Positions 1 to 50,168 are shown, numbered from the stretch's first letter. The stretch: DNA of 50,168 nucleotides from an uncultured Leptospirales bacterium (GCA_964514165.1 CAZEPS010000003.1:1-50168), one strand, 5' to 3'. Notes: generated from the sequence alone by a model not told the origin. Numbers and translations: made by a program.

Positions 1-383
1 CGGTAAAAATCCGGCGTGTCAAGGTGCTGGATCATCGACCGAATCCCGTTGTTCCCCCTGTGCCCACCGCCGAACTTGTACCGGCAGTCGCCGAAGGGGA
101 GCTCTACCTCGTCGTGAACCGCGACTATTCTGTCCGTTGACACCCGGTAATAGGAGGCTGCCTCGCTGACGCTCTGGCCGCTGTTGTTCATATAGGTCTG
201 GGGAAGAAGGAGGAGCAGGTCCGAGTTGTTGATTGAGCCGGTCCCGGAAAGCGCGGAAAACTGTTTCTTCTTCAGCGAGATCGAATGCCTCTCGGCCAGG
301 TACTCCCCGATCATGAAGCCGATATTATGCCGGTTGTTTCGGTATTTTCGTCCGGGGTTTCCAAGGCAGGCGACTATGTACAC
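1..383 (-). CDS. pth: peptidyl-tRNA hydrolase, C-terminal end cut by window edge
   Basis: Absent from the ORF track because it runs off the edge. Hand translation of the minus strand from GTG at 383 gives VYIVACLGNPGRKYRNNRHNIGFMIGEYLAERH..LPQTYMNNSGQSV..VHDEVELPFG..KFGGGHRGNNGIRS. These are the canonical Pth motifs (GLGNPG, RHNxGF, MNxSG, GGHxGxNG). An in-frame TGA lies at 411-413, so GTG 383 is the first possible start. Confidence 0.9.
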   Translation of the reverse strand, partial: MYIVACLGNPGRKYRNNRHNIGFMIGEYLAERHSISLKKKQFSALSGTGSINNSDLLLLLPQTYMNNSGQSVSEAASYYRVSTDRIVAVHDEVELPFGDCRYKFGGGHRGNNGIRSMIQHLDTPDFY

Positions 384-410
384 GGTGTTCTCCGGGCTCC
401 CGCGAAAATA

Positions 411-749
411 TCAGTTCTCCTTTACGGAATCAACCGCTCCCTGGAGGGTGTCTTTCAGGATTATCTTTCTGTCCATGCCGGTGATCATGAACATTTCGTA
501 TATCTGCTTGCTTATGTTGGCGATTAACAGGTTCCGGTCAACCTTCCGGAACACGGTGGAAAACACGACAAAGACCCCCAGGGAGGAGCTGTCAATGAAG
601 CTCACCTTCGAAAAATCGAGAATGGCGTGCTTCTTTTTTTCGAAAATATCATTAAGCTGTTTCTCGATTTTTTCCCGGTGCTCTGCCGTGAGGGAGCCCT
701 CAAAGTAGATGACAACGTAATTGCTTCCTTCGTCAGTTGTGTATTTCAT
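411..749 (-). CDS. STAS-domain protein (anti-sigma-factor antagonist family)
   Basis: Track ORF 411..821 starts at a TTG. The ATG at 749 gives a typical ~112-aa STAS protein. It has the VSFIDSSSLGVFV motif with the phosphorylatable-Ser region typical of SpoIIAA/RsbV-like proteins. It lies 27 nt upstream of pth on the same strand. Confidence 0.75.
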   Translation of the reverse strand: MKYTTDEGSNYVVIYFEGSLTAEHREKIEKQLNDIFEKKKHAILDFSKVSFIDSSSLGVFVVFSTVFRKVDRNLLIANISKQIYEMFMITGMDRKIILKDTLQGAVDSVKEN

Positions 750-870
750 CGCTTTTTTAAAATCTTCCTGTTGATGATTACAGACAAATAAAAGACAGTT
801 TGACCGGTCGCTGTTTGTCAAGAGCTATTACCCGGTTTGGCATTTTTTTTGAAGAGGAAGTCGAGAAATC

Positions 871-2046
871 TTAAATGAAGTTCCAGAGGATCTGCAAGAC
901 CCCCTCGTCTATGGAACCGTAATTTCTTACAATCTCGGCTTTCACCGATTCCACCTGGGGGTCGTGGCGAAAATCTTCTACTGAATGATACCGGTTCAGC
1001 CTCCTCCCGATAATGAAGGATTCCCGATCACCGGGCTCCATGTCGAGAAAGCTGTCTATCAGCTCCAGCATTGCCGGCCTGTCTTCCGGGAGCCTCCCCT
1101 CCACCTCACCGAGGAGGTTCATTATATGGTCGCTCTTTACCGTGCTGGTGATTCCGTCAAGGGCTTCGATAAAAAGGCGCAGTTCCTCGACCTTTTCCAG
1201 TTCTCCCGGAGTGGTCCATTCACCCCGTGACATCATCTCGAAGAGGGGGGTTCCCGGCACCGGTATCACGCTCCGTATCCGTATAAAGGTCGGATTCACC
1301 GCGTTCAGGACCTTTGCCGATTCAAGGGCGTTCTCCCTGAGGAGTTCTTTCCCCCCGAGGCCGGGCATATAGTATTCGGAGAGTTCGCACCCGGCTTCTA
1401 TTACCCGTCTGCCTGCCAGAATCTGCTCCTCCCGGGTGACCCCCTTGTTCACCAGGGCCAGGACCAGGTCTGAGCCGGATTCCATACCGATGTGAATCCT
1501 GTTCAGCCCGGCTTCCGCCAGATCACGCATTTCTCCCGGGGATTTCCTGCTGACGGTCTTCGCCCTGGCATAGGTGGTGATCCGATCGATGGATGGAAAT
1601 TTCTTTTTCATGTACCGGAGGATCTCAACGACCCGTTCTGTTTTTAAAACCAGGGAATCCGCGTCCTGGAGGAAGAGGCTCCTGAGCCCGTAATACATCC
1701 AGAAAGCCACCTGGCGGATGTCCTGCTCCCTGAAATCCGGTCTGTCAATGTTTTTGATGATACGAAAAATCCCCTTCTCGAGATCGTCCAGGTGGCCGGT
1801 CTCCGCAGCAGCCGAGCGTATGGCGTCGGCGATAAGGGCCATGGCGTCGATATCCTTCTTCACATCTTCGACCGACCGGTGTGAAAACTTCTGGTTCTTG
1901 TAAACCGGGCAGAAGGCGCACCGGTTCCAGGGGCAGTTTCGCGTCAGCCTGAGGAGAATGCTGTGTGCCTCGCTCGGGGGCCGGATGGGTCCTGACTCAA
2001 AGGTATGCACAGTTGCTATAGTCCTTTTTATGGTTTTCAGGAACAA
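871..2046 (-). CDS. radical SAM domain protein (unknown substrate)
   Basis: 391-aa ORF. The N-terminal Cys triad is NCPWNRCAFCPVY, followed by a Gly-rich/TIM-barrel-like pattern (IHIGMESGSD) typical of radical SAM cores. Triad spacing is CX4CX2C. Confidence 0.7.
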   Translation of the reverse strand: MFLKTIKRTIATVHTFESGPIRPPSEAHSILLRLTRNCPWNRCAFCPVYKNQKFSHRSVEDVKKDIDAMALIADAIRSAAAETGHLDDLEKGIFRIIKNIDRPDFREQDIRQVAFWMYYGLRSLFLQDADSLVLKTERVVEILRYMKKKFPSIDRITTYARAKTVSRKSPGEMRDLAEAGLNRIHIGMESGSDLVLALVNKGVTREEQILAGRRVIEAGCELSEYYMPGLGGKELLRENALESAKVLNAVNPTFIRIRSVIPVPGTPLFEMMSRGEWTTPGELEKVEELRLFIEALDGITSTVKSDHIMNLLGEVEGRLPEDRPAMLELIDSFLDMEPGDRESFIIGRRLNRYHSVEDFRHDPQVESVKAEIVRNYGSIDEGVLQILWNFI

Positions 2047-2207
2047 TCATCATTCAATTGGGAATAGTTCAAGAAAAAAAGGTTACGGGCAGTACTTTAC
2101 CGCCCGTTAATTTTCGATGAGGCTTCTATCTACCAGTGAAAATACATTGACACCGTGCTTTTTTCTCAAAAAATGCCATAACCATATCACCCAGGCAGGA
2201 TATTCCA

Positions 2208-3695
2208 ATGGAAGACGAAAAAAACCTGATCCAGATACGGAAGGACAAAATCGGACAGATCCGCAACGAACTGAAGATCAATCCCTTCCCATACCGCTAT
2301 GACGTGACCGACTTCTCAGACGAAATCATCGATAAATTCGATGAATATAAAGACGCTGACAAAATCGTTTCCATTGCCGGGCGTATTATGGCCATGCGTG
2401 TCATGGGCAAGGCGAGTTTCTGCCACGTCCAGGACTACACGGGAAGGATACAGGTTTACCTTAACCGGGAGACCATAGGTGAAGAATCATACAGCGTGTT
2501 CAAAAAGCTCGACATCGGCGACATCATCGGCGTCAAGGGAAAGGTAAACACCACCAAAACCGGGGAGATGACGGTATTCGCCTCGGAATTCATTCTTCTG
2601 ACAAAGAACGTCCGGCCCCTCCCCATCGTAAAAGAGAAAGAGGGGGAGTTCTTCGACATGTTCGCCGACAAGGAACTCCGGTACCGCAACCGGCACCTGG
2701 ATCTTATCGTGAATCCCCAGGTTAAAGAGACCTTCATAAAGAGAATTACCATCATCAACACGGTAAAACGGGTCCTCAATGATCGGAATTTCCTCGAGGT
2801 TGAGACCCCCATACTCCAGCCCCTGTACGGGGGGGCGGCGGCGGCGCCCTTCACCTCGCACCATAACGCCCTGGACATGAAGCTCTACCTCCGCATCTCC
2901 CTGGAGCCGTATCTGAAACGACTTCTGGTCGGCGGGTTCGACCGGGTCTACGAAATAGGGAAGTGTTTCCGGAACGAGGGCATTGACCGCACCCACAATC
3001 CCGAGTTCACCATGCTCGAGCTCTACCAGGCCTACGCCGATTACGGGGACATGATGGACCTGACGGAAGAGATATTCGAACAGGCGGCCCTTGCGGTCAA
3101 CGGAACCACAACGGTCGAATATGACGGGAAAACCATCGATTTCAAGCGCCCCTGGAAGCGAATCAGGATGGTTGACGCGATACGGGAAAAGACCGGCATG
3201 GACGTTAACGCCATGAGCGACAATGAGATAAAACAGAAACTCCGGGAACTCGAAGGGAGCATCAAGGGCGATTTCAACCGGGGGCTTGCCGTTGACGCCA
3301 TTTTTGAGATAGTGGCGGAGGAGAGCCTGGTCCAGCCGACATTCGTGACCCACCACCCGGTGGAGACGACCCCGCTCTGCAAGCCCGACCTGGAAGACGA
3401 ACGTTTTCTTCAGCGGTTTGAACTTTTCGTTAACGGGACCGAACTCGCCAACGCCTACAGTGAGCTCAACGACCCGGTTTTTCAGCGGAAGACCCTGTAC
3501 GAGCAGTCCCTCAGGAGGGAGGTCGACGACGAGATACCCCCCCTGGACGAAAATTTCATCCAGGCCATAGAAGCGGGCATGCCCCCGGCAGGGGGTCTCG
3601 GCATCGGGATCGATCGCCTGGTGATGCTTCTCACCAGCGAGACCTCGATTCGTGACGTGCTGTTTTTTCCCACCATGAGGCCTGAAGTCACCTGA
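2208..3695 (+). CDS. lysS: lysine--tRNA ligase (class II)
   Basis: 495 aa. OB-fold N-terminus (GRIMAMRVMGKASFCHVQD), class II motifs (FRNEGID..HNPEFT, GGLGIGIDRLVMLL), and length typical of LysS. Confidence 0.95.
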   Translation: MEDEKNLIQIRKDKIGQIRNELKINPFPYRYDVTDFSDEIIDKFDEYKDADKIVSIAGRIMAMRVMGKASFCHVQDYTGRIQVYLNRETIGEESYSVFKKLDIGDIIGVKGKVNTTKTGEMTVFASEFILLTKNVRPLPIVKEKEGEFFDMFADKELRYRNRHLDLIVNPQVKETFIKRITIINTVKRVLNDRNFLEVETPILQPLYGGAAAAPFTSHHNALDMKLYLRISLEPYLKRLLVGGFDRVYEIGKCFRNEGIDRTHNPEFTMLELYQAYADYGDMMDLTEEIFEQAALAVNGTTTVEYDGKTIDFKRPWKRIRMVDAIREKTGMDVNAMSDNEIKQKLRELEGSIKGDFNRGLAVDAIFEIVAEESLVQPTFVTHHPVETTPLCKPDLEDERFLQRFELFVNGTELANAYSELNDPVFQRKTLYEQSLRREVDDEIPPLDENFIQAIEAGMPPAGGLGIGIDRLVMLLTSETSIRDVLFFPTMRPEVT

Positions 3696-3841
3696 CAGAA
3701 ATCAGAAGGGTAACCTTATACATACAGAGAAAACTCTTTCAGCAAATACAGGATTTTACCCATAACCAGAAACTCCAGGACGATAGTAACCTCGTTGTCC
3801 AGAAATATACCGGGTACCGATTCGTTTACCGGCAACAGCAG

Positions 3842-4027
3842 TCAAAGGTTCGCGAGTATTGCAAGGGAACCGTGAATTAAGGCTGTAATAAGCAGGGTCA
3901 CCCCGGTTTTCCGATGCACGGTAAACGATACCTTTATTATGCGATACCCGCTCAGGAGCTGAAATATAATCAGCACCATGTTCACGATTCCAAGGATCAG
4001 TATAATTGATACGCCGCCGATAGTCAT
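3842..4027 (-). CDS. small two-helix membrane protein with two conserved-looking His (possible heme-binding partner)
   Basis: 61-aa ORF MTIGGVSIILILGIVNMVLIIFQLL..HRKTGVTLLITALIHGSLAILANL, with two hydrophobic helices and one His at the start of or within each region. The ATG lies 3 nt after the stop of the upstream gene (TGAcccATG), which suggests translational coupling. The competing 92-aa ORF 3756..4034 has non-protein-like composition. Confidence 0.45.
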   Translation of the reverse strand: MTIGGVSIILILGIVNMVLIIFQLLSGYRIIKVSFTVHRKTGVTLLITALIHGSLAILANL

Positions 4028-4030
4028 GGG

Positions 4031-4411
4031 TCATTCCTCCGTAACTGTCACTTTCTGGATAACTTTTCCATCGCTACCGTGTAGATTACAGTTAGCCATT
4101 GCCTCGATTTCGACGGGCCCTTCGACGGTATAGGTAATTGATACCGAGAAATTCTCCGTGTCTGGCCTTTCAAACGCCGTATATTCCCAGCGCTTTATCT
4201 CTTTTCCGTTTACCTTGACGTAAACCCAGTCGACATAATGGATGAAATTGTTACCGTCATGGTTTACATCCACCTGTATGGTGATGGTATCATCCTTCTT
4301 GACCTTTTTCGGGGCCCGTATCTTGACCGAGGATTTATCAGCATATAAAGATGCGGCCATAACGACTGATAATGTCAGGGAGATAATGAAAACAATTAAT
4401 GTTCTTTTCAT
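4031..4411 (-). CDS. exported desulfoferrodoxin/superoxide-reductase-fold-like protein
   Basis: 126 aa. N-terminal signal peptide (MKRTLIVFIISLTLSVVMAASLYA). NHDGNNFIHYVDWVYV resembles the SOR HxxxxxHYIxWI segment, and ANCNLHGSDG matches the SOR C-N-x-H-G ligand motif. The EKHVP-type first His motif is not recognisable. Confidence 0.45.
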   Translation of the reverse strand: MKRTLIVFIISLTLSVVMAASLYADKSSVKIRAPKKVKKDDTITIQVDVNHDGNNFIHYVDWVYVKVNGKEIKRWEYTAFERPDTENFSVSITYTVEGPVEIEAMANCNLHGSDGKVIQKVTVTEE

Positions 4412-4468
4412 ACTTACTCCTTCTTGAAAATAATGGTAATCACGTTATCATGAAAGAGGGAAAAAATC

Positions 4469-4500
4469 CACAATATTTTTGGGAATACGTTAATATTGTG
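4469..4500. promoter_or_regulatory. inverted repeat CACAATATT-N14-AATATTGTG upstream of the SOR-like operon
   Basis: Perfect 9-bp arms at 4469-4477 and 4492-4500, about 60-90 nt upstream of the ATG at 4411 in the divergent spacer 4412-4747. This is a candidate operator. No known consensus could be matched by eye. Confidence 0.35.
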
Positions 4501-4747
4501 CAACAACATCCTCGATTGAAACTGAAAAATACCCAATAAATTATCTGCCAAATGGGGGAATACACCATATTTCACTTGAAAAAAACAATCCACTGAGAGA
4601 GTATTTTCACATATAGTAACAGAGTACCCGGATTCGTGGTTGATTCTCTGATACCGGCCAGGATACAATCGAGCGGGAATCAGGATAATTCATGAACATG
4701 GGAACATTCCGTCAACCATTACAGAAATATTATTTACTGGTGAAAAA

Positions 4748-6910
4748 TTGAACACAATACAACACTATTTTGCTGATTTAAGTTTAATCAGCATCGGGAT
4801 TATTACCGCTTTCGTAATGATGTATTTTCATATTGTATATCGTTACCGATATGCCATCAATATCATCTTTTCTTTCTTTTTACTTCAAAGTATTTTACTC
4901 GGATTAGTTCGCGTTTTAAGGATATATCAGGTACCATTTCCGTCCGACCCTGTCATGGCGAAGACCGAATACGCGTTGATTCTGCTTCTGGCCGTCACTT
5001 TTCTTTTTCTCTCATTGATATATCCGAGTCAAAGATTCAGGGTAAAACCGTATGTAAGTATTCTTATACTGCTCCCGGGCCTTGCACTGTCCGGAATCAT
5101 TGTCTATACAGATTATTTCATTGCCGGCCTTTCTCCCGGTGAACGGTTTTTGCCATTAAAAGGGCCGCTCTTCCTGGTTTATGTAACTGCTCTTGTGCTC
5201 TATATTTCCATATCCTTTTTTGTGTTACTGTTCCGTGTCGCGCTTATGAGGAGCAGGATACTGAAAAACGAAATATTTTTTCTGCTTTACGGCCTGATAG
5301 TTATCCTTGCCGTGGTTATATCAACGACGGTGATCCTTCCGGGGTTTTTCGGTAATAGTGCCCTGGGGGTACCGGGAGCAGCTGCCTCAGCCATAGGTCT
5401 CATGCTGCTCCTCCATCACGCTGTGTTTGACGTGTTCAGTGTCGATTTCAAAGGGTTTTATTCACAAATTCTATACTGGGCAGTTATCTTCACGCTGCTG
5501 TTTACCCCGGTTTTCCTGCTACTGCGCGTTGAATCAGAGATTATACAGATGCAGGCAGTTCCCGCCATTGGCCTCTCTATTGTTTTCTTCATGTACCTGT
5601 TCTTTGTTTTCACCTATCTCAGGCCCCGGCTGCTCCCGATATTTGAAAGAAAATACCGCTTCCTCATGTCGGTAATAACTGAACTCTTTGAGACCCTTTC
5701 AGAACATTCTCAGGAAACAGAAGGGGATGAATTCTGGAATAATTTTATTCTGATAATAGTCAATGGTCTTCGTGAAAAACTCGATATACAGCGGATCAAT
5801 TTTTATCTTTACGATATGCAGACAGACGCCTATATTTCATATTACTCGGCGGGGAGAAGCATTGTTAACGAACTCGACAGCGATTCAGCAGTGACACGGT
5901 ACCTTGAAGAGCACAGGGAAATTCTGGAAAAAAACAAGCTCTACATTTCCGAAATGGAAATTGACTTTACCGCTGAAGTAATTGAATTCATGGATACCTG
6001 GAAACTCGAGATAGCACTCCCCTTTTATGATCATGATGAAAAACTTATCGGAATCCTGTTCATCTCTGACATACCTTCAAAATATTTTTATTCCAATTCT
6101 TTTTACTCGGTCCTTGAACTATACCGGATTCAACTCCAGACTCACCTGGCCAACGAATTGATGATAGACACTGTTAAAAAAAACCAGATCATTGAACACG
6201 ACAGGATGGTGGTCAAAACAATAAAAAGCAAGATTATCCCGACTAAGCTTCACCAGATACATAATTTCAGGGTCAGTTCCATGTACATCAACAACTCCAC
6301 CTCCGGGGGGGATTACTTTGATACTATCGATCTTGGCAGAAACAGGGTGGGCCTGTTTATCACGGACGTATCGTATTCTGGTATCGAATCGGGAATTTTG
6401 TCCCTGGAAATATACACGGTGCTCCATACCCCCATGAGGGTCATCGACGCCCCTGAAAAGCTGCTCGCGCTGATGAACTGGGTAATTTCTACTTCCCGCG
6501 TAACTGGTAGATACGCGCCTTCGGCTTCTCTCGTCTATTCACCGAACGGTACGATCCAGTATTCGAACGCCGGCTACAGGCCCCTTACCATTTACAACGC
6601 CTCTGACGGTACCTTCACCAGTTACGATACCCAGGGTAAAGCGATAGGCATGGACAGAAGCACGGCCTACACATCAAGGACGATTAAAGCCCCGCCGGGA
6701 AGCATCGGTTATTTTTATTCGGATGGGTTTGAACAGGCCTATGACTCTGACGGCAAAACCTATAACCCTGACAGGATAAAAGATATCATACGGATGAACA
6801 GTGACCAGACCCCCGCCAGTCTTATCAGGATCACGTATTCGGATTTCACCAGGTTCATCTCGAATCAAAAGCAGGAAAAGGACGTTACTCTGATTATTTT
6901 CAGAATATAA
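4748..6910 (+). CDS. polytopic membrane SpoIIE/PP2C-family serine phosphatase
   Basis: 720 aa. About 300 N-terminal residues form multiple hydrophobic helices, followed by a central GAF-like region. The C-terminal PP2C/SpoIIE motifs are GGDYFD, FITDVSYSGIESG, FYSDGFEQA and KDVTLIIFRI. The start is a TTG and is uncertain. Confidence 0.8.
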   Translation: MNTIQHYFADLSLISIGIITAFVMMYFHIVYRYRYAINIIFSFFLLQSILLGLVRVLRIYQVPFPSDPVMAKTEYALILLLAVTFLFLSLIYPSQRFRVKPYVSILILLPGLALSGIIVYTDYFIAGLSPGERFLPLKGPLFLVYVTALVLYISISFFVLLFRVALMRSRILKNEIFFLLYGLIVILAVVISTTVILPGFFGNSALGVPGAAASAIGLMLLLHHAVFDVFSVDFKGFYSQILYWAVIFTLLFTPVFLLLRVESEIIQMQAVPAIGLSIVFFMYLFFVFTYLRPRLLPIFERKYRFLMSVITELFETLSEHSQETEGDEFWNNFILIIVNGLREKLDIQRINFYLYDMQTDAYISYYSAGRSIVNELDSDSAVTRYLEEHREILEKNKLYISEMEIDFTAEVIEFMDTWKLEIALPFYDHDEKLIGILFISDIPSKYFYSNSFYSVLELYRIQLQTHLANELMIDTVKKNQIIEHDRMVVKTIKSKIIPTKLHQIHNFRVSSMYINNSTSGGDYFDTIDLGRNRVGLFITDVSYSGIESGILSLEIYTVLHTPMRVIDAPEKLLALMNWVISTSRVTGRYAPSASLVYSPNGTIQYSNAGYRPLTIYNASDGTFTSYDTQGKAIGMDRSTAYTSRTIKAPPGSIGYFYSDGFEQAYDSDGKTYNPDRIKDIIRMNSDQTPASLIRITYSDFTRFISNQKQEKDVTLIIFRI

Positions 6911-6917
6911 TTAGACC

Positions 6918-8015
6918 ATGAATTTCAAGGAAAAAGCCTCGGAACTTGTCAATGTCATAAAGAAATATAAAGACATTGCCATCATCATCAAGGGATCACC
7001 TGACCCGGACGCTATCGCTTCGGCATTCGCACTTAAAGCGATATGCGACAGCATCAAAGTACGGTCATCAATTTATACCGCTAAAAAAATCTCTCTGCCC
7101 CAGAATACCGCCCTTGTCAAGGAACTGGATATCCCGATATATCATGTCGAAGACCTTGACAATATTTCAGGACATGACTCATACGCCGTGGTTGACTTCC
7201 AGTCGCCGCACCTGGAGAACATGTCCACGGTACTGCCGTGCGCGGCTCATATCGACCACCACGATCCGGTTGAATACCAGGACAGTGTTGATTTCAAATT
7301 AATAAGCACCGAGGTCGGATCTACCTCGACCCTGCTGGCTCTCCTTGTCGAAAAGCTTGATATAAACATGGATGAAGCAATCCTGGCAGCGGTTACCACT
7401 GCCCTCCTTTACGGAATTCAGACCGATACCGACAAATATGATCACGCGAGCGAACTCGATTACGATGCCCTGCGCTTCATATCAAATTATTACAACAGCG
7501 CAATTATCAGAAAAATAAGCAGGATCCCACTTTCCAGGAAAACCATCAAGCTTTTGGAAGAGGCGGTAAACAATCACATCGTCTACAAGGACTGGCTGAT
7601 AACCGGGATAGGCATCATTGAAGACAGCAACAGGGACAGCATCGCAATCATAGCTGACTTCATGCTGAAAAACAGGAACATCTCAACGGCCATCGTGTTT
7701 GCCGCCGTTGAAGACGTGAAAAACAATACCATGTTTCTCGACGCTTCGTTCAGGGCAAAAGATGAGAACGTAAACCTCAATGACATAATCAAAGAGATTA
7801 CATCCGAGGGAGGAGCCCGGAAGTACAAGGGCGCCTTCCAGATAGATCTCAATTACTTTTATCACTGCCCAGACAAGATACTTCTCTGGGAGGTAATCAG
7901 AACCACCACCATCAACATTCTGAAAAAAAGGCGTGACGGCGTCTACCTCACTGAACTTCGCGGTTTTTACAACAAGCTGAAGATCAGGTTCTCAAATATC
8001 TTCAACAACAAGTAA
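6918..8015 (+). CDS. DHH-family phosphoesterase (NrnA-like)
   Basis: 365 aa. Motifs are GSPDPDAIASAFAL, VVDFQ and HIDHHD (DHH motif), plus a DHHA1-like C-terminus with degenerate GGAR in place of GGGH. Confidence 0.7.
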   Translation: MNFKEKASELVNVIKKYKDIAIIIKGSPDPDAIASAFALKAICDSIKVRSSIYTAKKISLPQNTALVKELDIPIYHVEDLDNISGHDSYAVVDFQSPHLENMSTVLPCAAHIDHHDPVEYQDSVDFKLISTEVGSTSTLLALLVEKLDINMDEAILAAVTTALLYGIQTDTDKYDHASELDYDALRFISNYYNSAIIRKISRIPLSRKTIKLLEEAVNNHIVYKDWLITGIGIIEDSNRDSIAIIADFMLKNRNISTAIVFAAVEDVKNNTMFLDASFRAKDENVNLNDIIKEITSEGGARKYKGAFQIDLNYFYHCPDKILLWEVIRTTTINILKKRRDGVYLTELRGFYNKLKIRFSNIFNNK

Positions 8016-8028
8016 ATCAAACTGACTG

Positions 8029-11000
8029 TCAAAAAAGGAGTGAGAAATTCAGTCCCACCTCGTAGGAGAAAATCTCCCTGCTCACATTCCAGCTCTCCCT
8101 GTTGCGGAACTGCTCAAGGCTCAACCGTGAATGAAAACCTCCCCTGACATTTTTATGCAGGTCCATGTCAAGTTTCACGGTAAAAAGATGCTGATCATAG
8201 GGTTCAGGCTCAGTTGTTAATTCGTATGACGCCCGGTTTATCTCCATGGCGTACTCGAAGAAGAATATCGGATATGCCACAAGCTTGTACAGTTTCGAAA
8301 ACAGATCAAAAAGCCACTTCACTTCGGTCTCGTAGGCGAGTTTAAAATTATAACCGATGTCGTCCTGGCGGTATATGGTAAACTGGGGCATGTTCTCTAT
8401 GTAGATATGGTCTTTCGTCGACCTCGTGAAAGAATTAAACGGAATATAGGGCTTGAATCTTTTCTGCTTCAGATCCACGCCGAATTTCATGCCCAGGTTG
8501 GCCCTCCCCCATTTAAAGGTAAAGCTCAGCTGGGGGAGGTGTGAATCCTCCTCGATGTTCGAGGTAATAATCATACTCCTGTTGAACCGGTAGCCGAGAT
8601 TCAGGAACGCGGAACGGTGTTTTTCCTTTGTCTCACCGGGAAGACTCTTCCTGTCAGGGGAAACCTTCACCGGGGTATAAGGATCTATTCCAAAGAGCTT
8701 CATCATTTCCATGTTGACGTCCACCTGGAAGTAACCGGTTATTATCTGCTGGGGCACGCCCCACAGGTTCATCCGTTCGCAAACCTGGTTCAGTCCCCCG
8801 TTGATGTTGATCGAGGCCTTGAAGAGATCCACGGTCATATTGGATGAAAAATCATCAACGATCCTGAGCTGGTTGGAATACTCGCTCACGGTCTCACCGT
8901 TGGCAAAATAAATCGGCCGGTTTAATTTGTGAAATACATAGTCCCGGGCATTGGCGAAATTTTTTCTCCCCCCATAGAAATAGAATGGATAATAGTTAAA
9001 AAGATTCAGCCCGGCGTCAGTAAGGCCCTTGAGTGAGCGGCCGGGGCCGAACTGTTCGTCGAAGAAATCCTCCTGCTCCCCTTCAAAGGGAACGTTCTTT
9101 TCAATCAGGTTCAGGGAGCGCTTATAGATTATGTTGAAACTCTTAATGTCCTCAAGGATACTGATCTTATCCATATTAAACGGAATTGATATCTCGGTGG
9201 AAACCTCGCTTCTGACGTCCCGGGACCTCTGAAATTCATAAAACGGGACTTCACTGATTTCATAGTCCCTGAATCCACCTTCGTTGTATTGAATTTCTAT
9301 CCGGTATTCCGGGCTTACAAGGAACCTCCTCTCAATGCCGATGGCCGCCGTCAGCCGCTTGTCCCTGGATACATACTTGCAGTCCTTGTTGTACACAAAG
9401 GGGAAATGGTAGTCCCCGTTTACAGAGTATTTCACTTCAGTCTGGTTCAGTTCGCTCTTGCCGTACATCCGGACTATTTCCTCTGATTCTATTCTCATTG
9501 TGGGATTAAAATAGAAGAACCTGTTTCCGTAATTAAGGTCAATACTGAGCTGGGATTTCTGCCTCTTGTCCCGTTCTTTCAGGGAGGTCAGGGACGAAAG
9601 TGTGTTTAAATCCACCAGCCCGGTAAACCGCTGGATTGTTTCATCCTTGAAATAGAGGTTCAGGTCGATGTTAAGGTCGAGTTCTCCCCACATAAACCTG
9701 TCGATCCGCTCCCTCACGTTAAAGAGGGGAGAATGTGCGGTATTTCTGGTGTATCTCTTCAGGGCAACGGTGCTTATACGCTCATCAAGATCATTATCGT
9801 AGTAATCATATTTATAGGCGATTTTCAGGCTCGGTACTCCGTTGATGTTCGAGTCGTAATCAGACACGAGATACACGATGTCCCTGAGTGTTGCGCCCCG
9901 TTTCGTGTCAATTACATCCTCGTTAAGGCTGTCCGTCTCAGATTCCTCTCTGGTGAAATCTACAAAGGTCGTCCAGTTCGGCAATATGGACATCGACGAG
10001 AAAACCTGTTTGTAATTCTCGGCTATATCGGAATTCGTTTTGCCCACCGATTCGAAACTGGCGCCGTGTCCCTTCTGCACGTACTTTATACTGATGTCGC
10101 TCAGTACCGGAACCCCGGATTTTGTCCTGAAAAGGGGTTTCGTGATGGATATCTCTCCCTCGTACCAGTGGGCCTGGTCGCTCACGACCTCCGCCTCTGA
10201 CAGGTAGATATCGTTGAGCCATATCCTTCCGCTCCGGCCCGGGGCATAGATACGTATCTCCATGAAATTTATCCGCTTGAGATCCGGTTGCCCGGTTATG
10301 GAACTCGGAAATGCTTCTCCCCGGGAGCTCTGCTTCAGCCTGAGCTTGACCTCCCTCCAGAAGCGGTTCAGGTCCATGGGAAATCGAAATTCGACATAGT
10401 CATTGTCAGATGATCCGATTATGAAACAGACGGTATCCCCGGGGGTGAAGTTCCTGTAGTTCATCCAGAGGTTGAGGGTCTTGTAATACCGCATATCAAT
10501 CGGCCGTGAGAACCGTCTCGTGGCGGAAACGTAGCTCCCTCCGGCGAGATCATAGGTAATCTCCAGGGCGGTCTCCTTTTCCAAGAGAAGGTCGCTGTCG
10601 CTTTTGTCTCCGTACAGTGACTTGTAGAGATCCTTCTGAAAAAAGTGAAAGGGCTCTCGGCTGTACTCGTCATCGCTCAGGCTGTCAATAAGGGCGACCT
10701 GCATCTCGCCGGGGGCCGCGGTACTGCCGTCAATCTCGAGCTCCTTCCACTTTGAAGAGACAAACCGTATCTCGTCGATGTACATCCTGCCGCTGACGCC
10801 GGCTGATTTGACCAGGTAAAGCCTGACAGCTTCCACCTGCTTCAGGAGATCTACCTCGGATCTGGTAATCGCCGAACGGTCAATGTAGATTCTCTTCTTT
10901 TTCCAGCGCACGTCGTTGCCGGGAATGGTCCTCGAGGTGTCGGGAACGGTATAAACATTATCAATGGTGTCGAGGACCCCGTTCCGGTTTATGTCCTCGG

Positions 11001-13710
11001 TATCAAGGATCCCGTTCCCCCTGGTGAGGGCGTTGATGCTCGCCCCTCCGCCGACGCGGGTCACGTTAAAGGGATCGTTGAATTCAAAACCGACGTCCTC
11101 CGAGTACCCCGACACCGGGTCCCGGTCCAGGACATTGTTCCTGTTAACATCTTCCGTATCGAACACGCCGTCACCGTCACCGTCCTCGTTAACCGATCCG
11201 AGATCGATATAGAGATCCACGTCGTTAGTTCCATCATAGAGATACGAGATTTCTACATACTGCAGTTCGGAAAAATCAACGGCGCTGTCTGAAAGCTGAC
11301 GGGTGACGATGCTGGCATAGTCCCCATCCCCGTCAAAATCCAAAACCAGGGACCTCTGGTTTTGCGGCGAATGCCCGTACGCCACGTTAAAGGGCCCCGG
11401 TTTGACCCGGTAGGGAATCTTGGAAGCAGGGTAGAGCAGGTTCTGCAGAACCCCGCCGGTTGCCGAGTCCCGGTAGTAGTAATAGTTCAGTATCGATCTC
11501 CTGGTGAGTGGAACCGACGTTGGTTCAGATGAAAGCATCCAGTCGTTTTCACCGAGAGAGATGAACACGGTCTCGTCAGAGGCTTCCATATTGTCGAGAA
11601 GGGCCTTGCCGAAGGTATTGATGTTTTTATAACTCCTGGCGTACTCGGCATATCCCCGTATGTCTACCGGAACGTTTCTTATGGTGCGGGAAGAGAGGCG
11701 GTTCAACACCCTGGCGAGAAATTCCCCGTCAAGATTAAGTTTCGTGTCCCCTTCAACAAGGATTGTCTGTGTCGGTTCGACCCCGGGGTCAGGTATGGTC
11801 TCTGAACTCGCCGACCTGGCGTACAGAAGGCTGCTCCCGAAATTTATCGTGTCGTTGATATTGTAATCCGCCCTGAGCCCCCCCACGAATGAACGGGACT
11901 GGGCCCCGAAGGGAATATACTCATACCGAACCTCGATGACCGTATCCGGGCCAATAAGGGGATTACTCGGGTTCTGGAAGGTGAGAAATCCGGCGGTATA
12001 ATCAATAGTATAGAGGTTCTCCGAAATCTCCCGCTCATTTATCTTGATTCTCACGCTGTCCGGTATGATGTTGAAGTTCCCGAGCTTGAAAGACCGGGAC
12101 TCCCGGTAATAGTCAACCATGATCCTGAACCGGGAATACTGGTAAACAGACTGGGTCTGGTTCTCGGCATATATCCGCTCGGCCGTAGCCGGATCAAGGA
12201 CAGGTTTGAAGGGCTCCCTGAGATAGAATTCGATAATCCCTGAATAATAGAGCACGGAATACTGACCCAGTCCGAGAATTTCGGATTTCGTCATGATCGC
12301 GTTTTCCCTCATGAACGTTATACTGAGGTTGTCTGATAGAAGATTCCTGTCCCCCACGAAATAATTTGACCGGATTTCATAGACATCCAGGTTGACCTTG
12401 CCGTCTCCGTTCCTGTCAGTCTCGCCCGCGTCAAAGGCGAGATTCCTGACGACCGTGTCCTCGTCCAGGGTATGGCCGTATTTAATGAACACGATATTTT
12501 TTCCGGTAAAGACCCCCCCCGGGTGTACCGGGTCCCCGGGGACGATGACCGAGGGGTCTGACGTGGAACCGGTTACCAGGGTGTAGGCGGCGAAGATCCG
12601 CGCCTTGTCCGGTATGTCGATGAGAAACGTGATAACACCGGTCGTGAAATTAATAGAATAGTCCACCCCTGACTGCAGTTTTGAATAAGTGCCGTTGTCT
12701 ATGCTGAGCCGTACCGTGTCTGTCACGGTTTCAGGATTCTGATCGTCCATGTAGAGTTCAAAACCGTTCGGGTTGACGTTAACCGCAAAGGGGCGGTATG
12801 TCTGTGGATTAGCGGGAGCAGATGTGAACACTACCAGGTTGTACGCCGAAGGGCCGGAGGGCGGCGTTGAAAGATTATCATACCGCTTAAAGGGTTCGAT
12901 CTGGTAGTAGGTTTTCTTCAGGTATTGCGCCTCCAGGAGCTTCACGTTCCCGGGTGAGGTGTTCCCCCGAAACTGTTCCACCACCGTGTCACCACGAGCG
13001 ATGCTTCCAAAGGCCTTTAGCCGGAAATTATTTTTTTTCAGGGTGAGGTCGACCCCGAGCCCCTTTGAGGTCGTGTTGTCATACACAGCGTATTTCGAAT
13101 GGTTGAAGTTTATGTCGATTTCGCCGGCATTCAGTTCCTGGATGACCTCGTCGTCCCTCAGGGCCTTGTACTGTATCCGATACCGGTTGTCCTTCCTCCC
13201 GCTGTCATGGTCTATGAAAACCTTGAGGCGGTCACCCACGGTACCTTCCATGAACAGCTTGAAGTCCTGCTCGCCCCTGAATCCGCTCTTCAGAACCTGG
13301 GAGGCAGCCTCGTCGTCCTCATAGTACCGGTATTGGTCCTTGGTGAAAATTGAATCACCGTACACGACATTGAGGTTATAGTCACCATAGCTGGTTATAT
13401 TGATGTCCCGATTGTAATCATATATCACCCGTACCGCATCATCCTGCTCATAGATTTCATACCGGGGATCAATAATATAACTGCTCCAGTCCCCTTTTTC
13501 ATACTGGATACCTCTTTTCGGCTGTGTAATCAGGGTTTCGGTCTCCGGATCAGTGACCACAACCTTCGTGTATTCCAGTGACGATGATGAATCGATATAA
13601 TCGAGAAGCCTGTTCTTGAAAGATTTCTCTTTAGAGGTAGCAATTGATATAAATAGAAGGGAACCGGCAAAAAGAAAAACTGCAATGCATAGAGGAAGAT
13701 ATTTAAGCAT
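8029..13710 (-). CDS. giant (1893 aa) secreted outer-membrane beta-barrel candidate, SprA-like, with thrombospondin-type-3-like Ca-binding repeats
   Basis: N-terminal signal/anchor (MLKYLPLCIAVFLFAGSLLFISIA). Long stretches of alternating beta-strand-like sequence. The C-terminal residue is Phe (..GLNFSLLF), typical of OM barrels. The N-terminal segment DDEVIQELNAGEIDINF..LKAFGSIARGDTVVEQFRG resembles, from memory, the conserved N-region of T9SS SprA. NEDGDGDGVFDTEDVNRNNVLDRD and GNGILDTEDINRNGVLDTIDN are DxDxDG-type repeats. Confidence 0.5.
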   Translation of the reverse strand: MLKYLPLCIAVFLFAGSLLFISIATSKEKSFKNRLLDYIDSSSSLEYTKVVVTDPETETLITQPKRGIQYEKGDWSSYIIDPRYEIYEQDDAVRVIYDYNRDINITSYGDYNLNVVYGDSIFTKDQYRYYEDDEAASQVLKSGFRGEQDFKLFMEGTVGDRLKVFIDHDSGRKDNRYRIQYKALRDDEVIQELNAGEIDINFNHSKYAVYDNTTSKGLGVDLTLKKNNFRLKAFGSIARGDTVVEQFRGNTSPGNVKLLEAQYLKKTYYQIEPFKRYDNLSTPPSGPSAYNLVVFTSAPANPQTYRPFAVNVNPNGFELYMDDQNPETVTDTVRLSIDNGTYSKLQSGVDYSINFTTGVITFLIDIPDKARIFAAYTLVTGSTSDPSVIVPGDPVHPGGVFTGKNIVFIKYGHTLDEDTVVRNLAFDAGETDRNGDGKVNLDVYEIRSNYFVGDRNLLSDNLSITFMRENAIMTKSEILGLGQYSVLYYSGIIEFYLREPFKPVLDPATAERIYAENQTQSVYQYSRFRIMVDYYRESRSFKLGNFNIIPDSVRIKINEREISENLYTIDYTAGFLTFQNPSNPLIGPDTVIEVRYEYIPFGAQSRSFVGGLRADYNINDTINFGSSLLYARSASSETIPDPGVEPTQTILVEGDTKLNLDGEFLARVLNRLSSRTIRNVPVDIRGYAEYARSYKNINTFGKALLDNMEASDETVFISLGENDWMLSSEPTSVPLTRRSILNYYYYRDSATGGVLQNLLYPASKIPYRVKPGPFNVAYGHSPQNQRSLVLDFDGDGDYASIVTRQLSDSAVDFSELQYVEISYLYDGTNDVDLYIDLGSVNEDGDGDGVFDTEDVNRNNVLDRDPVSGYSEDVGFEFNDPFNVTRVGGGASINALTRGNGILDTEDINRNGVLDTIDNVYTVPDTSRTIPGNDVRWKKKRIYIDRSAITRSEVDLLKQVEAVRLYLVKSAGVSGRMYIDEIRFVSSKWKELEIDGSTAAPGEMQVALIDSLSDDEYSREPFHFFQKDLYKSLYGDKSDSDLLLEKETALEITYDLAGGSYVSATRRFSRPIDMRYYKTLNLWMNYRNFTPGDTVCFIIGSSDNDYVEFRFPMDLNRFWREVKLRLKQSSRGEAFPSSITGQPDLKRINFMEIRIYAPGRSGRIWLNDIYLSEAEVVSDQAHWYEGEISITKPLFRTKSGVPVLSDISIKYVQKGHGASFESVGKTNSDIAENYKQVFSSMSILPNWTTFVDFTREESETDSLNEDVIDTKRGATLRDIVYLVSDYDSNINGVPSLKIAYKYDYYDNDLDERISTVALKRYTRNTAHSPLFNVRERIDRFMWGELDLNIDLNLYFKDETIQRFTGLVDLNTLSSLTSLKERDKRQKSQLSIDLNYGNRFFYFNPTMRIESEEIVRMYGKSELNQTEVKYSVNGDYHFPFVYNKDCKYVSRDKRLTAAIGIERRFLVSPEYRIEIQYNEGGFRDYEISEVPFYEFQRSRDVRSEVSTEISIPFNMDKISILEDIKSFNIIYKRSLNLIEKNVPFEGEQEDFFDEQFGPGRSLKGLTDAGLNLFNYYPFYFYGGRKNFANARDYVFHKLNRPIYFANGETVSEYSNQLRIVDDFSSNMTVDLFKASININGGLNQVCERMNLWGVPQQIITGYFQVDVNMEMMKLFGIDPYTPVKVSPDRKSLPGETKEKHRSAFLNLGYRFNRSMIITSNIEEDSHLPQLSFTFKWGRANLGMKFGVDLKQKRFKPYIPFNSFTRSTKDHIYIENMPQFTIYRQDDIGYNFKLAYETEVKWLFDLFSKLYKLVAYPIFFFEYAMEINRASYELTTEPEPYDQHLFTVKLDMDLHKNVRGGFHSRLSLEQFRNRESWNVSREIFSYEVGLNFSLLF

Positions 13711-13737
13711 TGTGCATGCTACGGATTCTCACTGCCT

Positions 13738-14760
13738 TTACCATATTCTGCTCATATATGGATACGGGTTAATGGGGATGTTTCCGAGCCGGATCTCATA
13801 GTGGCAATGGTTGCCCGTGGCGTTACCGGTCTGTCCGACGTAAGCGATTATTTCACCTTTTTTCACGGTGGTCCCCGCACCCACAGCCACAGAACTGCAG
13901 TGACCGTACACGGAAACGAAGCCGTATTTGTGCCGTATCTGGACCATGTTGCCGTAACCGCCGCTCCATCCCGAGGACTCAACTTCACCCGGAGCAGTTG
14001 CCCGTATCGGAGTACCCGGCGGGGCGGCAATGTCAATACCAGTATGAAAATCTCGGCCGTGTCCAAAGGGTGAACGCCGCCATCCGAAAAGGGACGTAAT
14101 ATGTCCGGGATTCGGTACTATTGAGGGAGTATCCCGGATGACCTTGCTCCGCACATCGATGAAATTTTTAACGGTCTTAACGGTATTCGTAGTCAATACT
14201 ATATCTTTCTGCAATTCCCTGATGGTGAAAATCTCAGCAGGTAGTACATTCCTCATCTTCTTCAGCTCTTTCATATCGGATTCGTCAAAATTTTCCAGGT
14301 CCCAGAGGTCTTCTGAATATTCGGTACCTGAAGCGAGTTCATAGAGTTCTTCAACCTCCGGTTTCATATCGCCAACAAGATCTGAAATATCGTTTGTCAA
14401 TTCCTCAAATCTCAGGAGATGGGAGCGGATATCATTGTATGTCATGAGGAGTCTCCGCTCTTCCCTCTTGACAGCAGTATTACGAATCACCGCATAAGAA
14501 GAGGTAATAATAACCACGAGAAAAAGAAAAATAAAGAAGGAAACCGTGAACTTGGAAATCTGGAAGTTGAAAATCCTCTTTTCATTATGGGGAATGAACA
14601 TGACGGTCATTTTCTCATGACCTTTCTCTAAAAAGCGGTTCCAGGTTTTCGAAAAACGCTTACTGAAAACAAAATAATTTTCAAAAAACCTGAGTTTAAA
14701 CCTGTTGTGATATTGTTTTAATCTGTATTTCATTTTTCCCACCAGCCATCGAGGAGGCAT
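13738..14760 (-). CDS. M23-family metallopeptidase with N-terminal membrane anchor and coiled coil
   Basis: HTGIDIAAPPGTPIRATAPGEV, YGHCSS and GNATGNHCHYEIR are the HxxxD and HxH motifs of M23/LytM peptidases. A TM segment is present (FTVSFFIFLFLVVIITSSYAV). The start is ambiguous (ATG 14760 or ATG 14733). The gene ends 27 nt upstream of the giant gene. Confidence 0.85.
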   Translation of the reverse strand: MPPRWLVGKMKYRLKQYHNRFKLRFFENYFVFSKRFSKTWNRFLEKGHEKMTVMFIPHNEKRIFNFQISKFTVSFFIFLFLVVIITSSYAVIRNTAVKREERRLLMTYNDIRSHLLRFEELTNDISDLVGDMKPEVEELYELASGTEYSEDLWDLENFDESDMKELKKMRNVLPAEIFTIRELQKDIVLTTNTVKTVKNFIDVRSKVIRDTPSIVPNPGHITSLFGWRRSPFGHGRDFHTGIDIAAPPGTPIRATAPGEVESSGWSGGYGNMVQIRHKYGFVSVYGHCSSVAVGAGTTVKKGEIIAYVGQTGNATGNHCHYEIRLGNIPINPYPYMSRIW

Positions 14761-14831
14761 TCTATCCGCACTATTGGCTGTAAATCAAGTATATTTTTCC
14801 TTTCAAGCACTCCAAACAGATACTCCCCTGC

Positions 14832-15668
14832 CTACCTGCCGGTAAACTTCGGTTTCCGTTTTTCCATCATCGCGTTAACCGCTTCCATGAGATCCTCGGA
14901 TGGGACAATATTCGCGCTCATGGAAGCGACATATTTCAGCCCGTCGTCCACGGTTTTTCCGACACCGTAATTCAACACGTCCTTGGAGGCCTGTACCGCA
15001 AGGGGCGAGTTTTCTGCGATTTCCATGGCCATCTTTTCCGCTTCCTTCATCAGGGTGTCGTGATCGTCATAGACTTCGTTCACGAGAAGGATTTCCCTGG
15101 CCCGTTTCGCGTCAAAATACCTGGCGGTATACGCCAGTTCCCGGGCTATCCCCTGGCCGACGATAAGGGGTATCCTCTGTAAAACTCCAACGTCAGCGAC
15201 AAAACCGACCCCGGCTTCACGGAGTGAAAACGAGGCATCGCTTGAACAGAGGCGAATATCGCAGGCGGTCACCATGTCCAGGCCGGCCCCGACACAGTAG
15301 CCGTGTATTGCCGCAATGACCGGTTTTCGGCACTTCTCAATGCAGGTCATGGTGTCCTGTAACTCGTATATTTTCCTGATGAACCGCCATTTCAGGCCGC
15401 CCATTTGTTCCCTGTTCATAATCTCGGGCAGTTCAGATGACATGCCGATGAGATCGATTCCCGCAGAAAAACACTTCCCCCTGCCCGCGATGATTACTGC
15501 CCGGATCTCCTCGTCAGAATCGAGATCATTGAAAATCGGAACAGATTCCTTCCATGCCGGTGGATTCATTGAATTGAGTTTTTCCGGCCTGTTCAGATAT
15601 ACCCAGGCTATGGGAGGTTTTTTCTCAATCTGATAAAATTCATATGCCATTGCAGTGTTCTCCTCCAT
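14832..15668 (-). CDS. enoyl-CoA hydratase/isomerase (crotonase) family protein
   Basis: 278 aa. Crotonase-fold signatures are VIIAGRGKCFSAGIDL and AAIHGYCVGAGLDMVTACDIR. It resembles dienoyl-CoA isomerase-type members. Confidence 0.85.
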   Translation of the reverse strand: MEENTAMAYEFYQIEKKPPIAWVYLNRPEKLNSMNPPAWKESVPIFNDLDSDEEIRAVIIAGRGKCFSAGIDLIGMSSELPEIMNREQMGGLKWRFIRKIYELQDTMTCIEKCRKPVIAAIHGYCVGAGLDMVTACDIRLCSSDASFSLREAGVGFVADVGVLQRIPLIVGQGIARELAYTARYFDAKRAREILLVNEVYDDHDTLMKEAEKMAMEIAENSPLAVQASKDVLNYGVGKTVDDGLKYVASMSANIVPSEDLMEAVNAMMEKRKPKFTGR

Positions 15669-15719
15669 TTAATGAACGAATTCTACAGAAAAGCGTCTGA
15701 CAGGCAATAAAAAAAACAT

Positions 15720-15749
15720 TTATCCACAAAGTTATCAACAGTATCCACA
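15720..15749. promoter_or_regulatory. cluster of three DnaA-box-like 9-mers
   Basis: TTATCCACA (15720-28, perfect consensus), TTATCAACA (15732-40, one mismatch) and GTATCCACA (15741-49, one mismatch). All are in the same orientation within 30 bp, inside the 520-bp AT-rich spacer 15669-16192. Confidence 0.5.
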
Positions 15750-15802
15750 ATATAAAAAAAAATGTACATTAATTTACTAAATTAATTTCCAGACAAACAT
15801 GA

Positions 15803-15849
15803 ATTATGTCTCATAAATGATGTGTTTAGATCACTGTTATGTGACATAA
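15803..15849. promoter_or_regulatory. two palindromic 13-mers (TTATGTCTCATAA and TTATGTGACATAA), candidate operator pair
   Basis: TTATGTCTCATAA lies at 15804-15816 and TTATGTGACATAA at 15837-15849. Each recurs upstream of other genes in this window, at 34003-34014 and at 40788-40800/40722-40734. Confidence 0.45.
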
Positions 15850-16216
15850 AATGCAAATCCTGAAAAAATCAGAAGTTATTTCTATTCCTTTTAAGTATTT
15901 ATCAAAACCAGGTTACAATTTATATAACCATTATTAATTTATTGTTTACTATACATGATGCTATAATTGTTAAATTTTTTTTATTGTTAATAATTATGGG
16001 AACATCTGGTTCTGTACATAATTTAAAAGGGATACAGGCGATTAAAATCAATATATGTGCCCCAAAGGTAACCGCCTGTTTAGTTAATAGAGGTTCCCTT
16101 GTTTTTTGCATGGCTACATACAATAATCTTTGACTTTATTATTTGTGCTTAATAATTTATTTTTGAGGGTAGTCCGGGTGAATCAGTAAAACTTGATCAA
16201 TAGAAGGAGCGGTGGT

Positions 16217-16420
16217 ATGGGATTCTCAGATAACTCTGAAAAATATAAGGTCTATTTTATAGACATTGAGACTTCACGGGTACTTGATGAAATGACAGTT
16301 GAGGCGACCGATGAAAGTGAAGCAGAGTACATTGCAGAAGCCTACTTCAACTATGAACAGTTTGAAGACGTTGATTTTGAATGCGAAGTAAAACTCCTGT
16401 CTGATGCCATCGAGGAATAA
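16217..16420 (+). CDS. small acidic hypothetical protein
   Basis: ATG at 16217 preceded by AAGGAG. The 67-aa product MGFSDNSEKYKVYFIDIE..EAEYIAEAYFNYEQFEDVDFECE is strongly acidic. No recognisable family. Confidence 0.45.
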   Translation: MGFSDNSEKYKVYFIDIETSRVLDEMTVEATDESEAEYIAEAYFNYEQFEDVDFECEVKLLSDAIEE

Positions 16421-16495
16421 TAACCAAGCCAGTTTCCGTCGCGGTTCGGAATCGCCAGAGACGGTACTATTCTAACCATCCGGTATAAAAAACCG

Positions 16496-16945
16496 TTACA
16501 GTTTCGGAATAAACTGCTGGAGGTTTTTCCCGTCAACCTTGTCGCCCCTGATCTTTTCCATCCCATTCAGATCAAAAGCCTTTATAAATTCCTTCAGTTT
16601 TTCCGTATCCTGAAAATCCTTGACCGTATCCTCGGCAAGCAGCCGTATCTCAATCCTGTTATTTACCAGAAGCCATATCCATTTATCTTTAAATATCTTA
16701 GCCGGATACCCGGCAACAGAATCTCGGGAACTTTTATATCCTTCAACGATGGACTGGTTTTCAACCTGGTCAAAAACCTGAAACCAGAGAACGCGCTCCC
16801 TGGTGTCCTCTTTCTGGACATTGGCCTGGAGCCAGTCATAGGTACTGATACTTGCGTATTCCAGATTTGTGAATTTGTCTTTCTTACATGAACCAATTGA
16901 TAATACAATACCAGATATCAGCAACACCGTGAAAAGCTTTTTCAT
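16496..16945 (-). CDS. lipoprotein, unknown function
   Basis: ATG at 16945 preceded by GGAGGAAACC. MKKLFTVLLISGIVLSIGSC is a lipobox-type signal peptide. Confidence 0.6.
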   Translation of the reverse strand: MKKLFTVLLISGIVLSIGSCKKDKFTNLEYASISTYDWLQANVQKEDTRERVLWFQVFDQVENQSIVEGYKSSRDSVAGYPAKIFKDKWIWLLVNNRIEIRLLAEDTVKDFQDTEKLKEFIKAFDLNGMEKIRGDKVDGKNLQQFIPKL

Positions 16946-17354
16946 GGTTTCCTCCTTATCTATATAAAACATACTATACAGATATAATACCAGGAGATCA
17001 AGACATTTTCACATATATGAATCAAGCATGATAAAAAATATCTTGCACTGAACCATACCCTGTATTAGGAAACACTACGAAGTATATGAAACTTCATTTA
17101 CGGGGACTTCTAAAAGCTGCTATTTTGAATTCCCCTTTCACTCACAACATTCAGAGAACCTCGAGTAATTATACATGAGGTTTTCTGCTGGGTACGTATT
17201 ATGTTTGAATCCGGTATTTACCATTCTTGGGAAAATTATGCATACTGGTTTTTGGATGTGCCATTAAGCGATTACTCCGTAAACATAGTAACGGAATCCA
17301 GAAAATGTTTTGCACCATGTTTTACAGTTTGAATTCATACAGGGGAGAGGGACA

Positions 17355-17936
17355 ATGATTCTTCGAATAGATCACGTGGCTATTGCAGTGAGGGATTATG
17401 AGGGCGCTGTTGACTTCATAGAAAATCTCTTCGGGGCAGAGCAGGGTGTCGGCGCGTCTGTATCTGGAATGAACTATCACTGGCAGCTCTTTTCCGTTGG
17501 TGATTTAAGCAGGATGGAGATCCTGACACCGACTGGAGACGGAAGCTTTCTCGATAATTTTCTTGATGAACGGGAAGGAGGCGTCCATCACATAACCCTT
17601 CAAACCGATGATATAGAAAAAACAAGAAAACATCTCGATGAACTCGGAATTCCCTATTTCGGCTTCAATAACTATGGGGAGATATGGAAGGAGCTTTTCA
17701 TACACCCGAAAGACAATTTCGGGGTCCTGTTTCAGATTTCTGAATTCAGACCAGATGACTGGCTGCCGGATTCGGTTAAAATGAATTCTCCTGAAGGATT
17801 TTCCGTACGAAAAACAGAAACGGGATGCAGATTGACCATACGCCACGAGGGAGGGGGCACAGCCTCGATTAATCTCGACAGGAAGCAGGCGGATAAACTT
17901 ATCAGCGATCTTAAAAAATCCCTCAATGAAGAGTGA
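17355..17936 (+). CDS. VOC (glyoxalase/methylmalonyl-CoA-epimerase-like) family protein with C-terminal extension
   Basis: ATG at 17355 preceded by AGGGGAGAGGG. MILRIDHVAIAVRDYEGAVDFIENLFG and GGVHHITLQTDDIEK match the paired beta-alpha-beta-beta-beta modules of VOC/epimerase proteins. Confidence 0.7.
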   Translation: MILRIDHVAIAVRDYEGAVDFIENLFGAEQGVGASVSGMNYHWQLFSVGDLSRMEILTPTGDGSFLDNFLDEREGGVHHITLQTDDIEKTRKHLDELGIPYFGFNNYGEIWKELFIHPKDNFGVLFQISEFRPDDWLPDSVKMNSPEGFSVRKTETGCRLTIRHEGGGTASINLDRKQADKLISDLKKSLNEE

Positions 17937-17998
17937 ATCATTTGACATGAAAAATTAAATTTGCTATACTTTAAACAGCTACCAGGGAGGGAATCGGC

Positions 17999-18655
17999 AT
18001 GAAAATACAAACGGATTTTCACATGCGGGTGCAGGTCGCTGCCGGTCAGTCATATACGGAAAAGACCCGTCCCACCATACCGGATTTGCAGCAGGCTCGC
18101 GGACTAGAACGCCGGATTCAGCTTGATAAATCACTTAACAATGCCCTGAGCATCGCCCAGATGTCGCAAAACCTGATCCTGAAGGCCATGACTATTTCAC
18201 ACCGGCTCCGTTCAATCGCGTCAGAATCCATGGTTTCAGGGAATTTGAACAGGAACGAACTGCGCAATGCGATATCGGAAATCAACTCCACTATCACACA
18301 ATCTTCTGCCGTGGAAACAGTCGTTTATCCGCCAACACTGCCAGATCCTGATTTGCCAAATATAAGAGAAGACCTGACAATTCTGCGAAATTCCGCTGGT
18401 GCATTTGAACAAGGCCGCCTTGCTGACATGGAAGCTCTGGCGACCACGTCAGCAAGCCTCGAGAACAAATCGATACGGAACCAGGAACTTGAAATACGAT
18501 TACTCGGTTCCATTAATATCACTCCCGGTAGTCAAGCTGAACCTGCACCGGGTAACCTGGTGCAGGAGACAAAATCACAGGTCATAAAAAATCCCGGTAT
18601 GGCCATGGAAGTCCAGGGTAATATTAGCCGTGACTTCGCACAGCGGCTTATTTAG
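17999..18655 (+). CDS. hypothetical protein (weak flagellin-ND1-like pattern)
   Basis: 218 aa. LNNALSIAQMSQNLILKAMTISHRLRSIASESMVSGNLNRNELRNAISEINS loosely follows the flagellin/hook-associated N-domain heptad pattern. I cannot verify this without a profile search. Confidence 0.4.
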   Translation: MKIQTDFHMRVQVAAGQSYTEKTRPTIPDLQQARGLERRIQLDKSLNNALSIAQMSQNLILKAMTISHRLRSIASESMVSGNLNRNELRNAISEINSTITQSSAVETVVYPPTLPDPDLPNIREDLTILRNSAGAFEQGRLADMEALATTSASLENKSIRNQELEIRLLGSINITPGSQAEPAPGNLVQETKSQVIKNPGMAMEVQGNISRDFAQRLI

Positions 18656-19022
18656 GGCCATAACTATAATCGGTCACGGCAGTTATCAACCAGGGTATAA
18701 TAAAGCTCAAATATGTTATAATTAATCTATAATAAATGCTATATAATATTAATAAATTTTGATTACAGAAAAACCATTTTTTTTTTACAAAAAATATAAA
18801 AAATTAATAAAATAAAAGATTTATCTTGACTTTATATTAATTTTAATATAGATGAACATAGTATAATAATTGATTCTCTGCTACTTTCCGATTTGCGTGA
18901 CTGTTACATAAAGTCTAATTCATCCCGGATGTACAAAACTCCGGTGCTAAACTAATTAATTACTGGCAAAGAGAATCAATAAAAATTAAAAATACTTTTT
19001 TTGCAGTTATCCAGGACTGCAG

Positions 19023-19862
19023 TTGCTGGAAAATAAGAAAATTAATATAGAAAAAATCAGTACCATGACAGCAATTAACAGAAACAAGAACCTGAATAGA
19101 AAAAATACCGATCCGGTTACAGTTTATAAAATCAGCCCCATGAACAGCGAAGAAATAAAAGCCCCTGACCTCAACGAGGTAATATATTCCTTCTATTGTG
19201 ACCTTTCATCTCTGAATTATGCCAGGAGGGATGATTTCCCCGTAGCAGACTGTTTTGTGCTGAAGTTATCCAAATTTATATTAGATCTTTTTAAAGATGA
19301 AAGCATCAGGGAAACCTACGAACACCGTACTTCTGACATTTTTTATGACTTGTGCCTCGAACGGTTAGTTCAGACAGAGACAGTTTCCAGCATTGATGAT
19401 GATGAACTGATTGTTATCTACCTGAAGCAGTGTGTCGCCCTGTTGAGAGACTCAGAAATCCTGTTCAGCCGGCGGGCTGATTCAATGAACGACAGCAGCC
19501 TCTATAAATGCCTGTTCAACTCATTCTGGAACACAATAGCCTGGGAAGATATTTTTCCTTCTGATCCTGAAGGAGCAGTGGAACTCAAACGCAATAGAAA
19601 TATCTTTCTGGACCTTCTTAACAGAAGGCAAAATTCGGTCTCAATCGAAACACTTGCCAATGAGTTCCTTGAATTAACCGGTATTTCAGAAAAAAACGAT
19701 CTTTTCATGATATCATTTATTGATTTCTACCTGTTAACCTGGCTGAATCATTTCGGCATTGTTGATTATATCCGGGGTTCAATTTATTCCCCGGTTATGA
19801 TCCGCGTCACTGATATGGGCAGGAGGATATCTCAATACTTGCCGATTCCCCTGAATAAGTAG
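19023..19862 (+). CDS. hypothetical protein
   Basis: 279-aa ORF from a TTG, with an alternative ATG at 19065. No recognisable motif. It is preceded by an extremely AT-rich spacer. Confidence 0.5.
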   Translation: MLENKKINIEKISTMTAINRNKNLNRKNTDPVTVYKISPMNSEEIKAPDLNEVIYSFYCDLSSLNYARRDDFPVADCFVLKLSKFILDLFKDESIRETYEHRTSDIFYDLCLERLVQTETVSSIDDDELIVIYLKQCVALLRDSEILFSRRADSMNDSSLYKCLFNSFWNTIAWEDIFPSDPEGAVELKRNRNIFLDLLNRRQNSVSIETLANEFLELTGISEKNDLFMISFIDFYLLTWLNHFGIVDYIRGSIYSPVMIRVTDMGRRISQYLPIPLNK

Positions 19863-20055
19863 AGCCCGATCACCCACCCCAGCAGAAAAACCGTGTAACT
19901 CATCAAATCAATAACAGACATATTAATATAATTCTCCAAGAAAAATTGTTTACATCATCGGGGTATAGAGATAGTTTTCTAAAAAATTGAACACGGTCGG
20001 CCGGGGTAGTAACTTCCTGAATAAACGGTGTGCCAGACCATCTTGAGGTGTTTTC

Positions 20056-21042
20056 ATGAGATCCGCTATTGCAATAATCGTAGTATCCTCTCTTTTCTTT
20101 GCCTGTTCAAAATATAACATAAAGAGCGAATTGAAGGATCGTTCAAAGCTCGCTGATTTCAAGCGAAGCGGCATCATTATCAGGGTCCCTGACTACAGCT
20201 CACTGGATAACGAACTTCATAACGAGACGCTTTCATTCTGGCTTAACGGATACCGGAAAATAAACGAGCTGAAACTCATAGATAACGCCAGCGAAAGTCT
20301 CTCCACTTTCCACACCGAATTTGAGAGGCTGTTTAAGATTTCCGGCAAAAGCGATTTTCTGAAATACAAGACCCTCGGAGCTATATACCAGTATGTGAGA
20401 ACCAATGAAAATGAACTCATTGAAATAATCGGAAAAAACGGCCTCGACAGCGTAATCATATACGAAGTCGACAGTACCTATTCCCTTGAAATGCAGTACT
20501 TCAATTTTAATTCCATGGTGGTCATCCTGGACAGCGATTTTAACGTGGCCTTTATTGATCATCAGAACCTGACCAGGGATATTTTCGAACTCGATAACGA
20601 CGTGATTAAGAAGACCCTGCTTGATGATGTCAACACACGATTCTCTGAACTCATGTTCAGCCTCAATTACCTTGATAAGAGGACCAGAGGTGAAATCAGG
20701 AACATGATGACCAGAAAGGAGAAAAAGGAAAAACAGATGGCTACCGAAGAAACTGAGAGCAGTGAACCTGATGAATCTGTGGAAATTATAGATAAAGATC
20801 TAAACGTTTCAGAAGAAGAAAAATCCCCTGCCGAAACGGAAGAAGGCACAATAGACGTTTCCCCTGCTGATAATCATATCAAAACCGATGAGCCTGAAGA
20901 GCCAGTAATGGAGAAAGACACAGATAAAAAGGATAAAGAAGTACACGGGGACAACGGTTCTGATGAAGAAACCGCAAGAAAAGATCAGGCCCCTGCTCCT
21001 GATAGTGAAGACGATTCAGGCCAAGGAGAGGAACTAGATTAA
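20056..21042 (+). CDS. lipoprotein with long acidic low-complexity C-terminal tail
   Basis: MRSAIAIIVVSSLFFACSKY is a lipobox. The C-terminal ~110 aa are rich in E/D/K/S (EETESSEPDES..PDSEDDSGQGEELD). Confidence 0.6.
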   Translation: MRSAIAIIVVSSLFFACSKYNIKSELKDRSKLADFKRSGIIIRVPDYSSLDNELHNETLSFWLNGYRKINELKLIDNASESLSTFHTEFERLFKISGKSDFLKYKTLGAIYQYVRTNENELIEIIGKNGLDSVIIYEVDSTYSLEMQYFNFNSMVVILDSDFNVAFIDHQNLTRDIFELDNDVIKKTLLDDVNTRFSELMFSLNYLDKRTRGEIRNMMTRKEKKEKQMATEETESSEPDESVEIIDKDLNVSEEEKSPAETEEGTIDVSPADNHIKTDEPEEPVMEKDTDKKDKEVHGDNGSDEETARKDQAPAPDSEDDSGQGEELD

Positions 21043-21072
21043 CCGGAAGAAGCGGTTAATGAAGAATAAAAT

Positions 21073-21423
21073 TGGAGACGGCGGGAGTCGAACCCGCGTC
21101 CTGCATTACCATACTCCAGCGTCTACATGCTTATCCTGTTCATTTATTCTCAGCCCTCGGTCCGGGAACAGGCACCGTTCTCAAGGGCCCAGCTCCTGAA
21201 TGTTTCGCCCTTAAACCCGGAGCAGGGTCATCGGGCTATCCCCTGAGTATGACGCTCTTACACATCCCAGAGGAGAGGATTGCATAAGAGCGTAGCAGGT
21301 ATTACGCTGCTAATGCTAAGTTGTCGTTTGCAACTATAATTGTTCTGCCAGTTTAACGAGCTGACAGCGCACTCGGCATGCGACTGAAGCACATCCAATA
21401 CAGTCGAAACCAGAATCGTCCCC
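21073..21423 (-). ncRNA. ssrA: tmRNA (transfer-messenger RNA)
   Basis: On the minus strand the 5' end is GGGGACGATTCTGGTTTCGAC and the 3' end is GGACGCGGGTTCGACTCCCGCCGTCTCCA. The 7-bp acceptor stem includes a G3:U pair. The internal tag reading frame ..GCA AAC GAC AAC TTA GCA TTA GCA GCG TAA encodes ANDNLALAA-stop (plus-strand 21302-21331). CCA is not encoded. Confidence 0.92.
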
Positions 21424-21424
21424 C

Positions 21425-21447
21425 TAGTGTATATAATATATACACTA
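21425..21447. repeat. perfect 23-bp palindrome TAGTGTATATA-A-TATATACACTA abutting the tmRNA 5' end
   Basis: 11-bp arms read directly from the sequence. It contains several TATAAT-like hexamers and probably overlaps the ssrA promoter. Confidence 0.6.
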
Positions 21448-21519
21448 TAGAGCTGATCGTCAAGCATCAACATCGGTCACATTGCATTTATTCAGCATTA
21501 AGGGAGCATCTAACAATTT

Positions 21520-21554
21520 GACCAGCACCATTTTTCATGAAAATGGTGCTGGTC
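21520..21554. repeat. palindrome GACCAGCACCATTTT-tcatg-AAAATGGTGCTGGTC (copy A of a shared-core palindrome)
   Basis: 15-bp perfect arms, about 100-130 nt upstream of ssrA. The core CAGCACCATTTT/AAAATGGTGCTG is shared with 32048-32098. Confidence 0.7.
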
Positions 21555-21584
21555 CATAACAGGTGCCCAAATGGGAAACTCTTT

Positions 21585-21660
21585 TTGTATCTACTCAGCT
21601 ATTGCTGAATAGATGTACATTTTTATAAAGATTGTTAATATAATTACATATAGCTGAATA
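21585..21660 (+). repeat. left copy of a ~75-nt inverted repeat pair
   Basis: ttgtatCTACTCAGCTATTGCTGAATAGATGTACATTTTTATAAAGATTGTTAATATAATTACATATAGCTGAATA. Hand alignment with the reverse complement of 24653-24730 gives 69 identical of 72 aligned core columns (one substitution, two single-T indels). Confidence 0.85.
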
Positions 21661-21929
21661 ATTACCTCTTTTTTTTAATAGAGTTTCCCTGAATATTAAA
21701 TGAATGATTATTGACATTAAATAACGGTTGATTGAATATCTATTCTGAAAATGAGAGAATTGAAATACGGGCATTTCAACAAACAGGTTTTTACATTAAA
21801 CCGGAAATTGTAATTTCTGATTGCAAGTCCATGAACCCTTAGGGCATAATAATCAGTTTTTCTGCCCGTAAGGGGACTGTTACATCTAAGTTTTTGAAGT
21901 CCCCATTATTCAGAATAACAAACACGGCC

Positions 21930-22463
21930 ATGATACAACGGACTATTGTCATAATACTATCGATAGTATCTATTTCACTTTATTCATGCACCCCCGCTTC
22001 GGAAGGAGAACAGGACAATCGTTCTATCGAGAAGGATCTGGTCGAAAAGGAAATCATTACGGAAAATACGAAACAAGTGACCTTTGAGGAGATAGCGGGA
22101 ACCTGGAAACTGGTATATCGGGGAAACTACGGCTATGAATTCAGGCTCTATCCGAGTTACAAAGCAGTTGTCATACTTTACCTCAGAACCGAATCACTTA
22201 TTTTCAAGGGAGTTTACACCATAGAACCGGAAAGTATTGTGAGAATTAACATAAACGAGATAAAGCGGGAAAAGAGGATAACAGGACTCGGATTAACCCA
22301 TGGCTTTACCCGGGCGAAATCGTCATATTTTCAGTTTAAAGGAAGCCTTTCTGACGATATAAACGGAAAAACACTTATCTTTAGACCAGTCCGGATTATC
22401 ATGGATGGTAACAGTTCAGACGGCTATTTCGAACCGATCATAAAACTAAAAAAAATTCGCTGA
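21930..22463 (+). CDS. lipoprotein, unknown function
   Basis: The ATG at 21930 gives MIQRTIVIILSIVSISLYSC, a lipobox. The track ORF begins at an upstream TTG (21894). Confidence 0.55.
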   Translation: MIQRTIVIILSIVSISLYSCTPASEGEQDNRSIEKDLVEKEIITENTKQVTFEEIAGTWKLVYRGNYGYEFRLYPSYKAVVILYLRTESLIFKGVYTIEPESIVRININEIKREKRITGLGLTHGFTRAKSSYFQFKGSLSDDINGKTLIFRPVRIIMDGNSSDGYFEPIIKLKKIR

Positions 22464-22465
22464 CC

Positions 22466-23215
22466 ATGATTACAGAATCGATTGAATTTACAAATACCAG
22501 GGGACAACTCCTCTCCGGAAGAATTTATCGTGACGAGACCCCTTCGCAAAAAGGCATAATCTTTTCACACGGGCTCTTCTCTTCAAAGGACGGCTACAAG
22601 ATAACCAGGCTCGCCGGTGACATTGTAAACGAAGGCTTCACCCTCATGACCTTTGATTTCTCCTTTGCCGGCGAGTCGGAGGGCAATATCGCCGATTTGT
22701 CTCTCCTCCAGGAGGTTGACGATCTGAAACACGCGGTTCGCTTCTTTAAGGAACAAAAAATCAGCGTACTTCATCTTATGGGATCAAGTTTCGGTGGTGC
22801 CGTGACCCTGCTTTACGCAGCCAGTCCGGAATGTACGATAGATTCTCTGATCTGCATCGCGACCCCGGTCAATCTCCTGAAGCTCGCCCACGCCATGGGG
22901 GTTACAGACATTGAGTCCCTTCCCGATGACGGTGTTACAATCGTAGAGGGGCTGACCCTGAAGAACCGGTTCTTCAGGGAATTACTGACCGTTGATATGG
23001 CAACCGCGGTGAGAAGCATACAGATACCGGCATTGATTATCCACGGAGAAAAGGACACCGTTGTATCAGTAGAAAACGCCCGTTTCTTTCATGATGAATG
23101 CCCATCATTTTCAAAACAGGTCATAATTGAAGGGGGGGATCACAATCTCACTGAAGAGAGATTCCTCGAGGCTGTCAGGCTTTCCCTGGTAAACTGGCTC
23201 CAGTCTCAGTCATGA
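22466..23215 (+). CDS. alpha/beta-fold hydrolase
   Basis: 249 aa. Nucleophile elbow MGSSFGG (GxSxG), HG oxyanion region (FSHGLF), and C-terminal GGDHNL containing the catalytic His. The start is 2 nt after the upstream stop. Confidence 0.8.
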   Translation: MITESIEFTNTRGQLLSGRIYRDETPSQKGIIFSHGLFSSKDGYKITRLAGDIVNEGFTLMTFDFSFAGESEGNIADLSLLQEVDDLKHAVRFFKEQKISVLHLMGSSFGGAVTLLYAASPECTIDSLICIATPVNLLKLAHAMGVTDIESLPDDGVTIVEGLTLKNRFFRELLTVDMATAVRSIQIPALIIHGEKDTVVSVENARFFHDECPSFSKQVIIEGGDHNLTEERFLEAVRLSLVNWLQSQS

Positions 23216-23613
23216 AAGTAATAGTGGAAATATACATTGCAGCCGCCGGCATTATGCTGATCCTCATGGCAGTGTTTGAATTCTTCAGGCCTGAAAGGGC
23301 GTTCTACTTTTTTCAGCGGTATGTTTTTTACCGGTACTTTCCCCTCCACGGACTCTTTCTCATCGCGGCAGGATTCCCGATGATCCTGTACCGGGGAACC
23401 CTCTCGAACATCATTTTCGTCATAGGTGTCATTACCATTTTAACCGGCCCCTTTATTCTCTTCTATCCAGAGAAAATCAGGAATCTATTTGCAGGCATTA
23501 CTGAAGAGATGGGACATGCTGAGATAAGAAGGTTAATTTACGCGGACGCATCGCTGCGCCTGCTGCTCGGAGCCCTGTTTGCAGCGGGAACCGTTCTGAA
23601 TCACGTTAAATAG
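23212..23613 (+). CDS. small integral membrane protein
   Basis: 133 aa with about four hydrophobic helices. ATGA overlap with the hydrolase stop. Confidence 0.55.
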   Translation: MKVIVEIYIAAAGIMLILMAVFEFFRPERAFYFFQRYVFYRYFPLHGLFLIAAGFPMILYRGTLSNIIFVIGVITILTGPFILFYPEKIRNLFAGITEEMGHAEIRRLIYADASLRLLLGALFAAGTVLNHVK

Positions 23614-24595
23614 TGAACCATTGTGACGGCCTTGAAAGTAGATAACACATGAGGTATTCCTCCATGGTCTTCTTTGGACCGTTTATTTTTGCCCTGGATC
23701 GAAACTCAGCGTTGTGTTTCCGTTTTTTAAATGAGGAGTAAAACTCCCGGGGATCATGATACCGGTATACCGGGTAATTTTTTTTCGAACCGAACATCTC
23801 CTGTATGATGTCGGGATCAACGATGGTCTTCCCTTTTTGTTCCATCAGGCACGAAATCTGGTCAACCTCCTCGCTGCTCATGCCCATGAGGAACTCTCTG
23901 AGTGACTCGAATTCGTCCTCCTGGAAATCATCCCGCTCTATAAATTCAGTCAGCACCGGGTCAGTGTTTTTTGTTATTGAAAAGAGCTCTGATATGCCCA
24001 TCATCGTGCCCAGGGCCGGTTTCATCTCTTTTCGGGCATTCCATATTTTTGTCAGGATGGGGGCGAATTCCCGAACCCCGTAATCGATCCTGTGCTCCCA
24101 TATTTGTGCCAGGAGATAGCCAGCGTTGGTCCTGATGTGATGCGGAATCTCCTTATCCGATATGATCGAGATATACACTTCTTCAGCCATTATCATGAAA
24201 ACGTTGTCCGAAACAATAGAAAAGATCTCTTCTTTGAGATCCTTCAGCTCATGGCTTTCATTTGATATATAGAAGAGCATGAAGAAGAAGTTTATTTTGG
24301 CAACAGAAAATCCCTTTCCAAGGAGAGCCTTCGTCGGTGTATGCAGAAGAAAATCGTGATCGCTCTGAAAACAGAGACTTTCCACAAGGGTCTCCACGTT
24401 CCGGGATGAGCTGCCGAGGGACTGTTTACCCATGATAGAAGGGTAGAGTGATATCGACCCGGCCAGTTCGATCAGGGCATTGCGGTTGTTAGAAATGATA
24501 TCAATATAACCGGATTTTCCCTGCTCATTCAGCATATTTTCGGTTTTCGAGATTATCACGTCTTCATTCTTTTTGAATACGACAATCCTGTTCAT
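23606..24595 (-). CDS. hypothetical protein
   Basis: 329-aa ORF with no recognisable motif. Its 3' end overlaps the convergent gene by 8 nt. Confidence 0.5.
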   Translation of the reverse strand: MNRIVVFKKNEDVIISKTENMLNEQGKSGYIDIISNNRNALIELAGSISLYPSIMGKQSLGSSSRNVETLVESLCFQSDHDFLLHTPTKALLGKGFSVAKINFFFMLFYISNESHELKDLKEEIFSIVSDNVFMIMAEEVYISIISDKEIPHHIRTNAGYLLAQIWEHRIDYGVREFAPILTKIWNARKEMKPALGTMMGISELFSITKNTDPVLTEFIERDDFQEDEFESLREFLMGMSSEEVDQISCLMEQKGKTIVDPDIIQEMFGSKKNYPVYRYHDPREFYSSFKKRKHNAEFRSRAKINGPKKTMEEYLMCYLLSRPSQWFTI

Positions 24596-24652
24596 ACATG
24601 ACCATATATATTATTTTGTATATTAGCCTGTCTATGTTAAATAGATCGTAAC

Positions 24653-24730
24653 TATTCAGCTATATGTAATTATATTAACAAATTTTTATAAAAAATGTAC
24701 ATCTATTCAGCAATAGCTGAGTAGCTACAA
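24653..24730 (-). repeat. right copy of the ~75-nt inverted repeat pair
   Basis: The reverse complement reads ttgtagCTACTCAGCTATTGCTGAATAGATGTACATTTTTTATAAAAATTTGTTAATATAATTACATATAGCTGAATA. It ends 58 nt upstream of the ATG at 24595. Confidence 0.85.
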
Positions 24731-24740
24731 CAGATCTTCG

Positions 24741-24770
24741 AAATAAAAGGACTCGCATCAGGCGAGCCCT
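24741..24770 (-). terminator. rho-independent terminator of the AsmA-like gene
   Basis: Minus strand GGGCTCGC-ctgat-GCGAGTCC followed by TTTTATTT, about 25 nt after the stop at 24796. Confidence 0.6.
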
Positions 24771-24795
24771 TAGTTATGAAAAATTCTTTTGTGAA

Positions 24796-26271
24796 TCAAA
24801 ATTTTATTTTTGGAAGCTTAATGTCCCTTTTACCCTTATCTATCAGTTTTTTTAATCCGTCTTCCACTGCCTTTTTCGCCGCGTCTTTCCCGACTTCCTT
24901 GATAACGTCTCCCACCACGCTTTTAATCATCAGGTCAAGGGACTTCAATTCAGGATGCGTAAGTGTTGGTTTCGGGTTGCTTAGGGAACCGGTCATGTTA
25001 AACCTGAAATAAACCCTTCCATCCTTGTTGATGAGGGGTTCCATTCCTACAGTCGCAACTTTCTCCGGAGTCTTTTGTTTATCGACGTATTTGTCTATTC
25101 CCATCTTCTTTAATGCCGATTCAACCTGTTTCCGCAAACCGGTCTTTATTATTCCAGTCCTCTTTTCGGACAGGATCATGTCTATCATCAGGTTTATTGC
25201 GGTTGTCTTGTAGTTCGTCGTACCCTCAAAGGCCACATCACCCTCTTTAGTTGGAATTCTGCCATTGGAGAATTTTATGATATTCCCCTTGTACCAGATA
25301 TCGACATACGCGGCCTTCGATTCCTTCCATGAGAAGGTCCCCTTCATGAAATCAAGGCTGTTGCCGATATACTTCTGCAGTTTTTCCATGTTTGCTATGG
25401 CGTTGAAAATCTGGAGCCCGGTAATGCTCCCGTAGGGCATGTGTACCTTGGCCGACACTTCCGGGTTTATCTGTTTTGATTTTAGATCAAAGGGCTTAAC
25501 GACGCCGTCAGCCCGCAGCCCCAGGTCAAATGTCTTAACGCTCCCGGTCCTGGATGGACCGACCGTTTTTATTCCGGTTTTAAGGAAGATTTTCAGGGAA
25601 TTCCTTTTTTCAAGATTTTCAGGATCGATATCAACGGCGTAGACCTTTGCCTCCAGATTATACAGCTGGAACCGCTGGCCCGTTTTGGCGCTGAGATAGT
25701 TTACGGTGCCCCCCTGGACACCCATTTTTCCAACCGTAATCGCCAGGGGTATGGTTTCCGCTGTAAAGGGCTCGTCCTTTTCACCTTTTTTCTCTTTCTC
25801 AGCCTTTTTCTTCGCCAGTTCTTTTCTCTCTTCAGGGGTCAGTTTCTTCGGCTGGAGCAGGTCGCTGAAATTGTACGCACCGCTCCTGTAACGAACAACG
25901 TTTATTGTCGGATTGTAGAGAACAAACTCGTTAAGCTCAAATTTTTTCTGCAACAGGGGAAGGAATTTCAGTTTCAGATTCAACTTTTTTAAACTGACGA
26001 ACACATCACGCACCGGTTTTCCTTCAAGGGCCTTTAGCTGCGCGTCACTCTTGTAATTTGATAGAGCGACATTCTTCACCTCTATACCCGATACAACCGA
26101 AAAGATACCGACCGAGACCTCTTCAATGGTTACATGCCGGTGAAGGGCCTTTTCAATCTGTTTTTCCACCATTTTCTTATTCACCATCAATAGTATAACG
26201 ACGCTGGCAATAATAAAAAGCAGAAGGATCCCCCCCACTATACCGCCGAATATTTTTATTATTCTTTTCAT
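24796..26271 (-). CDS. AsmA-family protein
   Basis: 491 aa. N-terminal anchor MKRIIKIFGGIVGGILLLFIIASVVILL, followed by the EKALHRHVTIEEVSVGIFS..IEVKNVALSN pattern typical of AsmA N-termini. The remainder is beta-rich. Confidence 0.6.
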   Translation of the reverse strand: MKRIIKIFGGIVGGILLLFIIASVVILLMVNKKMVEKQIEKALHRHVTIEEVSVGIFSVVSGIEVKNVALSNYKSDAQLKALEGKPVRDVFVSLKKLNLKLKFLPLLQKKFELNEFVLYNPTINVVRYRSGAYNFSDLLQPKKLTPEERKELAKKKAEKEKKGEKDEPFTAETIPLAITVGKMGVQGGTVNYLSAKTGQRFQLYNLEAKVYAVDIDPENLEKRNSLKIFLKTGIKTVGPSRTGSVKTFDLGLRADGVVKPFDLKSKQINPEVSAKVHMPYGSITGLQIFNAIANMEKLQKYIGNSLDFMKGTFSWKESKAAYVDIWYKGNIIKFSNGRIPTKEGDVAFEGTTNYKTTAINLMIDMILSEKRTGIIKTGLRKQVESALKKMGIDKYVDKQKTPEKVATVGMEPLINKDGRVYFRFNMTGSLSNPKPTLTHPELKSLDLMIKSVVGDVIKEVGKDAAKKAVEDGLKKLIDKGKRDIKLPKIKF

Positions 26272-26645
26272 GGATGGCTCCTGATTATTTGATTTAAAGC
26301 AGGGGATTTAAAAAACTGCTATTAATATCCCCTACCGGGCACAATGCCTGATAATATCGGTTTTTTTAATGGTGATCAATGGTATTACCGGGTTTTAGAT
26401 ATGAACATGACTACATCAGTTAAAGTATTTAATGAAATAAAAAAAATCATTGAACCACATGAGTTTTGCTATTCACAACAACCTATGGATCTGAAATGTG
26501 CGATTAAACGAATTATCACAACTCTATTCAGAAAACCATTTTAATAAATCAAAGGTATACTGTACTAATAGTAACAGAATTATGACGACTGTACAAGCAA
26601 TTTTTCACTCTTTATCATGAATCTTTACAGTATATCGGCACAAAA

Positions 26646-26673
26646 GAAAGGCTGTTCCTGGGAACAGCCTTTC
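26646..26673. terminator. hairpin terminator downstream of the OMP gene (possibly bidirectional)
   Basis: GAAAGGCTGTTCC-tg-GGAACAGCCTTTC with 13-bp arms. The minus strand continues TTTTGTG and the plus strand continues TAAAATTTTTT. Confidence 0.55.
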
Positions 26674-26698
26674 TAAAATTTTTTATTATTTCTCTTAC

Positions 26699-27721
26699 TT
26701 AAAAAGTGACGCCGACTGAGACACCGACATGGATACCCTTGATAAAGTAGTAGCTTATGGGTACGTCGATAACAACCGGGCCGATGCCGAAACCGACCCC
26801 GGCGATGAGTTTTGGAAGATACCAGTTACGCATTTTCCCCTTTTCCTCGCCGTATGCGTAAAGAAACCCGGTCTGGAAGGTCGCAAGCTCATACACCGGA
26901 CTTATCCCTCGAACCTTGATGAACGTCTCACTGGTAGCAAAATCTATTCCGGCGCCCAGGGTAAGGTTAAGTATCCAGAGAAGTCTGAGGGATGTTGTCA
27001 GTTCCAGGGGAACAACCCATGACTCGGAATAGATGTTAAAATCCAGCTCCGGGCGAACATAAACAACGCTCTCCAAACGATAAGTGAGGGAATGCCCAAT
27101 CCTTACGTAGTTTTTGTTATATAAAACCCCGGTACCAATGGATAATCCCCTCCACAGGAAGAGGGCTAAACCCGCTTTCTTGGCCTTTACTATCTGATAG
27201 TTGAGCATAAGACCGGTATTGATTGCTTCAATATAATACTTGTCATAAGAGTAATTGAGCATGCCAAACTTAACCGAAGTATAGAGTCCCTCAACACCGA
27301 AGGCCCCCAGGTTCAGTCCAACCTGCACCGAATAGGGAACCAGCGCCAGGCCGAGTTCAACATCCCCCTTGTATTGAAGCTCCTTTTCTATCTTTTCAAA
27401 GCTCTTGTAATAATCAAAATCAAGGCTCGGAACCTGGGCTCCTGCCATGGTGCCGACGGATATAGCCATCAGCTTATACCCCTGGTACCCCCGCTGGGTT
27501 GACGCGTGGGAAGCATAGGCATTAGCACTGGCAAAACTCCTGGCGAGTTTCGGCTGTCGCTGGTAGGTTAAGAGTTCCTGCCTTATCTCAGTAAGAGCCT
27601 GGTTAAACTCAGCGGCATAACCGGCTGGCGCCTGCCCCCCGATAACAATCCAGGCATTTGCTCCCTTGACACCAAAGAAGACAATACAGGCAGCGAGCAT
27701 CAGGGTTGTCATTTTATTCAT
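26699..27721 (-). CDS. outer-membrane beta-barrel protein
   Basis: ATG at 27721 preceded by GGAGGAATTT. Signal peptide MNKMTTLMLAACIVFFGVKGANA. Alternating hydrophobic strands and a C-terminal ..GVSVGVTF ending in Phe. Confidence 0.6.
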   Translation of the reverse strand: MNKMTTLMLAACIVFFGVKGANAWIVIGGQAPAGYAAEFNQALTEIRQELLTYQRQPKLARSFASANAYASHASTQRGYQGYKLMAISVGTMAGAQVPSLDFDYYKSFEKIEKELQYKGDVELGLALVPYSVQVGLNLGAFGVEGLYTSVKFGMLNYSYDKYYIEAINTGLMLNYQIVKAKKAGLALFLWRGLSIGTGVLYNKNYVRIGHSLTYRLESVVYVRPELDFNIYSESWVVPLELTTSLRLLWILNLTLGAGIDFATSETFIKVRGISPVYELATFQTGFLYAYGEEKGKMRNWYLPKLIAGVGFGIGPVVIDVPISYYFIKGIHVGVSVGVTF

Positions 27722-27900
27722 AAATTCCTCCACCTCTCTTGCATGTATTAAAAACCGCACTGTGAACTATATACGTATACTCTTGCTAAGCGGGAAAGGA
27801 TCAACTTTTTTTTGGAAAAATATTCTTCTTCGCCAGGGTCTGGAGACATATAATCCCTTGCGCTCTAATGTCGAAAAATATATAATTTTTCAGCGAACCT

Positions 27901-29100
27901 TTAAGCAATGTTCTCTATGAGAACAGCTCCCCCCATGCCTCCACCGACGCAGAGGGTTGCTATCCCGAGCTTGAGGTTCCTCCGTTTCATTTCATATATC
28001 AGGGACACCATAATACGAGCGCCGGTACAGCCGACAGGGTGGCCCAGGGCAATACCAGAACCGTTGACGTTAACGATCAACCGATCCAGGCCCAGGCCCT
28101 TCTCGCACGCGAGGTATTGCGCCGCGAAGGCCTCGTTCAACTCAATGAGTTCTATGTCTTCGAGTTTTTTCCCGGTCTTTTTCAATAGTTTCTCAACCGC
28201 GGGCACCGGTCCATAGCCCATGAATTCGGGTTCTACCCCTGCAATTGCGTTGGCGACGATTCTCGCCAGGGGTTTAGCTCCGAGTTCGTCCGCCTTTTTC
28301 GCGGATGTAATCACCATGGCGGCGGCGCCGTCGTTCAAACCAGAGGAGTTCGCCGCGGTCACGGTTCCGTTCTTGTCAAAGACAGGTTTCAGCTTTGACA
28401 GGTTTTCCATGCTGATGTCAAGGCGGGGGTGCTCGTCCGTGACAAAGGAAATCGGATCCTTCTTTCTCTGTGGAACGAGAACAGGGACTATTTCATCCTT
28501 GAATTTACCCCCGTCGATCGCGGCAATGGCCTTGGAATGACTTTCATACGCAACCTGGTCCTGCTCTTCTCTTGAAATGTTGTATTTTTTCGCCAGGTTC
28601 TCAGCTGTCTGGCCCATGATAAAGGGTTCACCGAGGAGGCCGCTTCCGGAATGGAGGAGTTCCCACATCGCGTCGGTCATCTCTCCGTGCTGAAGTCGTG
28701 CCCCCCACCGTGCGGATTTCAGCACGTAGGGTGCGTTGCTCATCGATTCAACCCCTCCGGCGAGAACGATATCCGAATCACCGGAAATAATCTGCTGCGA
28801 GGCGAAAATCGCCGACTGCATGCCTGAAGCGCACTGACGCTGAATTGTCGTGGCCGGCACCGTTACCGGGATACCCGTTTTCAGGGCCGCTGTCCGTGCC
28901 GTATTGGCCTCTTCCGATGTCTGGATACAGTCCCCGAATATGACGTCGTCGAGCATGTCTCCGGTCACGTTCGCCCGTTTCATCGCCTCTGTCATTACCG
29001 TTGAGGCAAGTTCAAATGCCTTCATGTTTTTCAGGGTTCCGCCGAACCCGCCAATTGCGGTTCTGCACCCGGAAAGTATTACAATATCCGAATTTCCCAT
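27901..29100 (-). CDS. acetyl-CoA C-acetyltransferase (thiolase II)
   Basis: 399 aa. Active-site regions are [28 protein letters not shown] and [10 protein letters not shown]. Confidence 0.93.
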
Positions 29101-29345
29101 ACTGATGCTCCTTGAAAAATTTATGCGTATATCTGTTTTCGCGAAAGATATAAATAAATCTTAGTGAACCACATACCACATGGAACAGCAAAAATTGTCA
29201 AGATAGATACAAAAAACAGAAAGATGATAAAACCGTCATACAATCATCGCCTGTCTGTCATGATCCAGGTTCGATCATTTTCAAAAAAACAGGTCAGGGC
29301 GATACTATGCCCCGGAGATATACCAGGGCACCCTGTTGCAGCATG

Positions 29346-31928
29346 CTACTTGATAATGATGCGGGTTCCGTCTGAATCGATTTTTACCTTCTGGTCCTCC
29401 TTCACGCTTCCCTCGAGGAGTTTTACCGACAGGGGATTGAGAAGGTGCTTTTCGATGGCCCGCCTGAGGGGCCGCGCCCCGAAGAGGGGATCGTACCCTT
29501 CAGCCACGATAAAATCCATGGCCTTCTTGGTGATCTCAATCTGGATTCCCCTCTCCCTGAGGCGTAACGTCAGCTCCTGGAGCTGGAGCTTGACAATATC
29601 CTTGATGTTTTCCTTTGAGAGGGGATTGAAGATGATAAGCTCATCTACCCTGTTTAAAAACTCCGGCTTGAAGTGGTTTTTCAGCTCTGCCTCCACCCCC
29701 TTCTTCCGCTCATCGTAGGGGATAGATGCGTCGCTGATATATGACGTCCCGATGTTGGATGTCATAATGATCAGGGCGTTCTTGAAATCCACGACCCGGC
29801 CCTTGGAATCGGTGAGACGACCGTCATCGAGGATCTGCAGAAAGATGTTGAAAACGTCGTTGTGGGCCTTTTCGATCTCGTCAAAAAGGACCACAGCGTA
29901 GGGGCGCCGCCGTATCGACTCGGTCAGCTGGCCCCCCTCTTCGTATCCGACGTAGCCGGGGGGCGCCCCGATTAGCCGGGCCACGGAATGCTTCTCCATG
30001 TACTCGGACATGTCGATGCGGATGATTGCCTTCTCGTCATTGAACATGAACCCGGCCACTGCCTTGGCTGTCTCAGTCTTCCCGACCCCGGTGGGCCCGA
30101 GGAAAATGAATGACCCCACCGGCCTGTTCGGGTCCTGGATCCCGGAACGGGACCTGCGCACCGCGTCAGAAATCGACTGAAGGGCCTCGTCCTGCCCCAC
30201 GACACGCTTCGACAGCTGTTTCTCCATGGCAAGGAGCTTGTCCTTCTCCCCTTCGAGCATCTTCGAGACCGGGATGCCGGTCCACCGTGAAACCACCTGG
30301 GCTATCTCATGTTCGGTGACCTCCTCCTTCAAAAGGAGGGGATTGAACTCGTGCATCTCTTTCATTTTTTTGTTCAGGGACTCCAGCTTCTTTTCCAGTT
30401 CAACGATTTTCCCGTACCGTATCTCCGCCACCCGGTTCAGGTTCCCCTCACGTTCCGCCCGCTTTTCCTCGACGTGAAGGTTTTCAATCTCTTCCTTAAT
30501 TTTGCGGATCTCGAGAATAATGCTCTTCTCGTTTTTCCACTGGGCCATGAGGCCGTTCTTCTTCTCGTTCAGGTTCGCCAGGGACTCCTCGATTTTTGCG
30601 AGGCGTTCCTTTGAGGCCTTGTCCTTCTCCTTCTTCAGGGCCTCCTTCTCAACGGTTAGCTGGCGTATCCGCCGCTCAATCTCGTCGATTTCAATCGGCA
30701 TGGAGTCGATCTCCATTTTGATGAGAGACGCGGCCTCGTCGATGAGGTCCACGGCCTTGTCCGGAAGAAACCGTTCGGTGATATACCGGTTCGACAGCAC
30801 CGCGGCTGACACGCACGCAGCGTCCGAGATCCGTACCCCGTGGTGCACCTCGTACTTTTCCTTGAGCCCCCGGAGAATGGCGATAGTGTCGTCAACCGTA
30901 GGTTCGCTCGTGAACACCGGCTGGAAGCGCCGTTCCAGGGCCTTGTCCCTCTCGATATACTTCCGGTACTCGTCCAGAGTCGTGGCCCCGATGCACCGGA
31001 GGGAACCACGGGCAAGGGCCGGTTTCAGCATGTTCGACGCATCCACCGCCCCCTCGGCCGCCCCGGCCCCCACCAGGGTGTGGAGCTCATCAATGAAAAG
31101 GACCACCTCTCCGGCCGATTCCTCCACCTCCTCGATGACCGCTTTGAGCCGCTCTTCGAACTCGCCCCGGTATTTCGCCCCGGCGATGAGAGCGGCCATG
31201 TCCAGGCTCACGAGCCTCTTGTTCTTGAGATTTTCCGGCACGTCCCCCCCCACGATGCGCTGGGCGAGGCCCTCCACGATGGCGGTTTTTCCTACCCCGG
31301 GCTCTCCGATAAGCACCGGGTTGTTCTTTGTCCGCCTGGTGAGCACCTGCATGACCCGGCGAATTTCCTCGTCCCTGCCGATGACCGGGTCAAGCCTGTT
31401 CATGCGGGATAGCTTCGTCAGATCACGGCTGAACCGGTCCAGGGCGTTGTAATGGTCCTCGGCGCTCTCGGAGTCGGCCCGCTTCGTGCCGCGGATATCT
31501 TTCAGTATCCTCAGTATGTTTTCCCGGTTGAAACCGTGGGCGTTAAGAATCTGGCGGGCCTTACCCTGGCCCTTGGATACCAGCCCCAGGATCAGGTGTT
31601 CCGTGCTAAGGTATTCATCCCCGAGACCGACGGCCTGGTTCCAGCCCTCATTCAGGAGATCCCTCATCTCGCCGGAAAGAGCGCCACCCCCCGGGCCTGC
31701 ACCAACCTGCCGGGGGAGTGAATCCAGGGCTGAATCGACTTCACGCCGTATCTCAAATGAGGAAACACTCAGCTTCTGGGCAATCGACTCAAAGATGCTC
31801 CCCTCCTGTTCGATGATCGCCTTCAGTAAATGCTCAGGCTGTATCTCGTAGTGGTTGAGATCAGTTGCTATATTCTGCGCCGTGTTCACGGCGTCCTGTG
31901 CCTTAAGGGTCAACTTGTCCATTCTCAT
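29346..31928 (-). CDS. clpB: ATP-dependent chaperone ClpB
   Basis: 860 aa. Two AAA+ modules (GEPGVGKT and GPTGVGKT Walker A) separated by a long coiled-coil middle domain. Clp N-domain repeats are present. Confidence 0.96.
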
Positions 31929-32047
31929 GGCAAACTCCTTTCAATCGATAACAGGTTCCCAAAAAAATACCGTAGCGGAATGCTGCATCTGGCCGGTTAT
32001 CAAAACGCGGTAAAACTTTCTATTCGAAATAATATTAATGGCACATC

Positions 32048-32098
32048 TTTACATCTGTCAGCACCATTTTTTTAAAAAATGGTGCTGACAGATGTAAA
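32048..32098. repeat. 51-nt perfect palindrome (copy B), 25-bp arms, upstream of clpB
   Basis: TTTACATCTGTCAGCACCATTTTTT-t-AAAAAATGGTGCTGACAGATGTAAA, about 120-170 nt upstream of the clpB ATG (31928, minus strand). The core is identical to copy A. Confidence 0.75.
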
Positions 32099-32554
32099 CC
32101 AAAATATGTTCCCAAAAGGGAACCTCATGTTAAATTAATAGATATTCCCTGCTATCAAAATATATAAAATAGCTGCTGCCGTCAATATGTTCAAATAAAC
32201 TGAAAACATGCCGGTACGAGCCGCATGGTCAGCGGCCGTGCAACAAAATGTGTTCATATGCCCACGCAGAGAGCCAGGCGCAAAAATGATCGAACAAGCA
32301 ATCTGGTGACGTGCGACTAAGCGATTTGAAAAATATTGATCCGTTATTAACTATGATCACGGAAGTCCTGTAAAAAAATCTTCTTTCAATACTTCCGTTA
32401 CATGGAAAAAATTTTTAACAAAATCTGCTTGTATATTTATACAATAAATTATTCAACGGCCATAGTAGTTCTTTTAATTATTAATACTATCTTGGTATAA
32501 CATTAACATAATTTTTATCATATCTCGTTACCCTGATGCGAGAGAGGAACTAAC

Positions 32555-32911
32555 ATGAATATGCAGATAAAACAGGTTGGGGACGTGGTATTCGCCTATC
32601 CCCACGGCAGGCTTGACCTGGACGCCACGTTTCGGTTCGAAGAATCAATGAACAGGATACTGAAAAACAACGAAGGAATGCACATCTGCATCAACTGTTC
32701 ATTTATTGAATACATCAACAGCACCAATCTGAGGGTAATCATCACCACGGCTCGCAAACTCATTGAACAGGAAAAAAAGCTCTTTCTCTGCAACATAAGC
32801 GGCCCCATTACGAAACTCCTGAACATTATACCCCTGGACAAGATAATTGAACTTAAGGATTCGGAGGATGATGTCCTGGCAGAATCTGACTTTACGGCAG
32901 TTAACCAGTGA
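32555..32911 (+). CDS. STAS-domain protein (anti-sigma-factor antagonist family)
   Basis: 118 aa. Typical STAS length and pattern (HGRLDLDA..FIEYINSTNLRVIITTARKL..LFLCNISGPITKLLNI). Confidence 0.7.
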   Translation: MNMQIKQVGDVVFAYPHGRLDLDATFRFEESMNRILKNNEGMHICINCSFIEYINSTNLRVIITTARKLIEQEKKLFLCNISGPITKLLNIIPLDKIIELKDSEDDVLAESDFTAVNQ

Positions 32912-32945
32912 AAACCCGAAACGCGGTGCCGCTCGCCTAAAATAT

Positions 32946-32973
32946 AAAAAGCCGGATTTTCCGGCTTTTTTTG
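32946..32973 (+). terminator. rho-independent (bidirectional) terminator
   Basis: AAAAAGCCGGA-tttt-CCGGCTTTTTTT, with an A-run before and a T-run after, between convergent genes. A second hairpin TACCGGAATTTTCCGGTA lies at 33001-33018. Confidence 0.7.
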
Positions 32974-33055
32974 CGTTTATAATCTTCTTTTACATGCATG
33001 TACCGGAATTTTCCGGTATGACCAATCCGGCCACCAGGGCAATACCAGTGCCGGC

Positions 33056-33577
33056 TTACAGGGTCTGTAACCGGGTCCTGAAATTATCCGCGATTCCCTG
33101 TATCAGCCTGAAATTGTTGATGTCATCAACGTGAAGAAAAACCGCCATGTTCTCCCTGGAAAGGACGATGGCCCTGTCGCTGTTGTATTTCGTGAAATCG
33201 TTTATCTTCTGGATCTCTTTTTTGGCTGAAGATGAGTCCCTGAAGAGGAACACGTAGCATACGATATCATCCCCGAACGGGGTCTTCTTGTTTGCTACAA
33301 TAGCCATGTGAATTGTTGATATCGAGCTGGAATCCCCTCCGGGATAAATTCGCGAGGCGAGCTTCTGGATAGCGGTCCTGTCCATCGTCCAGGGGTTTCC
33401 CTTCAGTATGTGCTTGTAAAACCTTGGTATTTTCCCGTACACGAAGCCGGATGGAATATCCTCGTCGGTGAATTTAATCCTTTCAATTTTTGCCGTATTA
33501 AAATCGGGAAATGCATATCCCCCCGGCAATACAACCAGGGCCAGGGATACCAGAAACAGATAAAACAGTCGTTTCAT
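33056..33577 (-). CDS. secreted hypothetical protein
   Basis: ATG at 33577 preceded by GGAG. Signal peptide MKRLFYLFLVSLALVVLPGGYA. No recognisable family. Confidence 0.5.
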   Translation of the reverse strand: MKRLFYLFLVSLALVVLPGGYAFPDFNTAKIERIKFTDEDIPSGFVYGKIPRFYKHILKGNPWTMDRTAIQKLASRIYPGGDSSSISTIHMAIVANKKTPFGDDIVCYVFLFRDSSSAKKEIQKINDFTKYNSDRAIVLSRENMAVFLHVDDINNFRLIQGIADNFRTRLQTL

Positions 33578-33936
33578 TCTTAACTCCATGATACTCATTT
33601 CAATCTGCCGGACGGTACAAGCCGGTATGAAAGAACTTTCAATTACTGATATACATATCGGAACAATACCAGTAAAATATAACTACTCCCGTATGATTTT
33701 ATCAAATAATTATCAGTTTCAGTACATTATACCGGGAACAACACCCTGAAAAAAATGATTATTATCTGCACTATTCCTGGTAAAAAGGCGCCAAAAATAC
33801 AACCAGGTACGGCTAAAAGAAAGAAACTGTCGTGTATACTATATTCAAAAATGACTCTGGCTGATTCAATGATTATTATAGAAGGATTTTTATAAACCGA
33901 ACCATGAAATATACCGCAATACATATTTTTTTAAAA

Positions 33937-34016
33937 GAGACATAATATTTTTATTGACTTTCTATATTACCGTTTTATTATATACTCAGTTAGCAAACAG
34001 ATATTATGTCTCATTA
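33937..34016 (+). promoter_or_regulatory. candidate nrdD promoter (TTGACT-16-TATTAT) bracketed by a 12-bp inverted repeat
   Basis: GAGACATAATAT (33937-48) and ATATTATGTCTC (34001-12) are perfect reverse complements. TTGACT lies at 33954-59 and TATTAT at 33976-81. TTATGTCTCATTA is at 34004-16 and a related TTATCTGACATTT at 34033-45. Confidence 0.45.
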
Positions 34017-34129
34017 AATCCCGATCACAGTCTTATCTGACATTTATACAAAATAAATGGCGTATAGGGCATTCCTTTTACATTTATGTTTAATTTTTAT
34101 ATACAAATTAATTTAAAGTGGAGTATCTG

Positions 34130-36163
34130 ATGGGTGAAGATATCCATACAAATTATATACGCAAAAGGGACGGCCGGGTCGTCCCTTTTAAACTCGAAAA
34201 AATAACTGATGCAATCTTCAAAGCTGCCCAGGCAGTGGGGGGGAGCGACAAGGAGACTGCCCTGTCAGTATCCAATTCCGTAATGGGAATAATCAGCATC
34301 CTCTTTAAAGATGGAAGGATCCCTACCGTTGAGAACGTACAGGACCTGGTCGAGAAGATGCTCATCGAACGGGGCCACGCCAAGGTCGCCAAGGCATACA
34401 TCCTCTACCGCGAACAGCACCGGAAAATACGGGAGGGCAAGAGCCTCCTCAATGAAGGCCTCAGGCTCATCGACGACTATCTGGATCAGTCAGACTGGCG
34501 GGTCAACGAAAACAGCAACATGAGCTTCTCCCTCCAGGGCCTGAATAACCATATTGCCTCCGCCATAACCGCCAAATACTGGCTTGAACGAATCTATCCC
34601 CCGGAGATACGGGACGCCCACGTCAACTGCGACTTTCACATACACGACCTTGGACTTCTCTCTGCCTACTGCGTCGGATGGGACCTCAGGGACCTGCTCC
34701 TGAAGGGATTTTCCGGGGTTCCGGGAAAGGTAGAAAGCAGCCCGGCGAAACATTTCCGCAGCGCCCTCGGCCAGGTGGTAAACTTTTTCTACACCCTCCA
34801 GGGTGAATCCGCAGGCGCCCAGGCCTTCGCGAATTTCGATACCTACCTGGCCCCCTTTATCTACTACGACCAGCTCACCTACGCTGAGGTAAAACAGTGT
34901 TTGCAGGAATTCATATTCAACATGAACATTCCGACCAGGGTCGGTTTCCAGACCCCTTTCACGAACATTACCCTGGACCTGACCGTTCCCTCTAACATTA
35001 CATCAGAATACGTCATCGTCGGGGGAGAGCCCCATGACCGCACCTACGGGGAATTTCAGAATGAGATGAACATGTTCAACGATGCCTTTGTTGAATGCAT
35101 GATCGAGGGTGACGCGAAAAACCGGATCTTCACCTTCCCTATACCGACCTACAACCTCTCCCGGGAGTTTAACTGGGACGACGAGAGCCACACAAAGCTC
35201 TGGGAGATGACGGCCAAGTACGGCATCCCCTATTTTGCCAATTTTATCAATTCCGACATGGATCCGGAGGACGCGCGTTCCATGTGCTGCCGCCTCAGGC
35301 TTGACAACCGGGAACTCCGTAAACGGGGGGGCGGGCTTTTCGGCGCCAACCCCCTCACCGGCAGTATCGGGGTCGTGACCATAAACATCCCGAGAATCGC
35401 GTACAATGCGGATACCGAGGAAAGCTTCTTCAGCCGACTCGACGAACTCATGAACCTGGCCAAAGCATCTTTGGAAACCAAGCGGAAAACCCTGGAAAAT
35501 TTCACGGCCAGCAACCTCTATCCCTACACAAAATACTACCTCAGGGACATCTACCAGAGAAACAAGAAATACTGGATTAATCATTTTTCAACAATAGGAC
35601 TGGTCGGTATGAACGAGGCATGCCTGAACTTCCTCGGGACAGATATCTCGTCCGCTGAAGGAAAGGATTTCACCATAAAGGTCCTGGATTTCATGCGAGA
35701 GAAGATTCTTCGGATCCAGGAAGAAACCGGCAGTCTTTACAATCTCGAAGCCACCCCGGCGGAGGGAGTCACCTACCGCTTTGCCAAACACGACAGACAG
35801 ACCTGTCCCAACATCAAGACAGCCGGTATCTCCGAGCCCTATTATACCAATTCGGTTCATCTCCCCGTCGGCCATACAGACGATCCCTTTGACGTTCTCG
35901 ACCACCAGGATGATCTCCAGAACCGGTTTACCGGGGGTACTGTGGTTCACCTGTTTCTCGGAGAAAAAATTGACGCCCCGAACACCGTTAAGAGCCTGAT
36001 ACGAAAGATCGCTGAAAATTATTCGCTCCCTTATTTCACCATTACCCCGACCTTCAGCGTCTGTCCCATACACGGGTATATAGCGGGGGAGCACAAGTAT
36101 TGTCCCTATGACCATTCAGAAGATGAATTGCTGAAATTCGGCATTGAAGTTGAAACTGATTAA
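34130..36163 (+). CDS. nrdD: anaerobic ribonucleoside-triphosphate reductase (class III), large piece lacking the glycyl-radical segment
   Basis: ATG at 34130 preceded by GGAG (the track starts at GTG 34118). ATP-cone N-terminus (IRKRDGRVVPFKLEKITDAIFKA). Conserved NrdD core (CCRLRLD, GGLFGANPLTGSIGVVTIN, NLEATPAEG). It ends ..FSVCPIHGYIAGEHKYCPYDHSEDELLKFGIEVETD-stop, before any RVxGY motif. Confidence 0.9.
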   Translation: MGEDIHTNYIRKRDGRVVPFKLEKITDAIFKAAQAVGGSDKETALSVSNSVMGIISILFKDGRIPTVENVQDLVEKMLIERGHAKVAKAYILYREQHRKIREGKSLLNEGLRLIDDYLDQSDWRVNENSNMSFSLQGLNNHIASAITAKYWLERIYPPEIRDAHVNCDFHIHDLGLLSAYCVGWDLRDLLLKGFSGVPGKVESSPAKHFRSALGQVVNFFYTLQGESAGAQAFANFDTYLAPFIYYDQLTYAEVKQCLQEFIFNMNIPTRVGFQTPFTNITLDLTVPSNITSEYVIVGGEPHDRTYGEFQNEMNMFNDAFVECMIEGDAKNRIFTFPIPTYNLSREFNWDDESHTKLWEMTAKYGIPYFANFINSDMDPEDARSMCCRLRLDNRELRKRGGGLFGANPLTGSIGVVTINIPRIAYNADTEESFFSRLDELMNLAKASLETKRKTLENFTASNLYPYTKYYLRDIYQRNKKYWINHFSTIGLVGMNEACLNFLGTDISSAEGKDFTIKVLDFMREKILRIQEETGSLYNLEATPAEGVTYRFAKHDRQTCPNIKTAGISEPYYTNSVHLPVGHTDDPFDVLDHQDDLQNRFTGGTVVHLFLGEKIDAPNTVKSLIRKIAENYSLPYFTITPTFSVCPIHGYIAGEHKYCPYDHSEDELLKFGIEVETD

Positions 36164-36230
36164 TGCCGATAAAGATAACAGGCGGTGATCCGTTCACTGC
36201 CGCCAATAGAAAAATTTTAGGAGTGAAGAC

Positions 36231-36395
36231 ATGAGGAAAAAAGAGATGAAGGTTCCTGTTGAGGTATATTCACGGGTGGTCGGTTACTTCAGGCCGGTTA
36301 ACCAGTGGAACAAAGGGAAGAGAGAAGAATTCATCGAGAGAAAAGTATATACCGTGGAAAGCACTCCTGTGTATGAATATCAGGGGAATCTATAA
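36231..36395 (+). CDS. 54-aa ORF carrying the NrdD glycyl-radical motif
   Basis: Not in the track because it is under 60 aa. AGGAG lies 6 nt upstream of the ATG. The product is MRKKEMKVPVEVYSRVVGYFRPVNQWNKGKREEFIERKVYTVESTPVYEYQGNL. The RVVGYFRPV..WNKGK..EF..R signature normally forms the C-terminus of NrdD. The reading frame differs from nrdD, and the ORF overlaps the nrdG start by 23 nt. Confidence 0.75.
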   Translation: MRKKEMKVPVEVYSRVVGYFRPVNQWNKGKREEFIERKVYTVESTPVYEYQGNL

Positions 36396-37071
36396 AACCT
36401 CGTTAATCGATTACCCCGGTAAAATCTGTACGGTCTTATTCAGCGGCGGCTGCAACCTCAGGTGCCGGTACTGTCACAACCGGGACCTGGCGTGCAACAG
36501 CGACAGTCTCCCTCACTATACCAGCGAAGAAGTCCTGAATTTTCTGGCTTCGCGGAAACACCTCATCGAAGGGGTTACCCTCTCCGGGGGGGAGCCGACC
36601 CTGTCTGATGATATCTACCAGTTTGCCGCCTCCATAAAGGATTACGGCCTGTCAGTAAAGATCGACACCAACGGATTGAAACCGGACACGTTGGCCCGTC
36701 TTATCGAACGGGGCCTGGTCGATTATATCGCACTGGATGTCAAGACCTCACCGGACAAATATCCCGATCTGGCTGGAACCACCGTCGATTTTACCCTTAT
36801 AAAAAATACGGTATCTGTTCTCAAATCCGGGGACATTGATTACGAGATACGGACCACCTGTGTCCCCGGTTACGTTACCGGGGAAGATCTCTCAATCATC
36901 GGCAATCACATCGGCCCTGTGAAAAGATACTACCTCCAGCAGTTCAGGGCCGCCGGGGACCTTATCGATGAATCCCTGGGGGTCCTGCAGCCCTACCCGG
37001 TATATGTCCTCGATGAGTTCTGTAAAAGGGTGCTCAATTTTTCCGATTATTGCGCCATCCGGGGAAGATAA
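36373..37071 (+). CDS. nrdG: anaerobic ribonucleotide reductase activating protein (radical SAM)
   Basis: MNIRGIYKTSLIDYPGKICTVLFSGGCNLRCRYCHN (CX3CX2C) and GVTLSGGEPT. Track ORF 36259..37071 has an artefactual N-terminal extension that reads across the glycyl-radical ORF in another frame. Confidence 0.88.
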   Translation: MNIRGIYKTSLIDYPGKICTVLFSGGCNLRCRYCHNRDLACNSDSLPHYTSEEVLNFLASRKHLIEGVTLSGGEPTLSDDIYQFAASIKDYGLSVKIDTNGLKPDTLARLIERGLVDYIALDVKTSPDKYPDLAGTTVDFTLIKNTVSVLKSGDIDYEIRTTCVPGYVTGEDLSIIGNHIGPVKRYYLQQFRAAGDLIDESLGVLQPYPVYVLDEFCKRVLNFSDYCAIRGR

Positions 37072-37124
37072 TCAACCCTGAGGGGTCTTTCAGGAACGAA
37101 AAAGTAATTTACAGTATTAATCCC

Positions 37125-37868
37125 ATGGCTGATACTTTCCGAAAAACCATAATTCCAACGCACACTATGAACAGGTTAGATATTCTCAAGAAAATATTCC
37201 AACCTTTTGACAGAATACATCAGTCACTGGGAACAGCCTGCATCGAGCTTGTTGATCTCAGTGGCGGGTCTCCTGCTTCCCTGTATAAAAAAACCTACGA
37301 TGACATGTTCACTCCCCTTGATTTTAAACAGGTTATCGAACAGGGCCCCATTAATAGTATTACTGAACCAGCCTTTCTAACCCTGAAGGCGAATGACGAA
37401 AAGGATATCCACTGTTCTGTCAGCCCGGTCGTTACGGAAAATGAAACAATCGCGCACCTGATAACCTGGCACAGGGAACCGGTTGCTGAACAGAGCAAAC
37501 CCCTCCTTGCCTACGCATCAGGGGTCCTTTCACTTCTGGCGGATATCCCCGCCGGGGAAGACCCCGCCCATACCGGGGATCACCGGTACAAGGAAGAGCT
37601 CATGAAAATGAGGAACATCCTGAAAGACATCACCCTCCAGCTCGAACCCGGGGACGCCCTCTTCTACTCTTCCACCGGGGCGAAGAGCGTCACATCAGAG
37701 GACGGTGCCATGATATTCGGGGAAGACCGGCTCATCCAGCACTTCATTAAAAACATGCAGAGCCCCTCCCTCGAAATTGTCCACAACCTGACCGACACCC
37801 TGTACGAGTTTTCCAACTATTGCCAGAACGAGAACGACATCCTGCTGTTGAGCGTAAAAAAGGGATAG
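37125..37868 (+). CDS. hypothetical protein with a SpoIIE/PP2C C-terminal-like tail that lacks catalytic motifs
   Basis: LQLEPGDALFYSSTGAKSVTSEDGAMIFGEDRLIQHF..NDILLLSVKKG parallels the last ~70 aa of SpoIIE phosphatases (GDxLLLYTDG..FGxxRL..DDITLL), but the Asp residues are replaced. No GGDxxD or DVxGHG region is present. The start is uncertain (TTG 37050, ATG 37125 or ATG 37167). Confidence 0.4.
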   Translation: MADTFRKTIIPTHTMNRLDILKKIFQPFDRIHQSLGTACIELVDLSGGSPASLYKKTYDDMFTPLDFKQVIEQGPINSITEPAFLTLKANDEKDIHCSVSPVVTENETIAHLITWHREPVAEQSKPLLAYASGVLSLLADIPAGEDPAHTGDHRYKEELMKMRNILKDITLQLEPGDALFYSSTGAKSVTSEDGAMIFGEDRLIQHFIKNMQSPSLEIVHNLTDTLYEFSNYCQNENDILLLSVKKG

Positions 37869-37876
37869 GAGATGCC

Positions 37877-38353
37877 ATGGCGGAAATAACGCTCCTCAAC
37901 GACCACCCGGAATTCGCCCCAATACTCGGCCACTGGTCTTACATGTTATGGTACCGCCACCGGGACATCAACTTTCCCACGGTGATGAAATCATACCTCC
38001 AGCGCGCGAAAAACGATATACCTCCCCTCTGCTACGTCGCGGTAGAGGACACCGCCCCGGTCGGCATGGCAACCCTGAAAAACGACGACCTATGGTCCCG
38101 AAAAGACCTCAATCCCTGGCTCGCGTCACTCTACGTGCTTGCCGACTGCCGGAAAAAGGGGATTGCCGGCGAGCTGATAAACGCGGTTCTGACAAAGGCG
38201 AGGGAACTCGGTTTCGGCAGGGTATTTCTCTTCCTCGGCCAGGAGGAGCAGGACCGCCTCGTTGACTTTTACGAGTCGCGGGGATGGGAATTCTACGAGG
38301 ATGCCCTGGACAACGACGGGCTTCCCACCAGGATTTATTACCGGGACCTGTAA
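37877..38353 (+). CDS. GNAT-family N-acetyltransferase
   Basis: ATG at 37877 preceded by AGGAG. The acetyl-CoA motif is LYVLADCRKKGIAGELINAV (R/QxxGxG/A). 158 aa. Confidence 0.75.
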   Translation: MAEITLLNDHPEFAPILGHWSYMLWYRHRDINFPTVMKSYLQRAKNDIPPLCYVAVEDTAPVGMATLKNDDLWSRKDLNPWLASLYVLADCRKKGIAGELINAVLTKARELGFGRVFLFLGQEEQDRLVDFYESRGWEFYEDALDNDGLPTRIYYRDL

Positions 38354-38362
38354 CCCTTTCCG

Positions 38363-40666
38363 CTACATCGACGAGGTATTGATGATGAAGCGGACCGAAT
38401 TTTCATCGATCATCAGCTTCTTTGAGATCTCGTCGGAGCTCCACCCCTTGTCCGAGAGATCACGCACGGTTTTCACGATGTTCTCGTTCAGGTTCTTCCC
38501 CTGGCCCCCCCCCGGTTTAACCTGTTTCATGATAGGATTGTTTTTGTCAACCACCTGGAGAAAGTCGGCGAACTGTTTCATCTTCCTGTCGGTTTCATTG
38601 AACATGGTCTGCAGTTTCGTGTCGGTGTCGTCGATGTCCTTCCGAAGCGACTCCATCTTCTGGAACATGGCGTAGATCTGCTTGATACGCTCTTCCAGGT
38701 GTATCGAGAGGCCGTCGAGTTCGCTGAACTTGTCCTTGACCTCCTGGATGTCGTGCTCCCGGGTTTTCAGTATAAGGGTGTTTTCCTCCACCTCCTGGAG
38801 GTGTTTGGTAAGCTTGTCTATCCGTTTGTCAGATCTCTCCAGTATATTCTGGAAGGACTTGATCCGCGAGTCGATGGCCTGGGTGACGATTTCCGCCCTG
38901 TTCGCGGATTCCAGGTTTTTGGTAATCACGTCCTCGTACTCCCTGAGCTCCTCGACCCGGGTGTCGAGATCGGTATAACTCCTCGACAGGGCGTCAATCT
39001 TGGACTGGATCGCGTCGATGCGTGAGATGTTCTCCTGCAGTTCTTCGGAACGGTGCATGAAATGATCGCTCAGATCCATGAGTCCGCGGATCTCGCTCTC
39101 AAAATCAGAGAGCATTTCCCGCTTGCCCTGGTACGCCCTGATCTCCCGGTCCATGGTCTTCCTCATGTCCTTAATCTCCTCAACGTCACCAAGGAACTTG
39201 TCATACATATCAGACTGGTTCTGGACGTCGTTCAGCATCCCCTGGAGGCGGGAAATCGATCCCTCCACCTTCTGGACCATGTCATCGGTCCTGCTAAAGA
39301 TTTCCGTGCTCTTTTCAAACTGCTCTATTTCGCCCTTCACCTCGTCAACACGTTTTTCCATCAGCGAGAATTCCCTCCTGACCTCCTCCATGTAATTAGT
39401 GACCGTGCTGTCGAACCGGTTTTCATAGGAATTGAGCCGGTCGGTAAGGGTGCTGAACCTGATCTCGATGCCCTGGTATTCCGACTCAATGTGCTCGATC
39501 TTGTCCTCGGCGGTCTTGACAAGACGGCTTTCAAGCTCGACAAACTTGTCCTCGAAATCACCGATTTTGTTCATGATCTCTTCAGCTTCCTTGCGGGTCG
39601 CCTGTACGATTTCATCCTTCTTGGAAATAGCGTGTATGCTCAGGTTGTCAAGCTCTGTCCTGACCTTGCTGACCTCCTTTTCGAAGGTCTTGATGAGCCT
39701 CTCCTTGGACTCGTCCACGTTACGCTCGACGCTGTTGAGCTTGCCGTAGACGTGGCCGACATCCTGCTCCAGCTTCTCGAAGAGCTTTTCCTTGTCGCTG
39801 TCAAAGTCTGAAAGGGTTTTGCTTATCTCGTTCTTTATTTCGCCGGAACGGACCTTCAGGTCCGAGAATACGCTGTTCTCCAGGTCGGACATGGTCTTTT
39901 TAAGTTCGTTGAGCTGCACACTCAGGGTGGAGGCCCCCTCAATGGACAGGGCCACGGTGTCGACCTCTTTCTTGAAGTTCTCGAAGATAATCTCACCAGT
40001 ATCGGTGAGACGCTGTTCCATGTTCGACAGGGATGCCGAGAACTTGTTCGAGAGTTCCGTCAACCGTTTGTCCGTGTTCTCGATGAGCCGGCTTTCCTTG
40101 TCCCGTATCTGTTCGCTCACGGAACCGGCCTTGTCCGACATCTCTGCCGTGAAATCACGGTACTTGTCATTCAGCTTCTTGTTAAAGGTTGACATGAGCT
40201 GGGAGGTCTCACCATGCATATCGGAGAGTTTCTTCTGCATCTGGCTAATCGATTTTCCCATGTCCGTGAAGTTCTTCCTGGTCTCGGCCAGGAACTCAAT
40301 CTGCTGGTTCACGTCATTGGCGGCGTGGCTGATAAGCTGGATGTCCTCCTCCACCTTTTTCAGCTGCAGCTTTTCGACGTCAAGTCCATTGAGCCGCTCC
40401 TCCACCTCGACAAGGGAGTCCTTGAGCCCGCCGGTAAGGGCGTGGGTCCTCTTGATGAGGATGTCCATCTCGATGGTGGCGTCCTTAAACCTGCGGTTTT
40501 CGTTTTCAGCGAGCTTCTTGAATTCATCGAAGATCTTCGTGGAATACCGCTTCAGCTTGGCCATCCGCATGTTTGATTTATCCAGCCTGCGGAAGAGGAG
40601 CAGCATGCCTGCGCACACAATGAATGTGGCAATATTTAATATCATTGTTGTATCTCCCATATACAT
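38363..40666 (-). CDS. membrane-anchored long coiled-coil protein with C-terminal HTH-like segment
   Basis: 767 aa. One N-terminal TM helix (ILNIATFIVCAGMLLLF), then about 650 aa of heptad-rich E/K/L sequence. The C-terminus KTVRDLSDKGWSSDEISKKLMIDENSVRFIIN resembles a sigma-region-4/LuxR-type helix-turn-helix. Confidence 0.6.
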   Translation of the reverse strand: MYMGDTTMILNIATFIVCAGMLLLFRRLDKSNMRMAKLKRYSTKIFDEFKKLAENENRRFKDATIEMDILIKRTHALTGGLKDSLVEVEERLNGLDVEKLQLKKVEEDIQLISHAANDVNQQIEFLAETRKNFTDMGKSISQMQKKLSDMHGETSQLMSTFNKKLNDKYRDFTAEMSDKAGSVSEQIRDKESRLIENTDKRLTELSNKFSASLSNMEQRLTDTGEIIFENFKKEVDTVALSIEGASTLSVQLNELKKTMSDLENSVFSDLKVRSGEIKNEISKTLSDFDSDKEKLFEKLEQDVGHVYGKLNSVERNVDESKERLIKTFEKEVSKVRTELDNLSIHAISKKDEIVQATRKEAEEIMNKIGDFEDKFVELESRLVKTAEDKIEHIESEYQGIEIRFSTLTDRLNSYENRFDSTVTNYMEEVRREFSLMEKRVDEVKGEIEQFEKSTEIFSRTDDMVQKVEGSISRLQGMLNDVQNQSDMYDKFLGDVEEIKDMRKTMDREIRAYQGKREMLSDFESEIRGLMDLSDHFMHRSEELQENISRIDAIQSKIDALSRSYTDLDTRVEELREYEDVITKNLESANRAEIVTQAIDSRIKSFQNILERSDKRIDKLTKHLQEVEENTLILKTREHDIQEVKDKFSELDGLSIHLEERIKQIYAMFQKMESLRKDIDDTDTKLQTMFNETDRKMKQFADFLQVVDKNNPIMKQVKPGGGQGKNLNENIVKTVRDLSDKGWSSDEISKKLMIDENSVRFIINTSSM

Positions 40667-40721
40667 AGAGGATATGTGTTTCGAAAATCTGCGTAGTTGC
40701 TTACTGTTTCATGGATAGAAT

Positions 40722-40800
40722 CAATGTGACATAACACACTATCCCAGAACGAAATATAAACAATAGAATTTTTTTGTCAATTCAATTTTATGTCACATAA
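40722..40800 (-). promoter_or_regulatory. candidate promoter (TTGACA-16-TATATT, minus strand) bracketed by two copies of the palindromic 13-mer
   Basis: On the minus strand: TTATGTGACATAA (plus-strand 40788-40800), 7 nt, TTGACA (40775-80), 16 nt, TATATT (40753-58), 18 nt, then TTATGTCACATTG (40722-34). The element lies upstream of the ATG at 40666. Confidence 0.45.
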
Positions 40801-40870
40801 CGATTTATTTCGTCACCGCATTCTTTATACAATACCAGCGCGTAACCGGGAAAGAACCTTCCCTGGCAGA

Positions 40871-42871
40871 TCACCCCGACCTGACCAGGCTCCGGGAGAG
40901 AACTTCTTCTATTCTTTTTCGGGCTATGAAGAGCCCCCGGTCATGGGCCCTTTCCTCGTGGTATCCGGGAATGTGAACCAGGCGGAAATGCTGTTCCTCC
41001 GGGACCATCTCTTCCATGTCATCAACTATGATGTTCTCCTCCACCGGGATTGAGCAGCGCCGAAGATCCTTCACCGAGCCGTCGCTCCCCCTGGGCCAGT
41101 CTATATACTCGTAGCGTTCCAGAAAATCTTCGGTTATACTTCCCGTATCAGCGAGGTGCGTGAAAACCTCCCTGCTTTCATCAGCGTCGAGAAGGGTATA
41201 GACGCATACCCGGTCAAACCTCGAAAGGCAGTATTCGATGAAATCCCCCAGACCGGGACGGGAAACCATATCGTAATAGTTCGTGACCAGGGTCCCCTCG
41301 ATGTCCAGGGTCAGAGCACTCTGCACCGCGACCCTGAGCGGCTTCAGGTGATCGATCCCATCCCGCGCGCTCTTGAAACTCTCTTCCGGTCGGGGGGCCA
41401 GACACTGGTCAAAGAAGCCGTGAAATTCGTGAGGAATTGCCTTTTCAGCGGCAACCTCCTCCATGGACCGGAGAATTCTCCCTGAAAGCATCTGCCCGAA
41501 AACCACGGCCAGGGAAAAGAGATCGCCCTGGACCGAGGGGATGCTCCCGGCCACCAGATCCGGGGACATGTATTCCCTTGTTCCCGCCGGAGCCCCCCTG
41601 CTGTACGGCTCTTTCGAGTCCATGAAATTATGGGCGATCCCGAAATCGATGAGCCTGATCTCCCCCTTCTCGTTGAAGAGTATGTTGTCCGGCTTGATGT
41701 CATTGTGGGCAATCCCCCGGTCATGGATAGCGGCGAGTATGTCGAGAAGGTTTATCACGATATCTTTCGCCTTCATCGCGTTAATGACCCCGCTATCCTC
41801 CAGGAAATCGTTGAGTGAACCGCCCCCCATGTAGTCCTGTTCATAGACAAGTCCTTCGCCCGGGAAATCCCCGGGCCGTGGTCGCACCACGCCGTCATGT
41901 TCAATCCCGGCTGAGAATTTCTGTTCATTCACAAACCGCCAGTAATTCTCGTCAAATCCCCCCATGTCGCTTTTGTAGGTCTTCAGAATGACCCGTTTCC
42001 CCTTTTTCCTGTTCTCGGCAATGTATACGTCGGAAAGGCCGCCGCGCCAGATAAGCCCCTCGATACAATAGGGCCCCTTCTCCTCGCTGTCACTGAAACG
42101 CACCGGGGGCTCTTTGATGAGCCCGAGAATTCTCGAATCACCATCGAGCATTCCCCGAACAGGCCTCCCCTGGTCTTTGAACGGGACCACCCGTGAGGGT
42201 GTACCCGGAATTCCGTCCTCCCGGTAGATCCCGTTCCAACCCTCAATTCTTCGAAGAACATACAGGTGTCCCAGGGGTTTATCCCTTTCCCGGTGCCATA
42301 TAAGAAGGGGATTGAGGGAAATATACCCGCCGGTCTCAGCATCGACAAGGAGGACCGTTCCCGAATGAAGCCGTCGGTATTCGCGATCACGTTCCTCCCA
42401 GACCAGGTACTCGACACGGGGGCCCATAAGCACCCTGAAACCATAGGGTTCGACAATAACAAGGCGGTACCGGGCAAGGTAGTCGAGGGTGGAAAGGGCC
42501 TGGAAAAGGGTTTCCCTGGCCGGGAGGGCGCTCCCCCCGAGAATTCCCGCGAGCTGGAGCAGGCCGGTTCCGGGTTTGCCGGAAGTTTCCCGTGGAAAGG
42601 GGGAGCCGGGAAGGTCCATTTTGAAATCATTATAAGATGGAGGATTTACCGACAGGGATGAATCCGTACAGAGGAGGTTCGCCTGCCTGACGGCTGCCAG
42701 AAAACGCACCGCGGTGCCCGCGCACCAGGAAACCTTGCAGTGTATCTCGTCCTCGTATTCCGAAAAGCTGACCATCTCGTAAGCCCGGGAAACAGGCCTC
42801 GGCAGGCGGTACCTGACAATAAATTCTCTTTTGAAATGATCAAGCATTAATATCTGATTTTTAATTGACAA
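40871..42871 (-). CDS. Ser/Thr protein kinase fused to an unknown N-terminal domain and a C-terminal HAD/FCP1(NIF)-like domain
   Basis: 666 aa. The Hanks kinase motifs are GLIWRGGLSDVY, RVILKTY, HNDIKPDNILF, DFGIA and EYMSPD. The C-terminal LTLDIEGTLVTN plus NIIVDD resemble HAD motif I and the FCP1/SCP family, but read DxE instead of DxD. The start is TTG 42871 or ATG 42847. Confidence 0.75.
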   Translation of the reverse strand: MSIKNQILMLDHFKREFIVRYRLPRPVSRAYEMVSFSEYEDEIHCKVSWCAGTAVRFLAAVRQANLLCTDSSLSVNPPSYNDFKMDLPGSPFPRETSGKPGTGLLQLAGILGGSALPARETLFQALSTLDYLARYRLVIVEPYGFRVLMGPRVEYLVWEERDREYRRLHSGTVLLVDAETGGYISLNPLLIWHRERDKPLGHLYVLRRIEGWNGIYREDGIPGTPSRVVPFKDQGRPVRGMLDGDSRILGLIKEPPVRFSDSEEKGPYCIEGLIWRGGLSDVYIAENRKKGKRVILKTYKSDMGGFDENYWRFVNEQKFSAGIEHDGVVRPRPGDFPGEGLVYEQDYMGGGSLNDFLEDSGVINAMKAKDIVINLLDILAAIHDRGIAHNDIKPDNILFNEKGEIRLIDFGIAHNFMDSKEPYSRGAPAGTREYMSPDLVAGSIPSVQGDLFSLAVVFGQMLSGRILRSMEEVAAEKAIPHEFHGFFDQCLAPRPEESFKSARDGIDHLKPLRVAVQSALTLDIEGTLVTNYYDMVSRPGLGDFIEYCLSRFDRVCVYTLLDADESREVFTHLADTGSITEDFLERYEYIDWPRGSDGSVKDLRRCSIPVEENIIVDDMEEMVPEEQHFRLVHIPGYHEERAHDRGLFIARKRIEEVLSRSLVRSG

Positions 42872-42989
42872 ATATAGTGCTCAATTTATTTTTTTACTTT
42901 CTATTTCAGATTTACAATGCTATACTGGTAAAGTATTCTGTTAATTCAATCGAAAAAATTTCGTCATTTTATAATGAGAGGTGATATAT

Positions 42990-43148
42990 ATGAAAAGGAC
43001 ATTTCAGCCCAGCAGGATCAAAAGAAACAGAAAGCATGGTTTCAGGTCTCGCATGAGCACCCGGGCGGGCAGGCAGGTATTGTTCAGGAGAAGAAAAAAG
43101 GGGAGACATAAGCTTACCGTCTCTGACGAGAAGCGGCTGCCGAAATAG
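42990..43148 (+). CDS. rpmH: 50S ribosomal protein L34
   Basis: Not in the track because it is under 60 aa. The product is [52 protein letters not shown]. It is preceded by GAGAGGTGA and sits in the conserved position upstream of rnpA. Confidence 0.93.
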
Positions 43149-43169
43149 CGAGTACGGGTTGCATGATAT

Positions 43170-43541
43170 TTGAAGAGGATTTATTCATTAAAAGGAAAAA
43201 AACTGTTTAATGAGGTCTATAGAAAGGGAAACAGGTTCAGTGAAAGGGGAATTACCGTTATCATAATCGAGGAAAATTTGAGCTCAGACGCATTGACATC
43301 ATATCATTCAGCGGGGAATGACGTAAAAATCGGGATTGTCGTACCGAAAAAGATCGGTCGGGCTCACGAACGAAACCGGGAAAAACGAAAAATTCGTGCC
43401 ATATGCCGTGAGCTTCTGCCAGTTATTAAAAATGGAACGCGTATTATTATCCGACTGAAAAAACACTACCAGGCCCTGCCCTTCACTGAAGGCAGGGGCG
43501 TTCTAACGTCTCTTTTTACGAGAGCGGGGATCATTCAATGA
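43170..43541 (+). CDS. rnpA: ribonuclease P protein component
   Basis: 123 aa and basic. The RNR-type motif is [17 protein letters not shown]. It lies between rpmH and yidD. Confidence 0.85.
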
Positions 43542-43813
43542 AGAAAAGTAAAAATAATCCGGTCAGGCTGTTTTCATTAATGATCGGAAAGACAATAATT
43601 TTCATCATTCAGCTGTACAGAACCGTAATTTCGCCGTTGCTTCCTCAATCATGCAGGTTTTATCCAACCTGCTCGCGGTACGCGATTGAGGCGATTAAAT
43701 CTCACGGCGTGTTAAAGGGATCCTGCCTCTCGGCAAAGAGAATCGTTCGGTGCAATCCATTTAACGATGGCGGTTTTGATCCGGTTCCCAATAATTTCAC
43801 ATTCTTTAAATAA
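43538..43813 (+). CDS. yidD: membrane protein insertion efficiency factor YidD
   Basis: [58 protein letters not shown] is the canonical YidD sequence pattern. Confidence 0.93.
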
Positions 43814-43915
43814 CCATCCCTTCGCACATTCTCACCCCGACCTCTTCAATTCAGGCATGCGCCGTGAACAGACACACTGTGCAATTATAAGTCATATGAA
43901 AAGAAGGTAATAAAA

Positions 43916-45574
43916 ATGGAGAATAAGAGATTAATCCTGGCTGTGGCACTGTCAATCGCTGTATGGGTTGGATGGTACCTCATATTCAAGCCTGAAACCG
44001 GGCAGCATAAGACAGAACCGGTCGCGGTAGAGGAACAGGCCGCGGAGAAAACCGAACAGGACCTGCCGGTTCCGACGGACAAAAGGAGTAGCGTTTCAAT
44101 TTCAGTTCCGAAAAGGGGGGCCGATGGCGATGAAAAACTGATTTCCCTTGAGACAGAAAAATTCAGCGCAAACCTGACCACCCGCGGGGCCGCGGTTAAA
44201 TCCCTCCTTTATAAAGAACGGAATATCAACCTGGTGGTTGAAGAGAGTTCCCTTGATACCAGGGGGGCCCTCGGCTTTTCGATACATTTTGATGAAAACG
44301 AATTCATAAAGGGCAACGACCTTGACACGGTTAACTGGTCCTATCGGAAAACGAATGAAGGGGGCGTTGCCTTTTATACCACCCTCTCCATAAACGGGGT
44401 TCCGGTTCAGATCGAAAAAATCTATTCCCTCATACCTGACAGTTATTCGATGAATATCGAATACCGTTTCACCAATACCGGCAGGGAAGAACTCACCATG
44501 AGTGGCGGCACGGTCATAATCTCGCCGTCGGACATTATCGGACCTGACCTTGACCTTACTAACCGATACAACGATCTTGCCGGTTTCTACTACTCAGACA
44601 ACGACTTTGACAAGTTCAGCAAGGGGGGGTTCTTCTCGGAAAAGGGACCGGTGAAAAAAGAGGCGGGTTCCATCGACTGGTACGGCCTCATGAGCAGGTA
44701 CTGCCTGGTAATCATGATACCGAAGGATTTCTCCGGCAACGGGGTAATCTACGATAACCGTAAAGGGGCCGGGGCCAGGACCGGGATGTACATCGACGTC
44801 AAGAACATCAGTCCTGCAGAGACGGTTGAAAAGGCCTTCACGGTATACCTTGGCGAGAAGGACAAGAAAAAGCTCGCCACCATCGACAAGACTCTCACCA
44901 CGGCGGCTGACATCAGCAGGTGGATAGAACCGATACGTTTCATTGTCATCTGGAGCCTGCTGCACCTGAACGACCTGATCGGAAACATGGGATGGTCCCT
45001 GGTAATCTTTTCACTGATTACCAAGATCATATTCATGCCACTGACCATCAAGTCAACCGAGTCGATGAAACGAATGCAGAAGCTCACTCCGAAAATGAAC
45101 GAGATCAAGGCCAAGTACAAGGACAAGCCCGAGATCATGCAGAAGGAGATGATGAAGCTCTACAAGGACAACAAGGTAAACCCGATGGGGGGATGCTTCC
45201 CGCTCCTGCTTCAGATGCCGTTTTTTATCGCACTCTACAGCGCCCTCATAAACTCGATAGACCTGTGGAACGCGCCCTTCATACTCTGGATCAGGGACCT
45301 GTCGATGCCGGACACCATCGCGACCATATCCGGCTTTAACCTGAACATCCTTCCCATATTGATGACTGTCACGAGTTTTCTCCAGCAGAAACTCACAACG
45401 GTCGATACCGGCGGACAGCAGCAGAAGATGATGATGATGATGATGCCGGTGATTCTTATATTCATATTCTGGAACATGCCCTCCGGGCTGGTCCTTTACT
45501 GGGCCCTCCAGAATATTTTCCAGGTTTTACACCAGATTATAACAAACTGGAGAGCTAAACTCAAGGAAAGTTGA
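43916..45574 (+). CDS. yidC: membrane protein insertase YidC
   Basis: 552 aa. N-terminal TM helix, large periplasmic domain, then the conserved core (GWSLVIFSLITKIIFMPLT, KVNPMGGCFPLLLQMPFFIALY, PSGLVLYW). Confidence 0.93.
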   Translation: MENKRLILAVALSIAVWVGWYLIFKPETGQHKTEPVAVEEQAAEKTEQDLPVPTDKRSSVSISVPKRGADGDEKLISLETEKFSANLTTRGAAVKSLLYKERNINLVVEESSLDTRGALGFSIHFDENEFIKGNDLDTVNWSYRKTNEGGVAFYTTLSINGVPVQIEKIYSLIPDSYSMNIEYRFTNTGREELTMSGGTVIISPSDIIGPDLDLTNRYNDLAGFYYSDNDFDKFSKGGFFSEKGPVKKEAGSIDWYGLMSRYCLVIMIPKDFSGNGVIYDNRKGAGARTGMYIDVKNISPAETVEKAFTVYLGEKDKKKLATIDKTLTTAADISRWIEPIRFIVIWSLLHLNDLIGNMGWSLVIFSLITKIIFMPLTIKSTESMKRMQKLTPKMNEIKAKYKDKPEIMQKEMMKLYKDNKVNPMGGCFPLLLQMPFFIALYSALINSIDLWNAPFILWIRDLSMPDTIATISGFNLNILPILMTVTSFLQQKLTTVDTGGQQQKMMMMMMPVILIFIFWNMPSGLVLYWALQNIFQVLHQIITNWRAKLKES

Positions 45575-45602
45575 GATACTATATAAGGCAGGAGGCTTGA
45601 AA

Positions 45603-46241
45603 ATGAAAGTTATCGAAGTTGAAGGAAGAACTGTTGATGACGCTACAAAAAAAGCACTCGCGGAACTGGGCCTCAGTAATGATTCTAAATTAAAGGTGGA
45701 GGTATTAGACGAGGGGAAAAGCGGAATATTCGGATTCGGTGTATCAAAACCGGCAAAAATAAGGATTTATTACAGTACCGACGTCCAGGACGTGGGGAAT
45801 ATCACCAAAGAGGTGCTCCTCGAAATACTGAAAAGGATGGAGATCGAGGGGGATATAATCGACCTGAAGGAGAGCGAAAACAAGGTTTACGTTGAAATTG
45901 AAAGCAAAAAGAACTCCGGTCTCATCATCGGCAGGAAGGGCAAGACACTGGAGGCCCTTCAGTTCATGGTAAATCTCATCGTGAACAGCAAAACAGGCAG
46001 CGAGAAAAAAATAATCCTCGATATTGAATCCTACAGGGCCAAGCGGGAACGGGCCCTGAAAAAGATGTCCCGGGAAATCGCCCACAAGGTTATAAAGACC
46101 GGAAGGCCCTGGACACTGGAACCGATGAATCCCTTCGAAAGAAGGCTTATACACCTCACCCTACAGAATGATTCCCGGGTCACCACCCGGAGCGAAGGGC
46201 AGGGAATATACCGCAAGGTAACTATCCTGCCGAACCGCTGA
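45603..46241 (+). CDS. jag: Jag/KhpB-type RNA-binding protein (KH plus R3H domains)
   Basis: ATG at 45603 lies 9 nt after AGGAGG (the track TTG at 45597 is too close to the RBS). KH-like IIGRKGKTLEALQ and R3H ERRLIHLTLQNDSRVTTRSEG. Conserved position after yidC. Confidence 0.85.
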   Translation: MKVIEVEGRTVDDATKKALAELGLSNDSKLKVEVLDEGKSGIFGFGVSKPAKIRIYYSTDVQDVGNITKEVLLEILKRMEIEGDIIDLKESENKVYVEIESKKNSGLIIGRKGKTLEALQFMVNLIVNSKTGSEKKIILDIESYRAKRERALKKMSREIAHKVIKTGRPWTLEPMNPFERRLIHLTLQNDSRVTTRSEGQGIYRKVTILPNR

Positions 46242-46270
46242 TGCAGCATCTCAGTCATTAAAGAGATTTC

Positions 46271-47638
46271 ATGGAGTATTCAGCACTGGATGATACCATA
46301 TACGCCCCTGCGACACCGCCGGTCAATTCACCGATTGCGGTAATTCGTATCTCCGGTGCTGAATCATACAGGGCGGTCGAAACATTCTTTTCATTGAAAG
46401 GGGCCCTCGAGACGAGACGAGCCTATTACGGTTCCTTCGTTGACGGAGACACCCTGATCGATGACATTATCCTCATCTATTACCGTTCCCCCTCCAGTTT
46501 TACCGGCGAGGACATGGTGGAGATTTTCTGCCACGGCAACCAGTTCATAGTGTCCGAAATAACCTCCATGCTGAGATCCCTCAACATGAGAACGGCCGAG
46601 CCGGGAGAATTCAGCCGGCGTGCCTTCATGAACGGGAAAATCGATCTTACCGAAGCGGAAGCGATAAACAATATAATCACTGCATCGAGCAGATGGGAGG
46701 TGAAAACCTCCATACGGCAGATGCACGGCTCCCTGAAGCTGAAGCTCCGATCTATCCGGGAATCCCTCATCCATCTCAAGGGGGACATCGAATGCGGCAT
46801 CGATTTTTCAGATGAGGATATTGAAATCATTACATACTTTGAAGCGGCCAGGACCGCGACAGATATTGAAGCCATGATTGCTGAAACCCTCAATAGATGC
46901 AGAATCGGCGAAAACCTCTCCCACGGAATAGACGTTACCATTGCCGGAAAGCCGAACGCGGGTAAATCGAGCGTGCTGAACCTTATCCTCAATCAGGAAC
47001 GGGCCATCGTGTCGTCAATCCCCGGCACCACCAGGGACATAATCCGTGAATCTGTCCAGATCAACGGTTTCCAGGTCAACCTCACCGATACCGCAGGTAT
47101 CGGCATACCCGGCGACGAGATCGAAAAGATCGGTATCGAGTTGAGCCACAGGAACATTGAACGATCAGCACTGGTGATCCTGGTCCTGGACGGGACCACC
47201 GGTTTCGATGAATCAGACAGAAAAATCCTACAGGCTGTTGACTCAAAGCGGCATATTTGTTTAATTAATAAGGTGGACATCACCCCAGATGAAGCAGTTG
47301 ATGATATCCAGAATGAAATCGGCGGTGATGGTATACCCTTTTCGGCTTTAGAGGGAACAGGAATAGACATCCTTGAAGACAAACTTTCTCAGTTCCTGAC
47401 CACCACCTTTGTCGAACATGACAGCTCCTACATAGCCGATATGCGCATCATCACTCTGCTGGAAAAGGGATTGAATGGAATACGAGGCACATTGAAACTG
47501 ATAGAGCAGAAGGCTCCGGAAGAGATTATCGCCTTTGAGCTGCAGACCGTTCTCGACTCCCTGGGAGAGATAACCGGCGAAATAACCCCGGACGATGTAC
47601 TCTCTTCCATATTCAGCAGGTTCTGTATAGGAAAATAG
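46271..47638 (+). CDS. mnmE: tRNA modification GTPase MnmE
   Basis: 455 aa. G-domain motifs GKPNAGKSS, DTAGI and NKVD, plus the C-terminal CIGK motif. Confidence 0.93.
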   Translation: MEYSALDDTIYAPATPPVNSPIAVIRISGAESYRAVETFFSLKGALETRRAYYGSFVDGDTLIDDIILIYYRSPSSFTGEDMVEIFCHGNQFIVSEITSMLRSLNMRTAEPGEFSRRAFMNGKIDLTEAEAINNIITASSRWEVKTSIRQMHGSLKLKLRSIRESLIHLKGDIECGIDFSDEDIEIITYFEAARTATDIEAMIAETLNRCRIGENLSHGIDVTIAGKPNAGKSSVLNLILNQERAIVSSIPGTTRDIIRESVQINGFQVNLTDTAGIGIPGDEIEKIGIELSHRNIERSALVILVLDGTTGFDESDRKILQAVDSKRHICLINKVDITPDEAVDDIQNEIGGDGIPFSALEGTGIDILEDKLSQFLTTTFVEHDSSYIADMRIITLLEKGLNGIRGTLKLIEQKAPEEIIAFELQTVLDSLGEITGEITPDDVLSSIFSRFCIGK

Positions 47639-47654
47639 CTGGCTGGACGACCGG

Positions 47655-50168
47655 GTGAAACTTGACGCGACACATCTCCTTTCCCTGATAAATACCATTC
47701 CCCAGATAATTTTTCTCATAGAAGAAGACCTGTCCATTATACACTGGAACAAGCCGGCTGACGACTGGGGAAAAAAGTTTTTTTCGAGAAACGTTTCACC
47801 AGGCGATTCCCTGTCGAGTTTTTTTCCAGTGGAATTGATAGTCGAGATCAGCGATATCTTTCAGAGCGGAAGCCGTGTCAGTAAAAATGAGATCGGTATT
47901 CTGAATTCCGGTGCAGATGAAGATCACTGGTTTGAGTATACGTTTATTCCCGTGGTGTCGGAAAGCGGGAAGCGCAAAATGTGGATCGTGATACGCGACG
48001 TTTCGGAACGAAAATTCGCCGTTGACGAAGTATTCAAAAGGGAACGCCGGTTCAGTTCCCTGGTAAAGGAACTTTCCGACATTATTATCATACTGGAAGA
48101 GGACTACACAGTCCGGTACACCAGTGATTCAATACAGAAAGTCCTCGGTTACGGGGTCAATGGTTTGAACGGGAAAAAAATATACGGCCTTATACACAAG
48201 GAAGATCATGCCAGGTTTCAAAATCTCTTTGAAAAAACCGGGAAAGAGGAAGGAGGTACATTTATAACTGAACTCAGGTTCCAGAACAGTGACGGGAAAT
48301 GGGTCTTTCTCGAGACCGCCGGCGTGAACCTCCTCGCGGACAGCAACGTAGAAGGGTTCGTCCTGACATCGCGGGACATCACCTATAGAAAGCAAATTGA
48401 GACCATCCTTGACAAAATTAACCGGCAGCAGGAGATGATCCTTGAATCTATCAGCGAGGGAATCTACGGCCTCGACAGGTCAGGGTACGTGACATTCGTA
48501 AATCCGGCCGCGATTGCCATGATAGGAAAAAGAGAAAAAGAAATAATAGGTTCCCTCAACAGCGAGGTCCTCCAGTTTTACGAAAAAACGGGCGTGCCCC
48601 TGGGCGAGAAAGAGAATTTTATCGCAACTACTCTCAGGTCAGGAAAGGTGTACCGGACATCCGATGTTTACCTTAAACGTGATGTCGGGTCATTAATGCC
48701 TGTTGAAATAACGGTTAATCCGATCCTTGAGAACAACGAGATTAAGGGAGCAGTAGTTACCCTGAATGACATATCAAAGAGAAAAAAATATGAAGAAGAT
48801 CTTGAATCGGCCAGGGTCGAGGCTGAGCGGGCGAGCCGGGCAAAGAGCGACTTCCTGGCAACCATCAGTCATGAACTGAGAACACCCCTGAACAGCATCA
48901 TGGGATTTCTTGAACTCCTCGGCAGGACTGAACTTGATTCAATCCAGAAGGACTATATTTCCATCGCCGATGACAGTTCGAGAAACCTGCTAAACATTAT
49001 TAACGATTTACTGGACCTGTCAAAAATCGAAAAAGGAAAAACCGAGCTCTACCTCTCTCCATTTAATCCGGTGAAGGAATTTGAGCGTACAGCGGAACTC
49101 TTTTCAAAACTCGCCGGTGATAAGAATATTGACTACCAGGTATTCATTGATCCAGTTTTGCCTGTGGAGATAACCGGTGATTCTCTTCGTCTTAACCAGG
49201 TATTGATTAACCTTATCGGAAATGCCTTTAAGTTTACCGATAACGGCGGAAACATCAGCATAGAAATATCCGGGAGCGTTTCAGGACCCGGAAGGTGCGC
49301 AATTACATTTTCCGTGTCCGATACCGGGATCGGCATACCGCGGTCGAAACTCGACCAGATATTCAAGCCATTCACCCAGGCCGATTCATCGGTGAGCAGA
49401 CGGTTCGGCGGCACCGGCCTGGGACTCGCGATCTCAAATGAATACGTATCCATGATGGGTGGAGAGTTGCAGGTCTCCAGCAGTTTCGGTGAAGGGAGCT
49501 GGTTTCATTTCACCCTCGATTTTCCCTGTCATGAAACTGTCAGGAATAATAGTGTGATGAAAAATACAGCAATACTTGTCATTAACAGGGGGAATGATCC
49601 CTCGCTAAAATCACTCTTTCGATATTGCGATACACTTGGGATAAAATGCCAGGAAGCTCAAATTGAAAACCATATTCCAGAGGGCACTGCGGGAATAATC
49701 ATCCATGCCCCTGAAGGCTTAAATGATTCTATAAAAAAAATACAATCGAATCTACCAGCTGGCAGGGTAATTATTTATACGAGTTTCAAAAAGGATCTCA
49801 ACGTAATTGAAACAATGAGATACTGCGACAGCCTAATCATGAAGCCCGTAACAGCTTCAAAACTGATAAACGCCCTCCATGGCGGAACTGAAGAAAGAAG
49901 AACCGGAACTGCTCCGGAAATTGAATTAGCCCGGAAAAAAAAGCACGCCCTGGTGGCAGAAGACAACAGGAACAATCAGAAGCTCATAAATCTGATGCTG
50001 AACGAGATTGGCTATGAATCAGATATCGCAGTAAACGGCTATGATGCCCTGAACAGGTATCTGTTTAACCGTTACGATATAATACTACTGGACATAAACA
50101 TGCCGATCTGCGACGGGATCGAGGCGGCAAAAAAAATAAGGGCCGCTGAGAAAGCGGAACAGCGGAAC
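47655..50168 (+). CDS. PAS-domain hybrid sensor histidine kinase/response regulator, 3' end cut by window edge
   Basis: Not in the track because it runs off the edge. GTG at 47655 is the first start after the in-frame TAG at 47628. Three PAS-like modules are followed by HisKA (FLATISHELRTPLNSIMGF), HATPase (NLIGNAFKFT, DTGIGIP, GGTGLGLAI) and a C-terminal receiver (ALVAEDNRNNQ..ILLDINMPICDG). Confidence 0.88.
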   Translation, partial: MKLDATHLLSLINTIPQIIFLIEEDLSIIHWNKPADDWGKKFFSRNVSPGDSLSSFFPVELIVEISDIFQSGSRVSKNEIGILNSGADEDHWFEYTFIPVVSESGKRKMWIVIRDVSERKFAVDEVFKRERRFSSLVKELSDIIIILEEDYTVRYTSDSIQKVLGYGVNGLNGKKIYGLIHKEDHARFQNLFEKTGKEEGGTFITELRFQNSDGKWVFLETAGVNLLADSNVEGFVLTSRDITYRKQIETILDKINRQQEMILESISEGIYGLDRSGYVTFVNPAAIAMIGKREKEIIGSLNSEVLQFYEKTGVPLGEKENFIATTLRSGKVYRTSDVYLKRDVGSLMPVEITVNPILENNEIKGAVVTLNDISKRKKYEEDLESARVEAERASRAKSDFLATISHELRTPLNSIMGFLELLGRTELDSIQKDYISIADDSSRNLLNIINDLLDLSKIEKGKTELYLSPFNPVKEFERTAELFSKLAGDKNIDYQVFIDPVLPVEITGDSLRLNQVLINLIGNAFKFTDNGGNISIEISGSVSGPGRCAITFSVSDTGIGIPRSKLDQIFKPFTQADSSVSRRFGGTGLGLAISNEYVSMMGGELQVSSSFGEGSWFHFTLDFPCHETVRNNSVMKNTAILVINRGNDPSLKSLFRYCDTLGIKCQEAQIENHIPEGTAGIIIHAPEGLNDSIKKIQSNLPAGRVIIYTSFKKDLNVIETMRYCDSLIMKPVTASKLINALHGGTEERRTGTAPEIELARKKKHALVAEDNRNNQKLINLMLNEIGYESDIAVNGYDALNRYLFNRYDIILLDINMPICDGIEAAKKIRAAEKAEQRN

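Follow-up and report, generated by a model that had tools for sequence, protein, structure and literature searches.

In an uncultured Leptospirales bacterium, the gene for the class III ribonucleotide reductase (RNR) NrdD stops before the glycyl-radical segment, and this segment is found on a small open reading frame (ORF) of its own. Do the two ORFs represent one genuine enzyme, and can the polypeptide that carries the radical be supplied in trans? The window, the whole stretch of DNA that was analyzed, comprises 50,168 nt (GCA_964514165.1 CAZEPS010000003.1:1-50168), of which positions 34,130 to 37,071 are shown. The features of the locus are listed in Table 1.

The C terminus of the large ORF product is ...CPIHGYIAGEHKYCPYDHSEDELLKFGIEVETD, and its stop codon TAA is found at positions 36161 to 36163. 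The ATG of the small gene at position 36231 is in a frame different from that of the large ORF, and the product, MRKKEMKVPVEVYSRVVGYFRPVNQWNKGKREEFIERKVYTVESTPVYEYQGNL, is terminated by a stop codon at positions 36393 to 36395. The AGGAG sequence is located 7 nt before this ATG, and the nrdG ATG at position 36373 brings about a 23-nt overlap with the small gene. The nrdG product displays a score of 196.6 bits against TIGR02495 (NrdG2; cut-off, 131.15), also matches Pfam Radical_SAM and Fer4_12, and harbors the motif CNLRCRYCHN. A candidate promoter for the operon is present approximately 150 nt upstream of nrdD. A preliminary description of the locus, made from the sequence alone, had placed the stop of the large ORF at 36163, followed by a 67-nt gap, an AGGAG, an ATG at 36231 and the overlap with nrdG, and every one of these coordinates held on direct inspection. 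The start of the large gene had to be corrected, and is most likely the ATG at position 34130, which is preceded by GGAG; a length of 677 aa was also obtained with gene callers.

Table 1. Coordinates of the features of the nrdD-nrdG locus, counted from the first nucleotide of the window
Feature	Position	Strand	Description
nrdD large subunit	34130..36163	+	677 aa; ATP-cone, catalytic barrel with SMCCRLRL finger loop, putative C-x2-H...C-x3-H metal site; without glycyl-radical segment
Spacer between the two nrdD pieces	36164..36230	+	67 nt; read from the sequence and from the spacers of relatives
GC-rich hairpin GGCGGTGA-TCCGT-TCACTGCC	36181..36204	+	Predicted fold; preceded by TGCCGAT just after the stop codon
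Shine-Dalgarno site AGGAG of the small gene	36219..36223	+	Direct reading
nrdD small subunit	36231..36395	+	54 aa; glycyl-radical loop SRVVG18YFRP and C-terminal helix region
nrdG radical-SAM activase	36373..37071	+	Profile matches; first 23 nt shared with the end of the small gene
Candidate sigma-70-like promoter TTGACT-16-TATTAT	33954..33981	+	Consensus scan, 10/12 matches; pattern match only

The spacer contains a hairpin that can fold and occurs only once in the window. A GC hairpin in the gap had been pointed out previously; it is indeed foldable, yet it is energetically undistinctive when the window is considered alone (z = -1.4), and without a T-run it is not a classical terminator. Relatives harbor a hairpin at the equivalent position, and TGCCGAT is conserved among them. 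In one subclade the consensus hairpin exhibits sequence conservation with no compensatory change. We could not identify a promoter-like or terminator-like site in the 67-nt spacer, nor a match to an Rfam family in the spacers of the window or of a second locus, L001. The small gene of the window shares its operon with the large gene, and no promoter of its own was detected. A relay mini-ORF (TAATG...ATGA) that would couple the two genes was considered and rejected; it is present in the window and in L001, and in the other loci it consists of only 3 to 4 codons or is absent.

The two ORFs tile one NrdD profile

Both ORFs tile a single NrdD profile collinearly, with no part missing. In the case of Pfam NRDD, positions 1 to 531 out of 562 are found in the large ORF (E = 5.5e-181) and positions 532 to 562 in the small ORF, which scores 36.8 bits against a cut-off of 26.2. 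For NCBIfam NF006126, which has 684 positions, the large ORF covers positions 3 to 654 (1041.8 bits; cut-off, 548) and the small ORF positions 650 to 683. When aligned with NrdD from T. maritima, the large ORF extends up to residue 605, and the small ORF continues from residue 610 (610 to 644). The large ORF also matches Pfam ATP-cone, and the PDB entries that it matches are NrdD structures (8p23, 9d3x, 4coi, and 1h78). The small ORF was found to match only Pfam NRDD, and no match to Gly_radical (PF01228) was obtained at E ≤ 0.01.

The finger loop RSMCCRLRL is present in the large subunit. Residues S384, M385, C386, L389, and R390 do not vary among 120 sequences, and each of R383, C387, and R388 is retained in at least 90% of them; both C386 and C387 are invariant in a 12-sequence alignment. 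The glycyl-radical motif RVxGY is absent from the 677-aa chain and is found in trans on the 54-aa ORF (SRVVGYFRP). We did not find a further glycyl-radical motif anywhere in the 50-kb window.

Residues C645, H648, C658, and H662 are also invariant in the 120 sequences. They are four candidate metal ligands, Cys-His-Cys-His and not the four Cys of the T4 Zn site, although metal binding itself is inferred. The alteration in the second Cys pair (CPYDH) had been recognized in the preliminary description, and this observation held. A connection between the altered metal site (CPxxH) and the split had also been implied and is not supported, as the split forms from DPANN archaea, Patescibacteria, and phages retain CPxC. 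The break point falls in a linker of 13 to 16 residues that leads from the last metal ligand to the radical glycine. This linker corresponds to the hinge of other glycyl radical enzymes, on which the radical domain has to swing out to the activase.

Conservation and distribution of the split

The same split was found in approximately 28 to 30 independent species-level genomes of the Spirochaetota. The Spirochaetota loci that display 76 to 80% identity and reach past the stop of the large subunit are all split at one point, and so is locus L027. Among split relatives, the spacers range from 30 to 188 nt (or the genes overlap), and frame offsets of 0, 1, and 2 all occur. Each relative starts its small gene at a separate ATG, and nearly all split loci have a GGAG-type site upstream of it. 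All 120 of the closest large-subunit clusters correspond to proteins of 672 to 713 aa, none of which contains a glycyl-radical segment. Small-subunit homologs numbered 758, and the top 120 are all 48 to 89 aa in length. Hundreds of protein clusters or independent assemblies from NCBI, JGI, ENA, and Logan harbor both pieces.

Both pieces are under strong purifying selection, with dN/dS values of approximately 0.05 to 0.1. In the core of the small subunit, pN is 0.13 compared to a pS of 0.83, and the median dN/dS is 0.047; the median for the tail of the large subunit is 0.095. Synonymous sites are saturated, and the protein sequence is conserved. Saturation at synonymous sites, together with spacer lengths that differ between relatives (30 to 188 nt), shows that the split is ancient. 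The central claim of the preliminary description is supported: the locus encodes a genuine class III RNR, and a separate small gene specifies its glycyl-radical segment. Unsplit close relatives had been named as an observation that would refute it; we checked for these, and the close relatives are all split. The junction had further been interpreted as an insertion of about 100 nt. A recent insertion is not supported, considering the variation in the spacer and the saturation of synonymous sites. The likeness between GIEV and PVEV on the two sides is kept at the protein level, and an old short duplication at the break fits better than an insertion. Compared with single-chain NrdD, there are approximately 15 extra residues on the tail of the large subunit and approximately 10 on the N terminus of the small subunit.

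Patescibacteria and DPANN archaea also have the genes in the order large-small-nrdG, and a second type of stand-alone radical peptide is found in these groups. A third variant is a small subunit of 111 aa with its own Zn ribbon. The search for stand-alone peptides gave 3,089 representative matches (50%-identity representatives), and the best 150 are all 47 to 109 aa. In a bootstrapped neighbor-joining tree, the Spirochaetota split clade is supported at 100%, the split genes of DPANN/CPR fall together with an unsplit clade at 84% support, and the monophyly of all split genes receives 0%. The tree implies either one old fission accompanied by re-fusion or several fissions, and a single origin remains unresolved. 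The small gene always adjoins nrdG in cellular genomes. In some split phage nrdD genes, it is located 2 kb away or upstream.

Many phages harbor the small gene alone. Among 80 phage loci from IMG/VR, no NrdD large subunit is encoded within ±10 kb of the small gene in 74, and no NrdG in 78. The phage contigs were read to ±10 kb only, and the HMM for the large subunit fits this NrdD subfamily best, so that a distant or remote large gene is not fully excluded. None of the orphan contigs is among the 80 best viral contigs that encode the large subunit. Portal, terminase, tail, or primase genes are present in 8 of 10 sampled phage loci, and the two phage loci inspected in detail (L086 and L097) differ in the gene neighborhoods around the small gene. 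The GenBank phage collection gave two matches only, one an unsplit NrdD-thioredoxin fusion and the other an orphan from the archaeal virus ANMV-1, a protein with a Zn ribbon and the radical domain. The radical Gly and its flanking motif are kept in all orphan phage copies, and the radical Gly and the whole loop motif of the small protein are invariant in all lineages. The preliminary description had also suggested a replaceable radical peptide like GrcA. Indirect support for this came, unexpectedly, from the many phages with the small gene alone.

Proposed mechanism and alternative explanations

Our results establish the gene anatomy, its conservation under purifying selection, its distribution, and the presence of orphan copies in phages. 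They are likely to reflect a two-subunit class III RNR with a radical subunit that acts in trans and can probably be exchanged; assembly, radical formation, NTP reduction, exchange, and a selective advantage are all inferred. In this model, the ATP-cone, the barrel with its cysteine finger loop, and the metal site (Zn type) would all come from the 677-aa subunit. The contribution of the 54-aa subunit would be limited to the glycyl-radical loop, with Gly18 in SRVVGYFRP, and the short stretch at the C terminus that in ordinary NrdD inserts into the barrel. The small subunit would be produced from its own ribosome-binding site, and NrdG, translationally coupled to the small gene, would place the radical on Gly18. 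The small peptide would then dock non-covalently into the large subunit, and the radical would pass to the cysteine of the finger loop in the same manner as in single-chain NrdD. If O2 cleaves the chain at the glycyl radical, the cell would have to remake just 54 residues. Because the radical carrier is a separate protein, it could be supplied or replaced in trans, and phages that carry no more than the small gene may take advantage of this. The case for exchange and repair is built on analogy and on the phage orphans, and it is possible that these copies are instead decoys or serve a partner that we have not detected.

Two AlphaFold2 runs in which the large and small subunits were concatenated provided no structural support for docking. 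With 119 large-subunit homologs, the mean pLDDT was 66.5, with values below 50 at residues 371 to 410, 640 to 662, and 669 to 731. With 8 large-subunit and 37 small-subunit homologs, the mean was 49. The metal site, the finger loop, and the small subunit had a pLDDT below 50 in both runs. MAFFT misplaced the small peptides once more than 8 large homologs were present.

A bolder reading, which on balance we do not quite favor, is that NrdD-type glycyl-radical peptides are widespread exchangeable protein cofactors, the RNR counterpart of GrcA. In hosts with a split NrdD, the peptide would be a consumable of 40 to 110 aa that is charged by NrdG, docks, and is replaced after oxidative cleavage or loss of the radical. 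Phages and archaeal viruses would carry the peptide alone to sustain the anaerobic dNTP supply of the host during infection.

The alternative that survives best is neutral gene fission, which remains possible. Here the two subunits would form a permanent obligate complex equivalent to single-chain NrdD, with no benefit and no exchange, and the phage orphans would serve another purpose. This is consistent with the shared operon, the absence of a separate promoter, and the coupled nrdG downstream of the small gene; the shared operon resembles that of a fixed stoichiometric subunit more than it does the separately regulated grcA. The tree is also compatible with fission and re-fusion events that lack an obvious ecological pattern. 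Split genes are common in the reduced genomes of DPANN archaea and Patescibacteria, and for Nanoarchaeota have been described (PMC3655853). However, there are at least 74 phage loci with an orphan small gene in which the radical glycine is intact, and these are hard to explain unless the peptide cooperates in trans with a protein of the host. The split has moreover persisted or recurred in three very different groups, as well as in phage nrdD genes.

A second alternative assigns the small protein a role as regulator or decoy, for example in titrating NrdG or blocking the large subunit, and the truncated large subunit would then have another radical source or function. Phage orphans could in principle disturb host nucleotide metabolism, and the large subunit has an altered metal site (C-H-C-H). 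This explanation is nevertheless very unlikely. The large subunit keeps all catalytic hallmarks save the glycine loop, the window contains no other glycyl-radical motif, the small protein keeps the radical Gly and loop motif in all lineages, and in cellular genomes its gene is invariably found beside nrdG.

A third alternative, that a single polypeptide is produced via programmed frameshifting, bypass of the T4 gene 60 type, stop-codon readthrough, RNA splicing, or protein splicing, can be all but excluded. In its favor, GTTGAA and GTTGAG flank the gap, and a hairpin follows the stop. A group I intron is also known from T4 nrdD. However, gap length and frame offset vary freely among close relatives, and in-frame cases still contain stops. 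Each small gene has a conserved, independent ATG and Shine-Dalgarno sequence, whereas bypass of the gene 60 type needs matched take-off and landing codons and a fixed gap, with no independent initiation. The gap is also far too short for a self-splicing intron and gave no Rfam match, neither piece has an intein-sized extension, and the mini-ORF across the gap is not conserved. Finally, an assembly or sequencing artifact or a decaying pseudogene would be suspected from a lone window with a stop and a frame change near the 3' end of a gene, the classic signature of an indel error, but is practically ruled out by the same architecture in approximately 30 independent species-level genomes and hundreds of protein clusters, and by synonymous sites that are saturated against a conserved protein sequence.

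Comparison with known enzymes

The preferred reading, a two-subunit enzyme with a radical subunit working in trans, can be compared with several known systems. Canonical class III RNRs, with a single-chain NrdD and NrdG (T4, E. coli, and T. maritima; PF13597, TIGR02487, and NF006126), have the same barrel, ATP-cone, Cys finger loop, RVxGY glycyl loop, order of elements, and adjacent radical-SAM activase. In the split type, the large chain ends after the metal site, and the glycyl loop with the radical site follows on a 54-aa protein of its own. As the second metal pair, canonical NrdD has C-x2-C and the Spirochaetota split type C-x3-H.

GrcA/YfiD and Y06I of phage T4 are autonomous spare parts for pyruvate formate-lyase (PFL) (PMC12338860, PMC13450708). 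They resemble the NrdD small subunit in being small stand-alone glycyl-radical-loop proteins with phage-encoded copies. Their cognate activase installs the radical, and they then serve a large glycyl radical enzyme in trans; for the NrdD peptide, both steps are inferred. However, GrcA is homologous to the C terminus of PFL (Pfam Gly_radical), whereas the NrdD small peptide is homologous to the C terminus of NrdD. GrcA backs up a PFL with its own radical domain; the large subunit of split NrdD has none, and in cells the small peptide is the sole radical domain of its enzyme. According to a 2026 review, spare parts are known for formate lyases only.

Among split RNRs, the class II enzyme NrdJa/NrdJb from Pseudomonas aeruginosa is also encoded by two adjacent genes in one operon, with a C-terminal module on the second polypeptide and both pieces being required (PMC4520616). 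It belongs to the B12-dependent class, and NrdJb (229 aa) harbors a redox-active Cys tail and a Zn finger, not a radical site. The class I NrdA of Aeromonas phage Aeh1 is likewise an RNR encoded by genes in pieces and forms a functional non-covalent complex (PMC3267527); for NrdD, such a complex is inferred. Aeh1 NrdA is split within the barrel by a homing-endonuclease gene, whereas the gap in Spirochaetota nrdD holds no gene and the cut isolates the radical loop. Benzylsuccinate synthase (BssABC) and 4-hydroxyphenylacetate decarboxylase are also glycyl radical enzymes with small extra subunits. In these enzymes the radical glycine is on the large chain and the small subunits are accessory, in contrast to split NrdD, where the small subunit would be the radical carrier.

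Neither a class III RNR in two pieces nor a spare part of the NrdD type was found described in the open-access papers and bioRxiv preprints searched; within this literature, the earlier remark that no such arrangement was known for NrdD held. If our interpretation is correct, pyruvate formate-lyase is not the only enzyme for which spare parts serve as a strategy against oxygen damage, and the published claim that NrdJa/b is the sole split RNR in cellular organisms would have to be revised. Glycyl radical enzymes expose a buried loop to the activase and then re-insert it, a process that is poorly understood. The occurrence of this loop as a free protein of 54 residues could provide a natural system for studies on docking, activation, and radical hand-over. 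Present annotations give both fragments the name "anaerobic ribonucleoside-triphosphate reductase" or overlook the small one. As a consequence, truncated NrdDs may be counted as pseudogenes or as complete enzymes in metabolic reconstructions of Spirochaetota, Patescibacteria, and DPANN archaea. The orphan copies in phages suggest a previously unrecognized auxiliary metabolic gene of approximately 50 codons.

Anatomy of the split nrdD locus

The class III ribonucleotide reductase of the window is encoded by a large ORF and a small one carrying the glycyl-radical segment, followed by the gene for an NrdG2-type activase (TIGR02495, 196.6 bits). As read directly from the sequence, the large ORF ends in ...YCPYDHSEDELLKFGIEVETD before a TAA stop at 36161-36163, and every element of the preliminary description (the stop, the gap, the AGGAG, the new ATG, the change of frame, and the overlap with nrdG) held on direct check. 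The overlap covers 23 nt at the 3' end of the small ORF. Profile searches demonstrate that the two ORFs are consecutive portions of one NrdD: positions 1-531 of Pfam NRDD and 3-654 of NCBIfam NF006126 match the large ORF, and positions 532-562 and 650-683, respectively, match the small ORF. On the T. maritima NrdD structures, the alignment of the large ORF ends at residue 605 and that of the small ORF begins at 610, which places the break in the short linker that joins the last metal ligand to the strand into the radical glycine. C645, H648, C658, and H662 of the large subunit show no variation, and a Cys-His-Cys-His metal site is predicted for the Spirochaetota split clade. The system meets every testable criterion for a class III enzyme, except that the radical motif lies in trans.

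Features of the window and of selected homologous loci (positions in the latter refer to the locus)
Feature	Positions	Strand	Details
1893-aa ORF	8029-13710	-	no Pfam match at E <= 0.001
tmRNA gene	21073-21423	-	tag peptide ANDNLALAA
ClpB	29346-31928		
Thiolase			
nrdD, large ORF	34130-36163	+	677 aa; ATG at 34130, with GGAG upstream, is the likely start
Spacer			67 nt; AGGAG at 36219-36223
Small ORF	36231-36395	+	54 codons; ATG at 36231; frame differs from large ORF; MRKKEMKVPVEVYSRVVGYFRPVNQWNKGKREEFIERKVYTVESTPVYEYQGNL
nrdG	36373-37071	+	ATG at 36373
GNAT	37820-38353		
767-aa protein	38363-40666	-	highly charged, coiled-coil-like, N-terminal hydrophobic segment
666-aa protein	40871-42871	-	Ser/Thr protein kinase domain; C-terminal NIF/CTD-like phosphatase domain
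YidC	43916-45574		
L086, viral orphan small gene	3001-3162		53 aa; near terminase large subunit and phospholipase
L097, viral orphan small gene	2980-3144		after amidase; neighbor described as endolysin

Conservation and selection in Spirochaetota

The split is real, conserved, and under selection. A species-level scan (one genome per species) yielded 80 loci, and all Spirochaetota loci with 76 to 80% identity that reach beyond the large-subunit stop are split at the same point, as is the homologous locus L027. In a collection of 5.8 billion proteins, the 120 nearest large-subunit clusters are 672 to 713 aa long, and the best 120 matches to the small ORF are 48 to 89 aa long, without exception in either case. 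Across 26 loci, pN was 0.13 and pS 0.83 in the small-gene core, with a median dN/dS of 0.047; the median for the large-gene tail was 0.095.

The possibilities that the interruption is a sequencing error, or is overcome by frameshifting, readthrough, or gene-60-type bypass, can be excluded because the spacer (30 to 188 nt) and the frame offset (0, 1, or 2) vary among split loci and nearly all small genes have their own ATG with a GGAG-type site upstream. A spacer of this length leaves far too little room for an intron, and no intein-sized extension occurs on either piece.

Distribution beyond Spirochaetota and in viruses

Loci of Woesearchaeota, Iainarchaeota, and Dojkabacteria share this split point but retain CPxC, and their small genes start MKTKCEVYSRVVGYIRP. 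A query with the peptide starting MKTKCEVYSRVVGYIRP retrieved 397 proteins; the best 120, all of 39 to 73 aa, come from Nanoarchaeota, Diapherotrites, Aenigmarchaeota, and Patescibacteria, with the gene order (nrdR-) large - small - nrdG on their contigs. When 1.84 billion representatives were searched exhaustively with HMMER, 3089 matches resulted, the best 150 of which are all 47 to 109 aa long and each represent a separate 50%-identity cluster. The Spirochaetota split NrdD belongs to a large class that has apparently not been described. In a bootstrapped NJ tree, the Spirochaetota split clade received 100% support, the DPANN/CPR split genes clustered with an unsplit clade (84%), and monophyly of all split genes received 0%. 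This leaves both an old fission followed by re-fusion and several independent fissions.

The small subunit also occurs in a third form, which spans 111 to 144 aa, carries its own CxxC...CxxC zinc ribbon before the radical loop, and was observed twice. At L030 (3363-3698), a 111-aa protein whose radical loop has GF in place of GY is encoded with a truncated nrdD on one side and nrdG on the other; in archaeal virus ANMV-1 (KP703175; L245, 4680-5114), GenBank lists an orphan 144-aa "NrdD" that consists of a Zn ribbon and the radical loop.

Scanning IMG/VR with the small-subunit alignment gave 181 confirmed matches. Among the best 80, the motif could be located in 78 and lay within a short ORF in 73; within 3 kb and then 10 kb on either side (1.2 Mb in total), a large subunit was found at only 6 of the 80 loci and NrdG at only 2. 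Orphan NrdD-type glycyl-radical peptides of about 50 aa occur on phage contigs at L086, L097, and about 72 other IMG/VR loci (L086-L165, L166-L244), usually with neither large subunit nor NrdG inside 10 kb. The genes downstream differ between L086 and L097 and encode no radical-SAM protein. Ten orphan loci were sampled with PHROGs, and 8 of them have portal, terminase, tail-spike, or primase genes. The phage orphans retain the entire loop motif with its invariant Gly, and by inference they would be meaningful only if the peptide can act in trans on a partner protein from another locus. They are the best available evidence for exchangeability of the radical peptide, exchange itself being inferred.

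A separate viral scan with the large-subunit alignment shared three contigs with the small-gene list, none of them orphan. Of the viral large genes, about 47 are in one piece; at least 13 are split, with the small gene adjacent, 1.7 to 2 kb downstream, or upstream, so adjacency is not needed. In L294 the small gene (777-905) precedes the large gene (2501-3979); L282 and L320 are further phages with a non-adjacent small gene. In twelve viral loci (L291, L306, L312, L314-L318, L320, L321, L323, and L325), the tblastn match to the large subunit of roughly 650 aa extends over about 2.9 to 3.0 kb instead of about 2.0 kb, which suggests that some 1 kb of inserted sequence (intron, intein, or homing-endonuclease gene) interrupts these phage nrdD genes.

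Proposed working, spacer element, and remaining features

In NrdD, the glycine loop lies within the barrel next to the finger-loop cysteine, and NrdG takes hydrogen from the loop glycine. O2 cuts the chain of glycyl radical enzymes at the radical glycine. We propose that the 54-aa protein would dock non-covalently into the large subunit, that its Gly18 would be activated, and that it may be replaceable, because it is separate from the large subunit. The central interpretation of the preliminary description, a class III enzyme with a separate glycyl-radical gene, is supported: gene anatomy and conservation are shown, and the main uncertainty is biochemical, as assembly, radical formation, and exchange remain inferred. 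Two AlphaFold2 runs gave no usable model in the region of interest. By analogy, the NrdD-type small ORF product would act as GrcA/YfiD and T4 Y06I do, but it is not homologous to them. According to a June 2026 review (PMC13450708), spare-part proteins are known for no glycyl radical enzymes other than formate lyases, and large phylogenetic surveys of ribonucleotide reductases, as far as open-access papers and bioRxiv are concerned, contain no mention of a split enzyme of class III.

Directly after the large-gene stop, TAA-TGCCGAT is conserved in the window (36161-36204) and at 11 homologous loci (L001, L002, L003, L007, L010, L015, L017, L024, L025, L028, and L050). A GC-rich hairpin follows TGCCGAT at a fixed position, commonly as GGGGnATCCG-ACATAAT-nCGGnCCCC; that of the window differs in stem sequence. 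Several loci have a second hairpin (CCCTCCCC/GGGGAGGG). The element is single copy per locus and mostly lacks a T-run. No Rfam family, promoter, or terminator accounting for the spacer was found, and a relay mini-ORF across it was rejected for lack of conservation. The conserved hairpin element may serve in processing, stability, or attenuation and thereby set the large:small ratio. The large tail (..L-K-F-G-I-E-V..) is similar to the small N terminus (..M-K-V-P-V-E-V..), and unsplit relatives have one EV(Y); we speculate that this could reflect a short stretch duplicated long ago at the break, and perhaps a strand-strand contact.

Otherwise the window is ordinary chromosomal DNA, with ClpB, a thiolase, YidC, and a GNAT. 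Pfam matches of the 767-aa protein are weak and non-specific, and the presence of kinase and phosphatase on one chain in the 666-aa protein is unusual.
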